Source: Candidatus Magasanikiibacteriota bacterium (GTDB lineage Bacteria; Patescibacteriota; Patescibacteriia; Magasanikbacterales; UBA922). Taken from it: DNA of 64,000 nt. This document shows positions 1 through 64,000 of this stretch, piece by piece. How positions within the stretch are numbered: position 1 is the stretch's first letter; each line of letters begins with the position of its first letter. Position numbers and translations under genes: made by a program. The DNA lies in NCBI GenBank assembly GCA_903837125.1, contig CAILTG010000021.1:11627-75626 (forward strand). The letters run 5' to 3'. A model generated the notes under the pieces. The model made no database searches, had not been told where the DNA came from, and saw only the letters and a list, made by a program, of their open reading frames with translations.

Positions 1-320
1 AGCATGGCTACCTTTATACCATTACTATCTGCAGCAAAAGGCACTACACCTTTTGCGCGAGCCACTAATTCTGGCACTTTTTTCATTAAATCTTGGTCAA
101 TCTTTTCTCTACCTAAATTAACATAAACCTTGCCATAATACTCTGCTAAAGCTTGACCTAAAATATCCTTAGTGATGTATCCGCCCTCAATTAAGTATTC
201 AACAAGGCCCATCCCTGTGTCCTGCATGCCTTGTTCCACCTCTTTAATATCTTTTGCCGCCAAATAGGTCTCTCCAACCAAAATTTTCTTTATTTTGTCA
301 TCTGCTAACCTTTCTACCAT
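1..320 (-). CDS. Type IV pilus / type II secretion assembly ATPase (PilB/GspE family). Only the N-terminal T2SSE_N-like domain is present; the 3' end runs off the window.
   Basis: The reverse-strand translation MVERLADDKIKKILVGETYLAAKDIKEVEQGMQDTGMGLVEYLIEGGYITKDILGQALAEY... resembles the N-terminal domain of PilB/GspE ATPases. It begins at ATG (cat 318-320) and is not in the ORF track because it is truncated by the window edge. Confidence 0.5.
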   Translation of the reverse strand, partial: MVERLADDKIKKILVGETYLAAKDIKEVEQGMQDTGMGLVEYLIEGGYITKDILGQALAEYYGKVYVNLGREKIDQDLMKKVPELVARAKGVVPFAADSNGIKVAM

Positions 321-400
321 ATATTTATAATATACAAAAATTAAGTTTTGGCTAAACTGGCTTGTTTTATTATATCACAAACAACAAAACCTGGAAACTT

Positions 401-428
401 TAACAAAAAACCGCTCCTGTGTTATAAT
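401..428 (+). promoter_or_regulatory. Candidate sigma70 promoter for the histidine kinase / response regulator operon (-35 TTAACA, 17 nt spacer, extended -10 TGTTATAAT).
   Basis: actTTAACAaaaaaccgctcctgTGtTATAATaac lies about 90 nt upstream of the ATG at 516, in the divergent intergenic region. Confidence 0.35.
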
Positions 429-515
429 AACACCAATTAATACTGAACGAAACAAATTAAACAGCTTTATTTCAAATACAATATCTGTCTAAATCAATGC
501 TAAAACAATACAACT

Positions 516-1607
516 ATGCAAAATTGGATATTTAAAGAAATAACTGAAGAAGTGCGACATTTCATGGATTCCATAGGTGATGGTATATTAGTAGTAAATA
601 AAAATGGCATTATTTTAAGCTGTAATAAATCAATTTGTAATATCCTTGGTTACAAAAGAAAAGAAGACTTAATAGGACGTCCTACCCTACCCTTACTGAG
701 TCCAATTGATGCCAAGGGTACGCCTATTACCAAAAAAAATGCGGCCCTGTTTGAGTCAATTAATAAAGGACTAAAAATAATGAATGCTATTCGCCAATTT
801 ATTAAAAAAGATGGCAGTCGTTTATGGTCGTCTATTACCACCACTCCTGTTAAAGACAAAAACAATATGGTGGAGGGGGCAATTTTAATTATTAGAGATA
901 TTAATGAAGAAAAACAACAAGAAGAATACCAAGCCGATTTTGCACACATTGCCAGTCACAATTTGCGGTCACCTTTAGGAAATGTAATGTGGGCCACCGA
1001 ATACCTATTAAGCAATAAACCAGGAGTCCTAAATGAACAACAAAGCACTTACTTAAATGACTGTTATAAAACACTAAAAGAAATGAATCGTTTGGTTAAT
1101 GACTTACTTAGTATTTCCAATATACCCTATAAAAAAATTAAACCTGTCTACAAAAAAGTTCTTTTAGAAAATACTTTCGCTAAAGTGTTCAATGATTTGC
1201 AGTACTACGCCAGATCCCACAATATTAAAATAAAATTGATAACCAAAAAACAAAAACATTTTATAAAAGCGGATGAAAATCATGCTAGAACTATTTTACA
1301 AAATATCATTGAAAACGCTGTTCGCTATTCTTTTTCCCACACCGATATCAAAGTAGAATTTAAAAAAGAAAAAAAATACATTATTTTTTCTTGCACCAAC
1401 CAAGGTATCGGCATACCAGAAAACAAGAAAAAATTTATTTTTGCAAAATTTTTCAGAGCTGGCAATGCTGTCAATAAAGAAGGCCAGGGTACGGGGCTGG
1501 GACTTTATATTGTAAAAGAACTAATAAATTTAAACCAAGGACAGATTTGGTTCACTAGTGAAGAAAATAAAAATACTACTTTTTATATTAAATTCTTAGC
1601 TTATTAA
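516..1607 (+). CDS. Sensor histidine kinase with an N-terminal PAS domain
   Basis: PAS-like N terminus. HisKA H-box FAHIASHNLRSPLGNV. HATPase_c motifs NAVRYS ... GIGIPE ... GTGLGLYIVKEL. Confidence 0.85.
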   Translation: MQNWIFKEITEEVRHFMDSIGDGILVVNKNGIILSCNKSICNILGYKRKEDLIGRPTLPLLSPIDAKGTPITKKNAALFESINKGLKIMNAIRQFIKKDGSRLWSSITTTPVKDKNNMVEGAILIIRDINEEKQQEEYQADFAHIASHNLRSPLGNVMWATEYLLSNKPGVLNEQQSTYLNDCYKTLKEMNRLVNDLLSISNIPYKKIKPVYKKVLLENTFAKVFNDLQYYARSHNIKIKLITKKQKHFIKADENHARTILQNIIENAVRYSFSHTDIKVEFKKEKKYIIFSCTNQGIGIPENKKKFIFAKFFRAGNAVNKEGQGTGLGLYIVKELINLNQGQIWFTSEENKNTTFYIKFLAY

Positions 1608-1611
1608 ATTT

Positions 1612-1986
1612 ATGAAAACAAATAAAAAAATCCTGATTGTTGAAGACGACCTGTTTACCATTAAACTCTACACTCGACTCTTAAACGACGCTGGTTTTGA
1701 TACCATTAGCACCCCCACAGCTCGAGAAGTGATTGGTTTAGCTAAGAGAGAAAAACCAAATTTAATAATTGTTGATTTAATGTTGGTCGACGGCAATGGC
1801 TTTGAGGTAATTAAGGAAGTTAGATCAACCACTGGCCTCAAGAAAATTCCCATCATAACCCTCTCCAATTTGGGACAAGAAACAGACATCAACGAGGCCA
1901 TTCGCAAAGGCAGTAATAAATACTTTGTTAAAAGCAACACGCGTTTTGAAGAAGTAATAGAAGCAGTAAAAGAATTAATTCAATAA
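1612..1986 (+). CDS. Single-domain response regulator (CheY-like receiver)
   Basis: KKILIVEDDLFTIKLY...IIVDLMLVDGNGFEVIKEVR... receiver signature. Starts 5 nt after the kinase stop, so likely an operon. Confidence 0.85.
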   Translation: MKTNKKILIVEDDLFTIKLYTRLLNDAGFDTISTPTAREVIGLAKREKPNLIIVDLMLVDGNGFEVIKEVRSTTGLKKIPIITLSNLGQETDINEAIRKGSNKYFVKSNTRFEEVIEAVKELIQ

Positions 1987-3924
1987 TACTTCCTCGCCCG
2001 TCTTAGTTATCTTCTGTCCAGTAACCATATCATCAGCCGTGATTTTTACCTTGGAAGCAAGACTAGTTTGTGTAGAATTTTTATTATTTAAAGTCACGGA
2101 AAATTGCAAAGTCTCATTATTTTTATTGATTGGAAGATCATCAATGTTCCAAGTTATTATTTTTTTCTGACTGTCAAAATTAGCTTTTCCCAGTGGCACT
2201 TTTAAATCACCTTGATTCCAATCAAAATCTCCATATAAATCAGCCTGCAATTCTAGATTCTTTAATTCATGAAAAGAATTAGTTAGGAGCCAAAAAATTC
2301 TATGTGTTTCACGACCAGTGGCATCAAGAGAAACTTCATCTTTGGTTTGTAAATTTAAATCAGAATTAATCAATAAATTAATTGGATTACTTGTTATAGT
2401 TTTAACTTCTCCATTATTAGTATATTTTACCTGCGCCGTGATAACAATATTATTGGCAATAAACTGCGTTAAGTTTAAATCTAAAGAACTGCGAATTGGT
2501 AAATGCCAATCAAAATTTACTTCGTCTCCTGGTTTTAAATTGCCTAAATTAGCAACCTTTTCTGAATTCCAAACTATTGAGCCTCTTCTTATTTCTTCAC
2601 TCTGTTTTTGGCCGGTAATTGTGCCATCATTAGGATCATCCAATTTGGTCCAATCCATAATACTACGGTTATTATAAGCTGGAGCATCAACAATTAATTG
2701 TAGTTCAGCATTTGTTAAATCAACCGTTCCCGAATTCTTTAACATAATACTTCCATTCAAAATGTCCCCAGGCTGTACCTGAGCATCACCAACCGAACCA
2801 TTAACTGCCAAATTTATATTCAAATCATTGGCTACTAAATTCAACGGCAATACCTGTTCTTCCAAAACATATTCATTATCGTCTTTCCCATCTTTAGTAA
2901 TTACCACTTTAAAATTCAAACTACTGCTAGCAGTGCTGCTAACTGCCTTATATACTCCTCTTATCAAAAACACTTGATCATCAACTAGTGAAGAAATTGT
3001 CCAACGGTCCTGATTATTAAGATCAGTCTTCGGCGTACTGGAAGTTTTATTAAACAAATCTCCTGGCTGAAGTATTAGAGCAATATTTTTCAATTCCTGA
3101 CTAGTTTTATTGTGTAAAGTAACCTGATAAATTACCGGCAATCCCAAAGTCGCTCCTGTTGGTGATTGAATAATCATTTGCAGTGGAGAATTAATCATGT
3201 TTAAATCAAAACTAGCCACTTTTTGAAATTCAGAACTAAAATTAGCTGGTACATAATTTAAAAAAAACCTAAACGACTGTTGTTCATTGAGATTACCATA
3301 AATTTTTCCCCGAATATCTATATAACCACTCGACTGATTATTAATAGAACCCAAAATCCATTCATCATGTGTATCATTGGTGGCAGCAATGCTACTACTC
3401 ACAAATACAAAACCAGCCGGATAACGCACTTGTAAACTAACCTTACTTAAAGGAATATTTTGATTATTACGATACATCACACGGTACTCTACATCTTGGC
3501 CAATGGTTATTTTATTATCCCCAGTTATAGATAAAGTTACTTCGTCTTCTGCAAATCCTGTTTTTGGTTGCCAAAAGAAAAAACCAGCCCAAGCCACGGC
3601 ACCCAAAAAAAGACAGGAAAACAAAAGTGTTAAAAAAGCTCTGAGCAATCCCGATCCTTGTCTTTTTTTAAACTCTTTCATATCGGGCATTGTACCATCT
3701 TCATTTTCATAAATTTCCAACAGTTCTTTTTTGATTTTTTTTTCTTCTTCTTTTTCTTCTTTATCCTGAGTTTCAACCGAATCCACCACACTCTTTACTT
3801 CTTCACTCTTTTTCCCCAAAGACACGTTTCCTTTCCTCAAACTTTTTCTAACAAACTTATGCTCAAAAATATCCATGCCTTCAGCGGCTTGGTCTTGAAC
3901 AATTATATTTTTTTTCAAAGACAT
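1975..3924 (-). CDS. Hypothetical membrane-anchored surface protein: Lys/Glu-rich cytoplasmic N terminus, one TM helix, large beta-rich extracytoplasmic region.
   Basis: 649-aa ORF with TM segment LLRAFLTLLFSCLFLGAVAWAGFFFW and no recognisable catalytic motifs. Contains a T10-11 homopolymer (around 3724-3734) within the KEEKEEEKK low-complexity stretch. Confidence 0.55.
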   Translation of the reverse strand: MSLKKNIIVQDQAAEGMDIFEHKFVRKSLRKGNVSLGKKSEEVKSVVDSVETQDKEEKEEEKKIKKELLEIYENEDGTMPDMKEFKKRQGSGLLRAFLTLLFSCLFLGAVAWAGFFFWQPKTGFAEDEVTLSITGDNKITIGQDVEYRVMYRNNQNIPLSKVSLQVRYPAGFVFVSSSIAATNDTHDEWILGSINNQSSGYIDIRGKIYGNLNEQQSFRFFLNYVPANFSSEFQKVASFDLNMINSPLQMIIQSPTGATLGLPVIYQVTLHNKTSQELKNIALILQPGDLFNKTSSTPKTDLNNQDRWTISSLVDDQVFLIRGVYKAVSSTASSSLNFKVVITKDGKDDNEYVLEEQVLPLNLVANDLNINLAVNGSVGDAQVQPGDILNGSIMLKNSGTVDLTNAELQLIVDAPAYNNRSIMDWTKLDDPNDGTITGQKQSEEIRRGSIVWNSEKVANLGNLKPGDEVNFDWHLPIRSSLDLNLTQFIANNIVITAQVKYTNNGEVKTITSNPINLLINSDLNLQTKDEVSLDATGRETHRIFWLLTNSFHELKNLELQADLYGDFDWNQGDLKVPLGKANFDSQKKIITWNIDDLPINKNNETLQFSVTLNNKNSTQTSLASKVKITADDMVTGQKITKTGEEVLLN

Positions 3925-3960
3925 AAAATTTTTATGAATTTTCTATAAAAAACAAATTCA

Positions 3961-6567
3961 TTAATTATCTTTTTGCATCACCAATCCCAATGTTTTATCA
4001 GTCTTTAACTGCCATTTAACCGAAGCTCCATTCTTTCCCAAATCCAGATCTTCATTTATACGCCAAACTGGATGCCAGCCATCAGGATAGATAATCAAAG
4101 AAGAAAAATTATCCTCTACTCCGGATTGTTTTTGCACCAACAAACTATAAGACGAAGACTGCTTACTATTTATTCCCAAAAAAATTGCCAACTGATTAAC
4201 CGACACTGTATTGTCTTTTTGCTTAATTACTTTAAAAGGTAATCTATAAGTAAAATAAACTTCTGATGTTTGCCCCGGCGGAGTGATAACCCAATTACCA
4301 AAAGCCGTTTTAGCAAATTCTTGAGTTATTCTAGTTCCAGTTTTAGCGTGAATTGCCACCTCTTTTTCTAAATTCAACAAATCAACGTCATCTTGGTAAT
4401 CTTTTTTTGGCACATAAAAAGCGTCCTCTGGAGGAAAATTAAATCCTCCAGCATCCAATAATTCTGCACCAAGTGGTACATAAATTCGTAAATAATCTAC
4501 ATTATTTACACCATAAAATAATTCCCCGGGAGTACCAGTATGATTGCGCTGGATAATTACTGTGTCAATTACCGAACCATCTTCCTGCACTACTGTTTGA
4601 TGTTCAACATTTTCTTTAATTTTAGCATCTGTTTTTTGACCATCTAAATTAGTATTTACCGCCAAAAAATAATCCTGATTATCACTATTTTTATCTAACT
4701 CACCAGTCCAACCATAAGTCCTAAATTTATTCTGCACTTCTTGATCATTAAAATAAACCTGAATTTCTTTCTGTTGCAAAGCCTCTTGTAATTCACCTAC
4801 CAAACGCACCACTTCCATTTTATCTAAATGCTTAAAATTATCCAAAAATTGCGTGGCCAAACCACCAATTACTTCCTTAGGTTTATTGGCAACTTTATCA
4901 TAATTAATTTCCACTTGATATTGAAGTTTGGCTAAAGCATTATCTGCATTTAAAGTTAAACCACTCTTTTCATCTGCCATTGGCCCCATTACTCTTAGTA
5001 GCCTCTCCAAAACAGAGGCATTAATAGCTATCACCCCGTCCACTGTGGTATTGCGGCTGTGCTGATAAAACCATTCCAATTTTTGAGCAGAAACCGCAAA
5101 ATCGGGAAACCAATTTGCATCTTGAAACTCCCAACGGCCATTAGTAAGTTGTAGTGGTAACGGAGGTTTAACATACTGATCTAACTGACCCTGTAAATCG
5201 TAACTGCCACCAGCCGGAATATTTAAATTAATTATTTTCCCCTTTATTACATCTAGAACTGCAAAACTTCCAATAAAACCACCAGTAGGACGCACTTCTG
5301 AATTATTTTGAAAAACCAAAAGATAACGTTTTAATTGATCACTACCAAAAACTGTTTGCACGGCTCCTGACAAATCTGCCATATTTTTCATGTCATTAAT
5401 AAAAGCCGCAAATAATAATCTAAAATCATTAAACGACTGCTGATATTCTACCGGAACTGTTTGAACATTTACAGCACTTAAATCTTCCAAAGCTGCTTCA
5501 TACTGCGGAATAGCACTGTGTAAATATCTGGTTAATAAATTCAAACGATCGGTTAAAACCATTTGAGTTGATTTTTGCGTTGTATCTATTCCTTGCACCA
5601 AATAAGAATTACCCAAAGCCAAATGTTGGCCAGCTATTAAAAGATGCTGTCTACTGGTAACCTGCGTACCAATTATTGGCAAAAGACCGGCCACATATTG
5701 AAGCACTGTATGTTCTTTATCCATTATTGAAGTGGCTTGATTAAAAGAATTTAAAGCTGAATTCAAATCCATTTCTGCCTGTGGAATATTTGATTGCATC
5801 GCCGCCACGGTGGAAGATTGTAAAGCCAAAAAACCACTAGTACTGGCTTCCACAATTCTGCTACTTTCATCTTTTAAACTATGATAATAAGCAATTGTGG
5901 GAAAAGGTAAACCTAATAAAATTAATAAAATCAAACTGGCGTAAACAACTTTTCTGAAATATAATTTGTTTTTAAAATCTTTTAATCTTTTAATTTCTGC
6001 TAATTTAAATAATTTTAATTTTTCCTTAAATGATTTTTTAAAATAACTAAAACGATAACTAAAATTTAATCCTGGTAACATTAATTTTGGCAAAACAAAT
6101 TTTTGTTTAGCTGATTTAGTTAATTTTTGTCTACCAAATTTTTTCTTTTGTGCTAATAAAATATTCTGCAAATCAAACTCATCATCGGCCAAGCTTAAAT
6201 CTTTAGTCTTAGTTTTTAATCCGTCATTGTGTTCCTTTACTAATTTTGCAAAATCCACCACTTTTGGTTTAAGTTTTATCTCCACCGGCGCTTCTTGATA
6301 TATTTGCACCCCTTGCCAAACATCAGCTTTTTTCTTATGGGTTAAATCTACTACATGAGGTGAATGACTATGTTTTTCTGAAAAATTGATAAGTACCGCT
6401 TTCGGAAAAACATTTTTTTTACTATTAGATAAGTTCTTTTTTGATGTTAAATTAGCAGTTTTTAAAACTTTTTGTTTAACAACACCAAAACTACACCTGG
6501 CACCATTATGCCCAGTCTTGCCACACTTTGAACAACGCCTCAATTGTATCCCTCTTTTTACAGGCAT
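3961..6567 (-). CDS. Hypothetical membrane-anchored protein with an N-terminal CxxC...H...C zinc-ribbon/knuckle motif and a large extracytoplasmic domain.
   Basis: 868-aa ORF. N terminus MPVKRGIQLRRCSKCGKTGHNGARC. Single TM helix around LILLILLGLPFPTIAYY. No known catalytic motif recognised. Confidence 0.55.
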   Translation of the reverse strand: MPVKRGIQLRRCSKCGKTGHNGARCSFGVVKQKVLKTANLTSKKNLSNSKKNVFPKAVLINFSEKHSHSPHVVDLTHKKKADVWQGVQIYQEAPVEIKLKPKVVDFAKLVKEHNDGLKTKTKDLSLADDEFDLQNILLAQKKKFGRQKLTKSAKQKFVLPKLMLPGLNFSYRFSYFKKSFKEKLKLFKLAEIKRLKDFKNKLYFRKVVYASLILLILLGLPFPTIAYYHSLKDESSRIVEASTSGFLALQSSTVAAMQSNIPQAEMDLNSALNSFNQATSIMDKEHTVLQYVAGLLPIIGTQVTSRQHLLIAGQHLALGNSYLVQGIDTTQKSTQMVLTDRLNLLTRYLHSAIPQYEAALEDLSAVNVQTVPVEYQQSFNDFRLLFAAFINDMKNMADLSGAVQTVFGSDQLKRYLLVFQNNSEVRPTGGFIGSFAVLDVIKGKIINLNIPAGGSYDLQGQLDQYVKPPLPLQLTNGRWEFQDANWFPDFAVSAQKLEWFYQHSRNTTVDGVIAINASVLERLLRVMGPMADEKSGLTLNADNALAKLQYQVEINYDKVANKPKEVIGGLATQFLDNFKHLDKMEVVRLVGELQEALQQKEIQVYFNDQEVQNKFRTYGWTGELDKNSDNQDYFLAVNTNLDGQKTDAKIKENVEHQTVVQEDGSVIDTVIIQRNHTGTPGELFYGVNNVDYLRIYVPLGAELLDAGGFNFPPEDAFYVPKKDYQDDVDLLNLEKEVAIHAKTGTRITQEFAKTAFGNWVITPPGQTSEVYFTYRLPFKVIKQKDNTVSVNQLAIFLGINSKQSSSYSLLVQKQSGVEDNFSSLIIYPDGWHPVWRINEDLDLGKNGASVKWQLKTDKTLGLVMQKDN

Positions 6568-6680
6568 GTAATTTTACAAAACTCTTGAGTGAATTGATAA
6601 ACTAATTTTATCTCTAAACTTAGAGAAAATATCAACTTATCAGCTAGTAGGTACATTATAGCACATTTTAAGAGTCAAAA

Positions 6681-6712
6681 AAAGAAAAACCATCCTGGGT
6701 GTGGATGGTTTG
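6681..6712 (-). terminator. Rho-independent terminator downstream of the asparaginase-family gene
   Basis: Stem aaccatcc / ggatggtt with loop tgggtgtg. On the minus strand it is followed by TTTTCTTTTTTT. Confidence 0.55.
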
Positions 6713-6739
6713 TTAGGTTATAGGTTATAAATCTTAGCT

Positions 6740-7936
6740 TTATCTTAATGTTCTTTCATGATTTGGCTCAACTTCTTTAGCTTGTTTTTCTAATATTTTT
6801 GACTCTCTAATTATTTCCCCTTTACTTTCACCACGTAAATTATGTTTAAGTAACTCTTTTATTTCCAAAGGATCACGTGTTCTGCTTAACACGTAATATA
6901 ATTTCATCAAGGCTTGTCTAAACCTCATCATTGATTCCGGTTTACACCATTCCGAACTAGGTGCATCTTTACGACGATTATAAAATACTACGGCATTATC
7001 TGAACGATTATCCTCTATTAATTTAAACAACTCACTTTCTCTTTCCACGTCTCTGTCAAAAATTAAAATTACATCTGCGTATCTCACAATATCTGCGGAT
7101 AACGGAGTTGCTATTCCGATCGGTAAAATTTTCAACCCTTCTTCCAATTTATGAAAATTTAAACTAGGCTCACCACTTGACAATAAACTTTTTTCATCTA
7201 AGATAATTTCACACTCTAATTTAAAATCAGTACTTAAACCATATTCTTCCACACTACTTTCATCTTCTCCGTGCCTAATTCTGCCAATTACTTCCTGTTG
7301 CTCTGGCTCATAAAAAGCATCTCGTTGCTGTGCATTATATTTGTGTGAATTATTTCCACGAATAATTCTTCCATAAAAACACAACACCACTTCTGGGATC
7401 AATGGAACTTCAAATCCTGAACGCCCAGCAAGATGTACTGCATCTACTAAATTTCTTGGTCCGTCAGACCCTTTTTTATCATTAACTTTTTCAATTCTAT
7501 AATTTTTTATTTCACCAGCGTTTTTTTCTCTTTCTCTATCAATAGCCGGATCCATTGAACCAGTAAACACCACTGGTTTATTTAAACCATCTAACATATA
7601 AGAAAGAGAACCTGCTGCATCCTCCATAGTATCTGTTCCATAAACTACTACAAAACCATCATATTTTTCGTAATTTTCTTTAATCCTTTGCCCCACCATA
7701 TTAAATGTCTCTAGACGAGCTTGAGAAGAATCAATAAAAACTTCCTTACCAGTGTTTTCATCTTTAGATTTTAATTCCTGCCATTCAATATCATAAGGCA
7801 ATTGGTCTACTTCTGGAATATTTTTTCTTAAATTCTCTAAAGAATCAGGTGTTAAACCACCACCATCTTTTCTCTTCATACCAATAGTTCCACCAGTATA
7901 AATAATCAAAATTTTTCTTGCTGAGGGCTCTTTCAT
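6740..7936 (-). CDS. L-asparaginase family protein (type I asparaginase / GatD-like)
   Basis: N-terminal ILIIYTGGTIGM (asparaginase threonine motif) and VVVYGTDTMEDAA (second signature). 398 aa, with a C-terminal extension. Confidence 0.7.
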   Translation of the reverse strand: MKEPSARKILIIYTGGTIGMKRKDGGGLTPDSLENLRKNIPEVDQLPYDIEWQELKSKDENTGKEVFIDSSQARLETFNMVGQRIKENYEKYDGFVVVYGTDTMEDAAGSLSYMLDGLNKPVVFTGSMDPAIDREREKNAGEIKNYRIEKVNDKKGSDGPRNLVDAVHLAGRSGFEVPLIPEVVLCFYGRIIRGNNSHKYNAQQRDAFYEPEQQEVIGRIRHGEDESSVEEYGLSTDFKLECEIILDEKSLLSSGEPSLNFHKLEEGLKILPIGIATPLSADIVRYADVILIFDRDVERESELFKLIEDNRSDNAVVFYNRRKDAPSSEWCKPESMMRFRQALMKLYYVLSRTRDPLEIKELLKHNLRGESKGEIIRESKILEKQAKEVEPNHERTLR

Positions 7937-9072
7937 ACTTTCTGAGTTAAATATATTTTTAGTGTTTTTTTAATAAAATCTTCTCCTGAATACCTTTTCA
8001 ATTCTTCTTTCGCCTTTTCTCGCAACTCCAGTCTAATATTTTCATCAGTCAAACCAGTATGTATAACTTCCGCCATTTGTTGATAATTTTCCGGATCAAA
8101 ATATAATGCCCCTTCACCTAATACTTCTGGTAAACAACTGGCATCAGATGATACCACTGGCACACCATACGTCATTGCTTCAAGCGGCGGCAAACCAAAA
8201 CCTTCATAAAGTGACGGAAAAACGTAAAGTGAAGCGTTTTGATATAGATTGGCGAGTTCTTCATCTGAAACAAAGTCAGTAAAAACTAAATTGTGATCTT
8301 TCAATCTTTCAATCTTTAAATCTTTAAATAATTTCTCATAAAAGAAATTATTCTTTCCCACCAACACTAACTGATAATCCTCACCATACTTCTCACCAAA
8401 TATTTTCCACGCCCTTAACAATCCTTCCAAATTCTTATGAGGATATGCATTACCTACATAAAGAACATACGGCTTGTTAATTTGAAATTTGAAATTTGAA
8501 ATTTGAAATTTATTTGTATCTTGATTATTGATTATTTTTGTAAACGGTGCTTGATAAATAACCACCATTTTCTCCAACGGCACTCCCAAAGTTTGATGCA
8601 CATCCTGTTTAGTAAATTCACTCGTTACAATAATCTGTTTGGCCTTTTTTACCGCATGACGTAACACTAAACGATGAACCAAATCTTTAAACCAATAAAC
8701 AAATCGTCCGTGCGTACTCGCCTCTTGGCGAGGATAATGATACATTATTAAATCATGAATGGTAACCACGAATGGTTTATTATAAAACAATGGTACATTC
8801 CAATGTGGAAAATGCATTAAATCTACTTGCTCTTTTTCAATTATCTTCTTAAATTTAAACTGCTCTTGCCAACTATACCATGATATATTTGCTTCAATAA
8901 TCTTAAAGCTGTTCGGTAATTCTGCACTCTCCAATTCTTTTGCATTTCTTACAAAAATAAAGTATTCACTCTCTTTGTCTATTTCAGCCAAACCCAAAAC
9001 CAACTCCTGAACATACCTGCCCAAGCCTGCCTGTTTTGGTCCATACATCCGCGCATCTATACCAATTTTCAT
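7933..9072 (-). CDS. Glycosyltransferase family 4 (GT-B, 'group 1')
   Basis: C-terminal EGFGLPPLEAMTYGVPVVSSDASCLPEVLGEG motif. Overlaps the upstream gene by 4 nt. Contains an in-frame (AATTTGA)x4.7 repeat encoding KFQISNFKFQI. Confidence 0.85.
   Translation of the reverse strand: MKIGIDARMYGPKQAGLGRYVQELVLGLAEIDKESEYFIFVRNAKELESAELPNSFKIIEANISWYSWQEQFKFKKIIEKEQVDLMHFPHWNVPLFYNKPFVVTIHDLIMYHYPRQEASTHGRFVYWFKDLVHRLVLRHAVKKAKQIIVTSEFTKQDVHQTLGVPLEKMVVIYQAPFTKIINNQDTNKFQISNFKFQINKPYVLYVGNAYPHKNLEGLLRAWKIFGEKYGEDYQLVLVGKNNFFYEKLFKDLKIERLKDHNLVFTDFVSDEELANLYQNASLYVFPSLYEGFGLPPLEAMTYGVPVVSSDASCLPEVLGEGALYFDPENYQQMAEVIHTGLTDENIRLELREKAKEELKRYSGEDFIKKTLKIYLTQKV
8469..8503. repeat. Heptanucleotide tandem repeat (AATTTGA)x4 plus a degenerate unit, in frame inside the GT4 CDS
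   Basis: aatttga aatttga aatttga aatttga aatttat, read directly. Near-identical arrays occur at 27652-27688 (inside argS) and 60077-60104 (intergenic). Confidence 0.9.
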
Positions 9073-9095
9073 ACCTCATTACTTTATCAGTTTTG

Positions 9096-9120
9096 GATAA
9101 AAAAAACAATCCCGATTGAG
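9096..9120 (-). terminator. Rho-independent terminator after the secreted-protein gene
   Basis: acaatcccgattgagtcgggattgt hairpin, followed on the minus strand by TTTTTTTATCC. A related hairpin (aatcccgactttatcgggatt) occurs at 40541-40561. Confidence 0.6.
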
Positions 9121-9141
9121 TCGGGATTGTTTAAAAAACTT

Positions 9142-10020
9142 TTATTTAAATATACCTTGAACTGTTAAAAATGCTTCATTTTTCTCTAATGGTAAAGTGG
9201 AGGTCGGTAAATTCAAATTATCCACGCTAAGAAATTTTTGAAATTTATTTGCCTGCAAACCTTCCGCTGTTACTATCCTCTTTTGCCCATTTTGAACAAA
9301 CCAGACGTTGCCATTTTTGTCTTTAACAGCCGAACCTTCTGGAGAAGAATCTATGGTAAATGGTAACCCTATTTTATTAAATATTTCATAATATAACTGC
9401 AAATTCTGATCGTTAATTATTTTTTTGAACCAATCATCTCCATACCATTTAGCAAGCCACTCATTACTAACTTGGTTCAATGAACAATTCAAACCGGTAT
9501 AATATATTTTTGAAGGAACAATTGGAAAAATAACAACATTTCCCGCCCTGTAACAAACTGGACTGCCAATCCCAAGTATGGTAATTGCTTCCGGAGGTAA
9601 GGTTACAACATTGATATAACTTGAAAAATAATCATGATAAATAGTACCACTTTTAAACTCATGTAATTTACCATTTCCTACAACCCAAACTCTAGATTCA
9701 CCAGATATTTTAACCAAATCACCATCAATCAAATTTGGAATAACTATCTGTTTGCACCCGTCCTGCCATTCTACCTGGTATTGAATAGATGAAGTACAAG
9801 TTAATTTATAAGTACGCATCCCATGTCCAGCATCCCGACATTCACTTTTTAAAACATAAGTACTGCCAAAATTTGTCACTTTAATATCTTTGCCAACTTG
9901 CTGGCAGGCTGTAACATTTACTAAATTAATTCCTGTTGCCGGAGTTATTGCCTTCGTAATACTTGGTAAAAACAAAATTGCTAAAGCAACTACGGCTAAT
10001 GAGATGACAATTTTTCGCAT
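9142..10020 (-). CDS. Secreted hypothetical protein with a signal peptide and an N-terminal Cys-motif domain
   Basis: MRKIVISLAVVALAILFLPSITKA signal peptide. Motif CQQ...C.DAGHG...Y.L.C is shared with the ORF at 43052..44101. Confidence 0.55.
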   Translation of the reverse strand: MRKIVISLAVVALAILFLPSITKAITPATGINLVNVTACQQVGKDIKVTNFGSTYVLKSECRDAGHGMRTYKLTCTSSIQYQVEWQDGCKQIVIPNLIDGDLVKISGESRVWVVGNGKLHEFKSGTIYHDYFSSYINVVTLPPEAITILGIGSPVCYRAGNVVIFPIVPSKIYYTGLNCSLNQVSNEWLAKWYGDDWFKKIINDQNLQLYYEIFNKIGLPFTIDSSPEGSAVKDKNGNVWFVQNGQKRIVTAEGLQANKFQKFLSVDNLNLPTSTLPLEKNEAFLTVQGIFK

Positions 10021-10056
10021 AAATATAATTTAGAAATAATTAAGTTAAGAATAGCA

Positions 10057-10086
10057 AATTATAGCACAAAAATCACCACTTGTCAA
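10057..10086 (-). promoter_or_regulatory. Near-consensus sigma70 promoter (minus strand) for the secreted-protein gene: TTGACA, 17 nt spacer, TATAAT.
   Basis: Minus-strand sequence cTTGACAagtggtgatttttgtgcTATAATttgc. The -35 overlaps a palindrome GTCAAGGCTTGAC. Confidence 0.5.
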
Positions 10087-10163
10087 GGCTTGACGGTGTA
10101 TAACTTAATTAAAAATAGCTTTGTTTAGCCATTATAACTTCTCATTTCTTACCACCATCAGGT

Positions 10164-11432
10164 CTATACGCCTGAGTTAATAATTTTTATAAATTCCACT
10201 GCCAATTTCTCACACCCAAACTCCTCTATTCTCTTCTTTCCTCTCTCAACTAACACACCTCGCAACTTCTCATCTGACAATATTTTTTTAATTGCTTCGG
10301 CCAGTTCATCAACATTGTGTGGATTAATTAAATATCCAGCCTCACCAACCACTTCTGGTAATGATGAACGACTGGAAGTAATAACTGGTACACCACTGAC
10401 CATCGCCTCTAAAACTGGCAAACCAAAACCTTCATACAAACTTATAAAAACAAACAAACTACTCAACTTATACAAAGTTGGTTTATCTCTTTCGTCAACA
10501 TAACCAATATATCTAACACCTGATGTTTCTTTTATCAACTGCATTAATTTTTTATTCTTCCAACCTTTACCACCAGCAATTACAAGTTCATATTTCTGAG
10601 TTCTGAGTTCTGAGTTACAAAAAGCTTCTATTATTGTTTGAACATTTTTTCTAGGTTCAAGGGTTCCTAAATACAAAATGTACTTTTCTGGTAGACCATA
10701 CCTTTGTTTTACTTGATTTCTACTATCTGAGTTCTGAGTCATGATAAAAGGCAGCCCAGGCCTCAACACTTGCAATTTGCTTTCTGCTATCTGATATCTG
10801 TCTATCACATCGCGTTTAGTATTCTCCGATGGCGTAATTATTACATTCGCTCGCTGACATTGACGTTGCGGATTTAAAAACTTGTGCCACAATCTTTGTT
10901 TCCAAGTAAAACAATCCGGCAAAAATTCAAAAGACAAGTCATGAATGGTTTGAATGTGTCTAACATTTTTTGATAAATTTATAAAACTTAAATTTGGCGA
11001 AAACCAGGTATCAATTCCTCTGTCATTGCGAGGAAACCGATTCGCATCGGCTGACGAAGCAATCTCAGGCAACCTGTAATCTTTAGATAACGACGACGTG
11101 AGATTGCTTCGTCGTCGCGCGAGCTCCTCCTCGCAATGACATAATTTATCTAGTTTAATTATTCTAAGCCAAACTAACAAATTGAGTAATTTATTCGGCC
11201 ATCTAGTATACACATAATGCACATTTTCTTGCTTCCACTGCGGAATATTTTTTGAAACATCAGCCCAAGAATTATAAAACAAAAAATATTGGTTCGCATC
11301 AAGGCAATTATTCAGCTGTTTAAATCTGTCTAAATCAATGCCAAAAATAGTATTAAGCATTCCAAAAGTATACTCCCCAACGCCAGTACGATTTTTATCC
11401 ATTAAACAACGGATATCAACCCCAATATTCAT
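10164..11432 (-). CDS. Glycosyltransferase family 4 carrying in-frame repeat and palindromic-element insertions
   Basis: EGFGLPVLEAMVSGVPVITSSRSSLPEVVGEAGY motif. Contains (TCTGAGT)x3 at 10595-10615 and x2 at 10726-10739. Also contains the 121-bp GC-rich palindromic element at 11021-11141, translated in frame. Confidence 0.8.
   Translation of the reverse strand: MNIGVDIRCLMDKNRTGVGEYTFGMLNTIFGIDLDRFKQLNNCLDANQYFLFYNSWADVSKNIPQWKQENVHYVYTRWPNKLLNLLVWLRIIKLDKLCHCEEELARRRSNLTSSLSKDYRLPEIASSADANRFPRNDRGIDTWFSPNLSFINLSKNVRHIQTIHDLSFEFLPDCFTWKQRLWHKFLNPQRQCQRANVIITPSENTKRDVIDRYQIAESKLQVLRPGLPFIMTQNSDSRNQVKQRYGLPEKYILYLGTLEPRKNVQTIIEAFCNSELRTQKYELVIAGGKGWKNKKLMQLIKETSGVRYIGYVDERDKPTLYKLSSLFVFISLYEGFGLPVLEAMVSGVPVITSSRSSLPEVVGEAGYLINPHNVDELAEAIKKILSDEKLRGVLVERGKKRIEEFGCEKLAVEFIKIINSGV
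10595..10615. repeat. Heptanucleotide tandem repeat (TCTGAGT)x3 in frame in the GT4 CDS; a second copy (x2) lies at 10726-10739.
   Basis: tctgagttctgagttctgagt, read directly. Encodes NSELRTQ on the minus strand. Confidence 0.9.
11021..11141. repeat. GC-rich nested palindromic element (RPE-like) inserted in frame in the GT4 gene
   Basis: Outer 14-bp inverted repeat tgtcattgcgagga (11021-11034) / tcctcgcaatgaca (11128-11141). Inner 15-bp inverted repeat gacgaagcaatctca (11053-11067) / tgagattgcttcgtc (11098-11112). Locally GC-rich in an AT-rich gene. Translated as ...CHCEEELARRRSNLTSSLSKDYRLPEIASSADANRFPRNDRG... Confidence 0.8.
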
Positions 11433-11440
11433 ACATTATT

Positions 11441-12568
11441 TTATTTTATTTCTAACTCGCACTGATTCAATCCCTTTCTAAACTCCTCATAATGATCTTC
11501 CACAAATTTTTTGATTTTGTCTTTAAAATTGATTACGCTAAATTTTAGTGCATGTTCGCGAATTTTGACACTGTCCCAATTTTCATAATTAAAATTAAGT
11601 AAAGTATCTAATAGTGATTCCCAACTCTGATCTTTAAAATAAACCCCTGTCTCACCATGAATTACTGTTTCCGTTACTCCACCAACCGGATAAGCAATCA
11701 CCGGCCGGCCGGCCGCCATGGCCTCCACCGGAGTAATACCAAAATCCTCAACCTGAGGATGAATAAACGCTCTGGCATGACTCATCAACTCTGCCTTTTC
11801 CTGGTCCGTAACTCGTCCCAAAAATTCAATATTAGGTCTGGCACCTCTTTTTAAATCCTCCCACCAACCCGGTCCGGTGCCAAAAATTTTTAGCGGCCAA
11901 CCCAAACGATTAAAAACTTTTATTATCAAATCAAATCTCTTGTAAGCTGCAATTCTTCCACCAGCCAAAAAATAATCCCCCACTTCTGGTGAAATTTTAT
12001 ATTGTTCCACATCCACCGGCGGATAAATTACCTGCGCATCTCGCCGATAATATTTATGGATACGACTTTTTACCGTGTATGAATTGGCTAAAAAATGATC
12101 TACTCGATCCACGCTCATTTGATCCCACATACGCAAACGATGAATCAAAGACGGTATAAAAGATTTTATTAAACGATTATACTTTAATTCTTCTAAATAT
12201 TCATGGGTATCTGTCCAAAGATATCTGGTAGGCGTATGGCAATAAGAAATATGCAAAGTATTTGGTCTAGTTAACACTCCCTTAGCAAACGCTGAAGTTG
12301 AGGACAAAACCACGTCAAAATCATGAAGATTATATCTTTCAGTTGCCAGAGGTATCCAAGGCAAATACCACTGATAGTGATTTTTGTTAAATGGCAACTT
12401 AGAAATAAAAGATTGTCTGACATCCGCATCTGCAAAATCTTTTATTTTCTTAGTATCATAAAATAAAACAAAAATAGGCGCTTCCGGCCAAATTTCATGA
12501 AAAGCTTTTAACACTCTTTCCGCCCCCCCGTCTTGCGAAAGATAATCATGGACTAAAGCAATACGCAT
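11441..12568 (-). CDS. Glycosyltransferase family 4
   Basis: N terminus MRIALVHDYLSQDGGAERV and C-terminal GITPVEAMAAGRPVIAYPVGGVTETV motif. Confidence 0.8.
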   Translation of the reverse strand: MRIALVHDYLSQDGGAERVLKAFHEIWPEAPIFVLFYDTKKIKDFADADVRQSFISKLPFNKNHYQWYLPWIPLATERYNLHDFDVVLSSTSAFAKGVLTRPNTLHISYCHTPTRYLWTDTHEYLEELKYNRLIKSFIPSLIHRLRMWDQMSVDRVDHFLANSYTVKSRIHKYYRRDAQVIYPPVDVEQYKISPEVGDYFLAGGRIAAYKRFDLIIKVFNRLGWPLKIFGTGPGWWEDLKRGARPNIEFLGRVTDQEKAELMSHARAFIHPQVEDFGITPVEAMAAGRPVIAYPVGGVTETVIHGETGVYFKDQSWESLLDTLLNFNYENWDSVKIREHALKFSVINFKDKIKKFVEDHYEEFRKGLNQCELEIK

Positions 12569-12583
12569 AAATATAATCCGAAT

Positions 12584-14002
12584 TTATAAAGCACCTCGTT
12601 TTTTTAAAACTACAAATGGTGTTTTTATGAAAATAATTAAATCCTGAAACAAACTCCATTTTTCTATATAAAACACATCCAGTTTAACTTCATCTTCAAA
12701 AGATAAATCGCTACGACCAGAAATTTGGCTCATTCCAGTAATACCTGGCTTTAGAGTTAACACCTTTTTATGATGTTTTTCATATTTATCTACTTCACGA
12801 GGCTGATGTGGTCTGGGGCCAACAATACTCATATCCCCTGCCAGAACATTAAAAAACTGTGGCAATTCATCTAAACTCCAACGACGAATAAACCGTCCAA
12901 AAGACGTAACCCGTGGATCATTGGCAATTTTATAAACAGGACCTTCTTTAATACTATTAGTTTTAATAAGTTTCTTTTCTTTTTCCTCGTTTTTTATACC
13001 CTCGTTACCAAATTGCACTCCCGTAGAATCCTTTTGATACATGGAACGAAATTTATAAGTTAGAAACTTTAGACCGCGAATACCCACACGCTCATTTTTG
13101 TAAATTACCGGTCTGCCAGTTTCAATCAAAATAATTATGGTCACAACTAGCATTATTGGCGAAGTAATAATAATTACCAACAAACTCATGACAATATCAA
13201 ACAATCTCTTAGAGACTCGGCCCCAACCTTCCAACGGAGTCTTTCCCAATTCCATAATCGGCACCCCGGCCAAAGCCGAAACCGACATATTAATACTGTA
13301 AGTAGAAAATAAATCAGCTGAATATTTAAAAACTTTATGATGTTCATCACAATAATCAATCGCTGCCAAAGTCTCTTCCTCATTGGCCCGCGGATTCACA
13401 AAAATAAATTCATCAATATTAATTTTATCCAATTCCTTAGCCACTCCAGAATTAAAACTTAAAAACTCAGCCACAACTTGGTAACCTAATTCTTTTCTCT
13501 TTCGCAAAACTGCCACCACATTTTTAGCAATCTCTTCTTTGCCAATTACCACTACCCGACGTAATCCTATACCGAAACGATAAAGCAACCCTTTAATTCC
13601 CCGCATTAAAATTCTCTCCAATCCCACATAAACAATAGCAAAAACAAAACCCACAGCCACCAAAAAACGTGAATCAAATTGCTGTAAAAAAAACATTACA
13701 TATAAAGCAATCGCTCCCAAACCCGTGGAACAAGCCAAAACCACTCTTGTTAATTCTCTGGATAACTTACGGTTAGGATTAATGGAATACAAGCCAGAAA
13801 TGGCAAAAATCAGAAGCCAAGCCAAAGCGACTAAGCTGGCAATATTTAAAAAACTAAGCAATGTTAATTTAAAAATGACTGGCCTGGTTAACACCACAAA
13901 ACTGGCAAAACGCAAATAATAAGCTGAAATACCTGCCAAAAGCAACATCAAAAAATCAAGTGGCACTTGTAAAACCATGAATATTATTTCTGAACGTTTC
14001 AT
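12584..14002 (-). CDS. Undecaprenyl-phosphate sugar phosphotransferase (bacterial sugar transferase, WbaP/WcaJ/EpsL family), the priming enzyme
   Basis: Multi-TM N terminus. C-terminal domain RLFDIVMSLLVII...PVIYKNERVG..G..F..YKFRSM...DELPQFFNVLAGDMSIVGPRP. Confidence 0.85.
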   Translation of the reverse strand: MKRSEIIFMVLQVPLDFLMLLLAGISAYYLRFASFVVLTRPVIFKLTLLSFLNIASLVALAWLLIFAISGLYSINPNRKLSRELTRVVLACSTGLGAIALYVMFFLQQFDSRFLVAVGFVFAIVYVGLERILMRGIKGLLYRFGIGLRRVVVIGKEEIAKNVVAVLRKRKELGYQVVAEFLSFNSGVAKELDKINIDEFIFVNPRANEEETLAAIDYCDEHHKVFKYSADLFSTYSINMSVSALAGVPIMELGKTPLEGWGRVSKRLFDIVMSLLVIIITSPIMLVVTIIILIETGRPVIYKNERVGIRGLKFLTYKFRSMYQKDSTGVQFGNEGIKNEEKEKKLIKTNSIKEGPVYKIANDPRVTSFGRFIRRWSLDELPQFFNVLAGDMSIVGPRPHQPREVDKYEKHHKKVLTLKPGITGMSQISGRSDLSFEDEVKLDVFYIEKWSLFQDLIIFIKTPFVVLKKRGAL

Positions 14003-14130
14003 AAAAAATACTTAAAAAGCATAAAGGCTTAAAATGCTTGCAAAGCTAATACTTACAGTTTAGCGAAAAAAACAACTTTAGTCAACTTTATTAATTCCTC
14101 TAAATTTAGCTAAATTATACACTTATACCC

Positions 14131-14159
14131 TTGACAAAGAGGCTAAAGTGTGTTACAAT
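14131..14159 (+). promoter_or_regulatory. Near-consensus sigma70 promoter for rnpB: TTGACA, 17 nt spacer, extended -10 TGtTACAAT.
   Basis: cccTTGACAaagaggctaaagtgTGtTACAATag. The predicted start is about 7 nt downstream and coincides with P1 of the RNase P RNA. Confidence 0.55.
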
Positions 14160-14167
14160 AGTTCTTG

Positions 14168-14600
14168 TCTTATCTATTGTAGATGATCGCCTGCCGATGA
14201 GGCAGGAGGAAAGTCCGAACTCTATCCATTAATTTGGAAATGGTAGTGGGTAACACCCACCAGCACTTTAGAGATAAAGTGTTCGGGATAGCGCCACAGA
14301 GACAATACTACCCCGCAAAATGCGGGGGAAAGGTGAAAAGTGTATGGGGGTTTTGGTTCTAGATCAAAGCTACTATACTCCTCTAATAGTAATATTGGAG
14401 TGCGGCAAGCCCTACCTGGAGAAAGAGCAGCGCCCCGCAGTTTGCGGGGCGAAAAGTTAGCTCGTTAGAATCTATTGGCAACAATAGATCTAGATAAATG
14501 ATCGTCGCCCACAAATCACAACACCAATCGACACTAATTAGTGAAGATTAGTGAAAATAATAGTGGACACAAAATTCGGCTTATAACAATAGGTGAGACA
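14168..14600 (+). ncRNA. rnpB: RNase P RNA (bacterial type A), with a ~55-nt insertion containing ATTAGTG repeats near the 3' end
   Basis: P3 hairpin CCTGCC-GATGA-GGCAGG. CR-I GAGGAAAGTCCGAAC. P8/9 GGTAGTGGGTAACACCCACC. J11/12 CGCCACAGAGACAAT. P12 CCCCGCAAAATGCGGGGG. GGTGAAAAG. P18 ATCTATTG-GCAA-CAATAGAT followed by CTAGATAAATGA. CR-V ACAAAATTCGGCTTATAAC, whose TTCGGCTT pairs with AAGTCCGAA to form P4. P1/P2 5' tcttatctattgt pairs with 3' acaataggtgaga. Followed by an A/T hairpin terminator. Confidence 0.85.
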
Positions 14601-14602
14601 AT

Positions 14603-14629
14603 AAAAAAATTCCTAAAAGGAATTTTTTT
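14603..14629. terminator. Bidirectional A/T-rich hairpin terminator between rnpB (+) and proC (-)
   Basis: aaaaaaattcc taaaa ggaattttttt. Confidence 0.5.
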
Positions 14630-14647
14630 ATATTTAAAAATTAATTT

Positions 14648-15370
14648 TTACTTTGCCAATTCATCGGCTCTTTTTTCAGCTGATTCTAAAACTTTTTTAA
14701 ACATATTCTCTAAATCAAATTTTTTCATCACTACCAGACCAGCTTCAGTGGTACCACCTTTTGAAGCAACTTGCTTAACTAATTCCTCTGAATTTTTTTC
14801 TTGTTGTAAAATTGAGTTAGCGCCATCAAGTGTTGTAAAAAACATTAATCTGGCTTCTTCTTCAGTGAATCCTAGTTCAACCACCGCTTTTAGCCATTCA
14901 GTAACTAAATAATAAAAAAATCCCGGACCACTACCAGACACGGCTGTGGCTTTATTTATCATTTCTTCATTTTTAACTTGCAAAGTTTGACCAAGTTGTT
15001 TAAACAAATTGTCTATCTCATTTTTGTCTTTCACTCCTTCACTAATCCAAACTGTCATAGACTTTTTAACTCTGGCACCAAGATTAGGCATGGCTCGTAC
15101 CACTTTTTTTATACCCAAAACTGATTTAATTTTATTAATAGTAACACCAGCCATAATTGAAATAACTATTTGTTCGTTCAACTGGCCTTTTAATTCTTCT
15201 GCCACTTCTGCAAATGATTGTGGTTTTACGGCCAACAAAATTATCTCTGCCCCATGACAAACACTTTTATCATCACCTTTATCACAAACAATAACTTCGC
15301 AACTTGAAGCCAAAGCTTTAGCAAAAATACTACCCATTACTCCCCCACCAATGATTACTAATTTTTTCAT
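14648..15370 (-). CDS. proC: Pyrroline-5-carboxylate reductase
   Basis: MKKLVIIGGGVMGSIFAKAL Rossmann N terminus, a P5CR-like body, and operon context directly downstream of proB and proA. Confidence 0.75.
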   Translation of the reverse strand: MKKLVIIGGGVMGSIFAKALASSCEVIVCDKGDDKSVCHGAEIILLAVKPQSFAEVAEELKGQLNEQIVISIMAGVTINKIKSVLGIKKVVRAMPNLGARVKKSMTVWISEGVKDKNEIDNLFKQLGQTLQVKNEEMINKATAVSGSGPGFFYYLVTEWLKAVVELGFTEEEARLMFFTTLDGANSILQQEKNSEELVKQVASKGGTTEAGLVVMKKFDLENMFKKVLESAEKRADELAK

Positions 15371-16428
15371 ACAAATACCATTATATTATCAGCATGCATT
15401 ACTTGCAAGCCTTTTTTAGATTTAGCGACTGACAATAATTTAGAATCAATATCCACTTTACCAATCGCCATACTCACTTTATCTTTATCCACCACTTCCA
15501 CCAGTTCATTAGCAGCAAATTCACCATAAACTTTTTTAATACCCACTGCCAAAAGACTTTTTCCAGAAGCCAAGGCCTTAACAGCCCCATCGTCCACTTC
15601 AATGCTGGCAGCTGAAGTTTTGGAAGCCATGAGCCAACGCTCACGATTTTTAATATCACTAACCGATTTCCTCGACAAAAAAGTAGTACCAACCTTCTTA
15701 CCCATTAAGGCAGCAACAATAAACTCTTTTTTCAAACCACTAATAATTTGCACCTCAATGCCAATTGCTGTACAAAGGCGTGCTGCTTTAAGTTTAGAAA
15801 CCATTCCTCCCCGGCCTTTATCAGAAACAGCTCCTGAACAATATTTCATAAGTTCAGCATTCACATCTTTCACCTCAGAAATCAATTCCGCATTTTTATT
15901 ATCTTCAGGATTTGCAGTAAACAATCCCTCAACATGACTTAAAATTAATAATTTATTGGCTTTAAAAGACATCGCTAAAGATGCCCCCAAACTGTCATTA
16001 TCCCCAAAACTCCAATCCGTACCATACACCAAAGCATCATTTTCATTAACAATGGGGATAATTTTATTTTGAAAAGCGCTCTCAATTGATTTTTGTAGTG
16101 CCAAAAAATGCTGGCGTTCTACCAAATGTGGACGAGATAGTAGCAATTCTGAAACAGTTAAACCCAATTTATTAGCCACTTGGTTATACCCAGACATAAG
16201 TTTTAATTGTCCAATTCCGGCAGCTAATTTTTTATCTAATTCTTTGTCTATAAAAAATTTTCTACCCAAAGCTACTGCTCCAGAAGTTACCAAAACAATT
16301 TTTTGCCCTTGTTTTATTTGTTCACCAACAACCTCCAAAATATTTTCAATAATTGAAATACGTAATTCATTATTATCATCAACCAAAACATTACTCCCGA
16401 TTTTTATTATTGTTATATTATTATCCAT
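15367..16428 (-). CDS. proB: Glutamate 5-kinase (with C-terminal PUA domain)
   Basis: IIKIGSNVLVDDNNELR...VLVTSGAVALGR kinase motifs. 353 aa. Overlaps proC by 4 nt. Confidence 0.85.
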   Translation of the reverse strand: MDNNITIIKIGSNVLVDDNNELRISIIENILEVVGEQIKQGQKIVLVTSGAVALGRKFFIDKELDKKLAAGIGQLKLMSGYNQVANKLGLTVSELLLSRPHLVERQHFLALQKSIESAFQNKIIPIVNENDALVYGTDWSFGDNDSLGASLAMSFKANKLLILSHVEGLFTANPEDNKNAELISEVKDVNAELMKYCSGAVSDKGRGGMVSKLKAARLCTAIGIEVQIISGLKKEFIVAALMGKKVGTTFLSRKSVSDIKNRERWLMASKTSAASIEVDDGAVKALASGKSLLAVGIKKVYGEFAANELVEVVDKDKVSMAIGKVDIDSKLLSVAKSKKGLQVMHADNIMVFV

Positions 16429-16447
16429 ACAATAAACGCTAACAAAT

Positions 16448-17689
16448 TTAATTTCTTACTTGTCCACTACCCAAAACTACATATTTGGTCACGGTTAAAT
16501 CTTCTAAACCCATTGGTCCGCGCATGTGGATTGAGGAAGTACTAATACCCAATTCAGCACCTAAACCAAAGATTCCACCATCATTCAAACGAGTAGACGC
16601 ATTAACCATCACTACCGCGCTATTAACCTGTTTAAGAAACTCTGCTGACTTAATTTTATCTTCCGTAACAATAGAATCAGTATGATGAGAACCATGCTCT
16701 TCTATCCAAATTACCGCCTTTTCAAATGAATCTACCACTCCTACAGTAATTATTAAATCCAAATATTCTGTATTCCAATCTTCAGGCTTGGCCAACACAC
16801 ACTTAGAATTATAAGAACAAATTTTTTCATCTCCTCTCACTTGAACACCCAGTTCAACCAAAGTTGCCAATAAAGTTGGCGCCAATTTATCAACAATATC
16901 ACAATGAATTAAAATCTTTTCTAAAGAATTACAAGCAGCCGGATTGGAAACCTTGGAATTAACAGCCAATTCAACTGCCATGACCAAATTTGCCTCTTTA
17001 TCAATATACAGGTGAGTAAGTCCTCGTTCGTGGGCAATTACCGGCACTCTAGCCTGATCTTTAATAAAATTAATTAATTGTTCACGCCCGCGGGGTACCA
17101 CCAAATCAAGATATTTGTCCATTTTTACCACTTCCCCCAAAGTTTCATAACTTCTGTCTTCCAATTGCTGCACAGTATGCTCTGACAAACCAACTTCTTG
17201 TAAAGCCTTCTGAATAAATTTTAATAAAATTTCATTTGAAAAATTCGCTTCTTTGCCGCCCCTAGCCACCAAACAATTACCACTTTTTACACAAAGTCCG
17301 GCAGCATCCACCAAAACATTTGGTCGAGATTCATAAACAAAAAGAATCACCCCAATCGGCACACGTTTTTTGAGAACTACCATGCCATTAGGTCTACCCC
17401 ACTCTTCAACAATTTTTCCCACAGGATCTGGCAGCTTTATCATTTCTCTCAATCCCTCGGCCATGCCTTTAATTGAACTCTCTGATAAAATCAACCTCTT
17501 AAGCAGGACTAGGTTTAATTCTTTTCCCAAATTAAGATCTTTTTTATTCTCAACCAAAATCGCTTCAATATTTTGCAATAACAATTCAGCTAATTTAGCT
17601 AAAAATAGATTTTTTTGTTCTGTGTCAGCTAAACGCATTTCTGCTGAAGCTGCTTTTGCCAAATGCAACTGCTCTTTTGCTTCCAACAT
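16448..17689 (-). CDS. proA: Gamma-glutamyl phosphate reductase (glutamate-5-semialdehyde dehydrogenase)
   Basis: 413-aa aldehyde-dehydrogenase-family protein with a ProA-like sequence (…VVPRGREQLINFI…, catalytic Cys region). Position upstream of proB. Confidence 0.85.
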   Translation of the reverse strand: MLEAKEQLHLAKAASAEMRLADTEQKNLFLAKLAELLLQNIEAILVENKKDLNLGKELNLVLLKRLILSESSIKGMAEGLREMIKLPDPVGKIVEEWGRPNGMVVLKKRVPIGVILFVYESRPNVLVDAAGLCVKSGNCLVARGGKEANFSNEILLKFIQKALQEVGLSEHTVQQLEDRSYETLGEVVKMDKYLDLVVPRGREQLINFIKDQARVPVIAHERGLTHLYIDKEANLVMAVELAVNSKVSNPAACNSLEKILIHCDIVDKLAPTLLATLVELGVQVRGDEKICSYNSKCVLAKPEDWNTEYLDLIITVGVVDSFEKAVIWIEEHGSHHTDSIVTEDKIKSAEFLKQVNSAVVMVNASTRLNDGGIFGLGAELGISTSSIHMRGPMGLEDLTVTKYVVLGSGQVRN

Positions 17690-17726
17690 AAAATAAAAAC
17701 AAAATATTTGTTTATGTCAAATATTT

Positions 17727-17809
17727 GTGGGCGAGAAGGGACTCGAACCCTTATGCCTTTCGGCGTTACCACCTCAAGGTAGTGCGTCTACCAATTTCGC
17801 CACTCGCCC
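17727..17809 (-). tRNA. tRNA-Leu (anticodon GAG) with a long variable arm
   Basis: Reverse complement GGGCGAGTGGCGAAATTGGTAGACGCACTACCTTGAGGTGGTAACGCCGAAAGGCATAAGGGTTCGAGTCCCTTCTCGCCCA. Acceptor and T arms pair. Anticodon loop TTGAGGT with G37. Leu-type D arm. Confidence 0.85.
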
Positions 17810-17832
17810 ATAACAAAATACAATACACGTGT

Positions 17833-18594
17833 TTAGAACTTTCGTTCTTTCCCTACCACCATCTCAATCTTTTTCTTAGCTAAGTGAATTTTTATTTTAG
17901 TTTCTTTTGACTCTTTACCATCGGCCTCTACTACAAATGGAGTACGACTAAAAACAATCATTTCTTCAAAGGGAAAAATACTCGGATCTTCATATTTCTG
18001 TCGACCAAAAATACCTCTCTTTACCACTGGCCTTAAAAAAGCCTCTAATTTTCCATCTTGTGGATGTACCACTACATCTTCTTTATCTCCCTTCCAAATA
18101 TAAGGCTGCAGATTACAAATTACCAATTCCATTTTTTTACTTTGCGATGACACTTTAAATTTTTCATCATATTCTACGGCAATGTCACTTGGTGGTATAT
18201 GCAATTGAGAGACAAAATAACGATTATTAAACCAGCCCACGTCCAATTTAACTTTACGTCGGCGTGACAAAACATTACAAGCCTCTTCACCAATAGGTAT
18301 ACCCAGTACTTCCGCAATAGTATTATCTCCACCCACAGGCAAAAAACCAAAAGTTATCCCACAGGTAGCAGCACTAGAAAGTACCTGTCCAAAAGTAGCA
18401 TCATTACCCACAATCACAATAGTAGAAGCGCCTTTTTTTATTTCATCTTCTATTACTGCTTTAGAGTTGGTAAAATTTTGCAACCGAACTATCTTACCAG
18501 CAATGCTAAAATCCGTCAACCTAGTCTCAATAGCCCTGAGTGTTGAATCAAATTTCTTATTCTTTAAAAAATTGTCGTAAAGATAAACGTACAT
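17833..18594 (-). CDS. Lipid kinase / diacylglycerol kinase catalytic-domain protein (YegS/BmrU/DAGK_cat family)
   Basis: VIVGNDATFGQV...FGFLPVGGDNTIAEVLGIP matches DAGK_cat motifs. The ORF track begins at a TTG (18600); the ATG is at 18594. Confidence 0.55.
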   Translation of the reverse strand: MYVYLYDNFLKNKKFDSTLRAIETRLTDFSIAGKIVRLQNFTNSKAVIEDEIKKGASTIVIVGNDATFGQVLSSAATCGITFGFLPVGGDNTIAEVLGIPIGEEACNVLSRRRKVKLDVGWFNNRYFVSQLHIPPSDIAVEYDEKFKVSSQSKKMELVICNLQPYIWKGDKEDVVVHPQDGKLEAFLRPVVKRGIFGRQKYEDPSIFPFEEMIVFSRTPFVVEADGKESKETKIKIHLAKKKIEMVVGKERKF

Positions 18595-18602
18595 AAACAA
18601 AC

Positions 18603-18682
18603 AAAAAAGATCAGAAGATCAGAAGATCGAAAGATCATTAAAATGCTTGATCTTATGATCTTCTGATCTTTTGATCTTTACA
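18603..18682. repeat. Palindromic array of 8-mer repeats (AAGATCAG x4, then mirror-image TGATCTTN x4) carrying 8 GATC sites; probable large terminator hairpin after the bactofilin gene.
   Basis: aagatcagaagatcagaagatcgaaagatcattaaaatgcttgatcttatgatcttctgatcttttgatcttt. The loop contains the TTAAAATGCTT motif. On the minus strand the stem is followed by a T-rich tract. Confidence 0.8.
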
Positions 18683-18685
18683 ATA

Positions 18686-19153
18686 CTATTGGAGCACTGC
18701 AACATTCTCTTCTTCTCCTTTAACTTTTAACCTACCAAATCCACCTAATTTTTCTTTCTTTTCTGGTTCAATACCTTTCATCAACACCTTGCCATAAATT
18801 AATGCTCCTGGTTCTACTGCCAAAACCTTACAATCAATATCTCCAGCTACTCGAGCGGTAGAAGTTAGTTCCAACTTATCACTAATCTTAACATCACCGC
18901 GCACTTCTCCAGAAATAACCGCTTCTCCGGCTCTAACGTTAGCAAAAATTTTAGCCCCTTTTTCCACAGTCAATCTTTTACTGGTTTTCACGCTTCCTGA
19001 AACTGTCCCCTTCACCACTATATTACCCTCTGATGAAAAATCCCCCTCCACACTTACTGAAGGGCCAACCACTGTCTCCACCTCGTCTTGCGCCTGGTGT
19101 AACTTGTCTTCGTTGTTATTTAAAGAAATGCTGGGCGATGGTTTTTGAAACAT
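18686..19153 (-). CDS. Bactofilin (polymer-forming cytoskeletal protein, DUF583)
   Basis: Repetitive beta-helical G.V.G.V pattern: VSVEGDFSSEGNIVVKGTVSGSVKTSKRLTVEKGAKIFANVRAGEAVISGEVRGDVKISDKLELTSTARVAGDIDCKVLAV. Confidence 0.75.
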   Translation of the reverse strand: MFQKPSPSISLNNNEDKLHQAQDEVETVVGPSVSVEGDFSSEGNIVVKGTVSGSVKTSKRLTVEKGAKIFANVRAGEAVISGEVRGDVKISDKLELTSTARVAGDIDCKVLAVEPGALIYGKVLMKGIEPEKKEKLGGFGRLKVKGEEENVAVLQ

Positions 19154-19216
19154 AAAATTTAATTAATTTAATACTCAATTATTTTACAACTTTTTTAAAA
19201 AAAAAGCAAATTTAAA

Positions 19217-20896
19217 TTATTTAACAACGGCTACCTCTTTATTTTCTACTTTTTCCATAGACAACAAAACCTCTGCTGACGGTTTAAGAGGAATCCAAAA
19301 CCCAAATTCACTCCCCTTTCCTAAACCAGGACTTTTGGCCCAAACCTTACCGCCATGAGTCTCAATAAATTTTTTACAAACAAACAATCCCAATCCAGTA
19401 CCCGTAACATTTATATCTTTAACATTTTCCCCGCGATAAAATTTAGTAAAAAAACTTACTTCATCTTTTTTATCAAAACCCAAACCTTTATCATTTACCT
19501 TTACTTCAACACCTTCCTCACCTTGTTCAACAGTAATCTTAATTTCACCTTTTTCTGTATATTTAATGGCATTATCCACAAAATTAAATATCACATGTCG
19601 TACTTTTTCGTCATCCATGTTAATTGATAATTTTTTAAATTCTGGCTTCCATTTTAAACTCAAACCTTTATCCTTGGCCCTAGCACTTAATTCTGTAACC
19701 ACACCTTTAATTAATTCCACCATATCATAATCATGAAAAACAAACTTGGTCCGGCCTTGTTCAATTCGACTAACATCCAAAAATTCATCAACCAATTTAA
19801 TCAATCTTTCGTTACTCATATCCATATTATCCAAAGTACCCAACAACTCTTTGCTGGCCTTGCCATAAGCGCCATCTTTAATTAATTCAATATAACCTTT
19901 CAAAATAGATAACGGCGTACGTAATTGATGTGAAGCAATTGATAAAAATTCGGTTTTTTGTTTATCCAAGTCTTGAAGACGAATATTGACGCTTTGAAGT
20001 TCTTTGTAAAGAATTTCTAATTGTTCACGTTGTTTAACCTCCATTATTACACTTTTAATTAACCAAATACCTACACTTAAAACTAAAAGAAAAAGACTGC
20101 TTCTAAATATTACAGTAACTAAATCATTAGACATGACAACTTCAAGTAAAATGGCAACAGATAAAATAAAAGCCAATAATTCAGTAGAAATTATTTTAAT
20201 GTTTAAGAAATTATGTTTAATAATGGAGTATCCAGTAAAAAACACAAAAGGAATAACAAATATTGCACCAAAAGGCACAAAGGACGAATTGTTTAAAAAA
20301 GCTGGAAAAATAAAATTAAATATGATAATCAAAACAAAGGTCATTAGTGTACCCCACAAAATTAAACGCAATGAGCCTTTTTCGGTATTTTTTGAATACC
20401 AAATTTTCTTTAACAAAGAAAAAAGAGCAAACATTACCAAACCAACACTAAAAATTCCGAAAATTCCTATCAAAGGTCCGTTTTCTATATTAACGATACG
20501 CCCTTCAGCACTCACTTTGGAGACATGGCTGAAGACCATTGGAGTAAGAGTTAACAAAGAGACTAAAGCAGTACATGGCAAAAGGCCAAATTTATACCAT
20601 TTTTTATACAAAAATGTAGTCTCTGGAAAAACATAAAATAATTGAAAAATAAAAAAAGCCTGCCAAACAGCTGAAAACATTACTAGTCGCACTATCCAAA
20701 ATGCCCAAAACAAAGAGATACTCTGACCATTTAAATAGTTGACTATCCCCCAGAATGAAGTTACTAATGAAAAAAATAAAAATGTATAACTAGTTGAACT
20801 TTTACGATTACTAAAATAAATAACACAAGCCAATATTATTATTGATGAAATTACCAAACCGACAATAAATAAATTAAGATTTATAAGTGTATTCAT
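19217..20896 (-). CDS. Membrane sensor histidine kinase (multi-TM N-terminal sensor domain)
   Basis: About 7 predicted TM helices. H-box SIASHQLRTPLSIL. HATPase NAIKYT ... GTGLGLFVCKKFIETHGGKVW. Confidence 0.85.
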   Translation of the reverse strand: MNTLINLNLFIVGLVISSIIILACVIYFSNRKSSTSYTFLFFSLVTSFWGIVNYLNGQSISLFWAFWIVRLVMFSAVWQAFFIFQLFYVFPETTFLYKKWYKFGLLPCTALVSLLTLTPMVFSHVSKVSAEGRIVNIENGPLIGIFGIFSVGLVMFALFSLLKKIWYSKNTEKGSLRLILWGTLMTFVLIIIFNFIFPAFLNNSSFVPFGAIFVIPFVFFTGYSIIKHNFLNIKIISTELLAFILSVAILLEVVMSNDLVTVIFRSSLFLLVLSVGIWLIKSVIMEVKQREQLEILYKELQSVNIRLQDLDKQKTEFLSIASHQLRTPLSILKGYIELIKDGAYGKASKELLGTLDNMDMSNERLIKLVDEFLDVSRIEQGRTKFVFHDYDMVELIKGVVTELSARAKDKGLSLKWKPEFKKLSINMDDEKVRHVIFNFVDNAIKYTEKGEIKITVEQGEEGVEVKVNDKGLGFDKKDEVSFFTKFYRGENVKDINVTGTGLGLFVCKKFIETHGGKVWAKSPGLGKGSEFGFWIPLKPSAEVLLSMEKVENKEVAVVK

Positions 20897-20925
20897 GTTA
20901 TTATTATAACACGTTTTATAAAAAA

Positions 20926-21978
20926 TTACTCAAAAATTATTTTTGGTTCCATTTTTGAAGACCTGTCACTTGGTTCTCCACCATAACCAACACGAAAAAG
21001 TAGAGGTATTATTTTATCCTTAGCATTATAAAACTTACAAATAGTGCTATAAGCCATTTTAACTTCTTCAACCTGTTTGACCGTAAAACCTTCTGTTTCT
21101 CCACCCATAATTCTTTGCATAAAAAATAACGCCCCAGTTACTGGATGAAGACTTAAACCCATTTTTGTCGCCTTTAACCAAATTCTCTCAAATAAACGTC
21201 CAGCTTTTACAAAACTCTGAATTGAATTATCATCAATCAAAATTGCTCCAATTACCGCAGATTTAACATAAACCTTTGCATTCTCGTTGGCCACAATTTT
21301 ATGAAAACCCAAATAACTAAAAAATTTCATCACCGGCCAGTGACTAAAAGCCTTAAAAATCGCCGTAACCACAGGGTTCATTTCTAAAGTTTTTACATAC
21401 AAGCCGGTCTTTTTCTCCAATTCTTCCCGTTTGCTCCAAACAGTATGATGAAAAAATATGTTATGCAATTTCTTTACAGTCAAAACTATTTTTTCATTTA
21501 TCCCAGACACTCTAACAATAACACGTTTTTCCTTTTCATCTTCAATTAATTTTAACTCTCCAAAACCAATCTCTTTAACTGCCGACAATAATTCCTCTTT
21601 TTGTTTCCCAGTCAACATTTTATCCTCATAAGGTTTTCGATTAGTACATCTAAGACTAACAAAATCATTAAGTTCATCAATTTCTATGTCTTTTTTAATC
21701 AAATCCAACACAGCCACCAAATTTCTATCGTGCTCGTCAGGAAATAAACTTACATTGGTTTCATAACCATAGCTTGTAGCCACAATTTTAATATTCTCGA
21801 TAATACAACCATGTGCAATATAAGAACCTTTCTGTTCATAATTATAAAAAGGAATATCTCTTTCCGCTAAATTATAAACATAAATTTTATTTTCTCTAAC
21901 CTTAAATTGCCACGGCTGTGAATTATCTCCGGAAGGAGCATTAACAGAAGCTTTAATAATTTCTCCAAAAATATTCAT
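20926..21978 (-). CDS. Two-domain nitroreductase-superfamily protein (SagB/ThcOx-type dehydrogenase-like)
   Basis: N-terminal SAPSGDNSQPW motif typical of nitroreductase / SagB-type FMN oxidoreductases. ~350 aa, consistent with a tandem nitroreductase fold. Confidence 0.55.
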   Translation of the reverse strand: MNIFGEIIKASVNAPSGDNSQPWQFKVRENKIYVYNLAERDIPFYNYEQKGSYIAHGCIIENIKIVATSYGYETNVSLFPDEHDRNLVAVLDLIKKDIEIDELNDFVSLRCTNRKPYEDKMLTGKQKEELLSAVKEIGFGELKLIEDEKEKRVIVRVSGINEKIVLTVKKLHNIFFHHTVWSKREELEKKTGLYVKTLEMNPVVTAIFKAFSHWPVMKFFSYLGFHKIVANENAKVYVKSAVIGAILIDDNSIQSFVKAGRLFERIWLKATKMGLSLHPVTGALFFMQRIMGGETEGFTVKQVEEVKMAYSTICKFYNAKDKIIPLLFRVGYGGEPSDRSSKMEPKIIFE

Positions 21979-21988
21979 ATATTTAAGA

Positions 21989-23143
21989 TTATTTTTTACT
22001 CATGATTTTTATAAATTTTATCGTTTCTTTTAAACGATAAACCTTTTGGCTAAATCTTTTATAATCACTTTCAAATATTTTATCCAAATTAATCTGATAA
22101 CGTCCGGATTTTATTTTTTTTCCATCAACCAAAATTTTTCTGATTAAATAAGCTAGAGCCGTACCACATAAATTTGCCGCCGTACCCAATTGCGGCCAAG
22201 AATACAAAGACTTCCCTACTTCCACTACCGATTGTTGCATTCGTGAGGTAGCCAAAGTTGCCCCCGCAATCTTGGCTGCCACTCTCGGCAGATCTTTAGG
22301 ATCTAAATTTTTGAATTGATCAAGAGAAATATCCCCAGCCAAACCATTAAAAATCTTCTGTTTTTTGTTTGAATCATATCTTTCAATATCCACAAAAATA
22401 TTATCACCATTATCAGTAGCCATTAAGACCGGAATTCTTGCTTCTTGAGCTAAAAATCTAGACTTAAATTTAAAATAAGGATTATCCATTTCTTCAATCA
22501 AAATATCTAATTTCGAATTCAAAATAACTTCATCAATATTTTCCTCAGTCAATCCCTGTAGATAAATTTTAATATTAGCGTAAGGATTAATTTCAAAAAT
22601 TTTTCTGGCTACCGCAACTGTTTTGGGTAAACCTAAATCATTTACACCTATTCTAATACGATTTAAATTAGAACCAGAAATCGAATCAGGATCCACTAAT
22701 ACAAAATTTTTAGCTCCACCAGTCATGGCAATGGTTAAAGCCGCATGACTGCCAACACTCAGACCCAAGACACCAACAGTAGCAGAATAATACTTTTCCT
22801 GTTCTTCTTGGGTAATCAAAAAATGATTGCGACCGGTACGCATTTCAAAATGTAAATTTTCCGGCAAAACATGAACCAAAGTATTTATCCATGGGAAAAA
22901 AAACCAATTTCCCCACTCATCAAACTCCTTACCCTCACGCATTTTATTTACAAACAATTTCTGTTCTTCTTGAAAATTCTTATTAAATCTATATTTTGGA
23001 TTACGCAATAAAAAAATTTCTTCCAGTTGTTCTCTACAAGTATCCACTATCACCAATTCCTTTCTGACGGAAATAAAAGAAGACAGCTGGCTAAAACTCA
23101 ACCAGTTAGGCTGCCACGATTGGCGATCAACTTTTTCTTGCAT
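21989..23143 (-). CDS. ThiF/HesA/MoeB-family E1-like adenylyltransferase with an ~110-aa N-terminal extension
   Basis: Rossmann segment ATVGVLGLSVGSHAALTIAMTGGAKNFVLVDPDSISGSNLNRI, characteristic of E1-like ThiF-family enzymes. Confidence 0.55.
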   Translation of the reverse strand: MQEKVDRQSWQPNWLSFSQLSSFISVRKELVIVDTCREQLEEIFLLRNPKYRFNKNFQEEQKLFVNKMREGKEFDEWGNWFFFPWINTLVHVLPENLHFEMRTGRNHFLITQEEQEKYYSATVGVLGLSVGSHAALTIAMTGGAKNFVLVDPDSISGSNLNRIRIGVNDLGLPKTVAVARKIFEINPYANIKIYLQGLTEENIDEVILNSKLDILIEEMDNPYFKFKSRFLAQEARIPVLMATDNGDNIFVDIERYDSNKKQKIFNGLAGDISLDQFKNLDPKDLPRVAAKIAGATLATSRMQQSVVEVGKSLYSWPQLGTAANLCGTALAYLIRKILVDGKKIKSGRYQINLDKIFESDYKRFSQKVYRLKETIKFIKIMSKK

Positions 23144-23147
23144 ATAT

Positions 23148-24659
23148 CTATTTTTTTACCCATTTCTGTTTTATACCCGACCTAAAATGAGTTAAATCCT
23201 CATAGGGCCAAAATACTATTTTAGGAAATACTTTATGTCCTTTATCCTCATAAGTGCGCCGATATTCAGAATTTTCTTTTAACAACCTATCAAAAACAAT
23301 TTCACCAACCAATTTATGTAAATCACTAGTCTCACTAACCCCAGATTTTAATTCAACATTAATTTCTAAACATTGGTTTAATTTATCATCATCTATTACC
23401 AACATAGTAAACTTACCAGTAATTTTGTCTTCTAAAACATCCTCTTGCAAAGCTCTTCTGACAGTTTCCGGGTAAATATTGAAAGCATAAAAACTAACCG
23501 AAAAATCTGATCTTTCAAACACATAAACAAAAGGTAAATTCCAAACAGTAGAATTTAATTTGGCTTTGCCAATTTCTTGTTCTAATTTTATACCAGAGGC
23601 TAAAAATTTATCCTTAATTTGAGAAAAAGTATACATTCCACCATGATCGTGTAAATCATAGCGAACCAAAGGCAACCCACTATAAGCTGAACATAACAAA
23701 TTCCCTTCTTCATTTTCAAAATAGAACATTTCTGGAAGAAACTGCGTAAGTGTGGGTGTCTTAGTTATATCGCCAAAAATATCCTTATACAATGGCTCCT
23801 TAGCCAACGCCATTCTGCGAATAAGTATTGAAGCTGGCGTTTCATGAGACATAGTTCCTAAATCTACGGTGCCATAATGATTCAGAGTAGTAGTGTAGGG
23901 ATTTTTTAATCCAGTCTTTTTAATTACATAATCGCGAAAATTTTCACTAAAAGCTTCAGCTGAAAATATAAAACCCAAATTATATTTTTTCCAATCCAAA
24001 CCCTGTCTGATTCCATCATCTAATGTATCCTTTAAAAAAGGAGCATAGGAACCAATAATAATCTGATCAAATTTATCTCCAAATTTTTTTACCGCTTTTA
24101 TAATTTCATTTTTATCAATGCTCGTAGTGATAATACTCAAAGGATATTTACCTTCCTCTGCTATGAGCCTAATAGCACTAAAAGTAAAAACCCCCCCAAT
24201 CCACGGACCCATTGGAAAAGCGTCTATATAAAGAGTAGACTTTTTATGAATTTGAAAATTTGTTCTTAAATACATCTCCGCAGTTCTAGCATACTGAAGA
24301 TCTTGTTCCTCTTCTCTAGGAAAATAAAAAGGCTCACCGGTAGAACCTGAAGTTGATGAAATAGTCCAACGCTTATCTTTTAAATTACCATCCCAACACA
24401 ATTTTTCTAAATCATAAATTTTTAAATAATTATGTTTATCAATTTTTGGAAGAAATTTAAAATCTTCTATAGTTTTTATTTTAGCAACAGAAATTTTATT
24501 CTTTTTTAAAAAATCTTTATAAGCAGGCACTCTCTCGGCCATGGAATAAAAAAGACCTAAAGCCATTTTTTGACCTCTTTTTATCCAAAAATCTTCATCT
24601 TCTTTCTTTAATTTTTTCAACAACAATACTGGATCAGTAAAAATTTTAGACAAATACAT
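23148..24659 (-). CDS. Adenylate-forming enzyme of the PaaK / coenzyme F390 synthetase / CapK family
   Basis: Motif TISSTSGSTGEPFYFP (a P-loop-like AMP-binding motif variant of the PaaK family). ~500 aa. Confidence 0.65.
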   Translation of the reverse strand: MYLSKIFTDPVLLLKKLKKEDEDFWIKRGQKMALGLFYSMAERVPAYKDFLKKNKISVAKIKTIEDFKFLPKIDKHNYLKIYDLEKLCWDGNLKDKRWTISSTSGSTGEPFYFPREEEQDLQYARTAEMYLRTNFQIHKKSTLYIDAFPMGPWIGGVFTFSAIRLIAEEGKYPLSIITTSIDKNEIIKAVKKFGDKFDQIIIGSYAPFLKDTLDDGIRQGLDWKKYNLGFIFSAEAFSENFRDYVIKKTGLKNPYTTTLNHYGTVDLGTMSHETPASILIRRMALAKEPLYKDIFGDITKTPTLTQFLPEMFYFENEEGNLLCSAYSGLPLVRYDLHDHGGMYTFSQIKDKFLASGIKLEQEIGKAKLNSTVWNLPFVYVFERSDFSVSFYAFNIYPETVRRALQEDVLEDKITGKFTMLVIDDDKLNQCLEINVELKSGVSETSDLHKLVGEIVFDRLLKENSEYRRTYEDKGHKVFPKIVFWPYEDLTHFRSGIKQKWVKK

Positions 24660-24665
24660 AATTCA

Positions 24666-25736
24666 TTATAAATACGAAGAGATAATATTTTCTGCTATTT
24701 CATCGGCTAAAATGTTGGGGGCTTTATTTTTTTCCTTTGATTCAGTAAAAATCATATCCAAACTGGCAGCAATATTATCAATTTTTTTAATAATTCTACT
24801 TTTGTCATGCTCCTCATTCTCATATTGGTCCACCACGCTCATAATACCCGCCCCATTAATAATAAAATCCGGTGCGTAAAGTATGCCTCTTTTATGTAAT
24901 AATTCACCCGTTTTTGGCTCATCAAGTTGATTATTAGCTGAACCGGCAATAATTTTACACTTTAATTGTGGCACCTTGCCACTGGTAATAGCATGGCTTA
25001 AAGCGCAAGGACAATACACGTCAACATCTTGTAAATATATTTTTAAAGGACTAATAATTTGTACTTTAGGAAACCTTAATTTTGCTAACCATGCTCTATG
25101 AGCATTAATATCTGTAACATAGATTTTGTCAGCTTTTTCCTTCATTAAAAATTTAAGCAACGGCCACCCAGTCTTACCCAAACCCTGAATCGCAAAACTG
25201 TGGCCAGCAATGTCTGTACTACCATAAATATGTTTTAAAGCCACTTTTATGCCTGCCAAAACCCCTATAGCCGTAAAATAACCTGAGTCTACTCCTGTAC
25301 CAATCATAAAAGAACTTTCAGAGTGCATAATATCCAAGTCCTTATTAGTTACACCTACGTCAGTGCCAGTCACAAACGCACCCATCAATTCATTTACCTT
25401 TTGAGCATAAACCTTAAATAACTGCTTGCGATTTGCCTGAGCCGTAGAATTATCAATTAAAGCAGCCTTTGCACCAGTATATGGCAGACCGGCTAAAGCT
25501 GACTTATAAGACATTAAACGTGAAAGACGCAAAGCATCACGCAAAGCCTCATGTTCATTTTGGTAATTCCAAATTCTGGTGGCACCCAAAGCAGGAAATT
25601 GCTTACGATTACGATGTATAGCTATATAGCCTTTTAAACCCACACTTTCATCTTCAACTTTAACCACTTTGTAGTGATTGTCATATTCTGGAAACATTTC
25701 TAAATCCTCCTTGGATAAGATTTTAGTTTCACTCAT
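24666..25736 (-). CDS. Amino-acid dehydrogenase of the Glu/Leu/Phe/Val dehydrogenase family (Leu/Val/Phe-DH-like)
   Basis: …LPYTGAKAAL… catalytic-lysine region and …AIQGLGKTGWPLL… NAD-binding GxGxxG. 356 aa. Confidence 0.7.
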   Translation of the reverse strand: MSETKILSKEDLEMFPEYDNHYKVVKVEDESVGLKGYIAIHRNRKQFPALGATRIWNYQNEHEALRDALRLSRLMSYKSALAGLPYTGAKAALIDNSTAQANRKQLFKVYAQKVNELMGAFVTGTDVGVTNKDLDIMHSESSFMIGTGVDSGYFTAIGVLAGIKVALKHIYGSTDIAGHSFAIQGLGKTGWPLLKFLMKEKADKIYVTDINAHRAWLAKLRFPKVQIISPLKIYLQDVDVYCPCALSHAITSGKVPQLKCKIIAGSANNQLDEPKTGELLHKRGILYAPDFIINGAGIMSVVDQYENEEHDKSRIIKKIDNIAASLDMIFTESKEKNKAPNILADEIAENIISSYL

Positions 25737-26830
25737 ACATTTTTGATATCAAGTGTTCCCACTACATCATTGATATTATTATACCCATCCTTATTTAAAA
25801 GCTTAATTAATTCTTTATTTATTTTTTTTATAACCAAGGGCCCGCCATAAATCCACCCAGTAATCAGTTGTACGGCTGTGGCTCCAGCCTTTATCTTAGC
25901 ATAAGCATCGTCAGCCGTAAATATTCCACCAACTCCGATTATTTTTAATTTTCCTGCTGAACGCTGGTAAACATAACTGATTATCTCGTTACTCTTATCT
26001 TTTAAGAGAGCGCCAGATATACCACCAGAATGAGTTAGTTCCTCTGGATTGGATTTAAATTTAACTCCACTCCGATCTTTAATAAGATTAGAGATTACTA
26101 AACCAGTAATTTTATTGGCCAAACAAGTTTCAATAACTTCGTCTAATTCCTGATGACTGAAATGCGGACCAATTTTAAAATATATATCTTTTTTTATATT
26201 TTCCAAATCCATCTTCTGTCTCACGGCTTCAGCTAATTCTTTAATAAAAGAAACTTGAGCAAACTGCTCACAACTAGCTACATTCGGACAACTCACATTT
26301 AAAGTCACATAATCTGCAAATTGTTGCAGTGCTAAAAAGGTTTTAAGATAATCTTCAGTCATTTTTGCTAATTCTAAGCTTGTGGTAGGAGCAATACTAA
26401 TTCCCAAAGGTACAGCATGTTTTAAGCCAGCTAATTCTTGAATAGTTTTTTCTGCTCCAGCATTGCTTAAACCATAATTTACGATTAAACCATTATCTTT
26501 TGGTATGCGCCATAAACGCGGCTTAGGATTGCCTGATTGTTCCTCATAAGTAATAGAACCTAATTCAGCAAAGCCAAAACCAATCATGGAATAAGCCAAA
26601 GGCGCGTCTATATATTTATCAAAACCAGCGGCCAAGCCAATAGGATTTTCTAATTTCCAACTTCCTAAATGCACTTTTAATTTTTCACTGCCTAATTTAA
26701 AAAACTTTGACAATAACCAATTAAAAATTTTAATTCTGCTTACCAAACCCAAACCTTTAGCCACTATTACATGAATTTTTTCTGGATCAATCTTAAAAAA
26801 TAAAGGGCGTATTATATATTTATAAAACAT
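25733..26830 (-). CDS. pyrD: Dihydroorotate dehydrogenase, class 2 (quinone-dependent, membrane-associated)
   Basis: NPIGLAAGFDKYIDAPLAYSMIGFGFAELGSITYEEQSGNPKPRLWRIP....IVNYGLSNAG aligns closely with E. coli PyrD, including the class-2 N-terminal extension. Confidence 0.85.
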   Translation of the reverse strand: MFYKYIIRPLFFKIDPEKIHVIVAKGLGLVSRIKIFNWLLSKFFKLGSEKLKVHLGSWKLENPIGLAAGFDKYIDAPLAYSMIGFGFAELGSITYEEQSGNPKPRLWRIPKDNGLIVNYGLSNAGAEKTIQELAGLKHAVPLGISIAPTTSLELAKMTEDYLKTFLALQQFADYVTLNVSCPNVASCEQFAQVSFIKELAEAVRQKMDLENIKKDIYFKIGPHFSHQELDEVIETCLANKITGLVISNLIKDRSGVKFKSNPEELTHSGGISGALLKDKSNEIISYVYQRSAGKLKIIGVGGIFTADDAYAKIKAGATAVQLITGWIYGGPLVIKKINKELIKLLNKDGYNNINDVVGTLDIKNV

Positions 26831-26833
26831 ACT

Positions 26834-27328
26834 TTAAAAATCAGCCACATGGTATTCATGCATTAGATAAATATCGGAAATTAACATAATAATTGAAAGC
26901 AATAAAGAACCAAGACAATAACTACAAAGAAAACCAATCAAAGCTATCTGTACATAAAGTAACCATAAAGAAAACAAAACTGCCACAGTGGCTAAGACTA
27001 GAAGCAGAACCAAAACTTCTGCTAAATTTTTTTTATACAAAAGATAAGAAAATATTAAAGACAAACATAAATAATAAACCAACCCCAAAACCGCCACTGG
27101 TACATGCCAAATTGCGGCATACTGGCTACTGCCAACTTTTCCGCAATTTATGATTCCGCCATGCAAGGGACAAACATCACTGGGATGATAGTATTCATAG
27201 GTGAGAAAACTGGCATCAAACATTCCTAAAATTCCAATTAACAAACCAAGCACTAAAAACCACTTTGGCAAAGTTTTTTTCCAATGTTTTTCTTTAATAT
27301 AATTTACCAATTTGGTATATATGGCCAT
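26834..27328 (-). CDS. Vitamin K epoxide reductase (VKOR)-family membrane protein
   Basis: Loop CPLHGGIINCGKVGSSQYA (Cys pair plus S.Y) and a TM CxxC (LCSYCLG). 4-5 TM helices. The ATG is at 27328; the ORF track uses an upstream TTG. Confidence 0.5.
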   Translation of the reverse strand: MAIYTKLVNYIKEKHWKKTLPKWFLVLGLLIGILGMFDASFLTYEYYHPSDVCPLHGGIINCGKVGSSQYAAIWHVPVAVLGLVYYLCLSLIFSYLLYKKNLAEVLVLLLVLATVAVLFSLWLLYVQIALIGFLCSYCLGSLLLSIIMLISDIYLMHEYHVADF

Positions 27329-27337
27329 AATCAATAA

Positions 27338-27372
27338 TCGTTAATTTATTATTAGTGCGTATTAGTGCGTAA
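27338..27372. repeat. Short direct repeats ATTAGTGCGT x2 plus ATTAGTGG, intergenic
   Basis: attattagtgcgtattagtgcgtaaattagtgg. The same ATTAGTG unit recurs inside the rnpB insertion (14538-14570). Confidence 0.8.
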
Positions 27373-27381
27373 ATTAGTGGT

Positions 27382-29070
27382 CTACATTTCTTCAACTGTT
27401 TCTATACCCAACAAATCTAACCCTTTTTCCATAGTTTCTTTAACCTTTTTTATTAATTGAAAACGAAAATTAAGAACAGTTTCCTCCGCCCCCAAAACTG
27501 GACAGGTTTGATAAAAATTATTAAAAGCTTGCGCTAAATCAAACAAATATCTAGCAATCTGTGAAGGGTCCTCGGAGTCTGTGGCTATTTTAATTGTCTC
27601 TTCAAACTTTAATAATTCTAACAAAAGTTTCTTTTCTACCGGCTCAACTGAATTTGAAATTTGAAATTTGAAATTTGAAATTTTTGATTTTTTCAATATG
27701 CTGTTGATGCGAGCTACAATATAAAGCAAATAAGGCCCACTACTACCCGTTAAAGAAATAGCTTCATTTACATCAAACACAATGTCATTTTCAGTGCCAG
27801 TTTTTAAAATAAAATATTTAACCGCGGCCACAGCTATTTTAGCAATTACTTTATCCTTATCTTTTATTTTACGAGCCAACATTACTTCGGCAATCTTTTT
27901 TTCAGCTTCGTCAAGCAGCCACTCAGCCAAAACTACATTTCCCGTACGCGAACTCATTTTACCTTCTTTTAAACTCACCCAACCATAAACCAAATGTTCC
28001 TCCCTACCTTTGCTTTCAGGCAGAGTGAATTCCAAGGCTTTAAAAATAACTTTAAAATATTCAGTCTGTTCTTTGGCCACGACATGTAAAATTCTAGCTG
28101 GATTATATTCTTTAAATTGCATTCGAGCCAAGGCCTGGTCTTTGGCTTCATAAGTTGGCAAGCCTTTGCTGTTGATAAACACTCGGTCGTGCAGACCATA
28201 TTTACTTCCTTCAAAAATGACCGCTCCTTCGCTTTTCTTAAAAATTCCACTCTTTATACCTTCTATAACAATTTTTTTACCTAATTCAAAAGTTTCTGAT
28301 TCAAAATACAAACGATCAAACTTTTTAATGCCTACTCTTTTATAAATATAATCAAAATAATCCAAACTCCATTTTCTGGTTTTTTTATACAACCCAACCA
28401 AAGATTTATCTTTACTATAAATCTTGGCATTCAAAGCTTCAATTTCTTTTTTTACCTGCTCGCTACTCTCAAAAGCTTTACCCCCATTAGCATACACCAC
28501 CCCCAAAAATTTTGCTCGTTCACTGGTGGTTTTTAATTTTGAAATTTCTGTCTGATAATTTGGAACCTGTAAAATTCCCCACAAACACTTGGCAATATGC
28601 ATACCCACATCTCCCTGATAATTTGCACGCACTACCCTATGACCTTGATTTTCAAACAATCTCACCATGCTCTCGCCAGTAGTCATGGTGCGTAAATGTC
28701 CAATATGCACCGGCTTGTGAGTATTAGGATGAGCAAACTCCACCATGATCTTTTCCTTTTTTTTGATTATTTTTTGTTTTTTTTCTGATAAAACAATTTT
28801 TGCTAATTCTTGTGCGTTCAAATAAAAATTTGCATACGGCCCGATTGCTTCAATTTTTTCTATCAATCCACCAGTTTCCAAGTTTTTTAATTTCTCAACA
28901 ATTTCTCTGGCACAATCCAGCGGACTTTTCTTCCATTCTTTTGCTAAACCAAAACAGGCAAATGCCAAATCACCCATTTCTGGATTTGGTGGAATCGTAA
29001 AATTTACCAGACCAGTAACTCCTGCTTTTTTTAATAATCTTTCTATTTCAATTTTTATTTGTTCCAACAT
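27382..29070 (-). CDS. argS: Arginyl-tRNA synthetase
   Basis: Class I HIGH motif AHPNTHKPVHIGHLR and a C-terminal DALR anticodon-binding domain. Contains the in-frame (AATTTGA)x4+ repeat at 27652-27688, encoding KISNFKFQISN in the linker before the DALR domain. Confidence 0.9.
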   Translation of the reverse strand: MLEQIKIEIERLLKKAGVTGLVNFTIPPNPEMGDLAFACFGLAKEWKKSPLDCAREIVEKLKNLETGGLIEKIEAIGPYANFYLNAQELAKIVLSEKKQKIIKKKEKIMVEFAHPNTHKPVHIGHLRTMTTGESMVRLFENQGHRVVRANYQGDVGMHIAKCLWGILQVPNYQTEISKLKTTSERAKFLGVVYANGGKAFESSEQVKKEIEALNAKIYSKDKSLVGLYKKTRKWSLDYFDYIYKRVGIKKFDRLYFESETFELGKKIVIEGIKSGIFKKSEGAVIFEGSKYGLHDRVFINSKGLPTYEAKDQALARMQFKEYNPARILHVVAKEQTEYFKVIFKALEFTLPESKGREEHLVYGWVSLKEGKMSSRTGNVVLAEWLLDEAEKKIAEVMLARKIKDKDKVIAKIAVAAVKYFILKTGTENDIVFDVNEAISLTGSSGPYLLYIVARINSILKKSKISNFKFQISNSVEPVEKKLLLELLKFEETIKIATDSEDPSQIARYLFDLAQAFNNFYQTCPVLGAEETVLNFRFQLIKKVKETMEKGLDLLGIETVEEM

Positions 29071-29073
29071 AAA

Positions 29074-29760
29074 TTATAAATTTGTATTATTTAACTTGTG
29101 TTCCCAATAAGCTCCTATAAAAACAACTATTGCTAATAACAACGCAAAATGACACAAAACCGAAGGGAACATAATATTAAAATAAGGAAAAATTACCATT
29201 AAGATAAAAGTCGGCAATGACATTAGCAGTACAGCCACCGGTAACATAAGAAAAACTTTTCTTTTTTTATTATTTTTTTCAGAAAAATAATATTTAAGGG
29301 CGATAAAACAAGCAAAAATTGTAACCAACGCATAATAAGTTACATAGGCTAACCATAAGACAAAATTATAATCTTGACTGAAAATATATCTCGCCGTTAC
29401 AAAAATTGCATTACACTGTCCTACTTGTACAAAATTTGTAGTAAAAATAGCAATCAAAGAATACACCACCGGAAAAAAATACAATAAAAGTCTATGTCTT
29501 TTTATTTTAAAATAAGTTAGTGTCATATCCAAACCCATAGCTGGCAAAAAACTATAAGTTATAAACCCTGCCCTTACCCAAAGTTCGGCATTACCGGTTT
29601 TACATAACATGAATTCAGTAAACTGATAAAAGCCCAACAAAAATAATAATAAAGCAAAAAAATATTTTAAACTAGCCTTGGGAAATTTCCAAGGCATGAT
29701 GATTGATAGCCCGAGTTCAATTACGGCCGTTGTTAGAGAAACAGTTGAATTAAAACACAT
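29074..29760 (-). CDS. Hypothetical polytopic membrane protein (6-7 TM helices)
   Basis: Hydrophobic 228-aa ORF tightly packed between argS and tyrS. No motif recognised. Confidence 0.45.
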   Translation of the reverse strand: MCFNSTVSLTTAVIELGLSIIMPWKFPKASLKYFFALLLFLLGFYQFTEFMLCKTGNAELWVRAGFITYSFLPAMGLDMTLTYFKIKRHRLLLYFFPVVYSLIAIFTTNFVQVGQCNAIFVTARYIFSQDYNFVLWLAYVTYYALVTIFACFIALKYYFSEKNNKKRKVFLMLPVAVLLMSLPTFILMVIFPYFNIMFPSVLCHFALLLAIVVFIGAYWEHKLNNTNL

Positions 29761-29763
29761 AAA

Positions 29764-30945
29764 TTATTTAACTTTAACGAAAAATCTACTTCCTTTCTGT
29801 ACTACATCGTTAGCTTTAAGCGCAAAATCAAAAGCAGATATTTTTTTATCATTTACTTTTACCCCACCTTGCTCAATCTGACGGCGGGCGTCACCTTTGC
29901 TAGAGCAAATTTTGGCTTCTACCAAAAGAGTAACAATGTCGTACACGCTAGGCTTAACCTCTGGCATATCAGTTGGCTTTTCTTTTTTGCTAAAAGTATT
30001 AATAAAATTTTCTTGAGCTTTTTGTGCTTCTTTTTCCGAATGATACATTCTGACTATTTCAAAAGCCAAACACATTTTAAGATCGCGTGGATTTTTTCCC
30101 ACCTTCATTTCCTCCTCGTATTGTTTAATTTGTACCATTGACACTCGTGTAGCTAAATTAAAATATCTAATTATTAATTCATCAGGAATAGACATCACTT
30201 TGCCAAACATATCATTTGCTTCCGCAGTTAAATTAATTGTATTCCCCCAACTAGAACTCATTTTCCGACCGTCTATACCTTCCAATAACTGACTCATAAT
30301 AATATCCTGCGGTGCTTGCTTAAAGTGTTCCTGTAATTTTCTGCCAGCCAATAAATTAAACCGCTGGTCAGTGCCACCAATTTCCACATCAGCTTTAATC
30401 GCCACTGAATCATAACCTTGCATTAAAGGATAAAGCATTTCCCGAAGTGAAACTCTAGTACCAGCATCCAAGCGTCTTTTCACATTATCACGAGCAATAA
30501 ATTCAGCTACAGAAAATTGTTCTGCCTGTTCGCCAATATTCCAATAATTCAATTTTCCTAACCACTCACTGTTATAATGAACTTCGCACTCGTCTATATT
30601 AATTATTTTTCCAGCTTGCTTAACATAATCCTTCATGTTTTCTTTTACTTTCTTTTGATCTAACATTGGCCGTTCTGAATCTTTATCTGAGGTATCACCA
30701 ATCACGCCTGTAAAATCTCCCACAATAAAGACAATTTTATGACCCAATTCTTGAAAATCATGTAACTTTAAAAGTTGCACCGCCCGACCAATATGTAAAT
30801 TAGGACTAGTGGGGTCAATTCCTAGTTTTATCCGCAACTGTTTTCCAGATGCCAACTTTTTCTGCAAACTTTCTTTAGCAATAACTTCTTCTACTCCCCG
30901 AGCTAAAAGTTCGACGATTTTATTTTTATCAGTATTAATTTTCAT
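29764..30945 (-). CDS. tyrS: Tyrosyl-tRNA synthetase (with C-terminal S4 domain)
   Basis: HIGH-type motif GIDPTSPNLHIGRAV, KMSKS-type KMSSS, and a C-terminal S4-like KANDVVQKGSRFFVKV. Confidence 0.9.
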   Translation of the reverse strand: MKINTDKNKIVELLARGVEEVIAKESLQKKLASGKQLRIKLGIDPTSPNLHIGRAVQLLKLHDFQELGHKIVFIVGDFTGVIGDTSDKDSERPMLDQKKVKENMKDYVKQAGKIINIDECEVHYNSEWLGKLNYWNIGEQAEQFSVAEFIARDNVKRRLDAGTRVSLREMLYPLMQGYDSVAIKADVEIGGTDQRFNLLAGRKLQEHFKQAPQDIIMSQLLEGIDGRKMSSSWGNTINLTAEANDMFGKVMSIPDELIIRYFNLATRVSMVQIKQYEEEMKVGKNPRDLKMCLAFEIVRMYHSEKEAQKAQENFINTFSKKEKPTDMPEVKPSVYDIVTLLVEAKICSSKGDARRQIEQGGVKVNDKKISAFDFALKANDVVQKGSRFFVKVK

Positions 30946-32260
30946 ATTTTAATTTTTTAGTAATTTTTAATCTTATTTCAACAACTGTTGAATAATTTGG
31001 ATTAACTTTTTTTGCCCATTCAGCTATTTCTTGCTTTCTAGCCTCAACCTCTTGCATTTTAAGTTTAGCTTTAGCTAATTCTTCTTCATTTTTACCTAAA
31101 CTTGCCCAATCATTTTTTGATAACTCGTCGGAAGCATGAAGTAGCCCGTCACTTTTTTCTCTTTTATCAATACTATAATAACGCAATTCTCCTTTGCTTC
31201 TGTGAATTAATTCCGGAGCTCTATACAAACCGCTGCCACTGCTGCCAGAATAAGAAGCCCTAGAAAAAATACTTTTTCCTCCATTTTCTTTAATTAATTC
31301 AGGTGACATCCCAATTCCATCATCAATTATTCTAATTATTAATTCATCACCTTCAATAAAACTAATTAAATGAACATTAGCAGCCTGAACCAACTCCGAA
31401 TTCTCTCCATCATTTCCAATATTTACTCTATTGGGCCGAACAGCATTTCTAACCATTTCTGCAATTAAACTACCAACCACTCCGGGGACGGTAATAACCT
31501 CTTTATCATCAGGGAAACCTTTTTCAGGTTCAAAACCTTTACTATTAAATCTTCCTCTTAGGTGTCCTTTAGACTTCTCTATTCCACACAAAAACTCAAC
31601 CACTTTTTTTAACATCTTTAAATTCAAAGACCTGGCGTGCATTTCAAAAAAATTTGGCTCAAAATCTGATTTTTCCAAACTTCTTCTAGCCAAAGAACAT
31701 TCAACCACAGCAACACAAGGTGGAATGCCTTCTCTTATGTCCAACATTTGAGCCCTCAAATCTCCTAATGGAATAATTCCTTTACCCTTCAGACTACCTT
31801 TACCTTTATATTTTGTTAATTTTTTTTCTAAATCATTGAGTAGTACTTGCAACCGAAGAAAAATAAACACTAAATTATTAAGATCATGCTTTAGATTTTC
31901 ATTAAAATCAAGAACATTTTTTAGCTGCTCATAAGTTTCCATTTTCAACAATTCAAAATCTTTAATAATTTGAATTAATTTACTAACTGAAAACTCATCC
32001 AAATAAAAAATATCCAGTTCTGAATCAGCAGATCTATATCCTTCATCCAACAGACGATAAAATTCTAGTAGTCTCGGGATCTCCCTAGAAATCTGCGTAA
32101 ATAATTCTCTATTTTCAACTTCCCCTAAACCACCATTATTTACTGTTTCCTTATTACAAATATTAGAAAAACCATCTTTACTATTACGGTTCTTAAATCC
32201 CCCTTCATTTTCACCCACGTTATTATCAACATTAAATCCTCCCTTTTTTCCGTCCATCAT
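30935..32260 (-). CDS. Hypothetical protein with a GHKL/HATPase_c-like ATP-binding domain; Gly/Asn-rich low-complexity N terminus; no HisKA domain recognised.
   Basis: N-box-like EMVRNAVR, IRIIDDGIGM, GSGLYRAPELI. Overlaps tyrS by 11 nt. Confidence 0.4.
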   Translation of the reverse strand: MMDGKKGGFNVDNNVGENEGGFKNRNSKDGFSNICNKETVNNGGLGEVENRELFTQISREIPRLLEFYRLLDEGYRSADSELDIFYLDEFSVSKLIQIIKDFELLKMETYEQLKNVLDFNENLKHDLNNLVFIFLRLQVLLNDLEKKLTKYKGKGSLKGKGIIPLGDLRAQMLDIREGIPPCVAVVECSLARRSLEKSDFEPNFFEMHARSLNLKMLKKVVEFLCGIEKSKGHLRGRFNSKGFEPEKGFPDDKEVITVPGVVGSLIAEMVRNAVRPNRVNIGNDGENSELVQAANVHLISFIEGDELIIRIIDDGIGMSPELIKENGGKSIFSRASYSGSSGSGLYRAPELIHRSKGELRYYSIDKREKSDGLLHASDELSKNDWASLGKNEEELAKAKLKMQEVEARKQEIAEWAKKVNPNYSTVVEIRLKITKKLKYEN

Positions 32261-32268
32261 AAAAAATA

Positions 32269-34980
32269 CTAATAAAAAATATTAAGCTGTTGCTTCAGTT
32301 TTTCCAATTTTTCTTTGGCCTCAACTAATTTTTTCTTTTCTGCCTCCACTACCTGTACAGGCGCATTATTTACAAATTCTTTATTGCTTAATTTTTTCTC
32401 TAAACCAATAGCATACGGTTCAACACTAGTTATTTCTTTTTGTAATCTAACCTTTTCTGCTTCCGCATCTACAGCACCTGCCAAATCCACAAAAACTTCC
32501 ACACCGCTAACCACAAAACCCACACTTGTTTCAGGCTTCTTAATTTTAGTCTTAATCTCAATCTTTTCTAATCTCGCCAATCCTTTTATTATTTCGACAT
32601 TATCTTTTAACAATTCAACATTTTCTCCAGCACTAATAGTTGCATTTAGTTTTTTCACTGGTTCAATTTTATTTTCAGCCCGAAGTGAACGAAGGCCAGT
32701 GATAATATTTTTTATTAGTTCAAATTCTTCATTTATTTTAATCTCAATCTTAGTCTTAATCTCAATCATAGGCCATTTTTCAACCATCAACATTCTTTCG
32801 TTTCCATAAATTTCACTCCAAATCTGTTCTGTTACAAATGGCATAAAAGGATGCCACAACTTCAACAAAGCATTTAAAATATAATTCAAAATTTCGGATT
32901 TACCACCCTCTATTTTGGCAACTTCTAAATACCAATCTGCCAAATCACTCCAAGTAAAATCACGAAGTGCCTCACCAGCTTGTGAAAAATTAAACTTTTC
33001 AATATTATCAGTAACTTGTTTTGTAACATTCAGCAACCGATTCAAAATCCATTTATCTGCAAGAGTTTCCAATTCTGGAATTTTAACATCAATTTTTGAT
33101 TCCGGAATATTCAGCAACATAAAACGAGAAATATTCCACAATTTATTTACAAAATTTCTGGCACTATCAATTTTTTCATCATAAAACTTAGAATCATTCC
33201 CTGGGCTAATCCCAAGTAAAACGCTAATGCGCAAAGCATCTGCTCCATATTCTTCAATTACCTCAAGTGGATCAATATTATTCCCAGCTGATTTAGAAAA
33301 CTTTTTTCCTTCTTCATTTCGGAGCATTCCATGGATATACACATCTTTAAATGGTATTTGATCTAAAGCGTAAGTTGACATTAAAATCATTCTGGCCATC
33401 CAAAAAAAGACAATTTCATAACCCATTTGCATCCAACTTGTTGGGTGAAACTGTTCTAGATCATTTTTGAACTCGGGTTTACCCGCCACAATCTCGCCAG
33501 AGCCGGGCTTGCCCGGCGTAGCCCTAGCGAAGCCGGGCCAGCCTAAAGTAGAAAACGTCCAAGTACCAGAAGAAAACCAAGTATCCAGAGTATCAGCATC
33601 TTGCAACCATCCCTCACCTGTTGGTTCTTCAATACCACAATAAATTTCTTCACCTTTATACCAAACCGGAATCCGATGACCCCACCAAATTTGGCGACTG
33701 ATACACCAATCGCGCAAATTTTCAATCCAACCAAAATATATTTTTTCAAAACGTTCAGGCGTAATATTAACTTTTTGATCTGAAATACCATTATGTCCCA
33801 AAGTCACAGCTTCTTTCATTAATTCTTTAAGACTTTTTTCCTTTCCTGAAACTTTTTTATTTACGTCAATAAACCACTGCGTCATTGGCAAGGCTTCTAC
33901 AATATCACCAAACCTATCTGAAGTACCAACATTCTGAAGAATGTCTTCTTCTTTTTCTAATAAATCATTTTCTCTTAACCATCTGGACACCTCTTCCCTA
34001 GCTTTTTCAGCTAAAAGACCTTGATAAAGATTCGATGCTTTATCAGTCATTTTGCCGTTCTTGTCAATTACTTCAATTAAATTTATTGGATCGTTTTTCG
34101 CTTTTTGATTTAAATACATTTCAAAGTCAACCATACTGTGTGCTGGAGTTACACCAACAGCACCTGTACCAAATTCCGTAACTACTTTTTCATCGGCAAT
34201 AATTTTAATTTCTAAATTAGGGCCGCCTGCAAATTTTTCAATATTAAAAACTTTTCCAATGTACTTTTTGTACCTTTTATCATGCGGATTTACTGCTACA
34301 GCGGTATCTCCTAATTTTGTTTCCGGTCGCGTGGTAGCAATAGTAATTGGAAAATCTTTAGAATATTTAAAATAGTATAACTTTGATGGACGTTCAACAT
34401 GAACTAACTCATCATCAGAACAAGTAGATTGGCCTTTTACTGACCAATTTACAACTCGATGCCCGTGATATATCAATCCATCATCATACATTTTTTTAAA
34501 AACAGTTTTTACTGCTAAATTCCTTTGCTCATCAAAGGTATAAGCCAAACGACTCCAATCACAACTAGTGCCTAACTTCTTTATTTGTCTTAAAATTGTG
34601 GCTTTTGAATTTTCTGCATATTCTCTAATTAACTCTAAAAGTTTTTCACGCCCATAAAATTCACGAGGTTTTTCAATTCCCTTTTTTACCAGTTCTTTTT
34701 CAACTTTAGCTTGCGTAGCAACTGCCGCGTGATCTGTACCTGGTAATAACAATACTTTTTTGCCATTCATTCTCTGATAACGCGCCATGGTATCCATTAA
34801 ACTATTTTCCATTGCATGACCTAAATGCAAAACACCAGTCACATTTGGTGGCGGCATCATAATAGAATATGGTTCACCAGTAAGATTATCTGGATTAAAA
34901 AAACCACTTGTCTCCCAACGCTCATAAATTGCATCTTCGTATTTTTGTGGTTCGTAAGCTTTTGGCAATTCTTTACTCAT
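32269..34980 (-). CDS. valS: Valyl-tRNA synthetase
   Basis: PPPNVTGVLHLGHAMENSLMD (HIGH), KFSKSAGN (KMSKS), editing domain, C-terminal coiled coil. The likely start is MSKELPKAYEP at 34980; the ORF track extends to 35016. Carries the in-frame GC-rich insert at 33478-33545 and heptamer-repeat segments encoding IEIKTKIEIK. Confidence 0.92.
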   Translation of the reverse strand: MSKELPKAYEPQKYEDAIYERWETSGFFNPDNLTGEPYSIMMPPPNVTGVLHLGHAMENSLMDTMARYQRMNGKKVLLLPGTDHAAVATQAKVEKELVKKGIEKPREFYGREKLLELIREYAENSKATILRQIKKLGTSCDWSRLAYTFDEQRNLAVKTVFKKMYDDGLIYHGHRVVNWSVKGQSTCSDDELVHVERPSKLYYFKYSKDFPITIATTRPETKLGDTAVAVNPHDKRYKKYIGKVFNIEKFAGGPNLEIKIIADEKVVTEFGTGAVGVTPAHSMVDFEMYLNQKAKNDPINLIEVIDKNGKMTDKASNLYQGLLAEKAREEVSRWLRENDLLEKEEDILQNVGTSDRFGDIVEALPMTQWFIDVNKKVSGKEKSLKELMKEAVTLGHNGISDQKVNITPERFEKIYFGWIENLRDWCISRQIWWGHRIPVWYKGEEIYCGIEEPTGEGWLQDADTLDTWFSSGTWTFSTLGWPGFARATPGKPGSGEIVAGKPEFKNDLEQFHPTSWMQMGYEIVFFWMARMILMSTYALDQIPFKDVYIHGMLRNEEGKKFSKSAGNNIDPLEVIEEYGADALRISVLLGISPGNDSKFYDEKIDSARNFVNKLWNISRFMLLNIPESKIDVKIPELETLADKWILNRLLNVTKQVTDNIEKFNFSQAGEALRDFTWSDLADWYLEVAKIEGGKSEILNYILNALLKLWHPFMPFVTEQIWSEIYGNERMLMVEKWPMIEIKTKIEIKINEEFELIKNIITGLRSLRAENKIEPVKKLNATISAGENVELLKDNVEIIKGLARLEKIEIKTKIKKPETSVGFVVSGVEVFVDLAGAVDAEAEKVRLQKEITSVEPYAIGLEKKLSNKEFVNNAPVQVVEAEKKKLVEAKEKLEKLKQQLNIFY
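32740..32767. repeat. Heptamer-periodic repeat (AATCTCA / ATCTTAG / TCTTAAT ...) in frame in valS. Related arrays occur at 32547-32575, 40611-40640 and 41561-41586.
   Basis: aatctcaatcttagtcttaatctcaatc encodes IEIKTKIEIK on the minus strand. The same gtcttagtcttaat motif lies just 3' of yidC and at the nusA 3' end. Confidence 0.8.
33478..33545. repeat. GC-rich palindrome-containing in-frame insertion in valS
   Basis: acccgccacaatctcgccagagccgggcttgcccggcgtagccctagcgaagccgggccagcc, with inverted repeat gccgggc tt gcccggc. Encodes GFARATPGKPGSGEIVAGKPEF, inserted between the conserved TLGWP and FHPTS blocks of ValS. Confidence 0.7.
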
Positions 34981-35219
34981 AAAATATATAACATGAAACA
35001 GGTAACAAATTGTCATGTGCTACAGGTTATCTGCTATAGGTTACCTGGTATAGATTACCTCAATAATCCAAATTAATCAAGTAATTATCTAAACATAGCA
35101 GAAAAGTCTTTATAAAATGTCACTCTTATCAAAACTTCTTTTAATGGCTTAAACAAGCCAAAATTAATGACCGGTCAAAATCTTCTAAATTAAGCCAAAA
35201 AATGCCCACAGCCCAGAGT

Positions 35220-35248
35220 TGACAAATATCGCCTCACTTGGTACAATG
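35220..35248 (+). promoter_or_regulatory. Near-consensus sigma70 promoter for the DHH-family gene (TTGACA, 17 nt spacer, TGgTACAAT)
   Basis: gagTTGACAaatatcgcctcacttgGTACAATgc, followed by a GC-rich hairpin GGGAGttttgCCTCCC in the 5' leader. Confidence 0.5.
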
Positions 35249-35333
35249 CTCTATTAAATTAAGGGAGTTTTGCCTCCCGCTTTTGTGGCTTTAAAAACCA
35301 TTGTAGCGGGGTTCAAAACACAAAATTTTGGTT

Positions 35334-36476
35334 ATGGCTTTTAACGAAATCCAACAAATCAAACAAATCTTACAAGACAAAAAACATGTCTTGATTGTGT
35401 TTCGCCAAAATAGCAATAACGACACCATTGCTTCGGCTGTGGCTTTGTCATTATTTTTGGAAAAAATGAAAAAACAAGTAGACATTGTTTCCGCTGGTTT
35501 TGTTTTGCCTAAATCTTTAAAATTTTTAAGTAAGGCTGAAGAAATAAAACCCAATTTTTCTTTTTTACAAAAATTCATTCTCACCGTAGATATTAAACAA
35601 ACCGGACTTCAAGAATTAAGCTACGATTTAAAAGATGAAAAACTAAGAATCTTCATTACTCCACAAAATGGTTTTTTAACCCGCGACAATATCCACACCG
35701 CTCAATCGGACTTTAAGTATGAAATCATTTTTGTAATTGATACTCCTGATTTAGAAGCGCTTGGTCCTATTTATGACAATAATACCGAGCTTTTTTATAA
35801 AAGACCAATTATTGATTTAGATCATAATCTGGCCAATGAACAATTTGGTCAAATAAATATTATTGAATCAACCGCCACTTCTACCGCAGAAGTTATTTTT
35901 AATTTTATTCATGAACTGGGAAATGAATATTTAGATGAACAAATTGCTACTGCTCTTTTAACCGGCATTATTGCCAATACCCGAAGTTTTAAAACTGCTG
36001 ACATTAAACCTCAAACTCTAAACATCGCCAGTAAACTTATTAGTCTGGGAGCCAATCGCGACTATATTGTACAAAATCTTTATCGCACTAAGTCTATTTC
36101 CACTTTAAAATTGTGGGGCCAAGCACTCTCGCATTTGCAACATGATAGTTCTTTGGGATTAGTCTGGACTACTATTACGCGCGAAGATTTTACCCGCTCT
36201 GGCTCGCAAGAAAATGAATTAAAAGACATTATTGATGAATTAATTGGCAATTCCCCAGAAGCTAAAATGATTTTACTACTTCATGAACCACTTAATACTG
36301 AAAATAAAGAAATTTTAGGCACTTTAACCTGTGAAAAACAATTTGATGCCTTAATTTTAATTAAACAATTTAATCCCACAGGAAATAAAAAACAAGTTAA
36401 TTTCAAAATTGAAGGAAAAAGTTTAACAGAAGCAGAAACAGAAGTGATAGAGTGTATTAAAAAAAATGTGGTCTAA
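35334..36476 (+). CDS. DHH/DHHA1-family phosphoesterase-like protein (NrnA-like) with a degenerate DHH motif
   Basis: N-terminal HVLIVFRQNSNNDTIASAVAL resembles NrnA HVNPDGDTIGS but has Asn substitutions. C-terminal DHHA1-like region. The ATG is at 35334; the ORF track uses a TTG at 35328. Confidence 0.5.
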   Translation: MAFNEIQQIKQILQDKKHVLIVFRQNSNNDTIASAVALSLFLEKMKKQVDIVSAGFVLPKSLKFLSKAEEIKPNFSFLQKFILTVDIKQTGLQELSYDLKDEKLRIFITPQNGFLTRDNIHTAQSDFKYEIIFVIDTPDLEALGPIYDNNTELFYKRPIIDLDHNLANEQFGQINIIESTATSTAEVIFNFIHELGNEYLDEQIATALLTGIIANTRSFKTADIKPQTLNIASKLISLGANRDYIVQNLYRTKSISTLKLWGQALSHLQHDSSLGLVWTTITREDFTRSGSQENELKDIIDELIGNSPEAKMILLLHEPLNTENKEILGTLTCEKQFDALILIKQFNPTGNKKQVNFKIEGKSLTEAETEVIECIKKNVV

Positions 36477-36498
36477 CCACATTTTTTAATATTTTAAA

Positions 36499-38073
36499 TT
36501 AAATCAATGCTCTCCCCGTCATCTCCGGCGGTTGTTCCAATTCCATTAATTTTAACATGGTAGACGCCACATCAGCCAACATGCCTACTGGTGGTATTAA
36601 ACTTAAATCACCCTCTGGTGGATCGCCAGCTGGACCGGCCTGACCTTTATATTTATTACCAATAATCAAAAATGGCACTGGATTATTACTATGTTCTTTT
36701 AATTTTTCTCCGGTCTGTAAATTAATTTTTTCTTCAGCATTACCATGGTCAGCCGTAATCAAAAGTAATCCATCTTTGGCCAATATATGATCACTTAATT
36801 TACCCAAACATTTGTCAATAACTTCCACGGCCTTAATAGTAGCGGCCAAATTACCGGTGTGACCTACCATATCCGCATTGGCGAAATTTATCATAATAGC
36901 GTCATAAATATCTGCTTCAATAGCTTTAATCACTTCTTTAGTAATTTCGTTTGCCGACATCTCTGGCACTTGATCATAAGAAGAAACATTAGCTGAAGGA
37001 ACAATTTTTCTTTCCTCTCCAGGGAAAGGATCTTCTATAGTGCCATTTAAAAAATAAGTAATGTGAGCATATTTGGTAGTTTCTGCCACATGAAATTGTT
37101 TAAGTCCAGCACGGCTAATTACTTCGGCCAAAGAATTGTGAACTACTTGTGGTAAATATGCGGGAACAGCCGGCAATTCTTTTTCATATTCGGACATGGT
37201 AACAAAAAACAAATTTCGCAAATAATTTCTTTCAAATTTAGCAAAACCTGGCAACACAAAAGCTTGAGTCAGTTCTCGAGCACGATCAGGACGTGAATTA
37301 AAAAAAATCGCCGCATCCCCATCTTTTACCACAGCTACTGGTTTGCCTTTTTTACCAATTACCACTGGCACAAATTCTTCATCATAAACTTTTTTGGCAT
37401 AAGAATCTTCAATGGCCTTTAAAGGATCACTGTAATAATCTATTGCCTCGCCCTCGGCCATAGCCCGATAAGCTTTCTCTGTTCTATCCCAACGATTATC
37501 ACGATCCATGGCGTAAAAACGTCCGGAAACCGTGGCAATTTCTCCGCACTTATACTCTTTAATTTTTTCCTGTAAACTTTTAACAAAACCCAAACCACTG
37601 TTATACATTACATCTCGCCCATCGATAATAACATGAAGATAAACATCCTTAATTTTCTGCTCTTTAGCAAATCTCAAAAGCGCTTCACAATGTTTTTCAC
37701 CAGCATGCACATTACCCGGACCGATAATCCCTATTAAATGCAAGGCTGATTTATTTTTCTTTACCTGTTCTGCTGCTTTCAAAAAAGCTTTATTTTGAAA
37801 AAAAGATTGGTCAGCAATTGCCTTATCAATTCTAGGAATTGTTTGATAATAAACACGACCCGCGCCAATGTTAAGATGACCTACTTCGGAATTACCTACC
37901 TTACCAAACATGAGTCCCACTTCTTGACCAGCGGCGTAAAGAGTCATGGCTGGATACTCACGCAAAAATTTATTGTAGTTTGGCAAAACAGCGCGAGTAA
38001 TAGCATTACCATCGCTTTTAGGAGCCACACCCCAACCGTCAAGAATAACTAATACTACAGGCCTGTTTTTCAT
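36499..38073 (-). CDS. gpmI: 2,3-bisphosphoglycerate-independent phosphoglycerate mutase (iPGM)
   Basis: VVLVILDGWGVAP ... GNSEVGHLNIGAGRVYYQ ... C-terminal ADHGNAE motifs. Confidence 0.88.
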   Translation of the reverse strand: MKNRPVVLVILDGWGVAPKSDGNAITRAVLPNYNKFLREYPAMTLYAAGQEVGLMFGKVGNSEVGHLNIGAGRVYYQTIPRIDKAIADQSFFQNKAFLKAAEQVKKNKSALHLIGIIGPGNVHAGEKHCEALLRFAKEQKIKDVYLHVIIDGRDVMYNSGLGFVKSLQEKIKEYKCGEIATVSGRFYAMDRDNRWDRTEKAYRAMAEGEAIDYYSDPLKAIEDSYAKKVYDEEFVPVVIGKKGKPVAVVKDGDAAIFFNSRPDRARELTQAFVLPGFAKFERNYLRNLFFVTMSEYEKELPAVPAYLPQVVHNSLAEVISRAGLKQFHVAETTKYAHITYFLNGTIEDPFPGEERKIVPSANVSSYDQVPEMSANEITKEVIKAIEADIYDAIMINFANADMVGHTGNLAATIKAVEVIDKCLGKLSDHILAKDGLLLITADHGNAEEKINLQTGEKLKEHSNNPVPFLIIGNKYKGQAGPAGDPPEGDLSLIPPVGMLADVASTMLKLMELEQPPEMTGRALI

Positions 38074-38081
38074 AATTTATT

Positions 38082-39635
38082 TTAATATAAAGGTTTTCCC
38101 GTCATTTCTTTTGCCTTTTCTATTCCCATCATTTTGAGTAATGTTGGTGCTACATCAGCCAAAATTCCTTTATTTTTCATTTTCATTCCTGCAAATTTGT
38201 CACCAATTAAAATACAAGGCACTGGATTTAAAGTATGTTCAGTCATTATTTCTTTAGTCTCTGCATTAATCATTACTTCAGCATTACCATGATCAGCCAC
38301 AATCATTACTTGACCTTTTAATTTCAACATACAATCAACTATTTTTTTTACGCCGGTGTCTACCACTTGAACTGCTTTCTTAGCTGCTTCTAAGTTTCCT
38401 GTATGTCCCACCATATCAGCATTAGGAAAATTAGTGCAGATAAAATTGTATTTTCCAGTTTGCAGATAATCAACAATTTTTTCTACCATTTTTGAGCTAC
38501 TCATTTCCGGCTTATCCGCATAAGAATGTTCTTTGGGCGATTTTATTACTTCACGCTCCTCGCCATTTAAAGGATCCGCATAACCACCATTAATAAAATA
38601 AGTTACATGAGCATATTTTTCTGTTTCGGAAATATATAACTGTTTATAAAGACCATCAATTACCGCTGGCAAACAATTTTTAATATCTGGAGAAGGAAAA
38701 GCAGTAAACACTCTTGGCAAATCCGGACCAAAATCAGTCATCGCCACGAAACGCGTATTTTTTGGCACTCTCTTTCTGATGAAAGCTCCTGGATTTTTTT
38801 GCTCAAAATCTTTTTGCACAAAAGCTTTGGTAATCTGACGAGCGCGGTCACTTCTGGCATTTACAAAATAAATAGCATCATTATTATTAATAGTGGCCAC
38901 TGGCTTATTATTTTCTATTATGACTGATGGACAAATATATTCATCTGTATCTCCCCGATTATACGATTGTGCCAAAGCTTCTTCCGCACTCTGTGAAGCA
39001 CAACCCTTACCCAAAACCATGGCCTCATAAGCTTTTTGCGTACGCTCCCAAATTTTATTTCTATCCATGCCATAAAATCGCCCCATAATGGTGGCAACTT
39101 TTTCATGCTCCAACATATGACCGCGTAATTCCCGTAAAAAACCAGTTGCTCCATGCGGAGAAGAATCACGCCCGTCGGTAAATAAATGTAAAAAAACTTT
39201 TTTTTGATTTTCACGCCGAAAAAATTCCAACATGGCATAAAGATGCTCCGGATAAGCGTGAGCGCTATTTTTGTCTGTTAACAGACTCATAATATGCACA
39301 GCTGTATCATATTTTTTTGTGTGATACAAAGCTTCTTTAAAAGCATGATTCTTAAAAAAAGTACCATCATGAATATGCTCAGAAATCATCACAACATCCT
39401 GTTTAACAATTCTGCCAGCGCCAATATTAAGGTGTCCGGCCTCAGAATTACCCTGCTGACCAGGGAAAAGCCCTACATTCTCGCCCGAGGTATTAAGAGT
39501 AGTATTGGCGTATTTTTTTAAATACCCAAAAATATTAGGTGCGGTTTCTGGAGTAATAGCATTGCCCAATTTTTGTTTGGACAAACCAAAACCGTCCAAA
39601 ATAATTAAAGCTGTAGGAATAATTTTATTTTCCAT
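38082..39635 (-). CDS. Second iPGM-family paralog, tandem to gpmI
   Basis: ALIILDGFGLS ... GNSEAGHLNIGAGRIVKQ ... VADHGNAE. The ATG start MENKIIP is at 39635; the ORF track uses an upstream TTG at 39677. Confidence 0.8.
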   Translation of the reverse strand: MENKIIPTALIILDGFGLSKQKLGNAITPETAPNIFGYLKKYANTTLNTSGENVGLFPGQQGNSEAGHLNIGAGRIVKQDVVMISEHIHDGTFFKNHAFKEALYHTKKYDTAVHIMSLLTDKNSAHAYPEHLYAMLEFFRRENQKKVFLHLFTDGRDSSPHGATGFLRELRGHMLEHEKVATIMGRFYGMDRNKIWERTQKAYEAMVLGKGCASQSAEEALAQSYNRGDTDEYICPSVIIENNKPVATINNNDAIYFVNARSDRARQITKAFVQKDFEQKNPGAFIRKRVPKNTRFVAMTDFGPDLPRVFTAFPSPDIKNCLPAVIDGLYKQLYISETEKYAHVTYFINGGYADPLNGEEREVIKSPKEHSYADKPEMSSSKMVEKIVDYLQTGKYNFICTNFPNADMVGHTGNLEAAKKAVQVVDTGVKKIVDCMLKLKGQVMIVADHGNAEVMINAETKEIMTEHTLNPVPCILIGDKFAGMKMKNKGILADVAPTLLKMMGIEKAKEMTGKPLY

Positions 39636-39744
39636 AATATTTTCTTTTTGTATATTAGTGACAGTATTATAGCGCAAAATGATTACAAGTTCAATTACCA
39701 GATAACAAATAACAAACTGTGTAATAGATCAAAAAATTATCCTC

Positions 39745-39789
39745 TTGACAAAATGGCTAAAATGGACTAAAATGTACTGTTATCAGTAC
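39745..39789 (+). promoter_or_regulatory. Consensus sigma70 promoter (TTGACA, 17 nt spacer, TAAAAT) plus a 16-bp perfect palindromic operator GTACTGTTATCAGTAC at the predicted transcription start of the GC-island gene.
   Basis: cTTGACAaaatggctaaaatggacTAAAATgtactgttatcagtac. Three direct repeats CTAAAATG(G) overlap the spacer. An AGGAG RBS lies 7 nt upstream of the ATG at 39826. Confidence 0.6.
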
Positions 39790-40525
39790 ACTGTGTGCTG
39801 GTAAATCCACCTGATAGGAGAGACCATGGTTGTCTTTAACGCGTTGGTTCTGATCATCGTGTTTCTCTTTACCGTCATGGGCGGCTACTGGCTCGTGGTC
39901 AAGGGGATCATGGGCTACCCCACAGCTGCCATCGCCATCGGGGTCGCGCTGATCCTGTTCTGGGGCATTCGGCGTCTCGTGCGCCGGTTCCCCTGGTGGG
40001 CCGTGAACATTCAGTTCCTGCGGCACACGGCGGATACCAAACGGTACCGAATCGAGGCAGTCACGACCACCAAAAGACGTGGCTACTATGTCATGATGGT
40101 CGTCCTGAAACGAGAAAGCGATTCCCGGCGGATCAAGGTACGCTGGAACTCGTTGCCCTCGGCCGAAACGGTGGGAGGCCCCAAAAGGGCCGAACTCCGG
40201 GAGGGTGGATCGTTCACCCTCAAATTCGACGAGACGAAGATGATCAAAGGGCTGTTCGGTAGGCCCATCGGTTACCGAGTGGTCATGAGCGACTACTACG
40301 AACCGCCGGCGGCCGTCTGATCCCACCTCCAATGAAAAGCCTCCCCCGTCTCCTCTTCATGGCGGACAAAGGCTAGAGAGGATCCTCATCCTCTCCGTGT
40401 CTCAGCGAGCTCTGAGCCATGTATTCTTACCCTCGTTCTTTTCCATCGTTCTTTTCCTGAGGTCTCAAATGACTCAGGGACCGCCACTCGCAATGAGCTG
40501 ACGGAGTTCCCCTTTGACTTTTAAC
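39790..40525. mobile_element. GC-rich (~60% GC by eye) ~0.75 kb foreign island inserted between the gpmI paralog and yidC; horizontally acquired cassette of unknown mobility.
   Basis: Abrupt change in base composition at both edges. Own promoter, operator, RBS and terminator. No integrase or inverted terminal repeats recognised. Confidence 0.55.
39826..40320 (+). CDS. Small membrane protein (2 N-terminal TM helices plus a basic beta-rich domain, possibly bacterial PH-like/bPH_2) encoded on the GC-rich island
   Basis: MVVFNALVLIIVFLFTVMGGYWLVVKGIMGYPTAAIAIGVALILFWGIRRLVRRFPWW... with a good RBS, promoter and terminator. The antisense 191-aa ORF is judged a GC-rich shadow. Confidence 0.55.
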   Translation: MVVFNALVLIIVFLFTVMGGYWLVVKGIMGYPTAAIAIGVALILFWGIRRLVRRFPWWAVNIQFLRHTADTKRYRIEAVTTTKRRGYYVMMVVLKRESDSRRIKVRWNSLPSAETVGGPKRAELREGGSFTLKFDETKMIKGLFGRPIGYRVVMSDYYEPPAAV

Positions 40526-40540
40526 ATTTAGAAATCAGAG

Positions 40541-40572
40541 GCAAAAAAATAATCCCGACTTTATCGGGATTA
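40541..40572. terminator. Bidirectional rho-independent terminator (island gene on +, yidC on -)
   Basis: aaaaaaat aatcccga cttt atcgggatt atttttatttt: an A-run before and a T-run after the stem. Confidence 0.65.
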
Positions 40573-40640
40573 TTTTTATTTTCTGTTAATTTCTGTCTAA
40601 TATGTTTTTTCGTCTTAATCTTAGTCTTAGTCTTTCAATC

Positions 40641-41414
40641 TTATTTCACAATCTCCCCTTCAATTATTTTACTATCACTTGAACTTCCACTTGTTGGAGG
40701 CTGACCTAACCCATGTTTCTTAAACACCACCAATTGTTGTAAAGCAGTTAGGAGCGTGGACAAAAACCAATATAAAGTTAAACCAGCAGGCAATTGAAAA
40801 CCGATTATTACCGTCATGAATGGCATAAAATACAGCATCTGTTTATTCATACTGGCCATCATGCTTTCATCTTTAGCCCCCGGACCGGCGTTCTTTGGCG
40901 GCTGTCTGCGAGTCATCATTCTAGTTTGCCAAAACTGCGCGCCACCAGCCAAAACTGCCAAAATAATACTGGTCTTGCCTAATTCAATAAACCCTAAACT
41001 AATAGTTTTAATAGTACCAGGATTTTTTACAAACGAATAAAGCAATTCAAAACTTTTGGAAGCCAAACCTTGACGCAAAACATAATATAAAGCAATTAAA
41101 ATTGGTAATTGAATTAAGAGTGGCAAACAAGAAGCAAAAGGATTAACTTTATTTTCTTTATAAATTTTCATGGTTTCCTGAGCAATCGCCTGTTTGTCAT
41201 CTTTAAACTTTACTTTTAAAGCTTCTAATTTTGGTTGTAGATCAGTTAAAGCTTTCTGTGATTTAATGGAAGAAGCAGTTAACGGATACAAAATTAATTT
41301 AATCAAAACCGTGATAATCAAAATCACAATTCCCACATCGGGAATTAAATTATACAAAGCCACAAAAGCATTAAAGATTGGTTGGTAAAGAATGATTTGA
41401 AAAAGATGAGACAT
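40641..41414 (-). CDS. yidC: Membrane protein insertase YidC/Oxa1 (short form)
   Basis: …LYPLT..S..SQ.....QPK...LK.K.KDD.Q....E.M.IYKENKVNP...CLPLLIQLPILIALY… YidC core. 257 aa. Confidence 0.85.
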   Translation of the reverse strand: MSHLFQIILYQPIFNAFVALYNLIPDVGIVILIITVLIKLILYPLTASSIKSQKALTDLQPKLEALKVKFKDDKQAIAQETMKIYKENKVNPFASCLPLLIQLPILIALYYVLRQGLASKSFELLYSFVKNPGTIKTISLGFIELGKTSIILAVLAGGAQFWQTRMMTRRQPPKNAGPGAKDESMMASMNKQMLYFMPFMTVIIGFQLPAGLTLYWFLSTLLTALQQLVVFKKHGLGQPPTSGSSSDSKIIEGEIVK

Positions 41415-41586
41415 AATATTAAAGGCTTAAAAGGCCTGAAAAGCTTAAAATGCTTAATGGCCAAAACTAAATAAGTTAGTAAAGTATAACAAGTAATAAC
41501 TAATTAATCAAGATACAAAACCGCCCCATAATTTGGAACGGTTTTTTGATCTTCTAATATTTCAATCTCAGTCTTAGTCTTAATTT

Positions 41587-42840
41587 TTACTCTTCTTTCT
41601 TCTCCTCAACCTTCTCTTCAACAATTTCCTCTGTTTTTTCCTCACTCAACTTCTCTTCAACAACTTTTTCCTCATCTTCCGAACTTACAATTTTATCGGT
41701 ATTACCATCTTCCACCACATTAATTTTCCAACCAGTCAAAGTGGCAGCCAAACGCACATTGGCACCACCGCGGCCAATGGCCAAAGAAAATTGGTCAGAA
41801 GCCACTTTAGCTTCGGCCTCTTGAGTTTTTTTATTTAATTCAATTGATTTAACTTTGGCAGGAGACAAAGCGGCTTTGATATAATCCTCGGTCTTTTCAT
41901 TAAATTGAATAATATCAATTTTTTCTCCGCCCAATTCTTCAATAATGGTATTGATACGACTGCCGCGCTGACCAATACAAGAACCAATTGGATCAATGGC
42001 TTCATCAGCAGTGAAAACTGCCACTTTGGAACGATTGCCAGGATCCCGGGCAATACCTTTAATTTCTACTGATCCAGAAGCGATCTCGGGAATTTCCTGA
42101 GCAAAAACAGCCTTTACCAAGTCCTCACTAGAACGAGATAAAATAATTTCCAAACCCTTCATGCCCATTTCCACTTTTTTAATTAAAAAATGTAAACGCA
42201 AACCTGGACGATATTGTTCGCGAAAAATCTGTTCAGTTTGTGGAAGTATTCCCGTAACTTTTCCCAAATCAATAATCACTGCGCCAATTTTATCACGACG
42301 TTGCACAATACCATGAATCATTCTGCCCTCTTGACCTTTTAATTCGTCATAGGCAGAATTTCTTTCGGCTTCGCGCAAACGCTGAATAATTACCTGTTTG
42401 GCGGTTTGAGCAGCCATGCGGCCAAAATCTCCACCAATTTCTAAAGGAATTTCCAAAATTTCGCCCACTTTTACTTTCTTTTTAATTTCTCTGGCTGGAG
42501 TCAACATTAATTGAGTTTTGGGATTAAAACGCGCCAAATCAGCTGTTTCTTCTTCAGTTAATTCCCGACCCTCAGCCTGAGCCTTTTCTCGGCGAACAGA
42601 CAATTCTTCTTGATCCTTTTCCAACTTTTCTGGATCAATATCTTCTACTATTTCTTTAATATCCCAAGCTTTCATATCAGCAGTCTCAGGATCAAATTTT
42701 ACTTTAATATTTTGTTGTTTATTGCCAAAATCCTTACGAAAAGCAGCACCCAAGGCTGCTTCAATAGATTCCAACACTGCCTCATAAGATAAACCTTTCT
42801 CATCACAGATGAGCTGAATTGCTTTGGTAATTTCAGACAT
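41587..42840 (-). CDS. nusA: Transcription termination/antitermination factor NusA
   Basis: NusA N-terminal domain MSEITKAIQLICDEKGLSYEAVLESIEAALGAAF, S1 and tandem KH regions, and an acidic K/E-rich C-terminal tail. Confidence 0.9.
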   Translation of the reverse strand: MSEITKAIQLICDEKGLSYEAVLESIEAALGAAFRKDFGNKQQNIKVKFDPETADMKAWDIKEIVEDIDPEKLEKDQEELSVRREKAQAEGRELTEEETADLARFNPKTQLMLTPAREIKKKVKVGEILEIPLEIGGDFGRMAAQTAKQVIIQRLREAERNSAYDELKGQEGRMIHGIVQRRDKIGAVIIDLGKVTGILPQTEQIFREQYRPGLRLHFLIKKVEMGMKGLEIILSRSSEDLVKAVFAQEIPEIASGSVEIKGIARDPGNRSKVAVFTADEAIDPIGSCIGQRGSRINTIIEELGGEKIDIIQFNEKTEDYIKAALSPAKVKSIELNKKTQEAEAKVASDQFSLAIGRGGANVRLAATLTGWKINVVEDGNTDKIVSSEDEEKVVEEKLSEEKTEEIVEEKVEEKKEE

Positions 42841-43051
42841 ATAGCATCGATTAAAAAATAAAAAAGCAGCATTTGTATAATGCTACTCTGTGTCAAGAGT
42901 ATAACATAAAAATAAATACCTGTCAAACATCAAAAAATTTAGTTAAAAATTATTACAAACTTATAAAATAAATAATTAAAAAACAACCAATTCATAAATT
43001 GGTTGTTTTTGTTAAATGTAAAACCGTTTAGTTAAAACAGGTGGAGAAAAT

Positions 43052-44101
43052 TTATTTGATTATTGCAGTTCCACCTATCACTGGGAATGTAGTATAACCT
43101 ACATCAACTTTACCACCGGTTTTTAAATTTGAAGCATTAACGCTTTCTTTATCTTTAATCATAGTTGTGAAAGTACCAAAAGAACCACTACCACTAAAAT
43201 TTAATTTAGCATAAGCAGAAAGTATTTTGCCCGTAAGTAAATAATTGATTTGTTTAAAATCAACTCTGATAGTAGTTGTGGTTATTGGCACTACAACTCC
43301 TGAAGCAATCTTTACTGCATTGTCATCTGTTAAATACCAGTCAGTCATAGCCACATTTCCATAATTAACAGTTATTGACAAATCATTCAGCTGTACTTCA
43401 TTACCTGCAGGCACCGAGGCAAAGGAATAAGCACTCACTCTATTTACGCCATTTGACAATTTAAAACCATCTGGGTAATTATTGTTTATCATTAAACTAA
43501 CTGCCGAGGGAGTTTCCTTCAAGCACGCGCCATTTTGACAGCCATTCTGACAAGTAATAAATTCAGTTTTGCCAATGTTATTTTCACAATATTGTTCTAT
43601 CAAAACTGAGTTATTTCCTGTCTGACAAGAATCTGTCGCTGTATATCCATAATTAGGACCCTTACTAAATACAACTGTACCCTGCACATTATTATTTCTT
43701 CCACCATCAGAATCAGTACATTTGGCTTCTTCACAAGGCTTCCAGCTTATAACATAAGATATTGGCGTTTGAAGGCTAGAAGAAGTTACCTGAAAAGTCC
43801 GAGCCGCTGGTTTACAAACATATGTATAGTTTAACAAACCATGGCCAGCGTCATTACAGCCATTAATTAATCTAAATGACACACCTCTATTTATTCCCGT
43901 AACCGAAACATTCACACCATCAGCCATTTGTTGACACGTCTGCACAGCTACATCATTGGAACCGGTACTTGAATTAGGGATCATATTATTCAATGGTACT
44001 GTCGCCAAAGCCACTGCCCCAGCCCCCATCATTGCCATGGTGGCAATAAATAATTTTGTTCCGCTCACTGCTTTGGTGGCGGTAGAAGTTAGTGTATCCA
44101 T
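43052..44101 (-). CDS. Secreted / cell-surface Cys-rich hypothetical protein, paralogous in its N-terminal domain to the ORF at 9142..10020
   Basis: N-terminal hydrophobic signal. VQTCQQMADGVNVSVTGINRGVSFRLINGCNDAGHGLLNYTYVC parallels VTACQQVGKDIKVTNFGSTYVLKSECRDAGHGMRTYKLTC. Confidence 0.55.
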   Translation of the reverse strand: MDTLTSTATKAVSGTKLFIATMAMMGAGAVALATVPLNNMIPNSSTGSNDVAVQTCQQMADGVNVSVTGINRGVSFRLINGCNDAGHGLLNYTYVCKPAARTFQVTSSSLQTPISYVISWKPCEEAKCTDSDGGRNNNVQGTVVFSKGPNYGYTATDSCQTGNNSVLIEQYCENNIGKTEFITCQNGCQNGACLKETPSAVSLMINNNYPDGFKLSNGVNRVSAYSFASVPAGNEVQLNDLSITVNYGNVAMTDWYLTDDNAVKIASGVVVPITTTTIRVDFKQINYLLTGKILSAYAKLNFSGSGSFGTFTTMIKDKESVNASNLKTGGKVDVGYTTFPVIGGTAIIK

Positions 44102-44183
44102 ATTGATTAATTTTAAATTTAAAATTTTTAATTATGTTTATAATTGTCCATCGACCAAAAGGACAAAAAAATTATTTATTAAA

Positions 44184-45200
44184 TTAATTTATTTCTTCTT
44201 TTTTCATATTCACCCACTCAGCCACTACTTCTTTAACATGATCAACATCAACCACCGGTATTTCTCCCTGACAATTTACACAAGCTTTTTTAGCAGCACT
44301 ATGCAAAAGTGCAGCGGCTTGTTCATGTTTGGAACCACGTTCAACATTTACCATAGCCGAAGCCTCATCCATAATATCAATCGCCTTGTCTGGTAATCTT
44401 CTACCTTTAATATACTCTTGTGATAATCTAACCGCAGCTAAAATTGCTTCATCAGTAATTTTTACTTTATGATAATCTTCATAATTTTTCTTAATGCCCT
44501 GCAAAATTTTAACTGATTCTTCTACACTAGGCTCATCTACTAAAACTATTTGAAAACGTCGATCCCAGCTTTCGTCTGGTTGAATATATTGTTCATATTC
44601 TTTTTGTGTAGTGGCACCAATAAGTTGAAGATCTCCGCGTGCTAAGGCTGGTTTTAAAATATCTGACAAATTTACTGCTCCTTCAGTTCCTTTGGTTTGA
44701 GTAATAGTGTGAATTTCATCAATAAATAAAATAATTGTGCGTTTTGAATTTCGGATCTCGGTAATTAATCCTTTTATTCTTTGCTCAAACTCGCCACGAT
44801 ATTTTGTTCCGGCCAAAATTTCTGATACTTGTAAAAGTAAAACTCTTTTATTCAATAAAACTTCCGGCACCTCACCGGTGGCAATGCGACTGGCCAAACC
44901 TTCTACTACTGCCGTCTTCCCCACTCCCGGCTGACCAACCAAAATAACATTATTTTTAGTTCTTCTAGTTAAAATTTGCGTAGCGCGATTGATTTCTTCA
45001 TCACGACCCACCACCGGATCAATGGTTCCTTTTTTAGCTTGAGCAGTAAGATCAACTGCATACATATCTAGATTATGAGTATCTATTGAAGAACCAATAT
45101 TTTTTCTTTTATAAAAATAAAAAACAGCCACCAAAATGACTGCTAAAATAATCCACTTAACGATGGGCAAACCAAGAATCGCGCTGATACCTAAATCCAT
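44184..45200 (-). CDS. AAA+ ATPase corresponding to the ClpA/ClpB/ClpC D1 module only, with an N-terminal TM anchor and no D2 module
   Basis: VGRDEEINRATQILTRRTKNNVILVGQPGVGKTAVVEGLASRIATGEVPE...GEFEQRIKGLITEI...ILFIDEIHT...LKPALARGDLQLIGATT..EY...D.SWDRRFQIV.VDEPSVEESV.IL.G aligns closely with Clp D1. The ATG is at 45200 (the ORF track uses a TTG at 45224). The protein ends after the D1 small domain. Confidence 0.7.
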   Translation of the reverse strand: MDLGISAILGLPIVKWIILAVILVAVFYFYKRKNIGSSIDTHNLDMYAVDLTAQAKKGTIDPVVGRDEEINRATQILTRRTKNNVILVGQPGVGKTAVVEGLASRIATGEVPEVLLNKRVLLLQVSEILAGTKYRGEFEQRIKGLITEIRNSKRTIILFIDEIHTITQTKGTEGAVNLSDILKPALARGDLQLIGATTQKEYEQYIQPDESWDRRFQIVLVDEPSVEESVKILQGIKKNYEDYHKVKITDEAILAAVRLSQEYIKGRRLPDKAIDIMDEASAMVNVERGSKHEQAAALLHSAAKKACVNCQGEIPVVDVDHVKEVVAEWVNMKKEEIN

Positions 45201-45276
45201 AAAAAACAAGTTTATTTTACCCAACAGGCAGTATTATAGCATAAATTGACCAGTTTGTCAAGTAAAAATTTATAAC

Positions 45277-46293
45277 TTAATATTTAAATATCGGCACCAA
45301 ATGTCCCTCATACTCGCCAATTTTGATACCTTCACTATCTTTACCAACAGCCAACTTCAACATATTTCTAAAATCACTATCCGCGTCACTTAACCTAACA
45401 AACTCTCCATTTTTAATAAATAACGGATCAACATAACGAAATTTAGGCCTTAAAATAATTTCTTTTTCTTTACTGCTAAATTTAAGAATTTTTTTACCAA
45501 GTAAAATTTGAATTTGCTCTTTAAAATTTTCGTCCTGACAAGCATAAATTTTATCCATGATAAATTTATCTGTTTCATTAAAATCATCCCATGTAATTAT
45601 ACCCTTAACAATTGCTTGATTTAATAATTGAGAGAATACCTGATAAGCAATCACATGAAGCGGCAGCCCCCAACAAGCTGTTTGACACTTTAAATAACCT
45701 TTAGCAAATAGTCCCACAGCTTTCTGATTATTAAAAATAATTCCTTGGTCAGTAACTTCTAAACTAGAAACGATTAATGATAGATTTTCTTTACTCTCCC
45801 AATTTTTCATCAACTTCAAAGAATAATCCAACCTATCGGCACAAACATTAGGAATTTTATTTTCTAATAGCTTAAAGGAATCAAAAGACAAAACTTTATT
45901 TATATCATAATTATATTTATTTAAAATTTCAGGAATTTTTGATTCAAACACCATTTGTTTATGTATGGTATCCTGATAGTCTTCAATTGATCCACGATCT
46001 TTCATCCAATCAACTACATGAGAAAAAGCCAAATGTGAAACATCATGAATTAACCCGGCAATTTGTTCTTCTAAGCTGGCGCCTAATTTTCGTAAAATTA
46101 ACATTACTCCTATTGAATGTTCAAACCTATTAAAACCTTTAAACTGGTCAAATTCAACAGGTAACCCATGTTGAGCAATACCTTGTAAACGTTGCAACGG
46201 CTGGCTGGCAATCAATTCTAACAAGACCGGTTCAGTTATTTCAAACTGTCCATAAATTTCGTCAGTTATGATTTTACTATTACTCATAATCAT
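45277..46293 (-). CDS. HD-domain metal-dependent phosphohydrolase
   Basis: H...HSIGV...(28 aa)...GLIHDVSHLAFSH HD motif. Confidence 0.65.
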   Translation of the reverse strand: MIMSNSKIITDEIYGQFEITEPVLLELIASQPLQRLQGIAQHGLPVEFDQFKGFNRFEHSIGVMLILRKLGASLEEQIAGLIHDVSHLAFSHVVDWMKDRGSIEDYQDTIHKQMVFESKIPEILNKYNYDINKVLSFDSFKLLENKIPNVCADRLDYSLKLMKNWESKENLSLIVSSLEVTDQGIIFNNQKAVGLFAKGYLKCQTACWGLPLHVIAYQVFSQLLNQAIVKGIITWDDFNETDKFIMDKIYACQDENFKEQIQILLGKKILKFSSKEKEIILRPKFRYVDPLFIKNGEFVRLSDADSDFRNMLKLAVGKDSEGIKIGEYEGHLVPIFKY

Positions 46294-46387
46294 TACCTAT
46301 CTTAAACTAAAAACAATACACTTGGCAAGCTTTTAAAAAACCACTCCGGCAAAGTCGGAATGGTTTTTAATTTAAGACATTTTATAC

Positions 46388-49300
46388 TTAGCCAACTAAT
46401 AAATTTATATGCTGTAGTTCTAAAGGCAAACCGCCAGCATTTATGACACTACCGCTAGCATTTCCTTCTGCGGAAATATTATTTATTGTTGCAAACATTT
46501 CTGGTACTTGTGCTTCAGATAAAATATCTGCCCGCAGTTCAACAATTACTCTTTGATCTTTATTTAAGACATAATTTAGATTATCTATTACTACATTACT
46601 ACCTGAAAGAGTTATTTGTGAACCAATAGGTTGTCCATCAATAAATAAATTTAAGCCAGAAATATTTTCAAATCCACTAATATTTAAACTTAAATTATTT
46701 ATTTTTACATCCTCAACTTTTGGTTCTAACTCAAATCTTCCTAAAACAATACCAATAGAACCCGTGGCCACACTTGAAATCTCTAAAGGTTGGCCAAGAT
46801 AGACATCTAAAGTCCCCAAATTAGTTGGCACTGTTAAACTAAGATGCTGCAATTCCAATGGCAAACCGCCAGCATTTATGACACTACCACTAGAATTACC
46901 TTCTGCAGAAATATTATTTACAGTCACAAACATTCCTGGTACCTGTGCTTCTGGTAAGATATCTGCCCGCAGTTCAACAATTACTCTTTGATCTTTATTT
47001 AAGACATAATTTAGATTATCTATTACTAGGCTACTCCCTGATAGAAATACTTGTGAACCAATAGGTTGTCCATCAATAAATAAATTTAAGCCAGAAATAT
47101 TTTCAAATCCAGTAATATTTAAACTTAAATTATTTATTTTAATATCTTCAACTTTTGCCTCAAGTTCAAATCTTCCTAATACAACAGCGTTAGAACCAGC
47201 AGCCGTACTTGAAACCGTTAAAGGTTGACCAAGGTAAATATCTAAAGTGCCACTACTGCTCACTGGCGCTAAGGCATTATATTCCGCTGTAATCTCGGCA
47301 TCAGTTAAAACTCGCTTATAAAATTTAATTTCATCCATAGAACCAGAGAAGAAGTAATTATTATTATAACTTCCCACCAGAAGTGGAGAATTATCATTCT
47401 TTACCGCACCGGTTTGTGGCTGTTCACCAACTTTTACACCATTGGCATAAACGCGAATCATACTACCATCATAAGTAAGGACAATGTGATTCCATTGGGA
47501 CGTTTTAATTACGTTAGGTGTGTCAAAAACCACGCGAACATCAGACGCGTTGGTGATGCCGGTACGTAAACTGCCGTCATTGGAAATAGTTAATTCATAG
47601 TTAAGCTCTTTGGTAGCAACTACAGCATATTGATTGGAGAAAGATTCCGGCTTGATCCAAGCTTCCAAGGTTAAGGCTTGACCTGGCTCAAGATATTCAG
47701 AATCATTGGCAGTAATTAAATCATTTGTGCCGTCAAATTGCAGAGCAGTACCAGAAATGCCAAGAACATTCGCAATAGGACATTGATCTCCCGAACATCC
47801 TAGAGGAAATAAAGAAGCTGTATCAAAAAACTTGGTTGAATTAGCCGGCTCATTTAATTTATACTCAAAACTATTAATATCAATTGGAACTGGCTTAGAA
47901 TTATTATATTCTGTAGCAATTTCTTCATCTGTCAAAACACGTTTATAAAATTTAATTTCATCTATTGTGCCAAAGAATGGATAATTGCTATTGTAATTAC
48001 CAACTAATAGAGGCGTATTATCATTTTTTATAGCACCAGTCTGCACTTCCTCACCAACTTTTACGCCATTGACATAAGCCCGGACCATACTGCCATCATA
48101 AGTAAGCACAATGTGATTCCATTGGGACAACGTAACTACATTAGGAGTATCAAAAACTACCCGAGTATCAGCCGCATTGACAATACCTGTACGCAAACTA
48201 CCATCATTAGAAATAGTCAATTCATAATTAAGTCCCTTGCTAGCAACCACAGCATAATGATTAGAACTTGCATAAGGTTTGACCCAAGTTTCCAAAGTTA
48301 GGGCTTGACCCGGTTCAAGATATTCAGAATCATTGGCAGAAATCAGATCATTTGTGCCGTCAAATTGTAATGCAGTACCAGAAATACCAGGAACATTCGC
48401 AGTAGGGCATTGATCTCCCAAACAAGCTAAAGGAAAAATTGAGGCCTGATCAAAAAATTGATTTGATCCAACCGGTTCATTTAATTTATAGATCAATTCA
48501 TTATCAACAACTGGAACCGGTTTCAAATTATTATATTCCGCCATAATCTCAGCACCAGTTAAGGTTTGCTTATAAAATTTAATTTCATCAATTGTGCCAA
48601 AGAATGGATACCTATCATCACCTAAACTACCAACTAACAATGGGGTACTATCATTCTTTATGGCACCGGTCTGTGGCTGTTCACCTACTTTTACACCATT
48701 GACATAAGCGCGAATCATACTACCATCATAAGTAAGTGCTAGATGATTCCATTGGTACATTTTTACTACATTATATGCATCAACAGCCGCACGTATGTTG
48801 GAGGCATTGGTGATACCCGCACGCAAACTACCATCATTAGTAATAGATATTTCATAATTAAACCCTTTAGTAATGACCACGGAATAATAATTGGAACTGG
48901 GCTGAGGTTTAATCCAGGTTTCCAAAGTAATTTGGTCTGTTGCTGAAATAATTTCGTTGTTATTAATATAGGTAAAATTATTTACTCCATTGAATTGTAA
49001 AGCTTTCCCAGAAATACCTATTACACCTGCCTCTGGACAATAACTAGCGCCACAACCCATCACTAAACCAGAAACATTATCAACAAAACTAGTGCTACCA
49101 GATTGCTCTTCGAAACTATAAGCTAAATTAATAACACTTGGAGGAACAACTTTTGAAACATTTACCGGTCCCAACCAATCTCCACTACTAGTTAAATTTC
49201 CATCATTATCAACTACTACGACAAGATAATAATATATTCCAGAAGTAACATTGTCCGTATAAGAAACCATAGCCATATTTGTGGAAGTGTTGATTGGTGA

Positions 49301-50524
49301 AAGTCCGGAAATAAGAGTGGTGGTATTAGTACTACGATAAATTTCAAATCTATTAAAATCATTCTGATTGTCTACATAAGTATTCCAATTCAAAACTACA
49401 GTTTCCGGAGCGCTAGAACTGGTTGAAAGACCAGTTACTGGATTTGGAGGAATTAACTTTGGATCTATTTGCCCGGTAGTAGAAGTAAAATCTATGGATT
49501 TATTGAACAAAGGAGTAACACCAGTATTTAAGACTGAAGTATTATCAACATTTGAATTTGTTTTTATAACTAAATTATTATTTGCTGAATAAGCAAAAAT
49601 CCCCTGCTCTGTTTCATAAGAAATATTCTCTAAAGCAGAAAATTTTTCTTTGGTAAATTTATTTTTTAACAATTGACCGGAATAATTATACAAAGATACA
49701 CTGCCATCAGTAAGTTGAACCACTACTTCCAGTCCAGCATTATTTTTATCAATATCAGCCACAATTAAATTAGCACCACTGTCGCGTAAAATAATAGGAA
49801 ATCCGGTGGCAATAGTTCCAGAAGCAGAATAAGCATATAATTTATCATTACTTAAATACCACAATTCGCCATTACCATCATCAACTACTCTACTTAAAAC
49901 TGGACCAGAAACATTAATAGTCTTAACAAGATTCCAACCAGATGATCTTTGATAAACTTGTATTTCAGATTCTCCATCAACCGCATAATAAAACTTATTT
50001 TTAGCGTTGTCTGTTGAAATGTGATTTATTAAACTAGTACCAACTACAATTGGTGTAGCGGTCCAAATTCCAGAGTTTAGAGTTAACTCTTGTACATCCC
50101 CAGCAGCGCTACTATAAAGAACAGTATATTTTTGTAAATTATAATTATACAAGGAAACAATATCAAAACCCAAACCATAAGCATATAACATGACATTTGA
50201 AATTTCTGTTCCTGTACTACTATACAAATGTAAATAATATTCTCCGCTAGTTTTTCTTTCTACCACGCAAATTTCATTCCCAACTACTCCATCAAAATTA
50301 CCTACAATAGGATTGCCTTCAAAAACACCCTCTGCCCAAACAGGAAAACCAGATAACAATTTTCCTGAAGCAGAATAAACAGCCAAACCACCATCATTCG
50401 TAATCAAAATTCTTTCCGCGCCAGGACTAGCGGGATTTATTTCTCCTACACTAGCAAAAACCAAACCCGGCAGAACCAAAAACCCTAACACAGCGATTAG
50501 CGTCAACTTTAATTTTGTGAACAT
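46388..50524 (-). CDS. Giant secreted surface protein: signal peptide, beta-propeller-like N-terminal region, three tandem LamG (concanavalin/laminin-G, PF13385-like) domains, two C-terminal ~147-aa tandem repeats.
   Basis: Signal MFTKLKLTLIAVLGFLVLPGLVFA. Three copies of ...ALQFDGTNDLI.ANDSEYLEPGQALTLE.W.KP....N.YAVVA.K..NYELTISNDGSLR.GI.NA...RVVFDTPNV...QWNHIVLTYDGSM.R.YVNGVKVGE...GTIDEIKFYKRVLTD.EI. C-terminal repeat GTLD.YLGQPL..SS.A.GS...VLGRFELE.KVED.KINNLSLNI.GFENISGLNLFIDGQPIGSQ... x2. Confidence 0.75.
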   Translation of the reverse strand: MFTKLKLTLIAVLGFLVLPGLVFASVGEINPASPGAERILITNDGGLAVYSASGKLLSGFPVWAEGVFEGNPIVGNFDGVVGNEICVVERKTSGEYYLHLYSSTGTEISNVMLYAYGLGFDIVSLYNYNLQKYTVLYSSAAGDVQELTLNSGIWTATPIVVGTSLINHISTDNAKNKFYYAVDGESEIQVYQRSSGWNLVKTINVSGPVLSRVVDDGNGELWYLSNDKLYAYSASGTIATGFPIILRDSGANLIVADIDKNNAGLEVVVQLTDGSVSLYNYSGQLLKNKFTKEKFSALENISYETEQGIFAYSANNNLVIKTNSNVDNTSVLNTGVTPLFNKSIDFTSTTGQIDPKLIPPNPVTGLSTSSSAPETVVLNWNTYVDNQNDFNRFEIYRSTNTTTLISGLSPINTSTNMAMVSYTDNVTSGIYYYLVVVVDNDGNLTSSGDWLGPVNVSKVVPPSVINLAYSFEEQSGSTSFVDNVSGLVMGCGASYCPEAGVIGISGKALQFNGVNNFTYINNNEIISATDQITLETWIKPQPSSNYYSVVITKGFNYEISITNDGSLRAGITNASNIRAAVDAYNVVKMYQWNHLALTYDGSMIRAYVNGVKVGEQPQTGAIKNDSTPLLVGSLGDDRYPFFGTIDEIKFYKQTLTGAEIMAEYNNLKPVPVVDNELIYKLNEPVGSNQFFDQASIFPLACLGDQCPTANVPGISGTALQFDGTNDLISANDSEYLEPGQALTLETWVKPYASSNHYAVVASKGLNYELTISNDGSLRTGIVNAADTRVVFDTPNVVTLSQWNHIVLTYDGSMVRAYVNGVKVGEEVQTGAIKNDNTPLLVGNYNSNYPFFGTIDEIKFYKRVLTDEEIATEYNNSKPVPIDINSFEYKLNEPANSTKFFDTASLFPLGCSGDQCPIANVLGISGTALQFDGTNDLITANDSEYLEPGQALTLEAWIKPESFSNQYAVVATKELNYELTISNDGSLRTGITNASDVRVVFDTPNVIKTSQWNHIVLTYDGSMIRVYANGVKVGEQPQTGAVKNDNSPLLVGSYNNNYFFSGSMDEIKFYKRVLTDAEITAEYNALAPVSSSGTLDIYLGQPLTVSSTAAGSNAVVLGRFELEAKVEDIKINNLSLNITGFENISGLNLFIDGQPIGSQVFLSGSSLVIDNLNYVLNKDQRVIVELRADILPEAQVPGMFVTVNNISAEGNSSGSVINAGGLPLELQHLSLTVPTNLGTLDVYLGQPLEISSVATGSIGIVLGRFELEPKVEDVKINNLSLNISGFENISGLNLFIDGQPIGSQITLSGSNVVIDNLNYVLNKDQRVIVELRADILSEAQVPEMFATINNISAEGNASGSVINAGGLPLELQHINLLVG
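46391..47272. repeat. Two tandem ~441-bp DNA repeats encoding the C-terminal repeat domain of the LamG protein
   Basis: Near-identical segments beginning ...aaaggcaaaccgccagcatttatgacactacc... at about 46420 and ...aatggcaaaccgccagcatttatgacactacc... at about 46862. Confidence 0.75.
47275..49150. repeat. Three tandem ~625-bp DNA repeats encoding the LamG domains
   Basis: Repeated blocks ...ggtgtgtcaaaaaccacgcgaacatcagacgcgttggtgatgcc... / ...ggagtatcaaaaactacccgagtatcagccgcattgacaatacc... / ...ttatatgcatcaacagccgcacgtatgttggaggcattggtgatacc... Confidence 0.65.
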
Positions 50525-50679
50525 ATGATTAATATTAATTTTTAATAATTTATAATTCCCTCTATCCCCAACCCTAATTTTTTAAGATTGGGTGAGAAAT
50601 AATTAATCAATTATATTCGGACTTAAAAATGTTTCTATACCACCATTCTCCAATCCTTTAATTAATCCTTTCAAACTTT

Positions 50680-50964
50680 CTAAATATATATATATTTATC
50701 AATACTCTCATCAATTGGTTCAATATTAATACGATATTTATAATAATATTTTATTGTTTGATCATTACTATCTGGAATTTTTCCACCATATTTTTCGGAA
50801 TTATAAAGTTCATTTTCTTTGATATTGATACTTAAAAGGGCAGATTCAACAACACCAAATTTACCAGCAACGCCCACAATCAAGCTTGCTACATTTATTT
50901 TCAATGTTTCTCTGTCACCAGAATAGTTGACAAATAATTCGCAGTTTAAATTATTAGCACTCAT
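50680..50964 (-). CDS. Small hypothetical protein downstream of the RHS toxin and immunity gene (possible second immunity or accessory protein)
   Basis: 94-aa ORF 11 nt after the upstream ORF. No motif recognised. Confidence 0.35.
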   Translation of the reverse strand: MSANNLNCELFVNYSGDRETLKINVASLIVGVAGKFGVVESALLSINIKENELYNSEKYGGKIPDSNDQTIKYYYKYRINIEPIDESIDKYIYI

Positions 50965-50975
50965 AATTAAATTAT

Positions 50976-51563
50976 TTAGTCATCCACTTCCATAGAAATA
51001 CCACGTTCAACAAAAAAATCTTGAACACTTTTTAATACAAGTTCTTTTTCTCTTTCACGTCCCACGAGTTGGACATTACCAACGTCATCTGCAAACAATA
51101 AGTAATTAACTGAATCCATGTTTCTTTCACCAAGTTTAGACATGAGACCTCTCAAAGTAAATTCTTTTGTACCAGCCATTTTTTTAAAATACTCTAACAG
51201 TACTAAATTTTCCTTATTATCCACAATCATATACATACTTTCATGCGGTATTTCATCCACGTAATGTTGCAATGTCTTTTCATCATAAACATCAACTACA
51301 TACAACAATCTGTGCATGTTCAAAATTCTGTGAATAAAAGCAAAAAATATATTACCAGAATAAAGAGGAAATTCTTTATACTTATCTAACACTGGATAAT
51401 AGTAATTACTTGCAATAATCTTCTTCTCTTTTAATTCATCACAAAATAATTTTATAAAAGAAAACCGATTAAAAGAATCTGAAAAATATTCCTGAACAAC
51501 GAACTGCAAATCAAACAAACCTGCTTGATTATTGGTAACTTTATACTTAATTAATTTTTCCAT
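50976..51563 (-). CDS. Putative immunity protein for the RHS C-terminal toxin (hypothetical 195-aa cytoplasmic protein)
   Basis: Starts 6 nt after the RHS toxin stop. Size and position are typical of a cognate immunity gene. No known family recognised. Confidence 0.45.
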   Translation of the reverse strand: MEKLIKYKVTNNQAGLFDLQFVVQEYFSDSFNRFSFIKLFCDELKEKKIIASNYYYPVLDKYKEFPLYSGNIFFAFIHRILNMHRLLYVVDVYDEKTLQHYVDEIPHESMYMIVDNKENLVLLEYFKKMAGTKEFTLRGLMSKLGERNMDSVNYLLFADDVGNVQLVGREREKELVLKSVQDFFVERGISMEVDD

Positions 51564-51568
51564 ATAAT

Positions 51569-54500
51569 TTATTTATCATCAAAATTAACTAAATTACTAT
51601 TATATGTATTATACGACGTAATTCCTTTAACAATACTAACAATTGGCACGAGTGGAATATGAACAGCCGACTCAAACCCACTAAGACCTAGATGCCAATA
51701 AGGTGAACCAGCTGCACTAGTTGGATGAAAACCTATATGAGCTCTGAGTCCACCACTTACTTTTTCAAGAATACTTAAGTCAGGTTTAGACCCGGCATTT
51801 ACCTTTAAAAGAGTATTTTCTGTTTCAACCAATTTTATTTGTTTAGCAGGTAGCAATTTGGACACAACACTGGTAGCTTTAAAACCAGCGAAAACGTCAA
51901 CAACATCATAACCAACATTTAAACTAGTATTTAACACAGAACCTTTTTCAGTTGTAGCATTAATAGCTTCATGAGCAGGATTGAAGGTGTAGTCCACGGC
52001 TTCTTCTTTCTCGTCAAAAATACTATTCCACATATTAACAACACCACCAGACAGTTGTGTGGTGCCTGCAACAATATTATTAGCACCCAACACACCCATA
52101 CCCACGCCACCGGCCACGGCCAGAGGTGCACCTAGCCCGCCGGTCGCGACGGTACCACCTGTAGCTAAAGTAACACCACCAGCTACTTCCACAGCTCCAA
52201 ACACAGTATTCAACCCACCCAATACAGTTTGTTTTGTTCCTTCCCACAACAAATCCCAATTTATCTCTCCACTCGGATCCGTATACTTCAATGGATTATT
52301 CTTTACATAAATATATTCATTGTAACCCAACACTCCATCGCCACGATGAATAATTGGATCTTTTGACAAGAATCTGCCAAGCAAAGGATTGTAATAGCGG
52401 GCGTTGTAATAATATAATTCTGATTCAGCATCAAATTCCTGACCAGTGTATAAATAATTACTGGTATTACTATCTTCTCCTAGTTCGCTGGCAATACTGC
52501 CAAATGGGTCATAGCTATACTGGTGCACAATTGCCCCAGTGTTGTTTGTAACCAGCACAGTGGAACCAAGAATATCTTGATTAAGATATTGCAAATTATT
52601 ATTTTGATCTATTTCTGCAATTGAGCCTAGGCCATTTACCATTGTTTTTAGAATTGTTCCGGTGGCACTTACTTCATTCAAAACAGTTAAGCCATTATTA
52701 AGATAATAAGTATTATCGCCATTTACAGCTTTCTTCACACGGTTGCCAAAATCATCATAAACAAATGCCGAAACATTATTTGTTTGATTTGGAATTTGAT
52801 AAGTAATTGAATTTAATTTATTTTCCGAATTCCAATTATAATTTACAGTTTTGGTATTTTTACCAAGCAAACTATAATTTTCTTGGATAATATTGCCATT
52901 ATTATCAGTGGCATAAGCAACATTCAATTTATTATTAAGAGACAATCCAAAAATTTCGTTGGTGTTGGCATTATAATTATAAGTAGTGGTGCCAAAGGCA
53001 GTATGGTAATTTGTTCTGTTACCCCAAGCATCATAATTATAAGCTAAATTTTGACCGGTTGCTAAATGATTATAATCAGCATTAGTAACTTGGCTTATTG
53101 AATCATAAGCATAATTAACAGTGGAAGAAGTTAATTGTCCATCAGTCAATTTAAGTTCCACCATTTGCGTTCTGTTTGATTCCTTATCATAAGTATAATC
53201 CTGTCTAAATAAAATATTAACGCCTAATTTTGTTTCTACACTCTTTGGCCTTTGCGATTCATCATAAGTATAAGTGGTAACTGTGCCATTGCCATAAGTA
53301 ACAGTTAATGGTTTGCCAAATGAAGTGTAAGTATAAACTGCCAAATTATTGGAAGCATAAACTACATTATCAAGTAGCGCGCGATTATTATAATTATAAT
53401 TTATTTTCTTATTCGCGGCATCGGTAATAGATTTTAATCCCGAGTCAACAAAATATTCTCTACCAACATTAAAAGTACCAGCCAAACCAATAATTGTTTT
53501 GGCTTCATTAGTGTTTCTATTCAAAACATCATAAGTATAAGCGGTAGTGCCGGACAAGTCACTTAAACTAAGCAAATTATTCCATTGATCATAACCATAA
53601 TTTATTTCACCTTCTGGTAAAGTTTTTTTGGTTAACCTTTCCAATTTGTCATAAGTATAGGAAACAGAATTACTATTGGCATTTAACTCACTGATTTTGT
53701 TGCTATTTTCATCATAACCAAAAGTAAAGACTTTATTGCCGGGTTCAATTCGCTTGTTTACTCTGTTTAACTGATCATATTCATAACTGGTAATTTTGCC
53801 AGCAATATTTTCTGTTAGACGGTTACTGTTGGCATCGTAAGTATAATTAATCACTGTATTTTGTGAATTAGTTTCGCTCGTCAAACGGTTTAATTTATCA
53901 TAAGCATAATTAGTCGTAAATCCACGTTTGTCTTTCAAGCTGATTTTATTATTCAACAAATCATAACCATAATCTTCATAATTGTTTAAAGAATCTATTA
54001 CTTTAATTAAGCGATTCAAAGAATCATACTGAAATTGAGTAATCTTGCTCTGTGAATCGGTGACGGTTAATTTATTTCCAGCCTTATCATAAGTATAGTG
54101 AGTATTATTATTTGCCGGATCAAATTCATCTGTCAAACGATTAAAAGCGTCATAAGTATAAGTCCAAATTCTGCTCATTTGATCTGTCTTACTTAAAACG
54201 TTACCAACTCCATCATACGTTTGTGAACTAAAATTACCTAAAGCATCAGTAATTTTTGTTTGTCTGTTCAAATTATCATACAAATAATTTATTACATGAG
54301 TATTACTAGTGCCATTGGAATTTTGACGATCAATAGTTTTAACTAAATTACCATTGGCATCATAAAAATACAGAGTATATTTATCATTGGCATCAATCTT
54401 TTTAATTACGCGGTTAGCGCCATCATAAACATAAGAAACTGAAGTTCCCAAGCTATTGCGATTGCTGACACTCAAAAATCCTCGAGGGTTTAATTCCCCG

Positions 54501-57500
54501 GTTTTGTTGCCATTGGCGTCATAAAAATATTTGGTGTGGCCATTCAAAGCGTCATCAGCCTGAAGCAAATGATCCATTAAATCATAAGAATAAATTGTAA
54601 CGTTGTTCTTGCCATCAACATCCTTAATTTTCCGATTAAAACCATCATACTCAAATTTATTGGCAAGATAATTTGAAGCGTCATAATATTTTCTGACTTC
54701 AATATTATTACCGCGCACATCATAAAAATAATCAGCCCGCGCTCCACCGGTGTTTGTTTCTTTTTTTACTTGTCCATTGTTGTAATATTCGTAAGTGATA
54801 GTTTTAACTGGGTCAGTCTTACTAATTATACGATTGGCAGAATCATAAACATATACAATTTCTCGATTTAGAGCATCCTGATCTTTTAATTTGTTCCCCA
54901 CCCAATCATACTGAGATAAAATTGCACTACCAGATTTGGTGACTGACAACAGACTAGCATTAATATCTTTATCATAAACATAAACAGTTGTTCTACCCAA
55001 TTCATCAGTAGCGCTCAGTTTGTGATCTTCTACATCATAAATAAATGTCTGATAAGTATTATCTGGATTAATAGCTTTTCTTAAATTTCCTTTAGTATCA
55101 TATTCAAAATTATACGCGTTACCTTTGGGGTCAGTATACCTAACGCGGTTACCATAAACATCATAAAGATAATTCTTTGTTACGGTTTGTGTCGTGGCAT
55201 CAGCTTGATTTACTATTAAGGATTCACTGGCAAGATAATTACCTGCTGCGTCATAAGTGTAATTAACAACTTGACCAGTCTTACTAGTGTATTTTTTCAA
55301 TGTGCCGTTGGTATTATATTCACGACGTTCAATATTACTTGTTGGATCAGTAAGAGTAACAAGATTTCCATAACTGTCATAAGCATAATTAGTTACTTTT
55401 GTTTCAACTGGTACAGTTGGAGTACTCGCCAAACTTACTGTTTCTGTCTTTCTAGTCATTCGGTTGAATGTGTCTTCATACACAAAAGTATTTACTGTGT
55501 GATAAGTAGTGTCTGGTAAAGTTTCCTTACTTAAGCGACGCTTGGTATCATATTCATAACTAATAATATTATTATTACCGTCAGTGTAAGAAATTGGCAT
55601 GCCCAAAGCACTATATGCCCACTTTTCAATGTTAGTTCCACGTTCTTGATAAATTTTTAATTCACCAGAGTTAAAACAAACCCGATCAGAATAAAAATTA
55701 TTTAAATCACGATAATTTTTAACCAAAGTACAGTGAGTTGAACCTACAATACCAGCATCTGCGACTTGGTAATCCAAAGTATAAACTTTTCTTTTCGCAC
55801 CAACAGCATCTACATTTGGATTGTATTCCCACTGTTCAGTAACCCGCCCATTACTATCAAAAGTGTTATACAAAATTGTACCACGAGGATCAGTATAGGT
55901 AAGCATTTTGCCATCGGCAGTATAAGTAAAATTTTTATCAATTGTCTCGGACACGCCATTATAAATCCGATTGCTCTGTACATGAACTAAATTACTATTT
56001 GCATCATATTCATAAGTAATTACAACTGGATTGGCAGAATTAACATTATCTTGTATACGAACAATCTTATCCCATTTAGCATCATCACTAGCTGAACCAT
56101 AACTAAATGCAATAGAACGACCAGAAGCATCTGTGATAGTTGTTAAAAGTGGCATTGAACGAACACTAGTGTAAGTTAAAGCTGTCACATTACCATTAGT
56201 ATCAACAATATTTTCCAAAACTCCCATATTTGCAGAAATAGCATTAACCGTGCCAGAAAATATATATTTAATTCCATCTAATTTCTGATAAACTAATCGA
56301 CTATTTTCCCAATATAAATTATCAAATTCTCCAACTGGCGGAGTATAGGTTGCTCCACCATCAGTAGTGGTATACGTTGCTACTGAAGCCCCACCTAAAT
56401 ATATTTCAATGTTTTTAGAAATAGGATCTTGATAATAATACATATTATAAGAATGCGCCCAACCATTACCCATTCTATTATTGCGATCAAATAATCTAGA
56501 ATTATAAGTTCTAGTAAAATTAATTGCTTCCCCTCTACCTGGCAATGAAAAATCAGTTTGCGTAAATTCAAAAGCACCAGTACGAATATTAACCGGATCA
56601 GCTGCAAAATTATAAGCTAATAAATCTGTTTTTTTACTCGTGTACGAGGCGTACTGTGCATCCTTGATTGGTTTGGCATCAACTGCTGTAATTTTCGTGC
56701 CAGCATAATATTCTTCAGAATCATAATAACTATCACTATCAAAATCTGGAGCTGGTGTAGAACCACCACCGCCACCACAAGTAGAATATCTTCTAATTTT
56801 AATATTATTTGAAGTATTAGAAATATTATTTGACTCATTAGATTCTGAAATATTATTACTTGGATCAAGAGTGATTGACACCTGATAATTTGCCTCATAA
56901 GGCATACTGCAATTGTCTTCAATATTTGCTGTCATTGTTTTGGTACCACTATACCCCGCAATTAAATTCCAACTAGACGGAGATTCATTCAACAAACCAT
57001 ATGTATTACCATTGCTAACATCTACTATCCCAGCACTATGAACCACACCATTGGAGGCAGTTGTTCCCAAATTTTCTATCGTATAACTATAAGCAATCTG
57101 ATTACCACCATACAGGGTGCCAGCGCTAGTAATGGTGCCATTGCTAGGTTTGAGATCTGGCAAAGGATTGAGATCATAAACAACACGAGAAAACACTCCA
57201 GTATAGTCATCATTTTCAGCTAATAAAGTTGTAGCGTTGGAATCATACAACTCAAGATAAGTATCAACACTTCCGCTAACTTGAACAGTCTGAATAGTTA
57301 CTACCGAACCAGAACGAGCAAAACTAATGCCATAGGCACCAACATCTGAAGTGTTTAAACCTCTGGCCTTAAAATAATAAACTTTAGAATTATAAGTAAA
57401 TTTAAACCAATCTTGATCGCTAGTTGTTAATTGCAAACTATTGTTAGTATAAGTTGTTGCAGTGCCAATATTATAAGCCTGTGAATAAGTATTATTTGGT

Positions 57501-59470
57501 TCAAGCGGATCAACTACAACGGCCGAAACTGTAATAGCTACAGAACCAGTATTATTATTTTCATATTGTTCTGTAATAGACCCTGGATAATCAGCAATAA
57601 AGCAAATATAGCGTGTTCCAGCGGTAGCATTGGTCGGTATAGTCAAAGAACCAGTATCTTGTGCTCCGGTTGCACCGGCAGCCAATGTTTCAACAGAATC
57701 AGTATCCAATCGTGTGTCACTAGTATCACAAGTGCTATCGGTAGAATAATAATAACCCATAGCTGAAGAACCGGCACTACCTGTACCGGAATTTTTGACT
57801 GTTACATAGCCAGAAATAGTTTCCCCAGGTGTGACTGTAGTTTTACTTAAACTTTTTGAATTGATTATAAGGTCTGGTAATTGAACCGCTGCTGTATAAG
57901 TAATTTGAATATATGGGCTAGAATCAGTGGTATATTCTTTGGACATGAAGACAAAAAGTCTGTCTGACCAAGAAGTCGGAGGAGTAGTACCCGAAGACCA
58001 AGCATCGGCATTCTCAACAATTAAAGCATAATAACCAGTCGGATTGTTATACCAATTTTTTACAGTATTCGTTATATACCAAGCGTACCAAGTTGATGCT
58101 GGTGTCATTGTAACAGTGGCTGCAGAATCATTGGCGGAAATATTACCTCTAATATTAGTATAACTATAAGTATTGGATAAACCAGACGGAATACTGGCAG
58201 GGTTCATAGGCGACAACAACTGTTTAGCTTTTATAGAAGCACTAGCAGCAGTTCCAGAACCATTCAAGTTGTAATACATATGAAGCATAGCTTCATCTAC
58301 TGTGCCCAAAGAAGTCAATTGAGGTAAATCAAAATACAACAATGCATGCCTTGTGTACCTACTAGTTCCACTATTATATCTGCCAAAAAAAATTCTTTGG
58401 TTATTAGCTGAATTAGAATCACAATTGCCTGCTGAATTACAGATATAGCCATCACTCTGACTTACTCCATTTAGTACTCTAAAATAAAAATTCTTAAGTG
58501 TACAAGTCATGTTGTTAGCAACCACCTCACTACAACCTTTATAAACAGGATCAATAGTTACCGGATAAACACGCTCTTTATTCAAAAGATATTTTCCTTC
58601 CATCTGAATACCAACTTTAAAAATTCGAGTTTTTCTATCAAATTTTACCAATTGTTTTGGTATGTACAAATTTGGATTTTCTATAAATTCTGAAGCACGA
58701 CCACTAGCATCAAAAGCAATTGGCACACTAATATCAATACGATTGCCTTTATTATCTTTGATATATAACCCTTTTTGAGTGATATCTCTGTCGCCAACAA
58801 TAGCAGTACCATCGGCAATATAGGCAGTATCATCTACGCCAAGCTGTATTTCTTCCCAAAAAATTAAATTTTCTTTCGCAGTAATATTTGTCGGCTTTTC
58901 TTTAATAATAATATTCTTCTGTCTAGTCTGTTCACGGTCAAAAAATTGTATATCTATCCCCTTGTAAACATCCTTCAAAAGAGAAACATTTTGATCATTT
59001 TCTATTTTTTGTTCAAGTTTTACTTGAGCAGGCTTTTCACTTATCCGATTACCATAATCCAATGAACCAGCAGAAATTGCTATACTATTATTTCTTTCAA
59101 AAAAATCTAAAGTATTATAACTATAACCAGACTTAACAGCATTACTTATTCTTGAATTCACCCTTTCATTAAACAAATTCCACCCCTTTGGTCTTAACTT
59201 TAAACTACCATCTGCAGTTTTTTCCACTTGCCTAGGATTTGCATAAATTCTCATTACCTTTTTCCCATTAGCCAATTCCACCTCATCTTTAAATTGATCA
59301 ACCACTTTAAACGCCGAATCCGGCACTGTTGTCTCATCAACAGTCCTAGATGGTGTTTCTCCAATTGCCTTTATTGGCACTGTTTCGGCTTTAACCAAGA
59401 AAGGCAAAACCAAGGCGATTAATGCCAATAAGATAACCCGCATTAATTTTACTTTTAGCATACTTCTCAT
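51569..59470 (-). CDS. RHS/YD-repeat polymorphic toxin (teneurin-like). Order: signal peptide, CARDB-like and pre-peptidase-C-terminal (PPC)-like domains, long YD-repeat shell, RHS repeat-associated core, then a variable ~285-aa C-terminal toxin domain with a glycine-zipper segment.
   Basis: Signal MRSMLKVKLMRVILLALIALVLPFLVKA. Dozens of YD repeats (YTYD.LGN, YEYD..GN, Y.YD..NRL). RHS core ...YNARYYNPLLGRFLSKDPI...NNPLKYTDPSGE. C-terminal domain GAVEVAGGVTLATGGTVATGGLGAPLAVAGGVGMGVLGANNIVAG (repeated GxxxG). Confidence 0.88.
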   Translation of the reverse strand: MRSMLKVKLMRVILLALIALVLPFLVKAETVPIKAIGETPSRTVDETTVPDSAFKVVDQFKDEVELANGKKVMRIYANPRQVEKTADGSLKLRPKGWNLFNERVNSRISNAVKSGYSYNTLDFFERNNSIAISAGSLDYGNRISEKPAQVKLEQKIENDQNVSLLKDVYKGIDIQFFDREQTRQKNIIIKEKPTNITAKENLIFWEEIQLGVDDTAYIADGTAIVGDRDITQKGLYIKDNKGNRIDISVPIAFDASGRASEFIENPNLYIPKQLVKFDRKTRIFKVGIQMEGKYLLNKERVYPVTIDPVYKGCSEVVANNMTCTLKNFYFRVLNGVSQSDGYICNSAGNCDSNSANNQRIFFGRYNSGTSRYTRHALLYFDLPQLTSLGTVDEAMLHMYYNLNGSGTAASASIKAKQLLSPMNPASIPSGLSNTYSYTNIRGNISANDSAATVTMTPASTWYAWYITNTVKNWYNNPTGYYALIVENADAWSSGTTPPTSWSDRLFVFMSKEYTTDSSPYIQITYTAAVQLPDLIINSKSLSKTTVTPGETISGYVTVKNSGTGSAGSSAMGYYYSTDSTCDTSDTRLDTDSVETLAAGATGAQDTGSLTIPTNATAGTRYICFIADYPGSITEQYENNNTGSVAITVSAVVVDPLEPNNTYSQAYNIGTATTYTNNSLQLTTSDQDWFKFTYNSKVYYFKARGLNTSDVGAYGISFARSGSVVTIQTVQVSGSVDTYLELYDSNATTLLAENDDYTGVFSRVVYDLNPLPDLKPSNGTITSAGTLYGGNQIAYSYTIENLGTTASNGVVHSAGIVDVSNGNTYGLLNESPSSWNLIAGYSGTKTMTANIEDNCSMPYEANYQVSITLDPSNNISESNESNNISNTSNNIKIRRYSTCGGGGGSTPAPDFDSDSYYDSEEYYAGTKITAVDAKPIKDAQYASYTSKKTDLLAYNFAADPVNIRTGAFEFTQTDFSLPGRGEAINFTRTYNSRLFDRNNRMGNGWAHSYNMYYYQDPISKNIEIYLGGASVATYTTTDGGATYTPPVGEFDNLYWENSRLVYQKLDGIKYIFSGTVNAISANMGVLENIVDTNGNVTALTYTSVRSMPLLTTITDASGRSIAFSYGSASDDAKWDKIVRIQDNVNSANPVVITYEYDANSNLVHVQSNRIYNGVSETIDKNFTYTADGKMLTYTDPRGTILYNTFDSNGRVTEQWEYNPNVDAVGAKRKVYTLDYQVADAGIVGSTHCTLVKNYRDLNNFYSDRVCFNSGELKIYQERGTNIEKWAYSALGMPISYTDGNNNIISYEYDTKRRLSKETLPDTTYHTVNTFVYEDTFNRMTRKTETVSLASTPTVPVETKVTNYAYDSYGNLVTLTDPTSNIERREYNTNGTLKKYTSKTGQVVNYTYDAAGNYLASESLIVNQADATTQTVTKNYLYDVYGNRVRYTDPKGNAYNFEYDTKGNLRKAINPDNTYQTFIYDVEDHKLSATDELGRTTVYVYDKDINASLLSVTKSGSAILSQYDWVGNKLKDQDALNREIVYVYDSANRIISKTDPVKTITYEYYNNGQVKKETNTGGARADYFYDVRGNNIEVRKYYDASNYLANKFEYDGFNRKIKDVDGKNNVTIYSYDLMDHLLQADDALNGHTKYFYDANGNKTGELNPRGFLSVSNRNSLGTSVSYVYDGANRVIKKIDANDKYTLYFYDANGNLVKTIDRQNSNGTSNTHVINYLYDNLNRQTKITDALGNFSSQTYDGVGNVLSKTDQMSRIWTYTYDAFNRLTDEFDPANNNTHYTYDKAGNKLTVTDSQSKITQFQYDSLNRLIKVIDSLNNYEDYGYDLLNNKISLKDKRGFTTNYAYDKLNRLTSETNSQNTVINYTYDANSNRLTENIAGKITSYEYDQLNRVNKRIEPGNKVFTFGYDENSNKISELNANSNSVSYTYDKLERLTKKTLPEGEINYGYDQWNNLLSLSDLSGTTAYTYDVLNRNTNEAKTIIGLAGTFNVGREYFVDSGLKSITDAANKKINYNYNNRALLDNVVYASNNLAVYTYTSFGKPLTVTYGNGTVTTYTYDESQRPKSVETKLGVNILFRQDYTYDKESNRTQMVELKLTDGQLTSSTVNYAYDSISQVTNADYNHLATGQNLAYNYDAWGNRTNYHTAFGTTTYNYNANTNEIFGLSLNNKLNVAYATDNNGNIIQENYSLLGKNTKTVNYNWNSENKLNSITYQIPNQTNNVSAFVYDDFGNRVKKAVNGDNTYYLNNGLTVLNEVSATGTILKTMVNGLGSIAEIDQNNNLQYLNQDILGSTVLVTNNTGAIVHQYSYDPFGSIASELGEDSNTSNYLYTGQEFDAESELYYYNARYYNPLLGRFLSKDPIIHRGDGVLGYNEYIYVKNNPLKYTDPSGEINWDLLWEGTKQTVLGGLNTVFGAVEVAGGVTLATGGTVATGGLGAPLAVAGGVGMGVLGANNIVAGTTQLSGGVVNMWNSIFDEKEEAVDYTFNPAHEAINATTEKGSVLNTSLNVGYDVVDVFAGFKATSVVSKLLPAKQIKLVETENTLLKVNAGSKPDLSILEKVSGGLRAHIGFHPTSAAGSPYWHLGLSGFESAVHIPLVPIVSIVKGITSYNTYNSNLVNFDDK

Positions 59471-59478
59471 ATATAAAA

Positions 59479-59500
59479 AAACCGCACAATAGTGCGGTAA
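59479..59500 (-). terminator. Strong hairpin (terminator/attenuator-like) abutting the RHS start codon
   Basis: accgcac aata gtgcggt, followed on the minus strand by TTTTTTTATATAT and then the RHS ATG. Confidence 0.4.
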
Positions 59501-59595
59501 ATTAGTAATAAATAATAATTGAAAAAATTGGCTTATTAAACGATTTAATGAATTGTATTTCTGAAAAAATACCCATACAAGTTTAACCTAATAAA

Positions 59596-59640
59596 CTTAA
59601 CTTGAATTAAGTTAACCACTAGTAGTGTTTTTTGTCAAAG
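59596..59640 (-). promoter_or_regulatory. Candidate RHS promoter: minus-strand TTGACA, 17 nt spacer, TTAACT, overlapped by the perfect palindrome TTAACTTGAATTAAGTTAA (operator-like).
   Basis: Minus strand cTTTGACAaaaaacactactagtggTTAACTtaattcaagttaag. Confidence 0.3.
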
Positions 59641-59681
59641 ACCGGCTGTTAATAACCTGTGACTTCATTATTTTCTATTTC

Positions 59682-60068
59682 TTAATCCACCGGGATCACA
59701 TATTTCCTCAGCACAAACTTATCCGGCATTCTTTCCACATATATACTAATTTGTTCAAACATAATCGGCGTGATTCCAATATCTATATTATTCTCAAAAC
59801 AATAACTTTGGCAAGCTTTAAAAAACTTCTTCATTTTTTCTTCATCCACAGCTCGTTCGGCACTGCCCTCGCCATAACTTCTGGTTTTTACTTCTATAAA
59901 CGATAATTTTTTTAATTTATCATAATTATCATAATGGCTGGCAATAATATCCACCTCACCTTGAGGTATAGAATAATTACGCTTAACAATTTCATAACCA
60001 GCTTTAATTAAAAAAAGTGAGGCCTGCTCCTCACCCCACTGTCCCAATTTTTGCTTAGCGGTCTGCAT
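59682..60068 (-). CDS. yraN: YraN-family (UPF0102) endonuclease-like protein
   Basis: LGQWGEEQASLFLIKAGYEIVKRNYS...GEVDIIASH.......FIEVKTR matches the YraN family. Confidence 0.65.
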   Translation of the reverse strand: MQTAKQKLGQWGEEQASLFLIKAGYEIVKRNYSIPQGEVDIIASHYDNYDKLKKLSFIEVKTRSYGEGSAERAVDEEKMKKFFKACQSYCFENNIDIGITPIMFEQISIYVERMPDKFVLRKYVIPVD

Positions 60069-60076
60069 AAATTACA

Positions 60077-60104
60077 AATTTGAAATTTTCAATTTGAAAT
60101 TTAA
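60077..60104. repeat. Intergenic copy of the AATTTGA heptamer repeat in a partly inverted arrangement
   Basis: aaatttgaaattttcaatttgaaattta, immediately upstream of the yraN start. Confidence 0.8.
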
Positions 60105-60137
60105 AAACAATTTATAATTTTAAATTAAAAATTATTA

Positions 60138-60689
60138 CTAATCGTGTTTATAAAACACCATTCCCCTAAGATAATTGCCAACTGCAAAATCTTCTTGTAA
60201 AACCAAACCATGAGTAGTAATCCACAATTTAGTTTGTTCAAAATTTACTAAATTTTCTGCTGCTGGAGCAAATGGTAAATTACTACCAGCCCAATCCACT
60301 ATGAGCAATCTAGATTTACTTTTTAACAATCTTAAAACTTCCTGTAAAAAAGAACCATTATCTTTTACCTGATTTAAAACGTTTATGACAAAAGCAACAT
60401 CCAAAGTATGAGCAGGAATGGCGGTATAACCAACCCGTTCTAAATCCGCCCAAACTGTTTGCACATTTATTAAGTTGGAATCTTGTGCCCGCTTTTTAAT
60501 CATTTGAAGCACATCTTTCAAAACATCCACCGCATAAATAACTCCTCGTTCACCAACAATTGCCGAAGCAGTGAAAACAACATGGCCAGTGCGGCCGCAA
60601 CCCAAATCAGCAGTATGCATTCCTTCACGCAATTGCACTTTTTCAAATAACAGAGAGGGATCAATTAATTTATTGCCAGAGTGATACAT
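60138..60689 (-). CDS. Class I SAM-dependent methyltransferase
   Basis: Motif I ADLGCGRTGHVVFTASAIVGERGVIYAVDV. Confidence 0.65.
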   Translation of the reverse strand: MYHSGNKLIDPSLLFEKVQLREGMHTADLGCGRTGHVVFTASAIVGERGVIYAVDVLKDVLQMIKKRAQDSNLINVQTVWADLERVGYTAIPAHTLDVAFVINVLNQVKDNGSFLQEVLRLLKSKSRLLIVDWAGSNLPFAPAAENLVNFEQTKLWITTHGLVLQEDFAVGNYLRGMVFYKHD

Positions 60690-60722
60690 AACATTGAGAC
60701 AATATATATTGTATGCTGTTAA

Positions 60723-60971
60723 TTATTTATTAAGACCAAACAATCTACCAAAAGTATTTAAAATTACTGTACCCAACATGCCTGTCATACCCATCATTGA
60801 GAGCACAATAAAAATAATCCCAATTAATTTGTACATCAACCGCGAACCACCCGAAGTACCTAAATGTTGTTCAGCCCAATCAATAGCACCAAAATTCTGC
60901 AAAAACCACTCAGTTTTAATTACCAAGACTACCCCCAACAAAATTACTAAAACACCAAAAAAATACATCAT
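60723..60971 (-). CDS. Small two-TM membrane protein (hypothetical). A plus-strand ORF 60694..61005 overlaps, but the minus-strand ORF looks more protein-like.
   Basis: MMYFFGVLVILLGVVLVIKTEW...LIGIIFIVLSMMGMTGMLGTVIL: two clear TM helices. Confidence 0.4.
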   Translation of the reverse strand: MMYFFGVLVILLGVVLVIKTEWFLQNFGAIDWAEQHLGTSGGSRLMYKLIGIIFIVLSMMGMTGMLGTVILNTFGRLFGLNK

Positions 60972-61119
60972 AAAATTGCTAATTTTTTACACAAATAAAC
61001 ACTAATAGCTACATTATACACAATTTAACCTAACCACTCAACCACCTGACTACCATATCACACAAAAGACACCCTAGAAGGGCGTCTTTAATAATTTCTA
61101 ATCTAAACTCTCCAATAAT

Positions 61120-61518
61120 TTATTTCTCTTTATGAAAAATTGCATCTTTAATTAGGGGTACTGCTAAATCGAGCGTATCATAAAACTCTGGCGGCTGTTT
61201 TGCCAACCTTGGATTAATAATCGGCTGGCCAGTAGAAGCATCTTTTCCAATTGATAAATCATAAAGAGCCAAACTTACAAACATATCAAAACCCTTCTCA
61301 GTTAAATTACCACTCTGATATTGTGCTAAGAAGTGAGCTAAATCATAAAATGCATCAGCTTCACCAGGTAAATAATTTTCCAAACTTTCCAACTTTTCCC
61401 TTGCGCTAGGAACTTTTCCCTCTACTTTTCCATCCTTTGGGGCATCCGCCCCAGAAGAAGCCACACCATTATCTACACCTGCAACAACAGGTGGACGACC
61501 ATCTGAAAAATCTCCCAT
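61120..61518 (-). CDS. Hypothetical protein
   Basis: 132-aa ORF with a Gly/Ala/Pro-rich N terminus. No motif recognised. Confidence 0.4.
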   Translation of the reverse strand: MGDFSDGRPPVVAGVDNGVASSGADAPKDGKVEGKVPSAREKLESLENYLPGEADAFYDLAHFLAQYQSGNLTEKGFDMFVSLALYDLSIGKDASTGQPIINPRLAKQPPEFYDTLDLAVPLIKDAIFHKEK

Positions 61519-61667
61519 ATCTATATAATTAAGTAAATAAATTACTCATTACCGACAATATTATAGCACATTTTTACTATTTTGTCAATATCGTTTTTTG
61601 ACTAATTTAAGCCAAAGATGCACTTTCGTACGTCTCAACTTTATAAACTTTATGAACTCTAAAAACT

Positions 61668-62999
61668 CTAATACACTTCCAAATACCGTTCCCTCTCCCA
61701 TTCGCTAACATGAATTCTAAAATCGTCCCATTCTTTCATCTTGATATCATAATAACGCTTAAATATTTCTTCACCCAAAACAGCTTTAATTAAATCATCT
61801 TTGGCCAAGGCACGAAGAGCGCCATATAAATCACGTGGCACCGTATCAATACCGCGATTAATAATTTCTTCTGGCGTCATTTCGTAAGTGGATTCTTCAA
61901 CTGGTGCTGGAGCCTTAAGACCTTTTTTAATACCATCTAACCCAGCAGCCAACATTACGGCATAAGCCAAATAAGGATTGCAAGTTGGATCTGGGCAGCG
62001 TAATTCACAACGAGTAGAACTAGGTTTTTCTGGATTAACTCTAGGAATTCTAATTAAAGCCGAACGATTGGTTTGTCCCCAAGAAATATACACTGGCGCT
62101 TCATAACCCACCACCAAACGCTTATATGAATTTACTGTAGGATTGGTGATAGCATTCATGGCTTTAATATGTGCCAATTGTCCAGCAATAAATTGCAAAG
62201 CAATATCTGATAAATTATATTTATTCTCGGCTGAGAAAAAAGCGTTTTTGCCGTTTTGAAACAAGCTCTGATTAGTATGCATGCCAGAACCGTTAATTCC
62301 AAAAAATGGCTTAGCCATAAAAGTAGTATGCAAACCCATTTTTTGGGCCACCATTTTTAAAGCATATTTAAAAGTCATGGTATTATCAGCGGTTTTAATC
62401 GGTTCATCATATTTAAAATTAATTTCATGCTGGCCATCAGCCACTTCATGATGGAGTGCTTCCACATCCATGCCAAAACCCTGAAGAGCCAAGCTCATGG
62501 CGTTGCGCACTGCTGAGGCGCCATCAATGGTCTGATCAAAATATCCTGCTTTATCATGTGGTAATTTAGCCAAGGTGCCATCCTCATTTCTTTTTAACAA
62601 AAAGAACTCTAATTCCGGCGCCACAAAATAATCAAGACCTAATTTTTTAGCTTCCATCACTTGGCGTTTCAAAATATAACGTGGATCACCCACAAATGGC
62701 TCTCCATCTGGCATAAAAACATCACAAACAATTCTGGCCTCGGCATAACCATTATTTTTAGTCCAAGGAATAACTTTAAATGTTTGTAAATCCGGACGGA
62801 GCAACATGTCTGATTCAGAAATTCTCGCAAAACCTTCAATTGATGAACCATCAAACCACTTACCATGTTCTATTACTTCCCCCAATTGATGCACTGGAAT
62901 AGTTACGGCTTTTAAAATTCCCAAAAGATCAGAAAACTGCAGGTGTACAAACTTCACCCGATGTTTGATTATTTCCTCCTTGATTTGTTCAATTTGCAT
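61668..62999 (-). CDS. glnA: Glutamine synthetase type I
   Basis: MQIEQIKEEIIKHRVKFVHLQFSDLLGILKAVTIP beta-grasp N terminus. GS catalytic region ...NGSGMHTNQSLF... and a C-terminal adenylylation-loop region. The start is taken at MQIEQ (62999), because the longer ORF would overlap tRNA-Asn. Confidence 0.9.
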   Translation of the reverse strand: MQIEQIKEEIIKHRVKFVHLQFSDLLGILKAVTIPVHQLGEVIEHGKWFDGSSIEGFARISESDMLLRPDLQTFKVIPWTKNNGYAEARIVCDVFMPDGEPFVGDPRYILKRQVMEAKKLGLDYFVAPELEFFLLKRNEDGTLAKLPHDKAGYFDQTIDGASAVRNAMSLALQGFGMDVEALHHEVADGQHEINFKYDEPIKTADNTMTFKYALKMVAQKMGLHTTFMAKPFFGINGSGMHTNQSLFQNGKNAFFSAENKYNLSDIALQFIAGQLAHIKAMNAITNPTVNSYKRLVVGYEAPVYISWGQTNRSALIRIPRVNPEKPSSTRCELRCPDPTCNPYLAYAVMLAAGLDGIKKGLKAPAPVEESTYEMTPEEIINRGIDTVPRDLYGALRALAKDDLIKAVLGEEIFKRYYDIKMKEWDDFRIHVSEWERERYLEVY

Positions 63000-63023
63000 A
63001 TGATTTAAATTAAAATTAATCTG

Positions 63024-63095
63024 CTGCCAGGGAAGGAATCGAACCCTCACTAACCTCGTTAACAGCGAGGCGTTTTACCATTAAACTACCTGGCA
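63024..63095 (-). tRNA. tRNA-Asn (anticodon GTT)
   Basis: Reverse complement TGCCAGGTAGTTTAATGGTAAAACGCCTCGCTGTTAACGAGGTTAGTGAGGGTTCGATTCCTTCCCTGGCAG. Acceptor TGCCAGG/CCTGGCA. Anticodon loop CTGTTAA. T loop TTCGATT. U1-A72 as in E. coli tRNA-Asn. Confidence 0.85.
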
Positions 63096-63107
63096 ATAAA
63101 AAAAGAT

Positions 63108-63130
63108 AAACCCGCCAGTGAGGCGGGTTT
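63108..63130. terminator. Hairpin terminator (bidirectional) between tRNA-Asn and the GDSL hydrolase gene
   Basis: aaacccgcc agtgag gcgggttt, flanked by an A-run (63096-63107) and T-rich sequence. Confidence 0.45.
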
Positions 63131-63367
63131 AGTTGTTTATGTAGATAAGCAAACTAGGCCCGTCTCTTGGGTTTATTATTATTATTGTTATTATTGTTCT
63201 GAATATATAATTTCATAACATATTTACTTTAGCACAGTAAAATAATACTGGCAAATTGGTTATCCCCAGGGTATGATTCCAACCTAGTTAACCTAGCCAA
63301 CTTTAACAACTCAGCTTCATTGACCAATTTTCATAATTTTTATATACTTGAGACATTAAAATATTCT

Positions 63368-64000
63368 ATGAAAAAAATACTTCTAATAATTTTGGTAATC
63401 ATTATTGCCGTGGCAATTTACCTAAATCGCGCTTATGCACATATTTATAATATGATTGGCGAAAAAAATCTTCTGGCTCCCACAGAAAAAAACTACACAG
63501 TTGGTGATAAGAATGCCAAAAATAAAATAAAAATTGTCTTTTTAGGCGATAGTTTAACTGCAGGGGTTGGTGCAAGTTCATTTCAAAACACCTACCCCTA
63601 TTTAGTTGCTGAAAAAATTTCGCAAATTGAAAAAGTACCAGTAGAAGTAATAAATCTAGGTACACCAGGAGCAAAAACAATTGACGTTTTAAACAACCAA
63701 ATAAAAATTGCCAACGAATTTCAACCAAATAAAATTTATGTTTTCATTGGCATTAACGACATGCATAATCGAATTTCAATAAACAAAATGAAAAACAACC
63801 TAGAAAAAATTATTACCAGCTTAAATTTAGACAAAAAAAATATATATTTAATCAACATACCTTATCTAGGGTCGTTTCTACCACCTTACAAAATATATTT
63901 TGACTGGCAAACAAAAAAATATAATCAAATGTTTAGTGATCTTAAAAATACTGGAGTAAATTTTGTTGATCTTTTTTCCAGAACTAAAAACAATTTTTAC
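63368..64000 (+). CDS. SGNH/GDSL hydrolase-family protein (lipase/acylhydrolase-like), N-terminal TM/signal anchor; 3' end truncated by the window edge.
   Basis: MKKILLIILVIIIAVAIYL ... IKIVFLGDSLTAGVG (GDSL block I) ... open to the window end. Not in the ORF track because it has no stop. The antisense ORF 63402..63728 is rejected. Confidence 0.7.
   Translation, partial: MKKILLIILVIIIAVAIYLNRAYAHIYNMIGEKNLLAPTEKNYTVGDKNAKNKIKIVFLGDSLTAGVGASSFQNTYPYLVAEKISQIEKVPVEVINLGTPGAKTIDVLNNQIKIANEFQPNKIYVFIGINDMHNRISINKMKNNLEKIITSLNLDKKNIYLINIPYLGSFLPPYKIYFDWQTKKYNQMFSDLKNTGVNFVDLFSRTKNNFY

Follow-up and report, generated by a model that had tools for sequence, protein, structure and literature searches.

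Four short arrays of one degenerate hexamer, two within valS and one each at the 3' ends of nusA and yidC, form a repeat family in the 64,000-nucleotide stretch of DNA analyzed here (the window). We favor, at a probability of about 0.55, the explanation that these arrays are a genome-specific family of imperfect hexanucleotide "long SSRs," products of slippage or template switching that are tolerated at unconstrained sites and have no dedicated function. Pfam supported the assignments of valS, yidC, and nusA, and the host belongs to the Patescibacteria and is Magasanikbacteria-like. The original prediction described the arrays as a third heptamer family. However, their period is 6 and not 7, with TRF returning a period of 6 or 12.

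Repeat unit and departure from chance

All four arrays were present at the predicted places, with coordinates that were exact or off by a few bases, and one RAGAYT unit was common to all of the loci. The arrays are mutually related, as proposed. They are as follows.

32734 to 32769, minus strand: valS site 2 array, ATGATT GAGATT AAGACT AAGATT GAGATT AAAATA (TRF period 6, 5.0 copies)
32536 to 32571, minus strand: valS site 1 array, (AGA)AAAGATT GAGATT AAGACT AAAATT AAGAAG
40605 to 40643, minus strand: yidC array, TAA GATTGA AAGACT AAGACT AAGATT AAGACG AAAAAA (TRF period 6, 3.8 copies)
41558 to 41589, minus strand: nusA array, TAA AAATT AAGACT AAGACT GAGATT GAAATA (core, 41564 to 41581)

On the minus strand the unit reads GAGATT/AAGACT/AAGATT, giving the sense-strand consensus RAGAYT, and each array holds 4 to 6 head-to-tail units that are imperfect through R/Y wobble. 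Self-identity of the four arrays was 0.48 to 0.82 at lag 6 versus 0.17 to 0.32 at lag 7, the latter being background. At valS site 2 it reached 0.82 at lag 6 and 1.0 at lag 18, while the nusA array gave 0.75 at lag 6 versus 0.26 at lag 7. The proposed units AATCTCA, GTCTTAG, and TCTTAAT correspond to overlapping windows of 7 nt cut from the hexamer array and not to repeat units; copies of AATCTCA recur 18 nt apart. Because its unit is hexameric, the family contributes nothing to a period-7 enrichment.

In the 64-kb window we counted 9 matches to RAGAYTRAGAYT versus 0.16 expected, a number reached in none of 100 shuffles. An 18-mer search allowing up to two mismatches gave 11 matches versus 0.27 expected. 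A 24-nt score scan with a threshold of at least 19/24, for which the null is 1.1 hits per window, produced 12 overlapping hits, all on the minus strand and only at these four loci, which fall within 9 kb (clustering P of about 0.01). Every RAGAYT array match was on the minus (sense) strand, and the RAGAYTRAGAYT and 18-mer searches found zero matches on the opposite strand of the window. Since the minus strand carries nearly all of the window's genes, this strand bias is inseparable from gene orientation.

An artefact of chance or composition, the genome being AT-rich with much Lys, Ile, and Glu, would gain from the frequency of K, I, E, and T residues and from ATT and ACT being the preferred codons for Ile and Thr. 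Against it stand the match counts and the restriction of high scores to four loci, and relatives of like composition showed only background levels. In addition, two of the four copies are noncoding, and the unit words are infrequent (AAGACT ranks 1561 and GAGATT 976 of 4051 words in the window), so an origin from word frequency was rejected. This reading of the arrays is effectively refuted.

Pairwise alignment of the four copies was confined to the array itself, about 25 to 30 nt. The two valS sites are identical at 25/30 positions and the nusA array matches valS site 2 at 30/35. Array-to-array identity of 22 to 26/30 is the level predicted by a common degenerate consensus alone, and we therefore rejected it as evidence for copy-paste between loci. 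What is left is marginal flank similarity in the 3' tail (score of 35 versus a shuffle maximum of 33); an ATATTAGA-AGA tail is common to the copies at nusA and yidC. A mobile or palindromic element of the MITE/REP type was also rejected, as we found no inverted repeats, no self-pairing, and no homologous flanks beyond this tail. In having a unit of no more than 11 nt and a frequency above that predicted by composition, the arrays agree with long simple-sequence repeats (LSSRs).

Placement within valS and at gene ends

Translation of the minus strand bore out the claim that the valS arrays encode IEIKTK-type peptides. Site 2 contains four perfect RAGAYT units (32740 to 32763), and its in-frame product M-IEIKTKIEIK corresponds to ValRS residues 738 to 748 (IEIKTKIEIK, window 32737 to 32766, residues 739 to 748). 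Site 1 lies 204 nt (34 hexamers) downstream in identical codon and hexamer phase and encodes (E)KIEIKTKIKK, residues 805 to 815 (KIEIKTKIKK, window 32536 to 32565, residues 806 to 815). The two ValRS linkers that hold the arrays vary in sequence and length across at least 45 homologues, and the net length change at the arrays is small (+3 and +5 residues versus relatives or Thermus thermophilus ValRS). The nearest ValRS relative is 68 to 70% identical. Site 2 directly follows an invariant WP in a segment that is hypervariable in sequence and length among relatives; the AlphaFold model has it as coil, with pLDDT dipping to about 62. In two relatives (L021 and L044), this same loop is occupied by heptamer arrays. 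Site 1 covers the conserved beta-strand LExLEI (strand 804 to 810 of the model, good confidence) plus four variable residues before KP, and judging from the model the alternating pattern of the strand tolerates I-E-I-K. Within the arrays, AAG and GAG supply 6 of 8 Lys and 3 of 4 Glu codons, respectively, compared to shares of 21% and 23% in window genes. Because the arrays use these rare codons, the repeat is a feature of the DNA rather than of the peptide.

The proposed association with gene ends applies to two of the four arrays, those of nusA and yidC. The yidC array (core, 40611 to 40634) spans the stop codon (40641 to 40643) and the start of the 3' untranslated region (UTR). It provides the present stop codon, and one of its frames reads GAT TAA GAC TAA GAT TGA. 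About 28 nt downstream is an intrinsic-terminator-like hairpin (40545 to 40577), also flagged by a terminator scan, with a predicted fold of −23.6 kcal/mol (z of −4.7); the array itself is predicted to be unpaired. YidC of relatives ends 20 to 25 residues earlier relative to the conserved core and has no such array. The nusA array begins directly at or after the nusA stop codon (41587 to 41589). Next come a hairpin (41517 to 41545) and, ahead of yidC, a promoter-like site with a 9-mer array. In relatives, the nusA-yidC gap is 2 to 30 nt, with no spacer, array, or terminator. By this comparison, the spacer with its array and terminator is a lineage-specific addition.

Pairing between array and terminator was predicted at neither nusA nor yidC, and the idea of an anti-terminator was rejected. 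Stop codon read-through, an alternative genetic code, and a decayed C-terminal tail at these two genes were likewise rejected because the yidC tail comes only after two in-frame stops, the nusA array occupies another frame, and TGA serves as an ordinary stop elsewhere. Other 3' UTRs in the window hold unrelated arrays built of other units. That two of the four copies begin precisely at a stop codon, with a terminator downstream, counts against the absence of a function and could reflect one.

Conservation, other tandem arrays, and known repeat systems

In 1.42 Mb of sequence from relatives, RAGAYT x2 occurred twice, which is background, and the nusA and yidC arrays had no counterpart. The closest available relative (L209) lacked RAGAYT x2. 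Look-ups of the exact YidC and ValRS proteins returned no record. No RNA structure or self-pairing was predicted within any of the four arrays. At its gathering score, Rfam 15 matched none of the arrays; its hits in the window were limited to RNase P RNA and two tRNAs at other positions, and a known RNA family was rejected accordingly; subthreshold hits near the arrays were limited to the terminator-hairpin region adjoining the yidC array. When metagenomes were scanned for (RAGAYT)4, all matches were unrelated homogeneous microsatellites on diverse contigs, none of them from this organism, and a viral scan with the array 18-mer returned only chance E-I-K-T-K-I coding matches. A phase-variable contingency SSR was rejected, as a 6-nt unit preserves the frame and the arrays lie in essential-gene linkers and 3' UTRs.

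The wider claim of a proliferation of heptamers in coding and noncoding DNA holds for other arrays, a class to which the valS/yidC/nusA family does not belong. The window contains 3 perfect 7-nt arrays of at least three copies versus 0.0 in 100 order-2 Markov simulations. Across the window and 80 relatives, 79 of 113 TRF arrays with periods 6 to 9 had period 7, and hexamer arrays were rare (3/113). Among the units cited alongside this claim, only AATTTGA and TTCTGAG are true heptamers throughout; the period of ATTAGTG is 10, and TAGGTTA repeats every 7 nt (2.3 copies) in one place and forms part of a 14-mer in another. Heptamer arrays with differing units recur at ValRS and ArgRS loops of many genomes. 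Two (TCAAATT)4.7 arrays of 33 nt each are equal in length and phase, although one lies in a GT4 glycosyltransferase gene and the other in the unrelated gene for ArgRS. Heptamer array lengths peak at 31 to 34 nt (40/79), in a distribution whose lower edge is fixed by the TRF score cutoff. Short tandem arrays in general are abundant in the source genome and clade, and some loci carry arrays of the same unit. Inverted pairs of arrays form terminator-like hairpins, and a 9-mer array sits directly upstream of the start codons of two window genes and recurs in another genome. A "slippery heptamer" frameshift reading of AAATTTC was rejected because the majority of the heptamer units of relatives depart from the X XXY YYZ pattern. 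Metagenome contigs were rejected as a control for heptamer density since they were chosen for repeat richness and are biased.

TRAP sites of Bacillus comprise 9 to 11 (G/U)AG triplets spaced 2 to 3 nt apart. Like them, the present arrays place a purine-AG triplet every 5 to 6 nt in unstructured RNA with an adjoining terminator. Unlike them, they offer at each site 4 to 5 RAG triplets, most of which are AAG, set 3 nt apart, and they lie at 3' ends and not in leaders; the number of triplets falls short of that in a TRAP-type operator.

The LSSRs of prokaryotes have units of 1 to 11 nt, for which polymerase slippage has been proposed (Mrazek et al. 2007, as summarized in PMC4679880 and PMC4692102). 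The present family resembles them in having short-unit arrays longer than chance, a sporadic lineage-specific spread, and a unit that is a multiple of three and tolerated in genes. It differs in that the arrays are short and R/Y imperfect and repeat the same degenerate unit at neighboring loci. TAACTGA heptamer direct repeats occur at 169 loci in marine Beggiatoaceae, cyanobacteria, and Bacteroidetes; regulator binding is a role proposed for them (PMC4679880). As in our family, one unit is dispersed, with TAACTGA in sets of 2 to 6 copies that overlap the stop codons of the genes upstream because the repeat encodes stops, and copies within open reading frames lie at protein peripheries or outside domains. 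Those repeats, however, are found mainly just upstream of start codons. The present unit has 6 nt instead of 7, occupies four loci at 3' ends and in interdomain linkers, and has one open frame that is used inside an essential gene. The STRR heptanucleotide repeats of Calothrix and Nostoc and the GGGAATC/GGGGAYT repeats of Xanthomonas and Nostoc (PMC4692102) are also genome-specific tandem units at many loci. Some of their inverted pairs can form hairpins, and they vary between close relatives. They are G-rich (G-quadruplex-prone), mostly intergenic heptamers, whereas ours is a hexamer rich in purines and in A and T, for which no structure is predicted. The present arrays thus share with the heptanucleotide families the dispersal of one unit over several loci but not the 7-nt unit.

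Origin of the arrays and its implications

In our preferred explanation, replication slippage or short-range template switching would make and homogenize the tandem copies. The native sequence that encodes LExLEI at valS site 1 is itself quasi-repetitive, and the unit may have originated there before spreading nearby. Selection would purge arrays except in unconstrained sequence, and this filter is the step that the data display directly: all of the array sites are weakly constrained, being two variable ValRS linkers and two 3' UTR spacers missing in relatives. In ValRS the arrays would be read in a benign open frame, I-E-I-K-T-K, within two hypervariable interdomain segments, where gain or loss of a six-base copy would leave the reading frame intact. 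At nusA and yidC they would occupy the spacer between stop codon and terminator. This neutral explanation is supported by the lack of conservation, RNA structure, Rfam matches, and opposite-strand matches, and by analogy it resembles published long-SSR families (PMC4679880, PMC4692102). One degenerate unit at four loci within 9 kb is unexplained by independent slippage, and some copying or shared cause is therefore needed.

A rival explanation is a dedicated or unusual process that inserts or overwrites tandem cassettes of about 30 nt at permissive sites, by templated insertion during repair or by a polymerase prone to multiunit slippage, with hexamers as one output of whatever makes heptamers. 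We consider this unlikely. The matched (TCAAATT)4.7 pair, the recurrence of different-unit arrays at the same ValRS and ArgRS loops, the length peak, the location of valS site 2 in one array-prone loop, and the clustering of the hexamer arrays all speak for it. But the length mode also fits ordinary slippage filtered for in-frame +21-nt steps, the lower edge of the lengths reflects the TRF cutoff, and loop recurrence may simply mirror which loops tolerate insertions. Hexamer arrays are moreover rare in the clade, and both enzyme and template are putative. Distinctly unlikely, in our view, is a cis-acting RNA platform in which unpaired RAG triplets every 6 nt would be bound by a putative oligomeric or multidomain RNA-binding protein, giving TRAP-like or KH/S1-like modulation of nusA/yidC termination, 3'-end processing, or mRNA stability, with the valS copies as internal or incidental sites. 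AAG is a weak triplet for TRAP-type binding, and only 4 to 5 are present per site. This model can point to the sense-strand location and predicted unpaired state of every copy, to the two copies that start at a stop codon ahead of terminator hairpins, to the lineage-specific nusA-yidC spacer, and to the binding proposed for TAACTGA repeats (PMC4679880). However, the arrays are conserved in no relative examined, two of the four lie in coding hypervariable linkers as the neutral model predicts, and the unrelated arrays in other 3' UTRs of the window argue for permissive space over a specific signal.

Selection on the protein seems very unlikely; under it, IEIKTKIEIK would be retained in ValRS for its amphipathic beta character, and the copies at nusA and yidC would be decayed C-terminal coding extensions. 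Site 1 does overlie a confidently modeled conserved strand. Reading in frame past the yidC stops gives KTKTKIKTKKHIRQK, with KTKTKIKTKK after two stops resembling the basic C-terminal tails typical of YidC. Yet site 2 is a low-confidence coil with no conserved pattern, rare codons run throughout the arrays, and the putative tail is cut off from yidC by two in-frame stops, TAA and TGA. The nusA copy lies in another frame, and the YidC tails of relatives are short and unrelated.

Taken together, the hexamer family is most likely a fairly ordinary one, a small and lineage-specific SSR family that corrects a mismeasured period and leaves the picture of gene function unchanged. It is possible, though we hold the idea only tentatively, that the hexamer arrays are one output of a Patescibacteria-wide process, undescribed in the literature searched, that repeatedly writes tandem arrays of about 30 nt into permissive loops of essential genes and gene ends, with some arrays co-opted. 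Its targets may include ValRS loops near residues 455, 635 to 644, and 750, as well as the loop of ArgRS where the DALR domain begins. Most of its arrays would be heptamers, with lengths suggesting +21-nt steps, and the inverted pairs serving as hairpins and the 9-mers ahead of start codons may be cases of co-option. If true, this would imply either that replicase or repair in the clade has a peculiar property or that the repeats form a functional code. In these reduced genomes, free sequence is almost limited to protein linkers and a few UTRs, and tandem arrays fill exactly these, even in essential aminoacyl-tRNA ligases. The arrays thus bear on the origin of insertions in Patescibacteria proteins, on annotation, since they create or shift stop codons and extend C termini, and on the mutational spectrum of unculturable organisms. 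If polymorphic, they would also be handy strain markers.

A hexamer unit at four loci

The genes around the arrays in valS, yidC, and nusA have the minus strand as their sense strand, and the arrays were all read on it; Pfam confirmed the three gene calls that had been made from the sequence. The true ValRS start was placed at 34980, with a 100% match to a 903-aa database protein.

Features of the valS, yidC, and nusA loci
32269-35016, minus strand, ORF of ValRS
40641-41414, minus strand, YidC
41587-42840, minus strand, NusA
32536-32565, minus strand, valS site 1 array: AAGATT GAGATT AAGACT AAAATT AAGAAG
32734-32769, minus strand, valS site 2 array: ATGATT GAGATT AAGACT AAGATT GAGATT AAAATA
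40605-40643, minus strand, yidC 3' end array: TAA GATTGA AAGACT AAGACT AAGATT AAGACG
41558-41589, minus strand, nusA 3' end array: TAA AAATT AAGACT AAGACT GAGATT GAAATA
40545-40577, hairpin after the yidC array (-23.6 kcal/mol, z -4.7)
41517-41545, hairpin after the nusA array

All four arrays share the hexamer RAGAYT (where "R" is A or G and "Y" is C or T). The original prediction was right that four arrays are present but not that their period is seven: self-identity was 0.48 to 0.82 at lag 6 compared to 0.17 to 0.32, which is background, at lag 7. TRF assigned a period of 6 or 12 to three of the four arrays and a period of 7 to none. The proposed units AATCTCA, GTCTTAG, and TCTTAAT were rejected, being overlapping 7-nt windows of the hexamer array.

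The RAGAYT family is real. We found nine matches to RAGAYTRAGAYT in the window where 0.16 was expected, and 11 matches to a family 18-mer with up to two mismatches where 0.27 was expected. A 24-nt score scan detected these four loci alone, on the minus strand in every case, and in the 64-kb window they span a stretch of 9 kb (P ~0.01). Since AAGACT and GAGATT rank only 1561 and 976 among 4051 hexamers in the window, composition does not explain the recurrence.

Placement within ValRS and at the nusA and yidC stop codons

In-frame translation bore out the predicted IEIKTKIEIK-type peptides. Site 2 encodes IEIKTKIEIK (aa 739 to 748), directly C-terminal to the invariant Trp-Pro that closes the ValRS anticodon-binding domain, and site 1 encodes KIEIKTKIKK (aa 806 to 815), at the junction preceding the C-terminal coiled coil. 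Alignments of 35 to 45 homologues showed the site 2 region to be hypervariable in sequence and length; site 1 coincides with a conserved L-E-x-L-E-I strand and the four variable residues that precede K-P. The AlphaFold model (mean pLDDT, 75.8) placed site 2 in coil at a confidence dip (10-residue block mean, ~62) and site 1 in a strand (804 to 810) followed by a loop. Neither site is a net insertion compared to clade relatives; the differences from Thermus thermophilus ValRS (1GAX) were +3 and +5 residues.

Following the conserved LGWP motif, ValRS also has an insertion, GFARATPGKPGSGEIVAGKPE (33480-33545, aa ~480 to 501), that is missing in most relatives and partly common to two relatives' loci, L019 and L021; residues 467 to 520 around it are modelled at pLDDT <50. 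The true valS start is preceded, at a distance of about 40 nt, by a 14-mer, TGCTATAGGTTACC (3.1 copies, 35018-35060). The TAGGTTA heptamer of the original prediction is in part this 14-mer; a related TAGGTTA array (2.3 copies, 6714-6729) does stand, in the 3' UTR of an asparaginase-like gene. The 14-mer repeat may be an operator or promoter element.

The nusA and yidC arrays, as predicted, sit at the gene ends: each begins at its stop codon or runs across it, and a hairpin follows. The arrays themselves are predicted to be unpaired. One RAGAYT frame reads GAT TAA GAC TAA GAT TGA, and the yidC stop (TAA, with TGA at the next codon but one) is in that frame. In relatives, the nusA-yidC gap is only 2 to 30 nt and the YidC C terminus comes ~20 residues earlier; thus, the longer YidC tail is lineage specific, and so is the 172-nt spacer that holds the array and terminator.

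On the other side of yidC, a sense-strand 9-mer array, (TTAAGCNTT)x4, stops a few bases before the ATG (41421-41457). The same array precedes the ATG of a sugar-transferase gene by a few bases (14005-14039), and over ~80 nt the leaders of the two genes share 77% identity. The 9-mer unit (AAAGGCTTA, 4.8 to 4.9 copies) also occurs in a different Patescibacteria genome (L046, 3252-3295 and 17353-17395). This array is a possible leader or translation-initiation element. Past the yidC terminator, the segment 39680-40545 exceeds the remainder of the window in GC content and holds only an orphan 191-aa ORF with a TTG start and an overlapping antisense ORF; no Pfam or Rfam match was found there, and 213 nt at 40333-40545 gave a fold z of -2.6. 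This region may specify a structured RNA that lacks annotation or a lineage-specific protein.

Heptamer arrays in the window and the clade

Enrichment of period 7 over chance was upheld for perfect heptamer arrays of at least three copies, with three in the window versus 0.0 in 100 order-2 Markov simulations. Two of the three are identical 33-nt (TCAAATT)4.7 arrays in the minus-strand reading. This pair (8479-8511 and 27651-27683) agrees in length and phase and lies in frame in unrelated genes, encoding FQISNFKFQIN in a GT4 glycosyltransferase, within its inter-domain linker, and KISNFKFQISN in the ArgRS loop where the DALR domain begins. The ArgRS array substitutes for variable sequence, with no net insertion compared to Escherichia coli ArgRS. 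A degenerate third TCAAATT copy occupies an intergenic spacer (60067-60142).

Among TRF arrays scoring at least 40 in the window and 80 relatives' loci, period 7 accounted for 79, period 9 for 16, period 8 for 15, and period 6 for only 3. The proposed heptamer proliferation in coding and noncoding DNA therefore holds for the clade (79 of 113 arrays), where RAGAYT is a hexamer outlier and not one more heptamer family. Long ORFs contained 22 of 25 perfect heptamer arrays. Array lengths peaked at 31 to 34 nt, with others near 38 to 41, 51 to 53, and 94 nt, compatible with in-frame steps of +21 nt. Across 77 valS genes, heptamer arrays favoured three loops, at window aa ~455, ~635 to 644, and ~750; hexamer site 2 is in the last of these.

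In Patescibacteria relatives, heptamer arrays recur in matching ValRS and ArgRS loops, with a unit that differs by genome, often fits AAWTTYN, and typically runs to 4.4 to 4.9 copies (31 to 34 nt). We found no description of such recurrent arrays in the searchable literature.

Examples of heptamer arrays at relatives' loci
L019, 11341-11371
L041, 11309-11341
L059, 11040-11073
L063, 11358-11390
L021, 12243-12269
L044, 12183-12210
L022, 18385-18415
L018, 17841-17872

Directly after the bactofilin gene stop (18603-18683), four 8-mers, AAGATCAN, and four complement copies form a ~30-bp hairpin (-44.4 kcal/mol, z -8) with a T-run after it, a terminator made of two tandem arrays. Inverted heptamer-array pairs of this kind occur in L008, L019, L020, and L079. 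The supposed ATTAGTG heptamer at 14537-14555 proved to have period 10 (ATTAGTGAAG, 1.9 copies) and lies inside the gene for bacterial class A RNase P RNA (14171-14599, plus strand; 173 bits; 429 nt, ~60 nt longer than the model); a related repeat, TATTAGTGCG (2.2 copies), is in the argS 3' UTR (27350-27371). A minus-strand tRNA at 17727-17809 (Rfam, 51 bits) was reported by ARAGORN as tRNA-???, its "anticodon" having two bases; the gene may be interrupted or its anticodon loop unusual. Two very large minus-strand ORFs (46388-50524, 1378 aa; 51569-59470, 2633 aa) contain, besides long internal tandem duplications (units of 435 and ~627 nt, 46395-48832), numerous shorter repeats, and thus probably encode repeat-rich surface proteins.

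Origin of the RAGAYT arrays

The nearest relatives by ValRS are Patescibacteria MAGs labelled Magasanikbacteria (65 to 70% identity), and no closer genome was found in the collections searched. Over 1.42 Mb around valS in relatives, two tandem RAGAYT units occurred only at the background level, with two hits, and one of the closest relatives lacked them at its syntenic locus. When metagenomes were scanned for four perfect units, the hits were all unrelated, homogeneous microsatellites, and a viral scan gave only coincidental coding matches. Rfam gave no match at the arrays. Likeness among the four copies is limited to ~25 to 30 nt, which rules out a MITE-like element. Their pairwise identity of 22 to 26 of 30 is not proof of copying, since two independent draws from the RAGAYT consensus give ~25 of 30. 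The second valS site (site 2) and the nusA copy agree at 30 of 35 positions, nonrepeat tail included, and the yidC and nusA 3' regions, which have a ATATTAGA-AGA tail in common, align with a score of 35 versus a maximum of 33 in 200 shuffles; together, this match and alignment point weakly to a common origin.

We favour, at a probability of about 0.55, a genome-specific hexamer family of long SSRs that would arise by slippage or by template switching over a short range and persist only at weakly constrained sites. The arrays combine unconstrained location, DNA-level periodicity, no conservation, and no structure with a repeat-rich genome background. The unit would have started in the LExLEI region of valS, which is quasi-repetitive by nature, and spread locally from there. 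A dedicated repeat-writing process in common with the heptamer arrays is unlikely. Somewhat less likely again is a cis-acting RNA platform for a putative protein binding periodic RAG triplets. Protein-level selection with decayed coding remnants elsewhere is improbable. In the valS arrays, lysine is encoded by AAG in six of eight cases (21% in window genes) and glutamate by GAG in three of four (23%), so the repeat is a property of the DNA and not of the peptide. Chance is scarcely credible beside the match counts.

Mrazek 2007, as summarised in PMC4679880 and PMC4692102, gives heptanucleotides as the commonest long SSR class in most prokaryotic genomes, offers polymerase slippage as an explanation, and finds units of a multiple of three most often tolerated in coding regions. 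Dispersed same-unit families include STRR in Calothrix and GGGAATC and GGGGAYT in Xanthomonas and Nostoc (PMC4692102), and TAACTGA in Beggiatoaceae, some sets of which run over stop codons and lie at the periphery of proteins (PMC4679880). No paper tying such repeats to Patescibacteria was found in the literature searched. The RAGAYT family belongs to this known class of dispersed long SSR and is, alone, of modest significance. That heptamer arrays recur across the clade in the same aminoacyl-tRNA ligase loops is the more surprising lead.

Follow-up and report, generated by a model that had tools for sequence, protein, structure and literature searches.

Probable in-frame insertion of a dispersed REP-like hairpin repeat in the valS gene of a Magasanikbacteria-like bacterium

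In the very AT-rich genomes of yeast mitochondria, the GC clusters and 'byp' elements are GC-rich palindromic mobile inserts of ~30-50 nt, some of which lie inside protein-coding genes; byps break the reading frame, and the ribosome bypasses them. Recognition by RAYT/HUH transposases has been proposed for REPs, and PARCELs are units of roughly 100 nt that form tandem repeat proteins, mostly surface proteins. REPs are stem-loop sequences with a GTAG or CGTC tag and some of them are intragenic (Di Nocera et al. 2013, PMC3733652). RPEs, which occur in Rickettsia only, have a length of about 100-150 bp and code for about 30-50 residues (Ogata et al. 2000, summarised in PMC10969869). MITEs usually measure about 50-500 bp, carry the terminal inverted repeats of a parent IS and are flanked by a target duplication of fixed length (PMC10969869). 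PARCELs are introduced by their source as palindromic amphipathic repeat coding elements that spread horizontally among very distant microbes (PMC2996958). In-frame palindromic inserts in housekeeping genes have so far been found mainly in Rickettsia and a few REP-rich species. CPR bacteria now appear to show the same habit, with an element sequence that is common to several phyla, which raises the question of what moves it.

The locus described here lies on the window, by which we mean the whole 64-kb stretch of DNA that was analyzed, and belongs to a Magasanikbacteria-like CPR genome of 34% GC. Our main reading, to which we give a probability of about 80%, is that a stretch of valS is made of an intact and a decayed tandem copy of a dispersed REP-like hairpin repeat, inserted in frame and yielding a disordered loop. 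The database protein P0001 (903 aa) is 100% identical to the valS product of the window, so that the start of the gene is probably the ATG at ~34980. The precomputed domains of P0001 are Pfam tRNA-synt_1, Anticodon_1 and Val_tRNA-synt_C, the translation shows HIGH-type (HLGH) and KMSKS-type (KFSKS) motifs, and the best ValRS relatives are Candidatus Magasanikbacteria / Patescibacteria. The minus-strand product reads ...FSTLGWP-GFARATPGKPGSGEIVAGKP-EFKNDLEQ-FHPTS, with the insertion after TLGWP and before the native 8-residue linker that leads into FHPTS (Table 1). The Pro codon CCC of T-L-G-W-P (33535-33537) doubles as the first three bases of the element match.

Table 1. Features of the valS locus, in positions of the window.
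Feature	Position	Strand	Content or basis
valS ORF	32269..35016	-	915 codons
Conserved block T-L-G-W-P, codons	33535..33549	-	sequence and translation
Net 60-nt in-frame insertion	33475..33534	-	encodes GFARATPGKP + GSGEIVAGKP (2 x 30 nt)
Native 8-residue linker EFKNDLEQ	33451-33474	-	orthologs and 1GAX
Conserved block FHPTS	33436-33450	-	downstream of EFKNDLEQ linker
Element copy 1, intact	33506..33537	-	CCCGGCTTC-GCTAGGGC-TAC-GCCGGG-CAAGCC
Element copy 2, decayed	33476..33507	-	CCCGGCTCTGGCGAGATTGTGGCGGGTAAACC; read directly from sequence
Perfect palindrome GCCGGGC-tt-GCCCGGC	33502..33517	.	right arm and tail of copy 1 meet left arm of copy 2

A first-pass annotation of the window had placed a GC-rich in-frame insertion in the essential valS gene at 33478-33545, between TLGWP and FHPTS. 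Such an insertion is real, and its extra length is shown against 1GAX and the closest orthologs. The limits are to be corrected to those of Table 1, since the span first given takes in the conserved G-W-P codons, and the native linker still stands between the insert and FHPTS. The insert has a GC content of 0.65-0.67 (60-nt windows) against 0.35 for the valS gene, with a 50-nt peak of 0.76 that exceeds the 99.9th percentile of the window (0.70). In codon usage the insert, with its 20 codons, ranks within the lowest 0.13% of 20-codon windows from the long ORFs of the window, and GC3 of the whole inter-block linker including the insert is 0.62, against 0.25 for valS. The insert is compositionally foreign to the host genome.

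The reference for linker length was the Thermus structure sequence (1GAX) together with the CPR orthologs. T. thermophilus ValRS has an 8-residue linker here, and its HMMER alignment breaks exactly at the insert. Of the 120 closest ValRS orthologs, the great majority share this 8-residue linker, and 26 (~22%) carry a loop insert, at the same Trp|Pro junction. These carriers are scattered over the NJ tree, each with insert-free near relatives, and the insert is missing from several of the nearest sequences, such as P0002 and P0004, at about 68% identity. The pattern that would have refuted the insertion, a segment shared by close and distant orthologs with similar codon composition, was thus not found: near orthologs are without it, carriers are scattered, and where it is present it is GC-rich within an AT-rich gene. 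Near-identical DNA occupies the same ValRS site in L004 (GCTAAGGCTACGCCGGGCAAGCC), and similar DNA is seen in L003 and L005. In three filled/empty ortholog pairs (90%, 87% and 81% protein identity) the gain is exactly 30 nt, with CCN on both sides. Older copies (L152, L006 and L001) have decayed mostly towards A/T and are still in frame. Two unrelated GC-rich element types share the Trp|Pro site, the second of them being TCCCCCCTACCCCCCTTTGCTAAAGGGGGC with the peptide SPLPPFAKGG. The recurrent use of one junction offers a natural experiment on insertion-site choice versus structural tolerance. The ortholog P0074 has a large domain insertion in this same loop.

In the AF2 model of P0001 the mean pLDDT is 86.4 and values below 50 are seen only at residues 484-503, which have no secondary structure. 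From this model the insert is predicted to be a disordered surface loop of 20 residues, lying in the catalytic domain between two of its conserved blocks. The encoded peptide follows the pattern x-[FS]-A-[KRE]-A-[ST]-x-G-K-P and is rich in Gly/Ala/Pro/Lys, and among the ValRS carriers it is not conserved beyond the terminal GKP. We infer that the loop is a tolerated passenger and no functional module of ValRS. Another explanation is that a lineage-specific loop arose in place by slippage or duplication and has a function at the protein level, its GC content following from the codons of its amino acids. The abundance of G, A, P and K in the peptide, a 30-nt duplication that is visible within the insert and a loop that tolerates large domain insertions in other orthologs (P0074) would all suit such an origin. 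However, the GC3 of the insert-bearing linker is also high, only the GKP is conserved, the segment is predicted to be disordered and, across phyla, the same DNA, not merely the same peptide, is found in unrelated genes, non-coding DNA and other frames. We consider an origin in place highly improbable.

The repeat unit is a sharply bounded imperfect palindrome of 31-32 nt, YCCGCCTTC-GCYRARGC-TWC-GGCGGR-CAAGC(C). It consists of a 6-bp stem (YCCGCC/GGCGGR), a 3x3 internal loop (TTC/TWC), a 3-bp apical stem (GCY/RGC) with a 2-nt loop, and an unpaired 3' tail, CAAGC(C). Nine upstream bases that lie outside the search pattern are mostly 80-98% conserved, the flanks contain no information, and the unpaired TTC/TWC and CAAGC tail are strictly conserved across phyla. 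Among 121 copies, the pair -9:+16 is C:G in 67, T:A in 38 and other in 16 (Fisher p = 8e-18), the pair +2:+5 is C:G in 73 and T:A in 39 (p = 1e-21), and all eight combinations of the three variable sites are found. This base-pair covariation indicates that the stem is maintained, and the predicted fold agrees with the covarying pairs. Copy 1 in valS matches the profile of the 121 copies at model positions 2-33 (nhmmer, E = 3.3e-7), and its stem pair -5:+12 is G:C instead of the usual C:G, a compensated change. Copy 2 agrees with the family consensus at 21 of 32 positions, best at its ends, and stays below the nhmmer threshold in the family profile search. The two copies are arranged head-to-tail with a period of 30 nt, and tandem arrays of the element with a 30-nt or 33-nt period are also present at L045 and L074. 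The inverted repeat that had been noticed on first pass is a perfect palindrome, but what it marks is the junction of this dimer, not a unit of the repeat. The window contains it a single time, and even with 3 mismatches the expected number is 0.11. A search of the genome for other copies had been proposed on first pass. The 64-kb window has no second 16-mer or element, nhmmer with the family profile giving a single locus (the dimer), and the further copies lie in other genomes.

For the consensus RNA the folding energy is -14.2 kcal/mol, and a single structure takes up 96% of the ensemble; the 76-nt valS context reaches -35 kcal/mol. Such a stable fold, the covariation that keeps the stem and the many ValRS lineages that are filled at the same loop could be taken to mean that selection keeps the valS hairpin as a cis-acting signal in RNA or DNA, for example for translational pausing, mRNA stability or protein binding. 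Against dinucleotide shuffles, however, the folding energy is unexceptional, with z only from -0.8 to -2.0, and cmscan against Rfam 15 gave no relevant match for the valS region (E up to 10) or on eight element-bearing loci (E up to 0.1). Copies in coding sequences occur in both orientations (16 same, 9 anti) and intergenic copies follow no obvious rule of orientation with respect to the neighbouring genes. With several of the closest orthologs lacking the element, the carrier lineages scattered and resident copies decaying, a selected signal seems very unlikely to us.

A 22-nt degenerate pattern gave matches on at least 120 genome contigs, where about 9 would be expected by chance (our own estimate, at uniform base composition), and the matches listed represent more than 12 phyla. 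Among the matches listed, host genome GC runs from 0.31 to 0.71, and several contigs are longer than 200 kb. The element is also carried by 21 viral contigs, and one phage with a portal gene has five copies. Across phyla, it also lies in non-coding DNA and is read in other frames. More than one copy is held by 20 of 144 element-bearing loci, the relatives L004 and L005 have 2-3 copies per 20 kb, and copies cluster locally, with partial tandem units. In-frame hosts are RecJ, peptidase U32, MetRS (again after LGWP), CysRS, ThyA, UvrA, two GT4 glycosyltransferases, a DNA-alkylation repair protein and a TPP enzyme; UvrC carries the element as well, and the match in ArgRS is weaker. The odd 20 residues of ValRS would then be translated repeat DNA and not a feature of the enzyme, and the same would hold for the AKATAGKP-, LRRAS- and SLGEGG-type peptides in many MAG proteins. 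Such peptides may mislead alignments, domain boundaries and small-ORF calls.

Nearly all of the genome matches listed (119 of 120) are MAGs or uncultured organisms, and a BLAST search with the consensus in 7.3 Gb of plasmids from cultured hosts gave no full copy, the matches being partial, at chance level and in GC-rich replicons. The window itself comes from a MAG-type contig, and one may therefore ask whether the insert is an assembly or sequencing artefact. Yet the insert keeps the frame exactly and comes in quanta of 30 nt, and graded mutational decay is seen at the same site in independent assemblies. The contig names suggest several assemblers (MEGAHIT-, SPAdes- and IDBA-style), and the element is in both short-read and long-read assemblies, long contigs with contig_N and tig names being taken as the latter. 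Covariation and sharp ends would also be unexpected of an artefact, and we give this explanation almost no credence.

How does the element compare with the known systems? The RPE-like interpretation proposed on first pass is upheld as to in-frame palindromic insertion by the full-length profile match, the same element in other housekeeping genes and the foreign composition. As in RPEs, several families of palindromic repeats stand in frame in unrelated housekeeping genes of a small AT-rich genome, with an extra peptide that is apparently compatible with protein fold and function. The likeness is one of analogy and not of membership: the valS element has 30-32 nt, gives 10 residues per unit, has no sequence similarity to RPEs and is spread over more than 12 phyla among the matches listed and over phages, and its host here belongs to Magasanikbacteria/Patescibacteria and not to Rickettsiales. 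In size and architecture the element resembles the intragenic REPs more than RPEs, but it is without the REP tag. Like REPs it is an imperfect palindrome in the range of 20-40 bp in which non-complementary tri-nucleotides separate the stem from a small GC-flanked loop; both have a conserved unpaired tail at one end, sub-families made by compensatory stem changes, and singles, dimers and clusters. Even the host genes are alike, since intragenic REP copies lie notably in genes of replication and repair, such as uvrA and uvrB (PMC3733652), and the element is found in UvrA, UvrC and RecJ. It differs in its tail, which is CAAGC(C) and not GTAG or CGTC (on the opposite strand G(T/A)AG is inside the hairpin, not terminal), in its head-to-tail dimer, a type reported as rare (PMC3733652), and in being a single sequence family across many phyla. 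The peptides listed for the intragenic REP families of O. terrae, VGPALAAG and GTGVPPV, are unrelated to those of the element (PMC3733652).

The remaining systems are more distant. Like MITEs, the element is non-autonomous and built as an inverted repeat, has short flanking duplications and is at times fused in frame with host ORFs; here, however, the whole element is a 31-nt hairpin and its flanking repeats vary from 2 to 11 nt. The PARCELs, as their source presents them, are likewise palindromic coding repeats in very distant microbes, whereas our element makes single 30-nt inserts in housekeeping enzymes. The yeast GC clusters and byps are organellar, whereas the valS insert is bacterial, stop-free and in frame, so that ordinary translation suffices, unlike in byps. 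A literature search on 11-nt stretches of the element, on its peptides and on palindromic in-frame insertions in Patescibacteria gave nothing relevant.

Another question is how the element moves. It probably entered valS at the boundary of the Trp and Pro codons (TGG|CCN), in 30-nt units that keep the reading frame. By analogy with REPs, a trans-acting enzyme may recognise the folded single-stranded hairpin with its conserved unpaired bases and tail and may join it at a CC dinucleotide; we propose this tentatively, at somewhat less than even odds. The strict conservation of the unpaired TTC/TWC and CAAGC across phyla argues for recognition by a protein and not for passive copying. The strand of the element shows no bias with respect to GC skew (66:59, not significant), which argues against a preference for the lagging-strand template in the style of IS200/IS605. 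When the 3,728 ORFs in 1.1 Mb of flanking DNA were screened crudely for HUH/Y1 motifs, three weak candidates came up, none of them convincing; this screen for RAYTs was limited to the flanking loci, and dispersed copies need not adjoin a transposase gene.

The junctions themselves bear on a second mode of movement. Beside tRNA-Pro genes the ends of the element overlap CC or CCCG of the host. Flanking direct repeats of 5 to 11 nt accompany 22 of 142 copies, where about 3 would be expected, and they often run on into simple 7-9-nt tandem arrays; across copies their length varies from 0 to 11 nt. Copies may then be pasted without any dedicated enzyme, by microhomology-mediated template switching or gap repair, with another copy as template, possibly on incoming foreign DNA, the hairpin stalling replication and CC or CCC microhomology fixing the junctions. 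The 2-3 nt (CCN) common at the junctions of the three filled/empty pairs, the overlaps beside tRNA-Pro genes, the variable flanking repeats, the local clusters and partial tandem units, a distribution that is independent of host phylum and a motif screen with no nearby transposase candidate all favor such copying. It is harder to reconcile with the very sharp element boundaries and with unpaired bases that are strictly kept, and template switching leaves dispersal to unlinked loci or other phyla unaccounted for. We think enzyme-free spread rather unlikely; it concerns the mobilisation step only and would leave the identity of the insert unchanged.

The near-identity of the 31-nt sequence across phyla is unlike the species-specific REP/RAYT pairs. 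It is possible, though doubtful, that the hairpin is a pan-bacterial mobile element of an undescribed kind, which inserts in 30-nt quanta at CC and does so independently of a lineage-specific transposase. If so, it would be among the smallest known mobile elements, with one family common to CPR, Planctomycetota, Verrucomicrobiota, Acidobacteriota, Bacteroidota, Proteobacteria, Myxococcota, Chloroflexota, Dependentiae and phages. Its mover would then be a widely conserved or phage-borne enzyme, or a replication or repair route of the host, and the same surface loops of essential enzymes (class-I aminoacyl-tRNA synthetases) would have been remodelled repeatedly.

Some smaller features of the sequence should be added. 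The element is free of stops in all six frames only in its commonest variant; other variants, the window copy included, have stops in one forward and/or one reverse frame. Its reverse strand shares 12 nt with a conserved segment of 16S rRNA (TGGCGAAGGCGG), an identity that does not extend and that we take to be chance, which would make an rRNA origin of the element improbable. Pairing of the 3' tail with the upstream flank is not general, the mean complementarity being 1.3-1.5 of 6 at every offset. In the valS copy itself, the tail GGCT pairs with an upstream AGCC.

The valS insert belongs to a dispersed repeat that is sharply bounded, constrained in structure and inserted into genes at CC in 30-nt quanta. 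The valS product is 100% identical to a database protein of 903 amino acids (P0001), and its next ValRS relatives, at ~68% identity, come from Candidatus Magasanikbacteria and other Patescibacteria. valS encodes GFARATPGKPGSGEIVAGKP and then EFKNDLEQ between two conserved blocks, TLGWP and FHPTS. GC at the insert is 0.65-0.67 in 60-nt windows and peaks at 0.76 in a 50-nt window, exceeding the 99.9th percentile of the window, whose overall GC is 34.5%. The 20 inserted codons include ones that are rare in this genome (CCC 0.06, TTC 0.08, ACG 0.10, GCG 0.11), and they have a codon-usage score in the lowest 0.13% among 17,210 windows. The GC windows, the palindrome position and the codon usage thus bear out the first-pass annotation, which had described a GC-rich, palindrome-bearing, in-frame insert in valS; its extent, proposed as 33478-33545, is replaced by the net insertion in the table. 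The mechanical valS ORF begins 12 codons (MTICYLFHVIYF) upstream of the start used in the identical database protein, and this earlier ATG is unlikely to be the true start.

Features of the window and their coordinates
Feature	Position	Strand	Remark
GT4 glycosyltransferase ORF	10164-11432		
GC-rich in-frame stretch in GT4 ORF	11085-11141	minus	palindrome-bearing
ORF upstream of hairpin	12584-14002		
GC-rich hairpin	14389-14465		intergenic
valS	32269-35016	minus	
Net insertion in valS	33475-33534	minus	read off position ruler of sequence
Element copy 2	33476-33507		decayed
Perfect 7+2+7 palindrome	33502-33517		single occurrence within the window
Element copy 1	33506-33537		intact
Additional 5' codons of valS ORF	34981-35016		
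GC-rich island	39757-40410		between iPGM gene and yidC

In the large majority of the 120 closest ValRS sequences an 8-residue linker occupies the insertion point; it is also present in Thermus thermophilus ValRS (1GAX), whose HMMER alignment splits exactly at the insert. Extra residues were found at this linker in 26 of the 120 orthologs: 18 have peptides such as ASAKATAGKP, DSAKATPGKP and SFTKASNGKP, five (P0028, P0045, P0058, P0069 and P0097) have an unrelated SPLPPFAKGG type and three have other types. It had been proposed to align ValS orthologs, and in this comparison the carriers are scattered on an NJ tree built without the loop, each beside close relatives with the plain linker, such a deep CPR tree being a rough guide. 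The SPLPPFAKGG DNA, TCCCCCCTACCCCCCTTTGCTAAAGGGGGC (locus L007, ~11440-11470), is a second, unrelated GC-rich palindromic element in the same Trp|Pro loop of other CPR lineages, and it is likewise a 30-nt gain. The same peptide types appear at other ValRS loops of other orthologs (e.g. SSSAKASEDK, SAKATSGKLS, KPPFAKATED), and P0074 has a 123-residue domain at the very site of the window's insert. Another variable ValRS site, after P0001 residues 442-445, holds simple-repeat-encoded peptides in orthologs (IFNFQFSIFNE, KSKVKSQKSKV), Zn-ribbon-like CPxCG motifs and whole extra domains, among them a PF00300 histidine-phosphatase domain in P0051 and P0058 and a ~146-residue insert in P0045 that recurs in P0074 at the TLGWP loop.

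An AlphaFold2 model of ValRS from an 80-sequence alignment is confident (mean pLDDT 86.4, pTM 0.79). Residues 484-503 are its only segment with pLDDT below 50 and have no secondary structure, lying between a helix that ends at 478 and one that starts at 505. In the translation the catalytic motifs are intact. The sequence of older copies in other lineages has drifted, for the most part towards A/T, and little of the peptide is left beyond GKP, but these copies are still in frame. We infer that the insert may be a tolerated passenger in a permissive ValRS loop.

At the DNA level, ...CC-GCYARRGCTACGSCGGRYAARCC is common to the window's copy and the valS loci L004, L003 and L005, AT-rich genes whose proteins are only ~60-68% identical, which shows that the peptide similarity among these inserts is DNA similarity. 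A second element copy is held by uvrC of L005 and a weaker one by argS of L004. In three filled/empty pairs, whose proteins are 90%, 87% and 81% identical, the filled gene has gained exactly 30 nt behind TGG CCN, and CCN stands at either end of the gain; in one pair a 9-nt deletion adjoins it. The window's 60 nt therefore consist of two 30-nt units: copy 1, which is intact, and copy 2, which agrees with the consensus at 21/32 positions, being called from 66% identity and register and lying below significance in the profile search. The palindrome of the first-pass annotation arises where the right arm of copy 1 abuts the left arm of copy 2, to which it is complementary.

Genome and viral contigs were scanned with a 22-nt degenerate pattern based on the element's right half; at least 120 genome contigs and 21 viral contigs matched. 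When 121 matches were aligned, the nine upstream bases outside the pattern (CCGCCTTC) were mostly 80-98% conserved and information content fell to zero on either side, defining an element of 31-32 nt with sharp ends, YCCGCCTTC-GCYRARGC-TWC-GGCGGR-CAAGC(C). The family profile matches the window's copy over its whole length (E = 3e-7). The search for further copies suggested earlier finds them in other genomes and gives no other profile match within the 64-kb window. Hosts among the matches listed are Patescibacteria (many classes), Planctomycetota, Verrucomicrobiota/Kiritimatiellia/Lentisphaeria, Acidobacteriota, Bacteroidota, Alpha-, Gamma- and Deltaproteobacteria, Myxococcota, Nitrospirota, Chloroflexota, Armatimonadota, Dependentiae, Bdellovibrionota and Actinomycetota, with locus GC of 0.31-0.71; several of the matched contigs measure 200 kb to 1.5 Mb. 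By record titles, 119 of the 120 genome contigs listed (L008-L127) are MAGs or uncultured assemblies; the sole cultured strain is Paracoccus sediminis (L103), whose match has no TTC in the left arm, where the family conserves it, and probably arose by chance. Five copies lie within 13 kb on L130 (IMG/VR 3300045935_000065), a phage contig that has 68% GC and encodes a portal protein (PF12236).

The stem covaries: at pair -9:+16, 67 copies have C:G and 38 have T:A (Fisher p = 8e-18), and at pair +2:+5 the corresponding counts are 73 and 39 (p = 1e-21). Since the three variable sites occur in all eight combinations, the variants are not two clonal lineages. At -5:+12 the window's copy has a less common variant, a compensated flip from C:G to G:C. 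Another Magasanikbacteria genome has this flip in its peptidase U32 gene, and a related genome has an uncompensated form at this valS site. The ViennaRNA consensus fold is exactly the covarying hairpin with a free 3' tail, and conservation of its unpaired bases (TTC/TWC and CAAGC) suggests that a protein may recognise it.

In loci below 50% GC, about half of the copies lie within ORFs of at least 120 codons (16 sense, 9 antisense). Ten tested host ORFs are bona fide genes, encoding RecJ, peptidase U32, MetRS, CysRS, ThyA, UvrA, two GT4 glycosyltransferases, a DNA-alkylation repair protein and a TPP enzyme; the MetRS copy again directly follows LGWP. The frame x-A-K-A-x-A-G-K-P dominates among long ORFs. 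All six frames of the commonest variant are stop-free, and other variants have one or two closed by stops. Copies are clustered locally, and three adjoin tRNA-Pro genes (L043 1734-1912, L079 7557-7656, L121 4590-4722): in L043 the element fills the tRNA-Pro/tRNA-Gly spacer, beginning on the CC of the tRNA 3' end, and in L079 the element's left arm and the tRNA 5' end share CCCG. Flanking direct repeats of at least 5 nt, variable in length, occur at 22 of 142 copies against ~3 expected and often run on into 7-9-nt tandem arrays. Such tandem repeats embed or border many copies in several phyla (L017, L032, L039, L054, L070, L099, L114, L118, L120, L136 and L141), with locus-specific sequence (AAAAGTC, CTCAACT, AATATTC) and often with part of the repeat on both sides of the hairpin.

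RPEs, the classic in-frame palindromic inserts, are restricted to Rickettsia and several-fold longer than this element (PMC10969869). The RPE-like reading of the first-pass annotation holds as an analogy for an in-frame palindromic insert, while size and host range differ. Tagged REPs measure 20-40 bp, fall into compensatory sub-families and have some copies inside repair genes of O. terrae and R. conorii (Di Nocera et al., PMC3733652). They are the closest match in kind, although their tag is GTAG or CGTC instead of CAAGC, the peptides listed for intragenic REPs are unrelated (PMC3733652) and the present element has yielded no RAYT link. No Rfam model matches the element sequence, nor does searchable paper text. 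The element shares its hairpin-plus-tail architecture with REPs and with the ends of HUH-mobilised elements, which favours a trans-acting, hairpin-specific enzyme that would move it, a tentative reading to which we give a probability of roughly 35-40%. Against it count a motif screen of ORFs in element-bearing loci, which found no convincing transposase, the absence of strand bias relative to GC skew, and a cross-phylum identity unlike known REP/RAYT pairs; the main alternative, microhomology-mediated copying, we consider less likely. The recurrent use of TGG|CCN may reflect both a CC preference and the few ValRS loops that tolerate extra residues.

The window has other GC-rich features. The in-frame stretch in the GT4 glycosyltransferase ORF (DNA TGTCATTGCGAGGAGGAGCTCGCGCGACGACGAAGCAATCTC, peptide CHCEEELARRRSNL) has a partial inverted copy, GAGATTGCTTCGTC, ~35 nt downstream and belongs to another element family than the valS insert. 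The island of ~550-650 bp has ~60% GC in a 34% GC genome and may be foreign DNA; its overlapping ORFs (164 aa on plus, 191 aa on minus) have no Pfam match. The intergenic hairpin, GCGCCCCGCAGTTTGCGGGGCG, downstream of its neighbouring ORF looks like a terminator.

Follow-up and report, generated by a model that had tools for sequence, protein, structure and literature searches.

An autonomous, moron-like GC-rich gene cassette in a conserved expression slot of a Magasanikbacteria genome

Phage morons are autonomous promoter–ORF–terminator units of atypical composition that are found in lambdoid prophages. The segment described here (positions 39745–40577 of a 64-kb stretch of Candidatus Magasanikbacteria DNA, hereafter the window) is an autonomous, moron-like accessory cassette that carries a single fast-evolving gene and occupies a conserved expression slot. 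It has in common with morons a single ORF with its own sigma-70 promoter and an intrinsic terminator, a sharply deviant composition, placement between unrelated genes, and a small accessory product, which in this case is predicted to be membrane-anchored. It differs from them in its setting, which is a chromosomal housekeeping region (gpmI, yidC, nusA, and aminoacyl-tRNA synthetases) and not a prophage, and in the conservation of the slot and promoter across lineages that are ∼20% apart in protein sequence. No phage homologues of the cassette protein were found.

Genomic setting and base composition

The host belongs to the CPR (Patescibacteria) and has an AT-rich genome with a GC content of 34%. 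The cassette is located on the plus strand, in the interval bounded by the promoter of a gpmI paralog and the terminator of yidC. It is antisense to both of these neighbors, the gpmI paralog on the left (38082–39635, minus strand) and yidC on the right (40641–41414, minus strand). Its surroundings comprise two gpmI copies, yidC, nusA, genes for ValRS, TyrRS, and ArgRS, and genes for a DHH protein and an HD protein, and there are no mobility genes among these housekeeping neighbors. Domains of the recombinase, transposase, or Phage_integrase type were found neither in the ORFs scanned within ∼12 kb nor in L040, a sibling locus that is described below, and both tRNA genes of the window are located >20 kb from the cassette. 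No insertion scar, empty site, or recombinase was identified for the cassette. The entire unit is enclosed by a pair of AT-rich 12-nt direct repeats, AAAAAATTATCC (39731–39742, plus strand) and AAAAAATAATCC (40544–40555), which match at 11/12 positions and could be the scar of an insertion or coincide by chance in AT-rich DNA. The window was also scanned for reverse transcriptase (RT) motifs and for further copies of the cassette or of any portion of it, and neither was present; the possibility that the cassette is the target of a diversity-generating retroelement (DGR) was rejected, as the window contains neither an RT nor a template repeat. In one of the relatives (L032), a DGR-like RT is encoded upstream of gpmI.

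The GC content of the region 39800–40499 is 57.0%, whereas other 700-nt windows have a mean of 34.3% (SD 2.7%) and reach at most 42.1% (z = 8.4). Inside the island, peaks of 66–68% are observed in 50-nt windows, and the borders of the island, at ∼39790 and ∼40515, are sharp. The deviation is also apparent in codon usage, with GC1/2/3 values of.545/.436/.782 for the ORF of the cassette and GC3 values of.21–.31 in 11 host genes. From these values we infer that the cassette body (∼39790–40515) has the composition of a ∼60% GC genome.

Transcription signals and untranslated regions

The cassette begins with a sigma-70-type promoter, TTGACA-17-TAAAAT (39745–39773, plus strand), which agrees with the consensus at 11/12 positions. 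It is of the host's own type, because the same pattern has 12 matches in the window (4.2 expected), several of which precede real genes or the RNase P RNA. The promoter core, TCTTGACAAAATGGCTAAAAT (39743–39763), is identical in L040 at 21/21 positions, and the remainder of the intergenic region outside this core cannot be aligned between the window and L040. The core contains a 13-mer, AAAATGGCTAAAA (39750–39762, plus strand), that occurs once in the window and is located upstream of all three types of the cassette (window, L040, and L041–L043); among the loci fetched by then, its other exact matches were confined to L002 and L005, where it falls within the coding region of gpmI and runs on the opposite strand. 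Short direct repeats that can be read from the sequence (CAAAATGG, CTAAAATGGA, and CTAAAATGT; 39749–39775, plus strand) run through the promoter. The initial annotation of this DNA, which was made from the sequence alone, described three direct repeats, of which two are exact copies of CTAAAATG (39757 and 39767, 10 nt apart), but the third is CAAAATG (39749) and not an exact copy. The last repeat provides the −10 hexamer, and L040 has only the first two repeat units.

The predicted transcription start is covered by the near-palindrome GTACTGTTATCAGTAC (GTACTG-TTAT-CAGTAC; 39774–39789), a pattern that was found only at this site in the window and that could serve as an operator. It had been described as a perfect 16-bp palindrome, but it is symmetric at 14/16 positions, with two mismatches on the reverse strand that correspond to one central T:T mismatch pair. 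Tight regulation through such an operator, which had also been proposed, was not borne out: the palindrome is imperfect and is not kept as such in L040, its right arm belongs to a conserved hairpin of the 5′-UTR, and no regulator gene was found near the cassette. This hairpin is an 11-bp stem-loop with a CUG loop (39781–39805, plus strand) that starts at approximately the predicted transcription start and is most likely a stabilizer of the mRNA rather than an operator. It is kept in L040 (positions 2864–2888 of that locus), and its predicted folding energies are −11.5 kcal/mol (z = −2.8) in the window and −16.2 kcal/mol (z = −3.2) in L040. When the two copies are compared over the 11 pairs, 95.5% of the cells are paired, with one compensatory and four one-sided changes, and sliding of the partners against each other reduces pairing to ≤50%. 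A Shine–Dalgarno sequence, AGGAG (39816–39820, plus strand), is located 5 nt before the ATG codon at 39826.

Downstream of the ORF, the plus strand continues into a C-rich 3′-UTR (40321–40520) with a GC content of 53% and several local hairpins, in which there is neither an ORF nor codon periodicity. The suggestion that this region contains an sRNA or antitoxin was followed up and gave no signal. No Rfam match was obtained in the 3′ region; at the gathering threshold, the search of the whole window returned no hits in the island, the sub-threshold matches in the island (E ≤ 10) were all located on the terminator, and nothing relevant was found at the related loci. After removal of the terminator, the 3′-UTR does not fold better than shuffled sequences (z = −1.67). 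No homologue of the 3′-UTR was detected, and the 3′ regions of the window, L040, and L041 have no element in common. The unit ends with a bidirectional intrinsic terminator, AAAAATAATCCCGA-CTTTA-TCGGGATTATTTTT (40545–40577), which has a perfect 14-bp stem preceded by an A-tract and followed by a T-tract and is common to the cassette and the convergent yidC gene.

Together, these features would produce a transcript that starts from the host-type promoter at ∼39780 and carries the conserved 5′ stem-loop, a strong ribosome-binding site (RBS), the 164-codon ORF, and the 200-nt GC-rich 3′-UTR before ending at the terminator shared with yidC. The initial annotation, which proposed a compact, self-contained transcription unit for a small basic membrane protein between a gpmI paralog and yidC, is thus supported, and its individual elements stand: the jump in GC content, the promoter, the strong AGGAG RBS, the ∼200 nt of GC-rich non-coding DNA, and the bidirectional terminator. 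The compositional check that it called for showed atypical codon usage, and the relatives that carry the gene do not carry it with native codon usage.

The 164-residue protein and its relatives

The plus-strand ORF (39826–40320, 164 aa) is, judged from its sequence, a real gene, because it displays codon-position periodicity, has full-length homologues, and is best conserved in the sense frame. An exact look-up revealed that the gene called in the public record is an antisense ORF (P0129, 189 aa; 39760–40326, minus strand). The full antisense ORF (39757–40332, 191 aa) has GC values by codon position of.755/.42/.52, a mirror of the sense frame, and tblastx comparison between loci gave E = 1e-25 for the sense frame versus 3e-9 or weaker for the antisense frames. 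Based on this mirrored composition and weaker cross-locus conservation, the antisense ORF was rejected as a true gene, and P0129 is probably only a shadow of the sense gene.

The protein has a pI of 10.57 and two predicted transmembrane (TM) helices (approximately residues 2–30 and 32–54), the second of which is followed by a juxtamembrane segment, RRLVRRFPWW, conserved in the family as RRLxR(R/H)(F/Y)P(W/F)W. Its C-terminal part is predicted to form a basic, five-stranded small beta-barrel (AF2, mean pLDDT of 70.7). With the strongly basic RRLVRR sequence after TM2, the protein would be inserted with both its N- and C-termini in the cytoplasm, and the basic beta-barrel would thereby be placed at the cytoplasmic face of the membrane. 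The initial annotation described two TM helices and a basic PH-like domain; the length of 164 residues, the TM helices, and the basic and beta-rich character agree with our analysis, but the PH-like fold is not supported. Proteins of the bPH_2 family (YdbS/YdbT type) are similar in having two N-terminal TM helices followed by a beta-rich domain of ∼100 residues, but neither a Pfam bPH match nor a PH fold was found, and the assignment to bacterial PH-domain membrane proteins is not supported. The Pfam search returned only a sub-threshold match to DUF1656 (E = 0.061; 13.8 bits, with a cut-off of 26.5), and no match was found among PHROGs or PDB sequences. The PADLOC search gave a single weak match, PD-Lambda-5_A (E = 0.003, 15.5 bits), which spans 40 residues, is out of register, and is absent from P0001 and P0002, the homologues introduced below. 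Our guess, prompted by the fast evolution, envelope location, and patchy distribution of the gene, is that it serves in conflict or host interaction (phage exclusion, immunity, or symbiosis) and not in housekeeping. The more specific toxin, abortive-infection, or exclusion role that had been suggested earlier also remains a guess, as its sole lead is the PADLOC match, which is not common to the homologues.

Two homologues were identified among ∼15 billion proteins, P0001 (E = 4e-21) and P0002 (E = 5e-6). An exhaustive phmmer search of 1.84 billion representative proteins returned the same two sequences and two spurious matches in giant Ig-like-repeat proteins, and no further members were found in single-sequence and profile searches of 5.8 billion clusters, in 241 million metagenome records, in viral contigs, or by tblastn in plasmids and phages. 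None of these protein, metagenome, viral, plasmid, and phage searches revealed a GC-rich donor or a homologue outside the AT-rich CPR context. A word-index search with the 164-aa ORF was blank, since it is the antisense ORF that is deposited in the public record. All three family members are GC-rich islands within AT-rich CPR DNA, and their pairwise identities are 32–34%, so they are equidistant despite the differing relatedness of their hosts and differing loci; L041 is at least as close to either of the other two as these are to each other. The third member (L041 type) is located between mraZ and an HD-domain gene, with AAAATGGCTAAAA still upstream. In L041–L044, the identical block extends into the host HD-domain gene, so that it does not define the bounds of a mobile unit.

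In the sibling locus L040, a 34%-identical homologue occupies the same slot between gpmI and yidC. The flanks of this locus are 77–80% identical to those of the window at the DNA level and 80–82% at the protein level, whereas DNA similarity of the cassette is confined to the promoter core. The dN value is.70 for the cassette versus.12–.13 for the flanks, and dN/dS is.67 versus ∼.12; dS is ∼1.0 versus 0.94–1.12, estimates that are near saturation and unreliable. Four-fold sites shared by the two loci have a GC content of.78 and.83 in the cassettes and of.12–.33 in the flanks. Identity at third positions is.45 in the cassette (.35 expected from composition) versus.60 in the flanks (.31–.33 expected). 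Third codon positions have diverged no less in the cassette than in the flanks. GC3 is undecayed in all three members at this divergence, which is unexpected after a long residence under the mutation bias of the host.

The cassette is absent from 39 GTDB species-level relatives, which keep the gpmI tandem without the adjacency of gpmI and yidC. When relatives were looked up by yidC, their contigs either ended at this gene or carried other genes downstream, and L040, the only relative with the same synteny, has the slot filled. Elsewhere in the group, L002 and L005 have flanks that are 95–97% identical around unrelated GC-rich ORFs, which in L002 are a 155-aa ORF without a Pfam family and an OmpA-family ORF and in L005 is a TSP3-repeat ORF; more small GC-rich ORFs are present in L012 and L027. 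Each GC-rich cassette of L002 is preceded by a conserved hairpin with TTCCAAC and GTTGGAA, a hairpin type that the window lacks. L002 and L005 also have in common a GC-rich stem with a variable loop, located 3′ of their cassettes. A relationship of this element to the 3′ end of the cassette in the window was rejected, as only one 8-mer is shared by eye, which is not significant. A GC-rich non-coding element is also present near yidC in relatives. The cassette locus is one of several sites in Magasanikbacteria at which small GC-rich genes are located between conserved AT-rich flanks and vary among near-identical genomes. Judged by their N-terminal sequences, such genes appear to encode mostly envelope proteins.

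Origin of the cassette and comparison with known systems

Our preferred explanation, to which we give about an even chance, is that the cassette is of foreign origin and is expressed autonomously from a conserved slot, its body having been replaced through recombination of imported DNA. Foreign DNA (∼39790–40515) would have been placed into an expression slot, with its promoter, that is common to the sibling lineage; the coding bodies, which are as different as between unrelated lineages, would reflect replacement of the cassette body by imported DNA, and very fast protein evolution would add to this divergence. The swapped GC-rich ORFs of L002 and L005 argue for cassette replacement in the clade. 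Patescibacteria commonly show horizontal gene transfer and genomic islands (PMC12455944), and natural competence was shown in another CPR lineage, Saccharibacteria (PMC10633639). Weighing against import are the absence of a donor, the undecayed GC3, the lack of evidence of insertion, and the AT-rich promoter motif that accompanies the cassette to another locus, which suggests a long stay of the unit in AT-rich genomes. The initial annotation, in which the cassette was recently acquired and of unknown origin, is correct with regard to the strongly non-native composition, but it is too simple: the homologue in L040 occupies the same slot behind the same 21-nt core, the third codon positions are at least as diverged as the flanks, all members are GC-rich in AT-rich CPR genomes, and no donor was found.

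Replacement by imported DNA has to be weighed against a native, vertically inherited gene that entered or arose ahead of the separation of the window and L040 lineages, has since evolved at the same position under selection that was either relaxed or diversifying, and has its GC-richness actively maintained, either by selection (for a stable or nuclease-resistant GC-rich mRNA or for rare codons that limit translation) or by bias (GC-biased gene conversion or another AT-to-GC-biased process at the locus). In favor of such maintenance, the slot, the 21-nt promoter core, and a homologous 5′-UTR hairpin are common to L040, the dS of the cassette resembles that of the flanks (although near saturation and unreliable), and GC at four-fold sites remains at.78 and.83 at that divergence. 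All three of the three members are GC-rich in AT-rich DNA, one of them at another locus, the GC-rich tract in each case coincides with the transcript body from the 5′-UTR to the 3′-UTR, and no search returned a donor. We nevertheless consider it unlikely, as the GC1/2/3 values and the lower-GC 3′ flank resemble an ordinary gene of a ∼60% GC genome, and we know of no mechanism in bacteria for a local GC3 excess of 45–50 points. Selection on the 3′-UTR is also hard to picture because this region is neither conserved nor significantly structured, the window and L040 members are no closer to each other than either is to L041, and unrelated GC-rich ORFs have been exchanged between the near-identical flanks of L002 and L005. 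Somewhat more doubtful still is the proposal that maintenance of ∼60% GC (GC3 ∼80%) over the whole transcript body is a property of a native class of fast-evolving, envelope-directed CPR genes. The high GC content would then be kept across lineages whose synonymous sites are saturated, and the AAAATGGCTAAAA promoter element would mark the family; mRNA stability, resistance to AU-directed RNases, rare-codon throttling, or a locus-specific AT-to-GC bias could be the cause.

The remaining explanations fit the data less well. The initial annotation guessed at a toxin or abortive-infection module whose RNA antitoxin or sRNA would be encoded in the GC-rich 3′ region. This would suit a small, fast-evolving membrane protein with its own strong promoter, the several local hairpins of the 3′ region, and the weak match to PD-Lambda-5_A. 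It is improbable, however, as this match is short, out of register, and missing from P0001 and P0002, there is no Rfam match, the 3′-UTR without its terminator folds no better than shuffles, no relationship exists among the three members' 3′-UTRs, the antisense strand has no evident promoter-plus-terminator unit, and a length of 164 aa far exceeds that of type I toxins. A type I toxin–antitoxin system in particular was rejected based on this length (versus under ∼60 aa), the absence of an Rfam sRNA, and a 3′-UTR that is neither significantly structured nor conserved. We regard as highly improbable an integron-like or other site-specific cassette at an att-like site, in which the repeats by the promoter would correspond to attI and the hairpins to attC. 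The direct repeats and inverted repeat at the 5′ junction, the 12-nt repeat around the unit, the TTCCAAC/GTTGGAA hairpins of L002, and the 3′ stem with a variable loop that is common to L002 and L005 are consistent with it, but no tyrosine recombinase or transposase was found among the ORFs scanned within ∼12 kb or in L040, the unit forms no array and has a promoter of its own, hairpins of the L002 type are missing from the window, and the AT-rich repeat around the unit could have arisen by chance. The lowest probability is assigned to the tract not being a protein gene, i.e. to a structured non-coding RNA, a real antisense 189-aa ORF, or an assembly chimera. In an AT-rich genome, a GC-rich island often turns out to be an RNA gene, the RNase P RNA forms a milder GC peak in the window, the public record places the gene on the minus strand, and relatives have the GC-rich non-coding element near yidC; against this, the tract has no Rfam match, strong GC3 periodicity is confined to the sense frame, in which cross-locus conservation is also far stronger (1e-25 versus 3e-9 or weaker), and the promoter, RBS, and terminator are all set for the plus strand. 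Homologous GC-rich islands with AT-rich flanks, which recur in independent JGI, ENA, and Logan assemblies, also speak against a chimera.

The locus also exemplifies an annotation failure: in an AT-rich genome, the gene finder picked the shadow ORF on the antisense strand of a GC-rich gene, with the consequence that protein databases lack the real protein and word-index homology searches fail. The same miscalling may hide many accessory genes in CPR genomes. Through such variable GC-rich sites, ultra-small symbionts that scavenge DNA may have a route for refreshing their surface or conflict repertoire. Should the high GC content prove to be maintained and not imported, this would call into question the routine reliance on composition as a clock for horizontal transfer and would indicate an unknown selective or mutational force; if it is a property of a native gene class, such genes would be systematically miscalled or missed by host-trained gene finders, as happened with this cassette.

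When compared with acquired genomic islets and ORFans, the cassette is similar in its large GC and GC3 deviation, its sharp borders, and its absence at the equivalent position of 39 related species-level genomes, which also lack the adjacency of gpmI and yidC. It differs in that no donor, integrase, or insertion sequence was found, no tRNA gene is nearby, the homologues, too, form GC-rich islands in CPR genomes that are AT-rich, and the same slot of a diverged sibling contains an unameliorated homologue. From integron cassettes it differs in having its own promoter and no integrase, recognizable attC, or array at the locus, and no attC-like inverted repeat is shared, by sequence or repeats, at the 3′ ends of the cassettes in the window, L040, and L041. 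The similarity to integron cassettes lies in the nature of the units, which are small, contain a single ORF of foreign composition, and seem to be exchanged between conserved flanks, as in L002 and L005.

A GC-rich gene overlooked in the public record

The window is uniformly AT-rich (30–38% GC per kb), and the single exception is the cassette between a gpmI paralog and yidC. The segment 39800–40499 contains 57.0% GC (the other 700-nt windows have a mean of 34.3%, a standard deviation of 2.7% and a maximum of 42.1%; z = 8.4), and the edges of the island are sharp, at ~39790 and ~40515. The 164-aa ORF on the + strand (39826–40320) has GC1/2/3 values of.545/.436/.782, the pattern typical of a genuine gene of a ~60% GC genome, whereas GC3 of 11 host genes is.21–.31. 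The description of the cassette in the initial annotation, including the GC jump and atypical composition, was largely right overall. This also applies to the consensus promoter TTGACA-17-TAAAAT (39745–39773, +; 11/12 positions), AGGAG RBS (39816–39820, +) and bidirectional terminator with a perfect 14-bp stem (40545–40577). Of the three direct repeats reported near the promoter, two are exact copies of CTAAAATG, but the third reads CAAAATG. Relative to its neighbors the cassette is antisense: it is divergent from gpmI and convergent with yidC, with which it has the terminator in common.

The public record of the contig (NCBI/ENA; 96,013 bp) calls P0129, a 189-aa antisense ORF (39760–40326, −), and omits the sense ORF, which is why exact look-ups and a word-index search found nothing; the sense product is absent from a collection of 15 billion proteins. 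GC by codon position in the antisense ORF (.755/.42/.52) mirrors the sense pattern. In tblastx comparisons with two homologous loci the sense frame scored 78 + 44 bits (E = 1e-25) versus 45 and 41 bits for the best antisense frames, and the promoter, RBS and terminator are all oriented for the + strand. Training on the AT-rich host probably led the gene finder to choose the wrong strand. The cassette is a real gene and, judging from its sequence signals, is probably expressed.

Matches to the promoter consensus at 11/12 or better number 12 in the 64-kb window (4.2 expected), and several of them precede real genes and RNase P RNA, so the cassette promoter is of the host's own type. The RNase P RNA (class A; 14171–14599, +; 173 bits) follows a TTGACA-17-TACAAT promoter at 14131 and, at 429 nt for a 367-position model, probably carries an insertion. 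An 83-nt tRNA-like gene at 17727–17809 (−; Rfam tRNA, 51 bits) has an anticodon unassignable by ARAGORN.

The sequence GTACTGTTATCAGTAC, which spans the predicted transcription start at ~39780, had been described as a perfect 16-bp palindrome and operator-like site. It matches at only 14/16 positions, is not conserved as such in the sibling contig L040, and no regulator gene adjoins the cassette; operator control is therefore not established. The right arm of GTACTGTTATCAGTAC pairs with downstream sequence in an 11-bp 5′-terminal hairpin (−11.5 kcal/mol, z = −2.8), and L040 has a hairpin at the equivalent position just 5′ of the RBS (−16.2 kcal/mol, z = −3.2). Pairing extends to 95.5% of cells across these two sequences, too few to give covariation statistical power; one change is compensatory and four are one-sided, and slid partners are at most 50% paired. 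The evidence for a 5′ stem-loop serving as a stabilizer-type mRNA element is no weaker than that for an operator.

The ~200 nt 3′ of the ORF are, as initially noted, GC-rich (53%) and non-coding, with no ORF or codon periodicity. Its base composition favors C (33.5% C, 19.5% G). It folds into several local hairpins, but without the terminator the overall fold is no better than that of shuffled sequences (z = −1.67; z = −5.7 with the terminator). No Rfam family matches the island, and the three family members have 3′ regions unrelated to one another. We found no evidence for a small RNA or antitoxin in this region.

Protein and family

An AlphaFold2 model of moderate confidence (mean pLDDT 70.7), for which the input was a three-sequence alignment, comprises helices at residues 2–30 and 32–54, both consistent with hydropathy, followed by five strands. 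The pI is 10.6 for the whole protein and 10.2 for residues 56–164, and by the positive-inside rule the β-domain would lie on the cytoplasmic side. Conservation is highest in a juxtamembrane motif, RRLxR(R/H)(F/Y)P(W/F)W, and next in a C-terminal GYR...Y motif. The PH-like fold proposed initially is not supported; the product is predicted to be a membrane-anchored basic β-barrel protein. Our best guess, at low confidence, is a role in conflict or host interaction at the envelope.

In an exhaustive phmmer search of 1.84 billion representative proteins, two hits were credible as homologues: P0001 (E = 4e-21; called at 215 aa) and P0002 (E = 5e-6; 140 aa). No others came from 5.8 billion clusters searched with a profile, from metagenome and viral scans or from tblastn against plasmids and phages. 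Both genes are also GC-rich islands (59–67% GC, GC3.73–.88) in AT-rich DNA. In L040, which carries P0001, gene order is the same as in the window (gpmI1, gpmI2, cassette on the + strand, yidC and then a NUDIX gene), and the flanks are 77–80% identical in DNA and 80–82% in protein. Four contigs from independent assemblies carry P0002, with mraZ on one side and an HD-domain gene on the other. The three members are equidistant (32–34% identity, 34% for the window and L040), although the window and L040 have a common slot with 80%-identical flanks. The intergenic DNA similarity of these two is limited to a 21/21 match, TCTTGACAAAATGGCTAAAAT. The 13-mer AAAATGGCTAAAA, which occurs once in the 64-kb window, is also present upstream of the P0002 cassette; among the loci compared, its only other occurrences, by chance, are within gpmI coding sequences, in L002 and L005. 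The family is very rare, fast-evolving and confined to CPR genomes.

Neighborhood and variable loci in relatives

The cassette has housekeeping genes as neighbors: a tandem pair of gpmI paralogs, yidC (PF02096), nusA and genes for Val-, Tyr- and Arg-tRNA synthetases and DHH, HD and AAA proteins. No recombinase or transposase domains were found in the ORFs scanned within ~12 kb. Relatives of the adjacent gpmI paralog all come from Candidatus Magasanikbacteria or Patescibacteria MAGs. The gpmI paralogs (2,3-bisphosphoglycerate-independent phosphoglycerate mutase; 36499–39635) are ~42% identical to each other, and the pair is kept in most Magasanikbacteria loci fetched (L001–L039), with variable synteny upstream and conserved synteny downstream. 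Two giant ORFs lie ~6–11 kb from the cassette on the − strand, of 1378 aa (46388–50524) and 2633 aa (51569–59470); the latter contains a stretch resembling YD or RHS repeats (YDGVGN) and may encode a polymorphic toxin or surface protein.

In other Magasanikbacteria, different small GC-rich ORFs (GC3.68–.81) lie upstream of the same gpmI gene. The variable segment of L002 (3440–5545) contains a 155-aa ORF without a Pfam family, by eye Cys-rich and lipoprotein-like with a lipobox-like N-terminus, and an OmpA-family ORF; that of L005 (4215–4955) contains an ORF with TSP3 repeats and a lipobox-like N-terminus. The two loci come from close relatives, and around these unrelated ORFs their AT-rich flanks are 95–97% identical, which gives the site, upstream of gpmI and of a gene that by eye is SemiSWEET-like, the look of a hot spot for cassette replacement. 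On the 3′ side of the ORF, both have a GC-rich stem whose loop varies, GGACGAGGCGGGTGG ... TCCACTCGCCTCGAG. Each of the two GC-rich cassettes in L002 is preceded by an AT-rich hairpin element, TTCCAACGTGAA ... TTCxCGTTGGAAACAACGTGTTTA (3534–3600 and 4484–4549, 950 nt apart), the copies being 88% identical over these spans and 82–88% depending on the stretch compared. The ends of the hairpin arms are similar to integron core sites (RYYYAAC, GTTRRRY); no integrase was seen, and the element has no Rfam match.

L041 and L042 are P0002 contigs of separate samples. Their cassettes and downstream HD-domain genes do not differ at all (100% identity), whereas their mraZ flanks (left of ~L041:145) are visibly far more diverged, with an extra insert of ~83 nt in L042. 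A breakpoint, from recombination or strain variation, therefore lies immediately to the left of the cassette. By gpmI, L032 ranks closest among the species-level relatives (83% identity). After enolase and directly upstream of gpmI, it carries a gene for a reverse transcriptase (RVT_1, E = 6e-27; 4910–5938) with the LGNLTSQ motif typical of diversity-generating retroelements; this is the variable position in which the cassette also lies. An IS200/IS605-type Y1 transposase (PF01797; 3769–4218) lies between nusA and yidC in L046, the closest yidC relative (83% identity); therefore, mobile elements do visit this neighborhood in the lineage. A non-coding element of ~200 nt and ~53% GC follows the yidC operon in L049 (6405–6615), L050, L052, L053 and L054, and L051 has no GC peak at this position. 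CCCCTCC...GGAGGGG hairpins delimit the element; it matches no Rfam family, and near-identical contigs differ in whether they have it.

Age and origin of the cassette

The cassette occupies an expression slot conserved in the sibling lineage, with a strikingly non-native composition. When the window is compared with L040, dN is.12–.13, dS.94–1.12 and dN/dS ~.12 for the flanking genes, against a dN of.70, a dS of ~1.0 and a dN/dS of.67 for the cassette. Identity at third codon positions is.45 for the cassette (.35 expected from composition) and.60 for the flanks (.31–.33 expected), so the silent sites of the cassette are at least as diverged as those of the flanks. Recent acquisition, as initially proposed, is thus not established, and simple import is further opposed by the lack of a donor in our searches and by the AT-rich motif that travels with the cassette.

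GC at shared four-fold sites is.78 and.83 in the two cassettes and.12–.33 in the flanks. According to a rough two-state calculation, host mutation bias acting during vertical descent would lower four-fold GC to ~.4–.5. Descent of the gene in place would thus need its GC content to be actively maintained, which is a minority reading. However, the cassette has an ordinary profile of a 60%-GC genome, including a lower-GC 3′ flank, and we know of no process able to hold a GC3 excess of 45–50 points. We prefer the reading that the cassette bodies are alleles from a deep pool, placed into a conserved slot. The preferred mechanism of this turnover is recombination, in which imported DNA would recombine into the slot and replace the cassette body. 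It is favored by the signs of turnover within the clade, the L041/L042 breakpoint, the natural competence shown for Saccharibacteria, which also belong to the CPR (PMC10633639), and the frequent horizontal transfer and islands in Patescibacteria (PMC12455944). As an accessory unit, the cassette is similar to the morons of phages.
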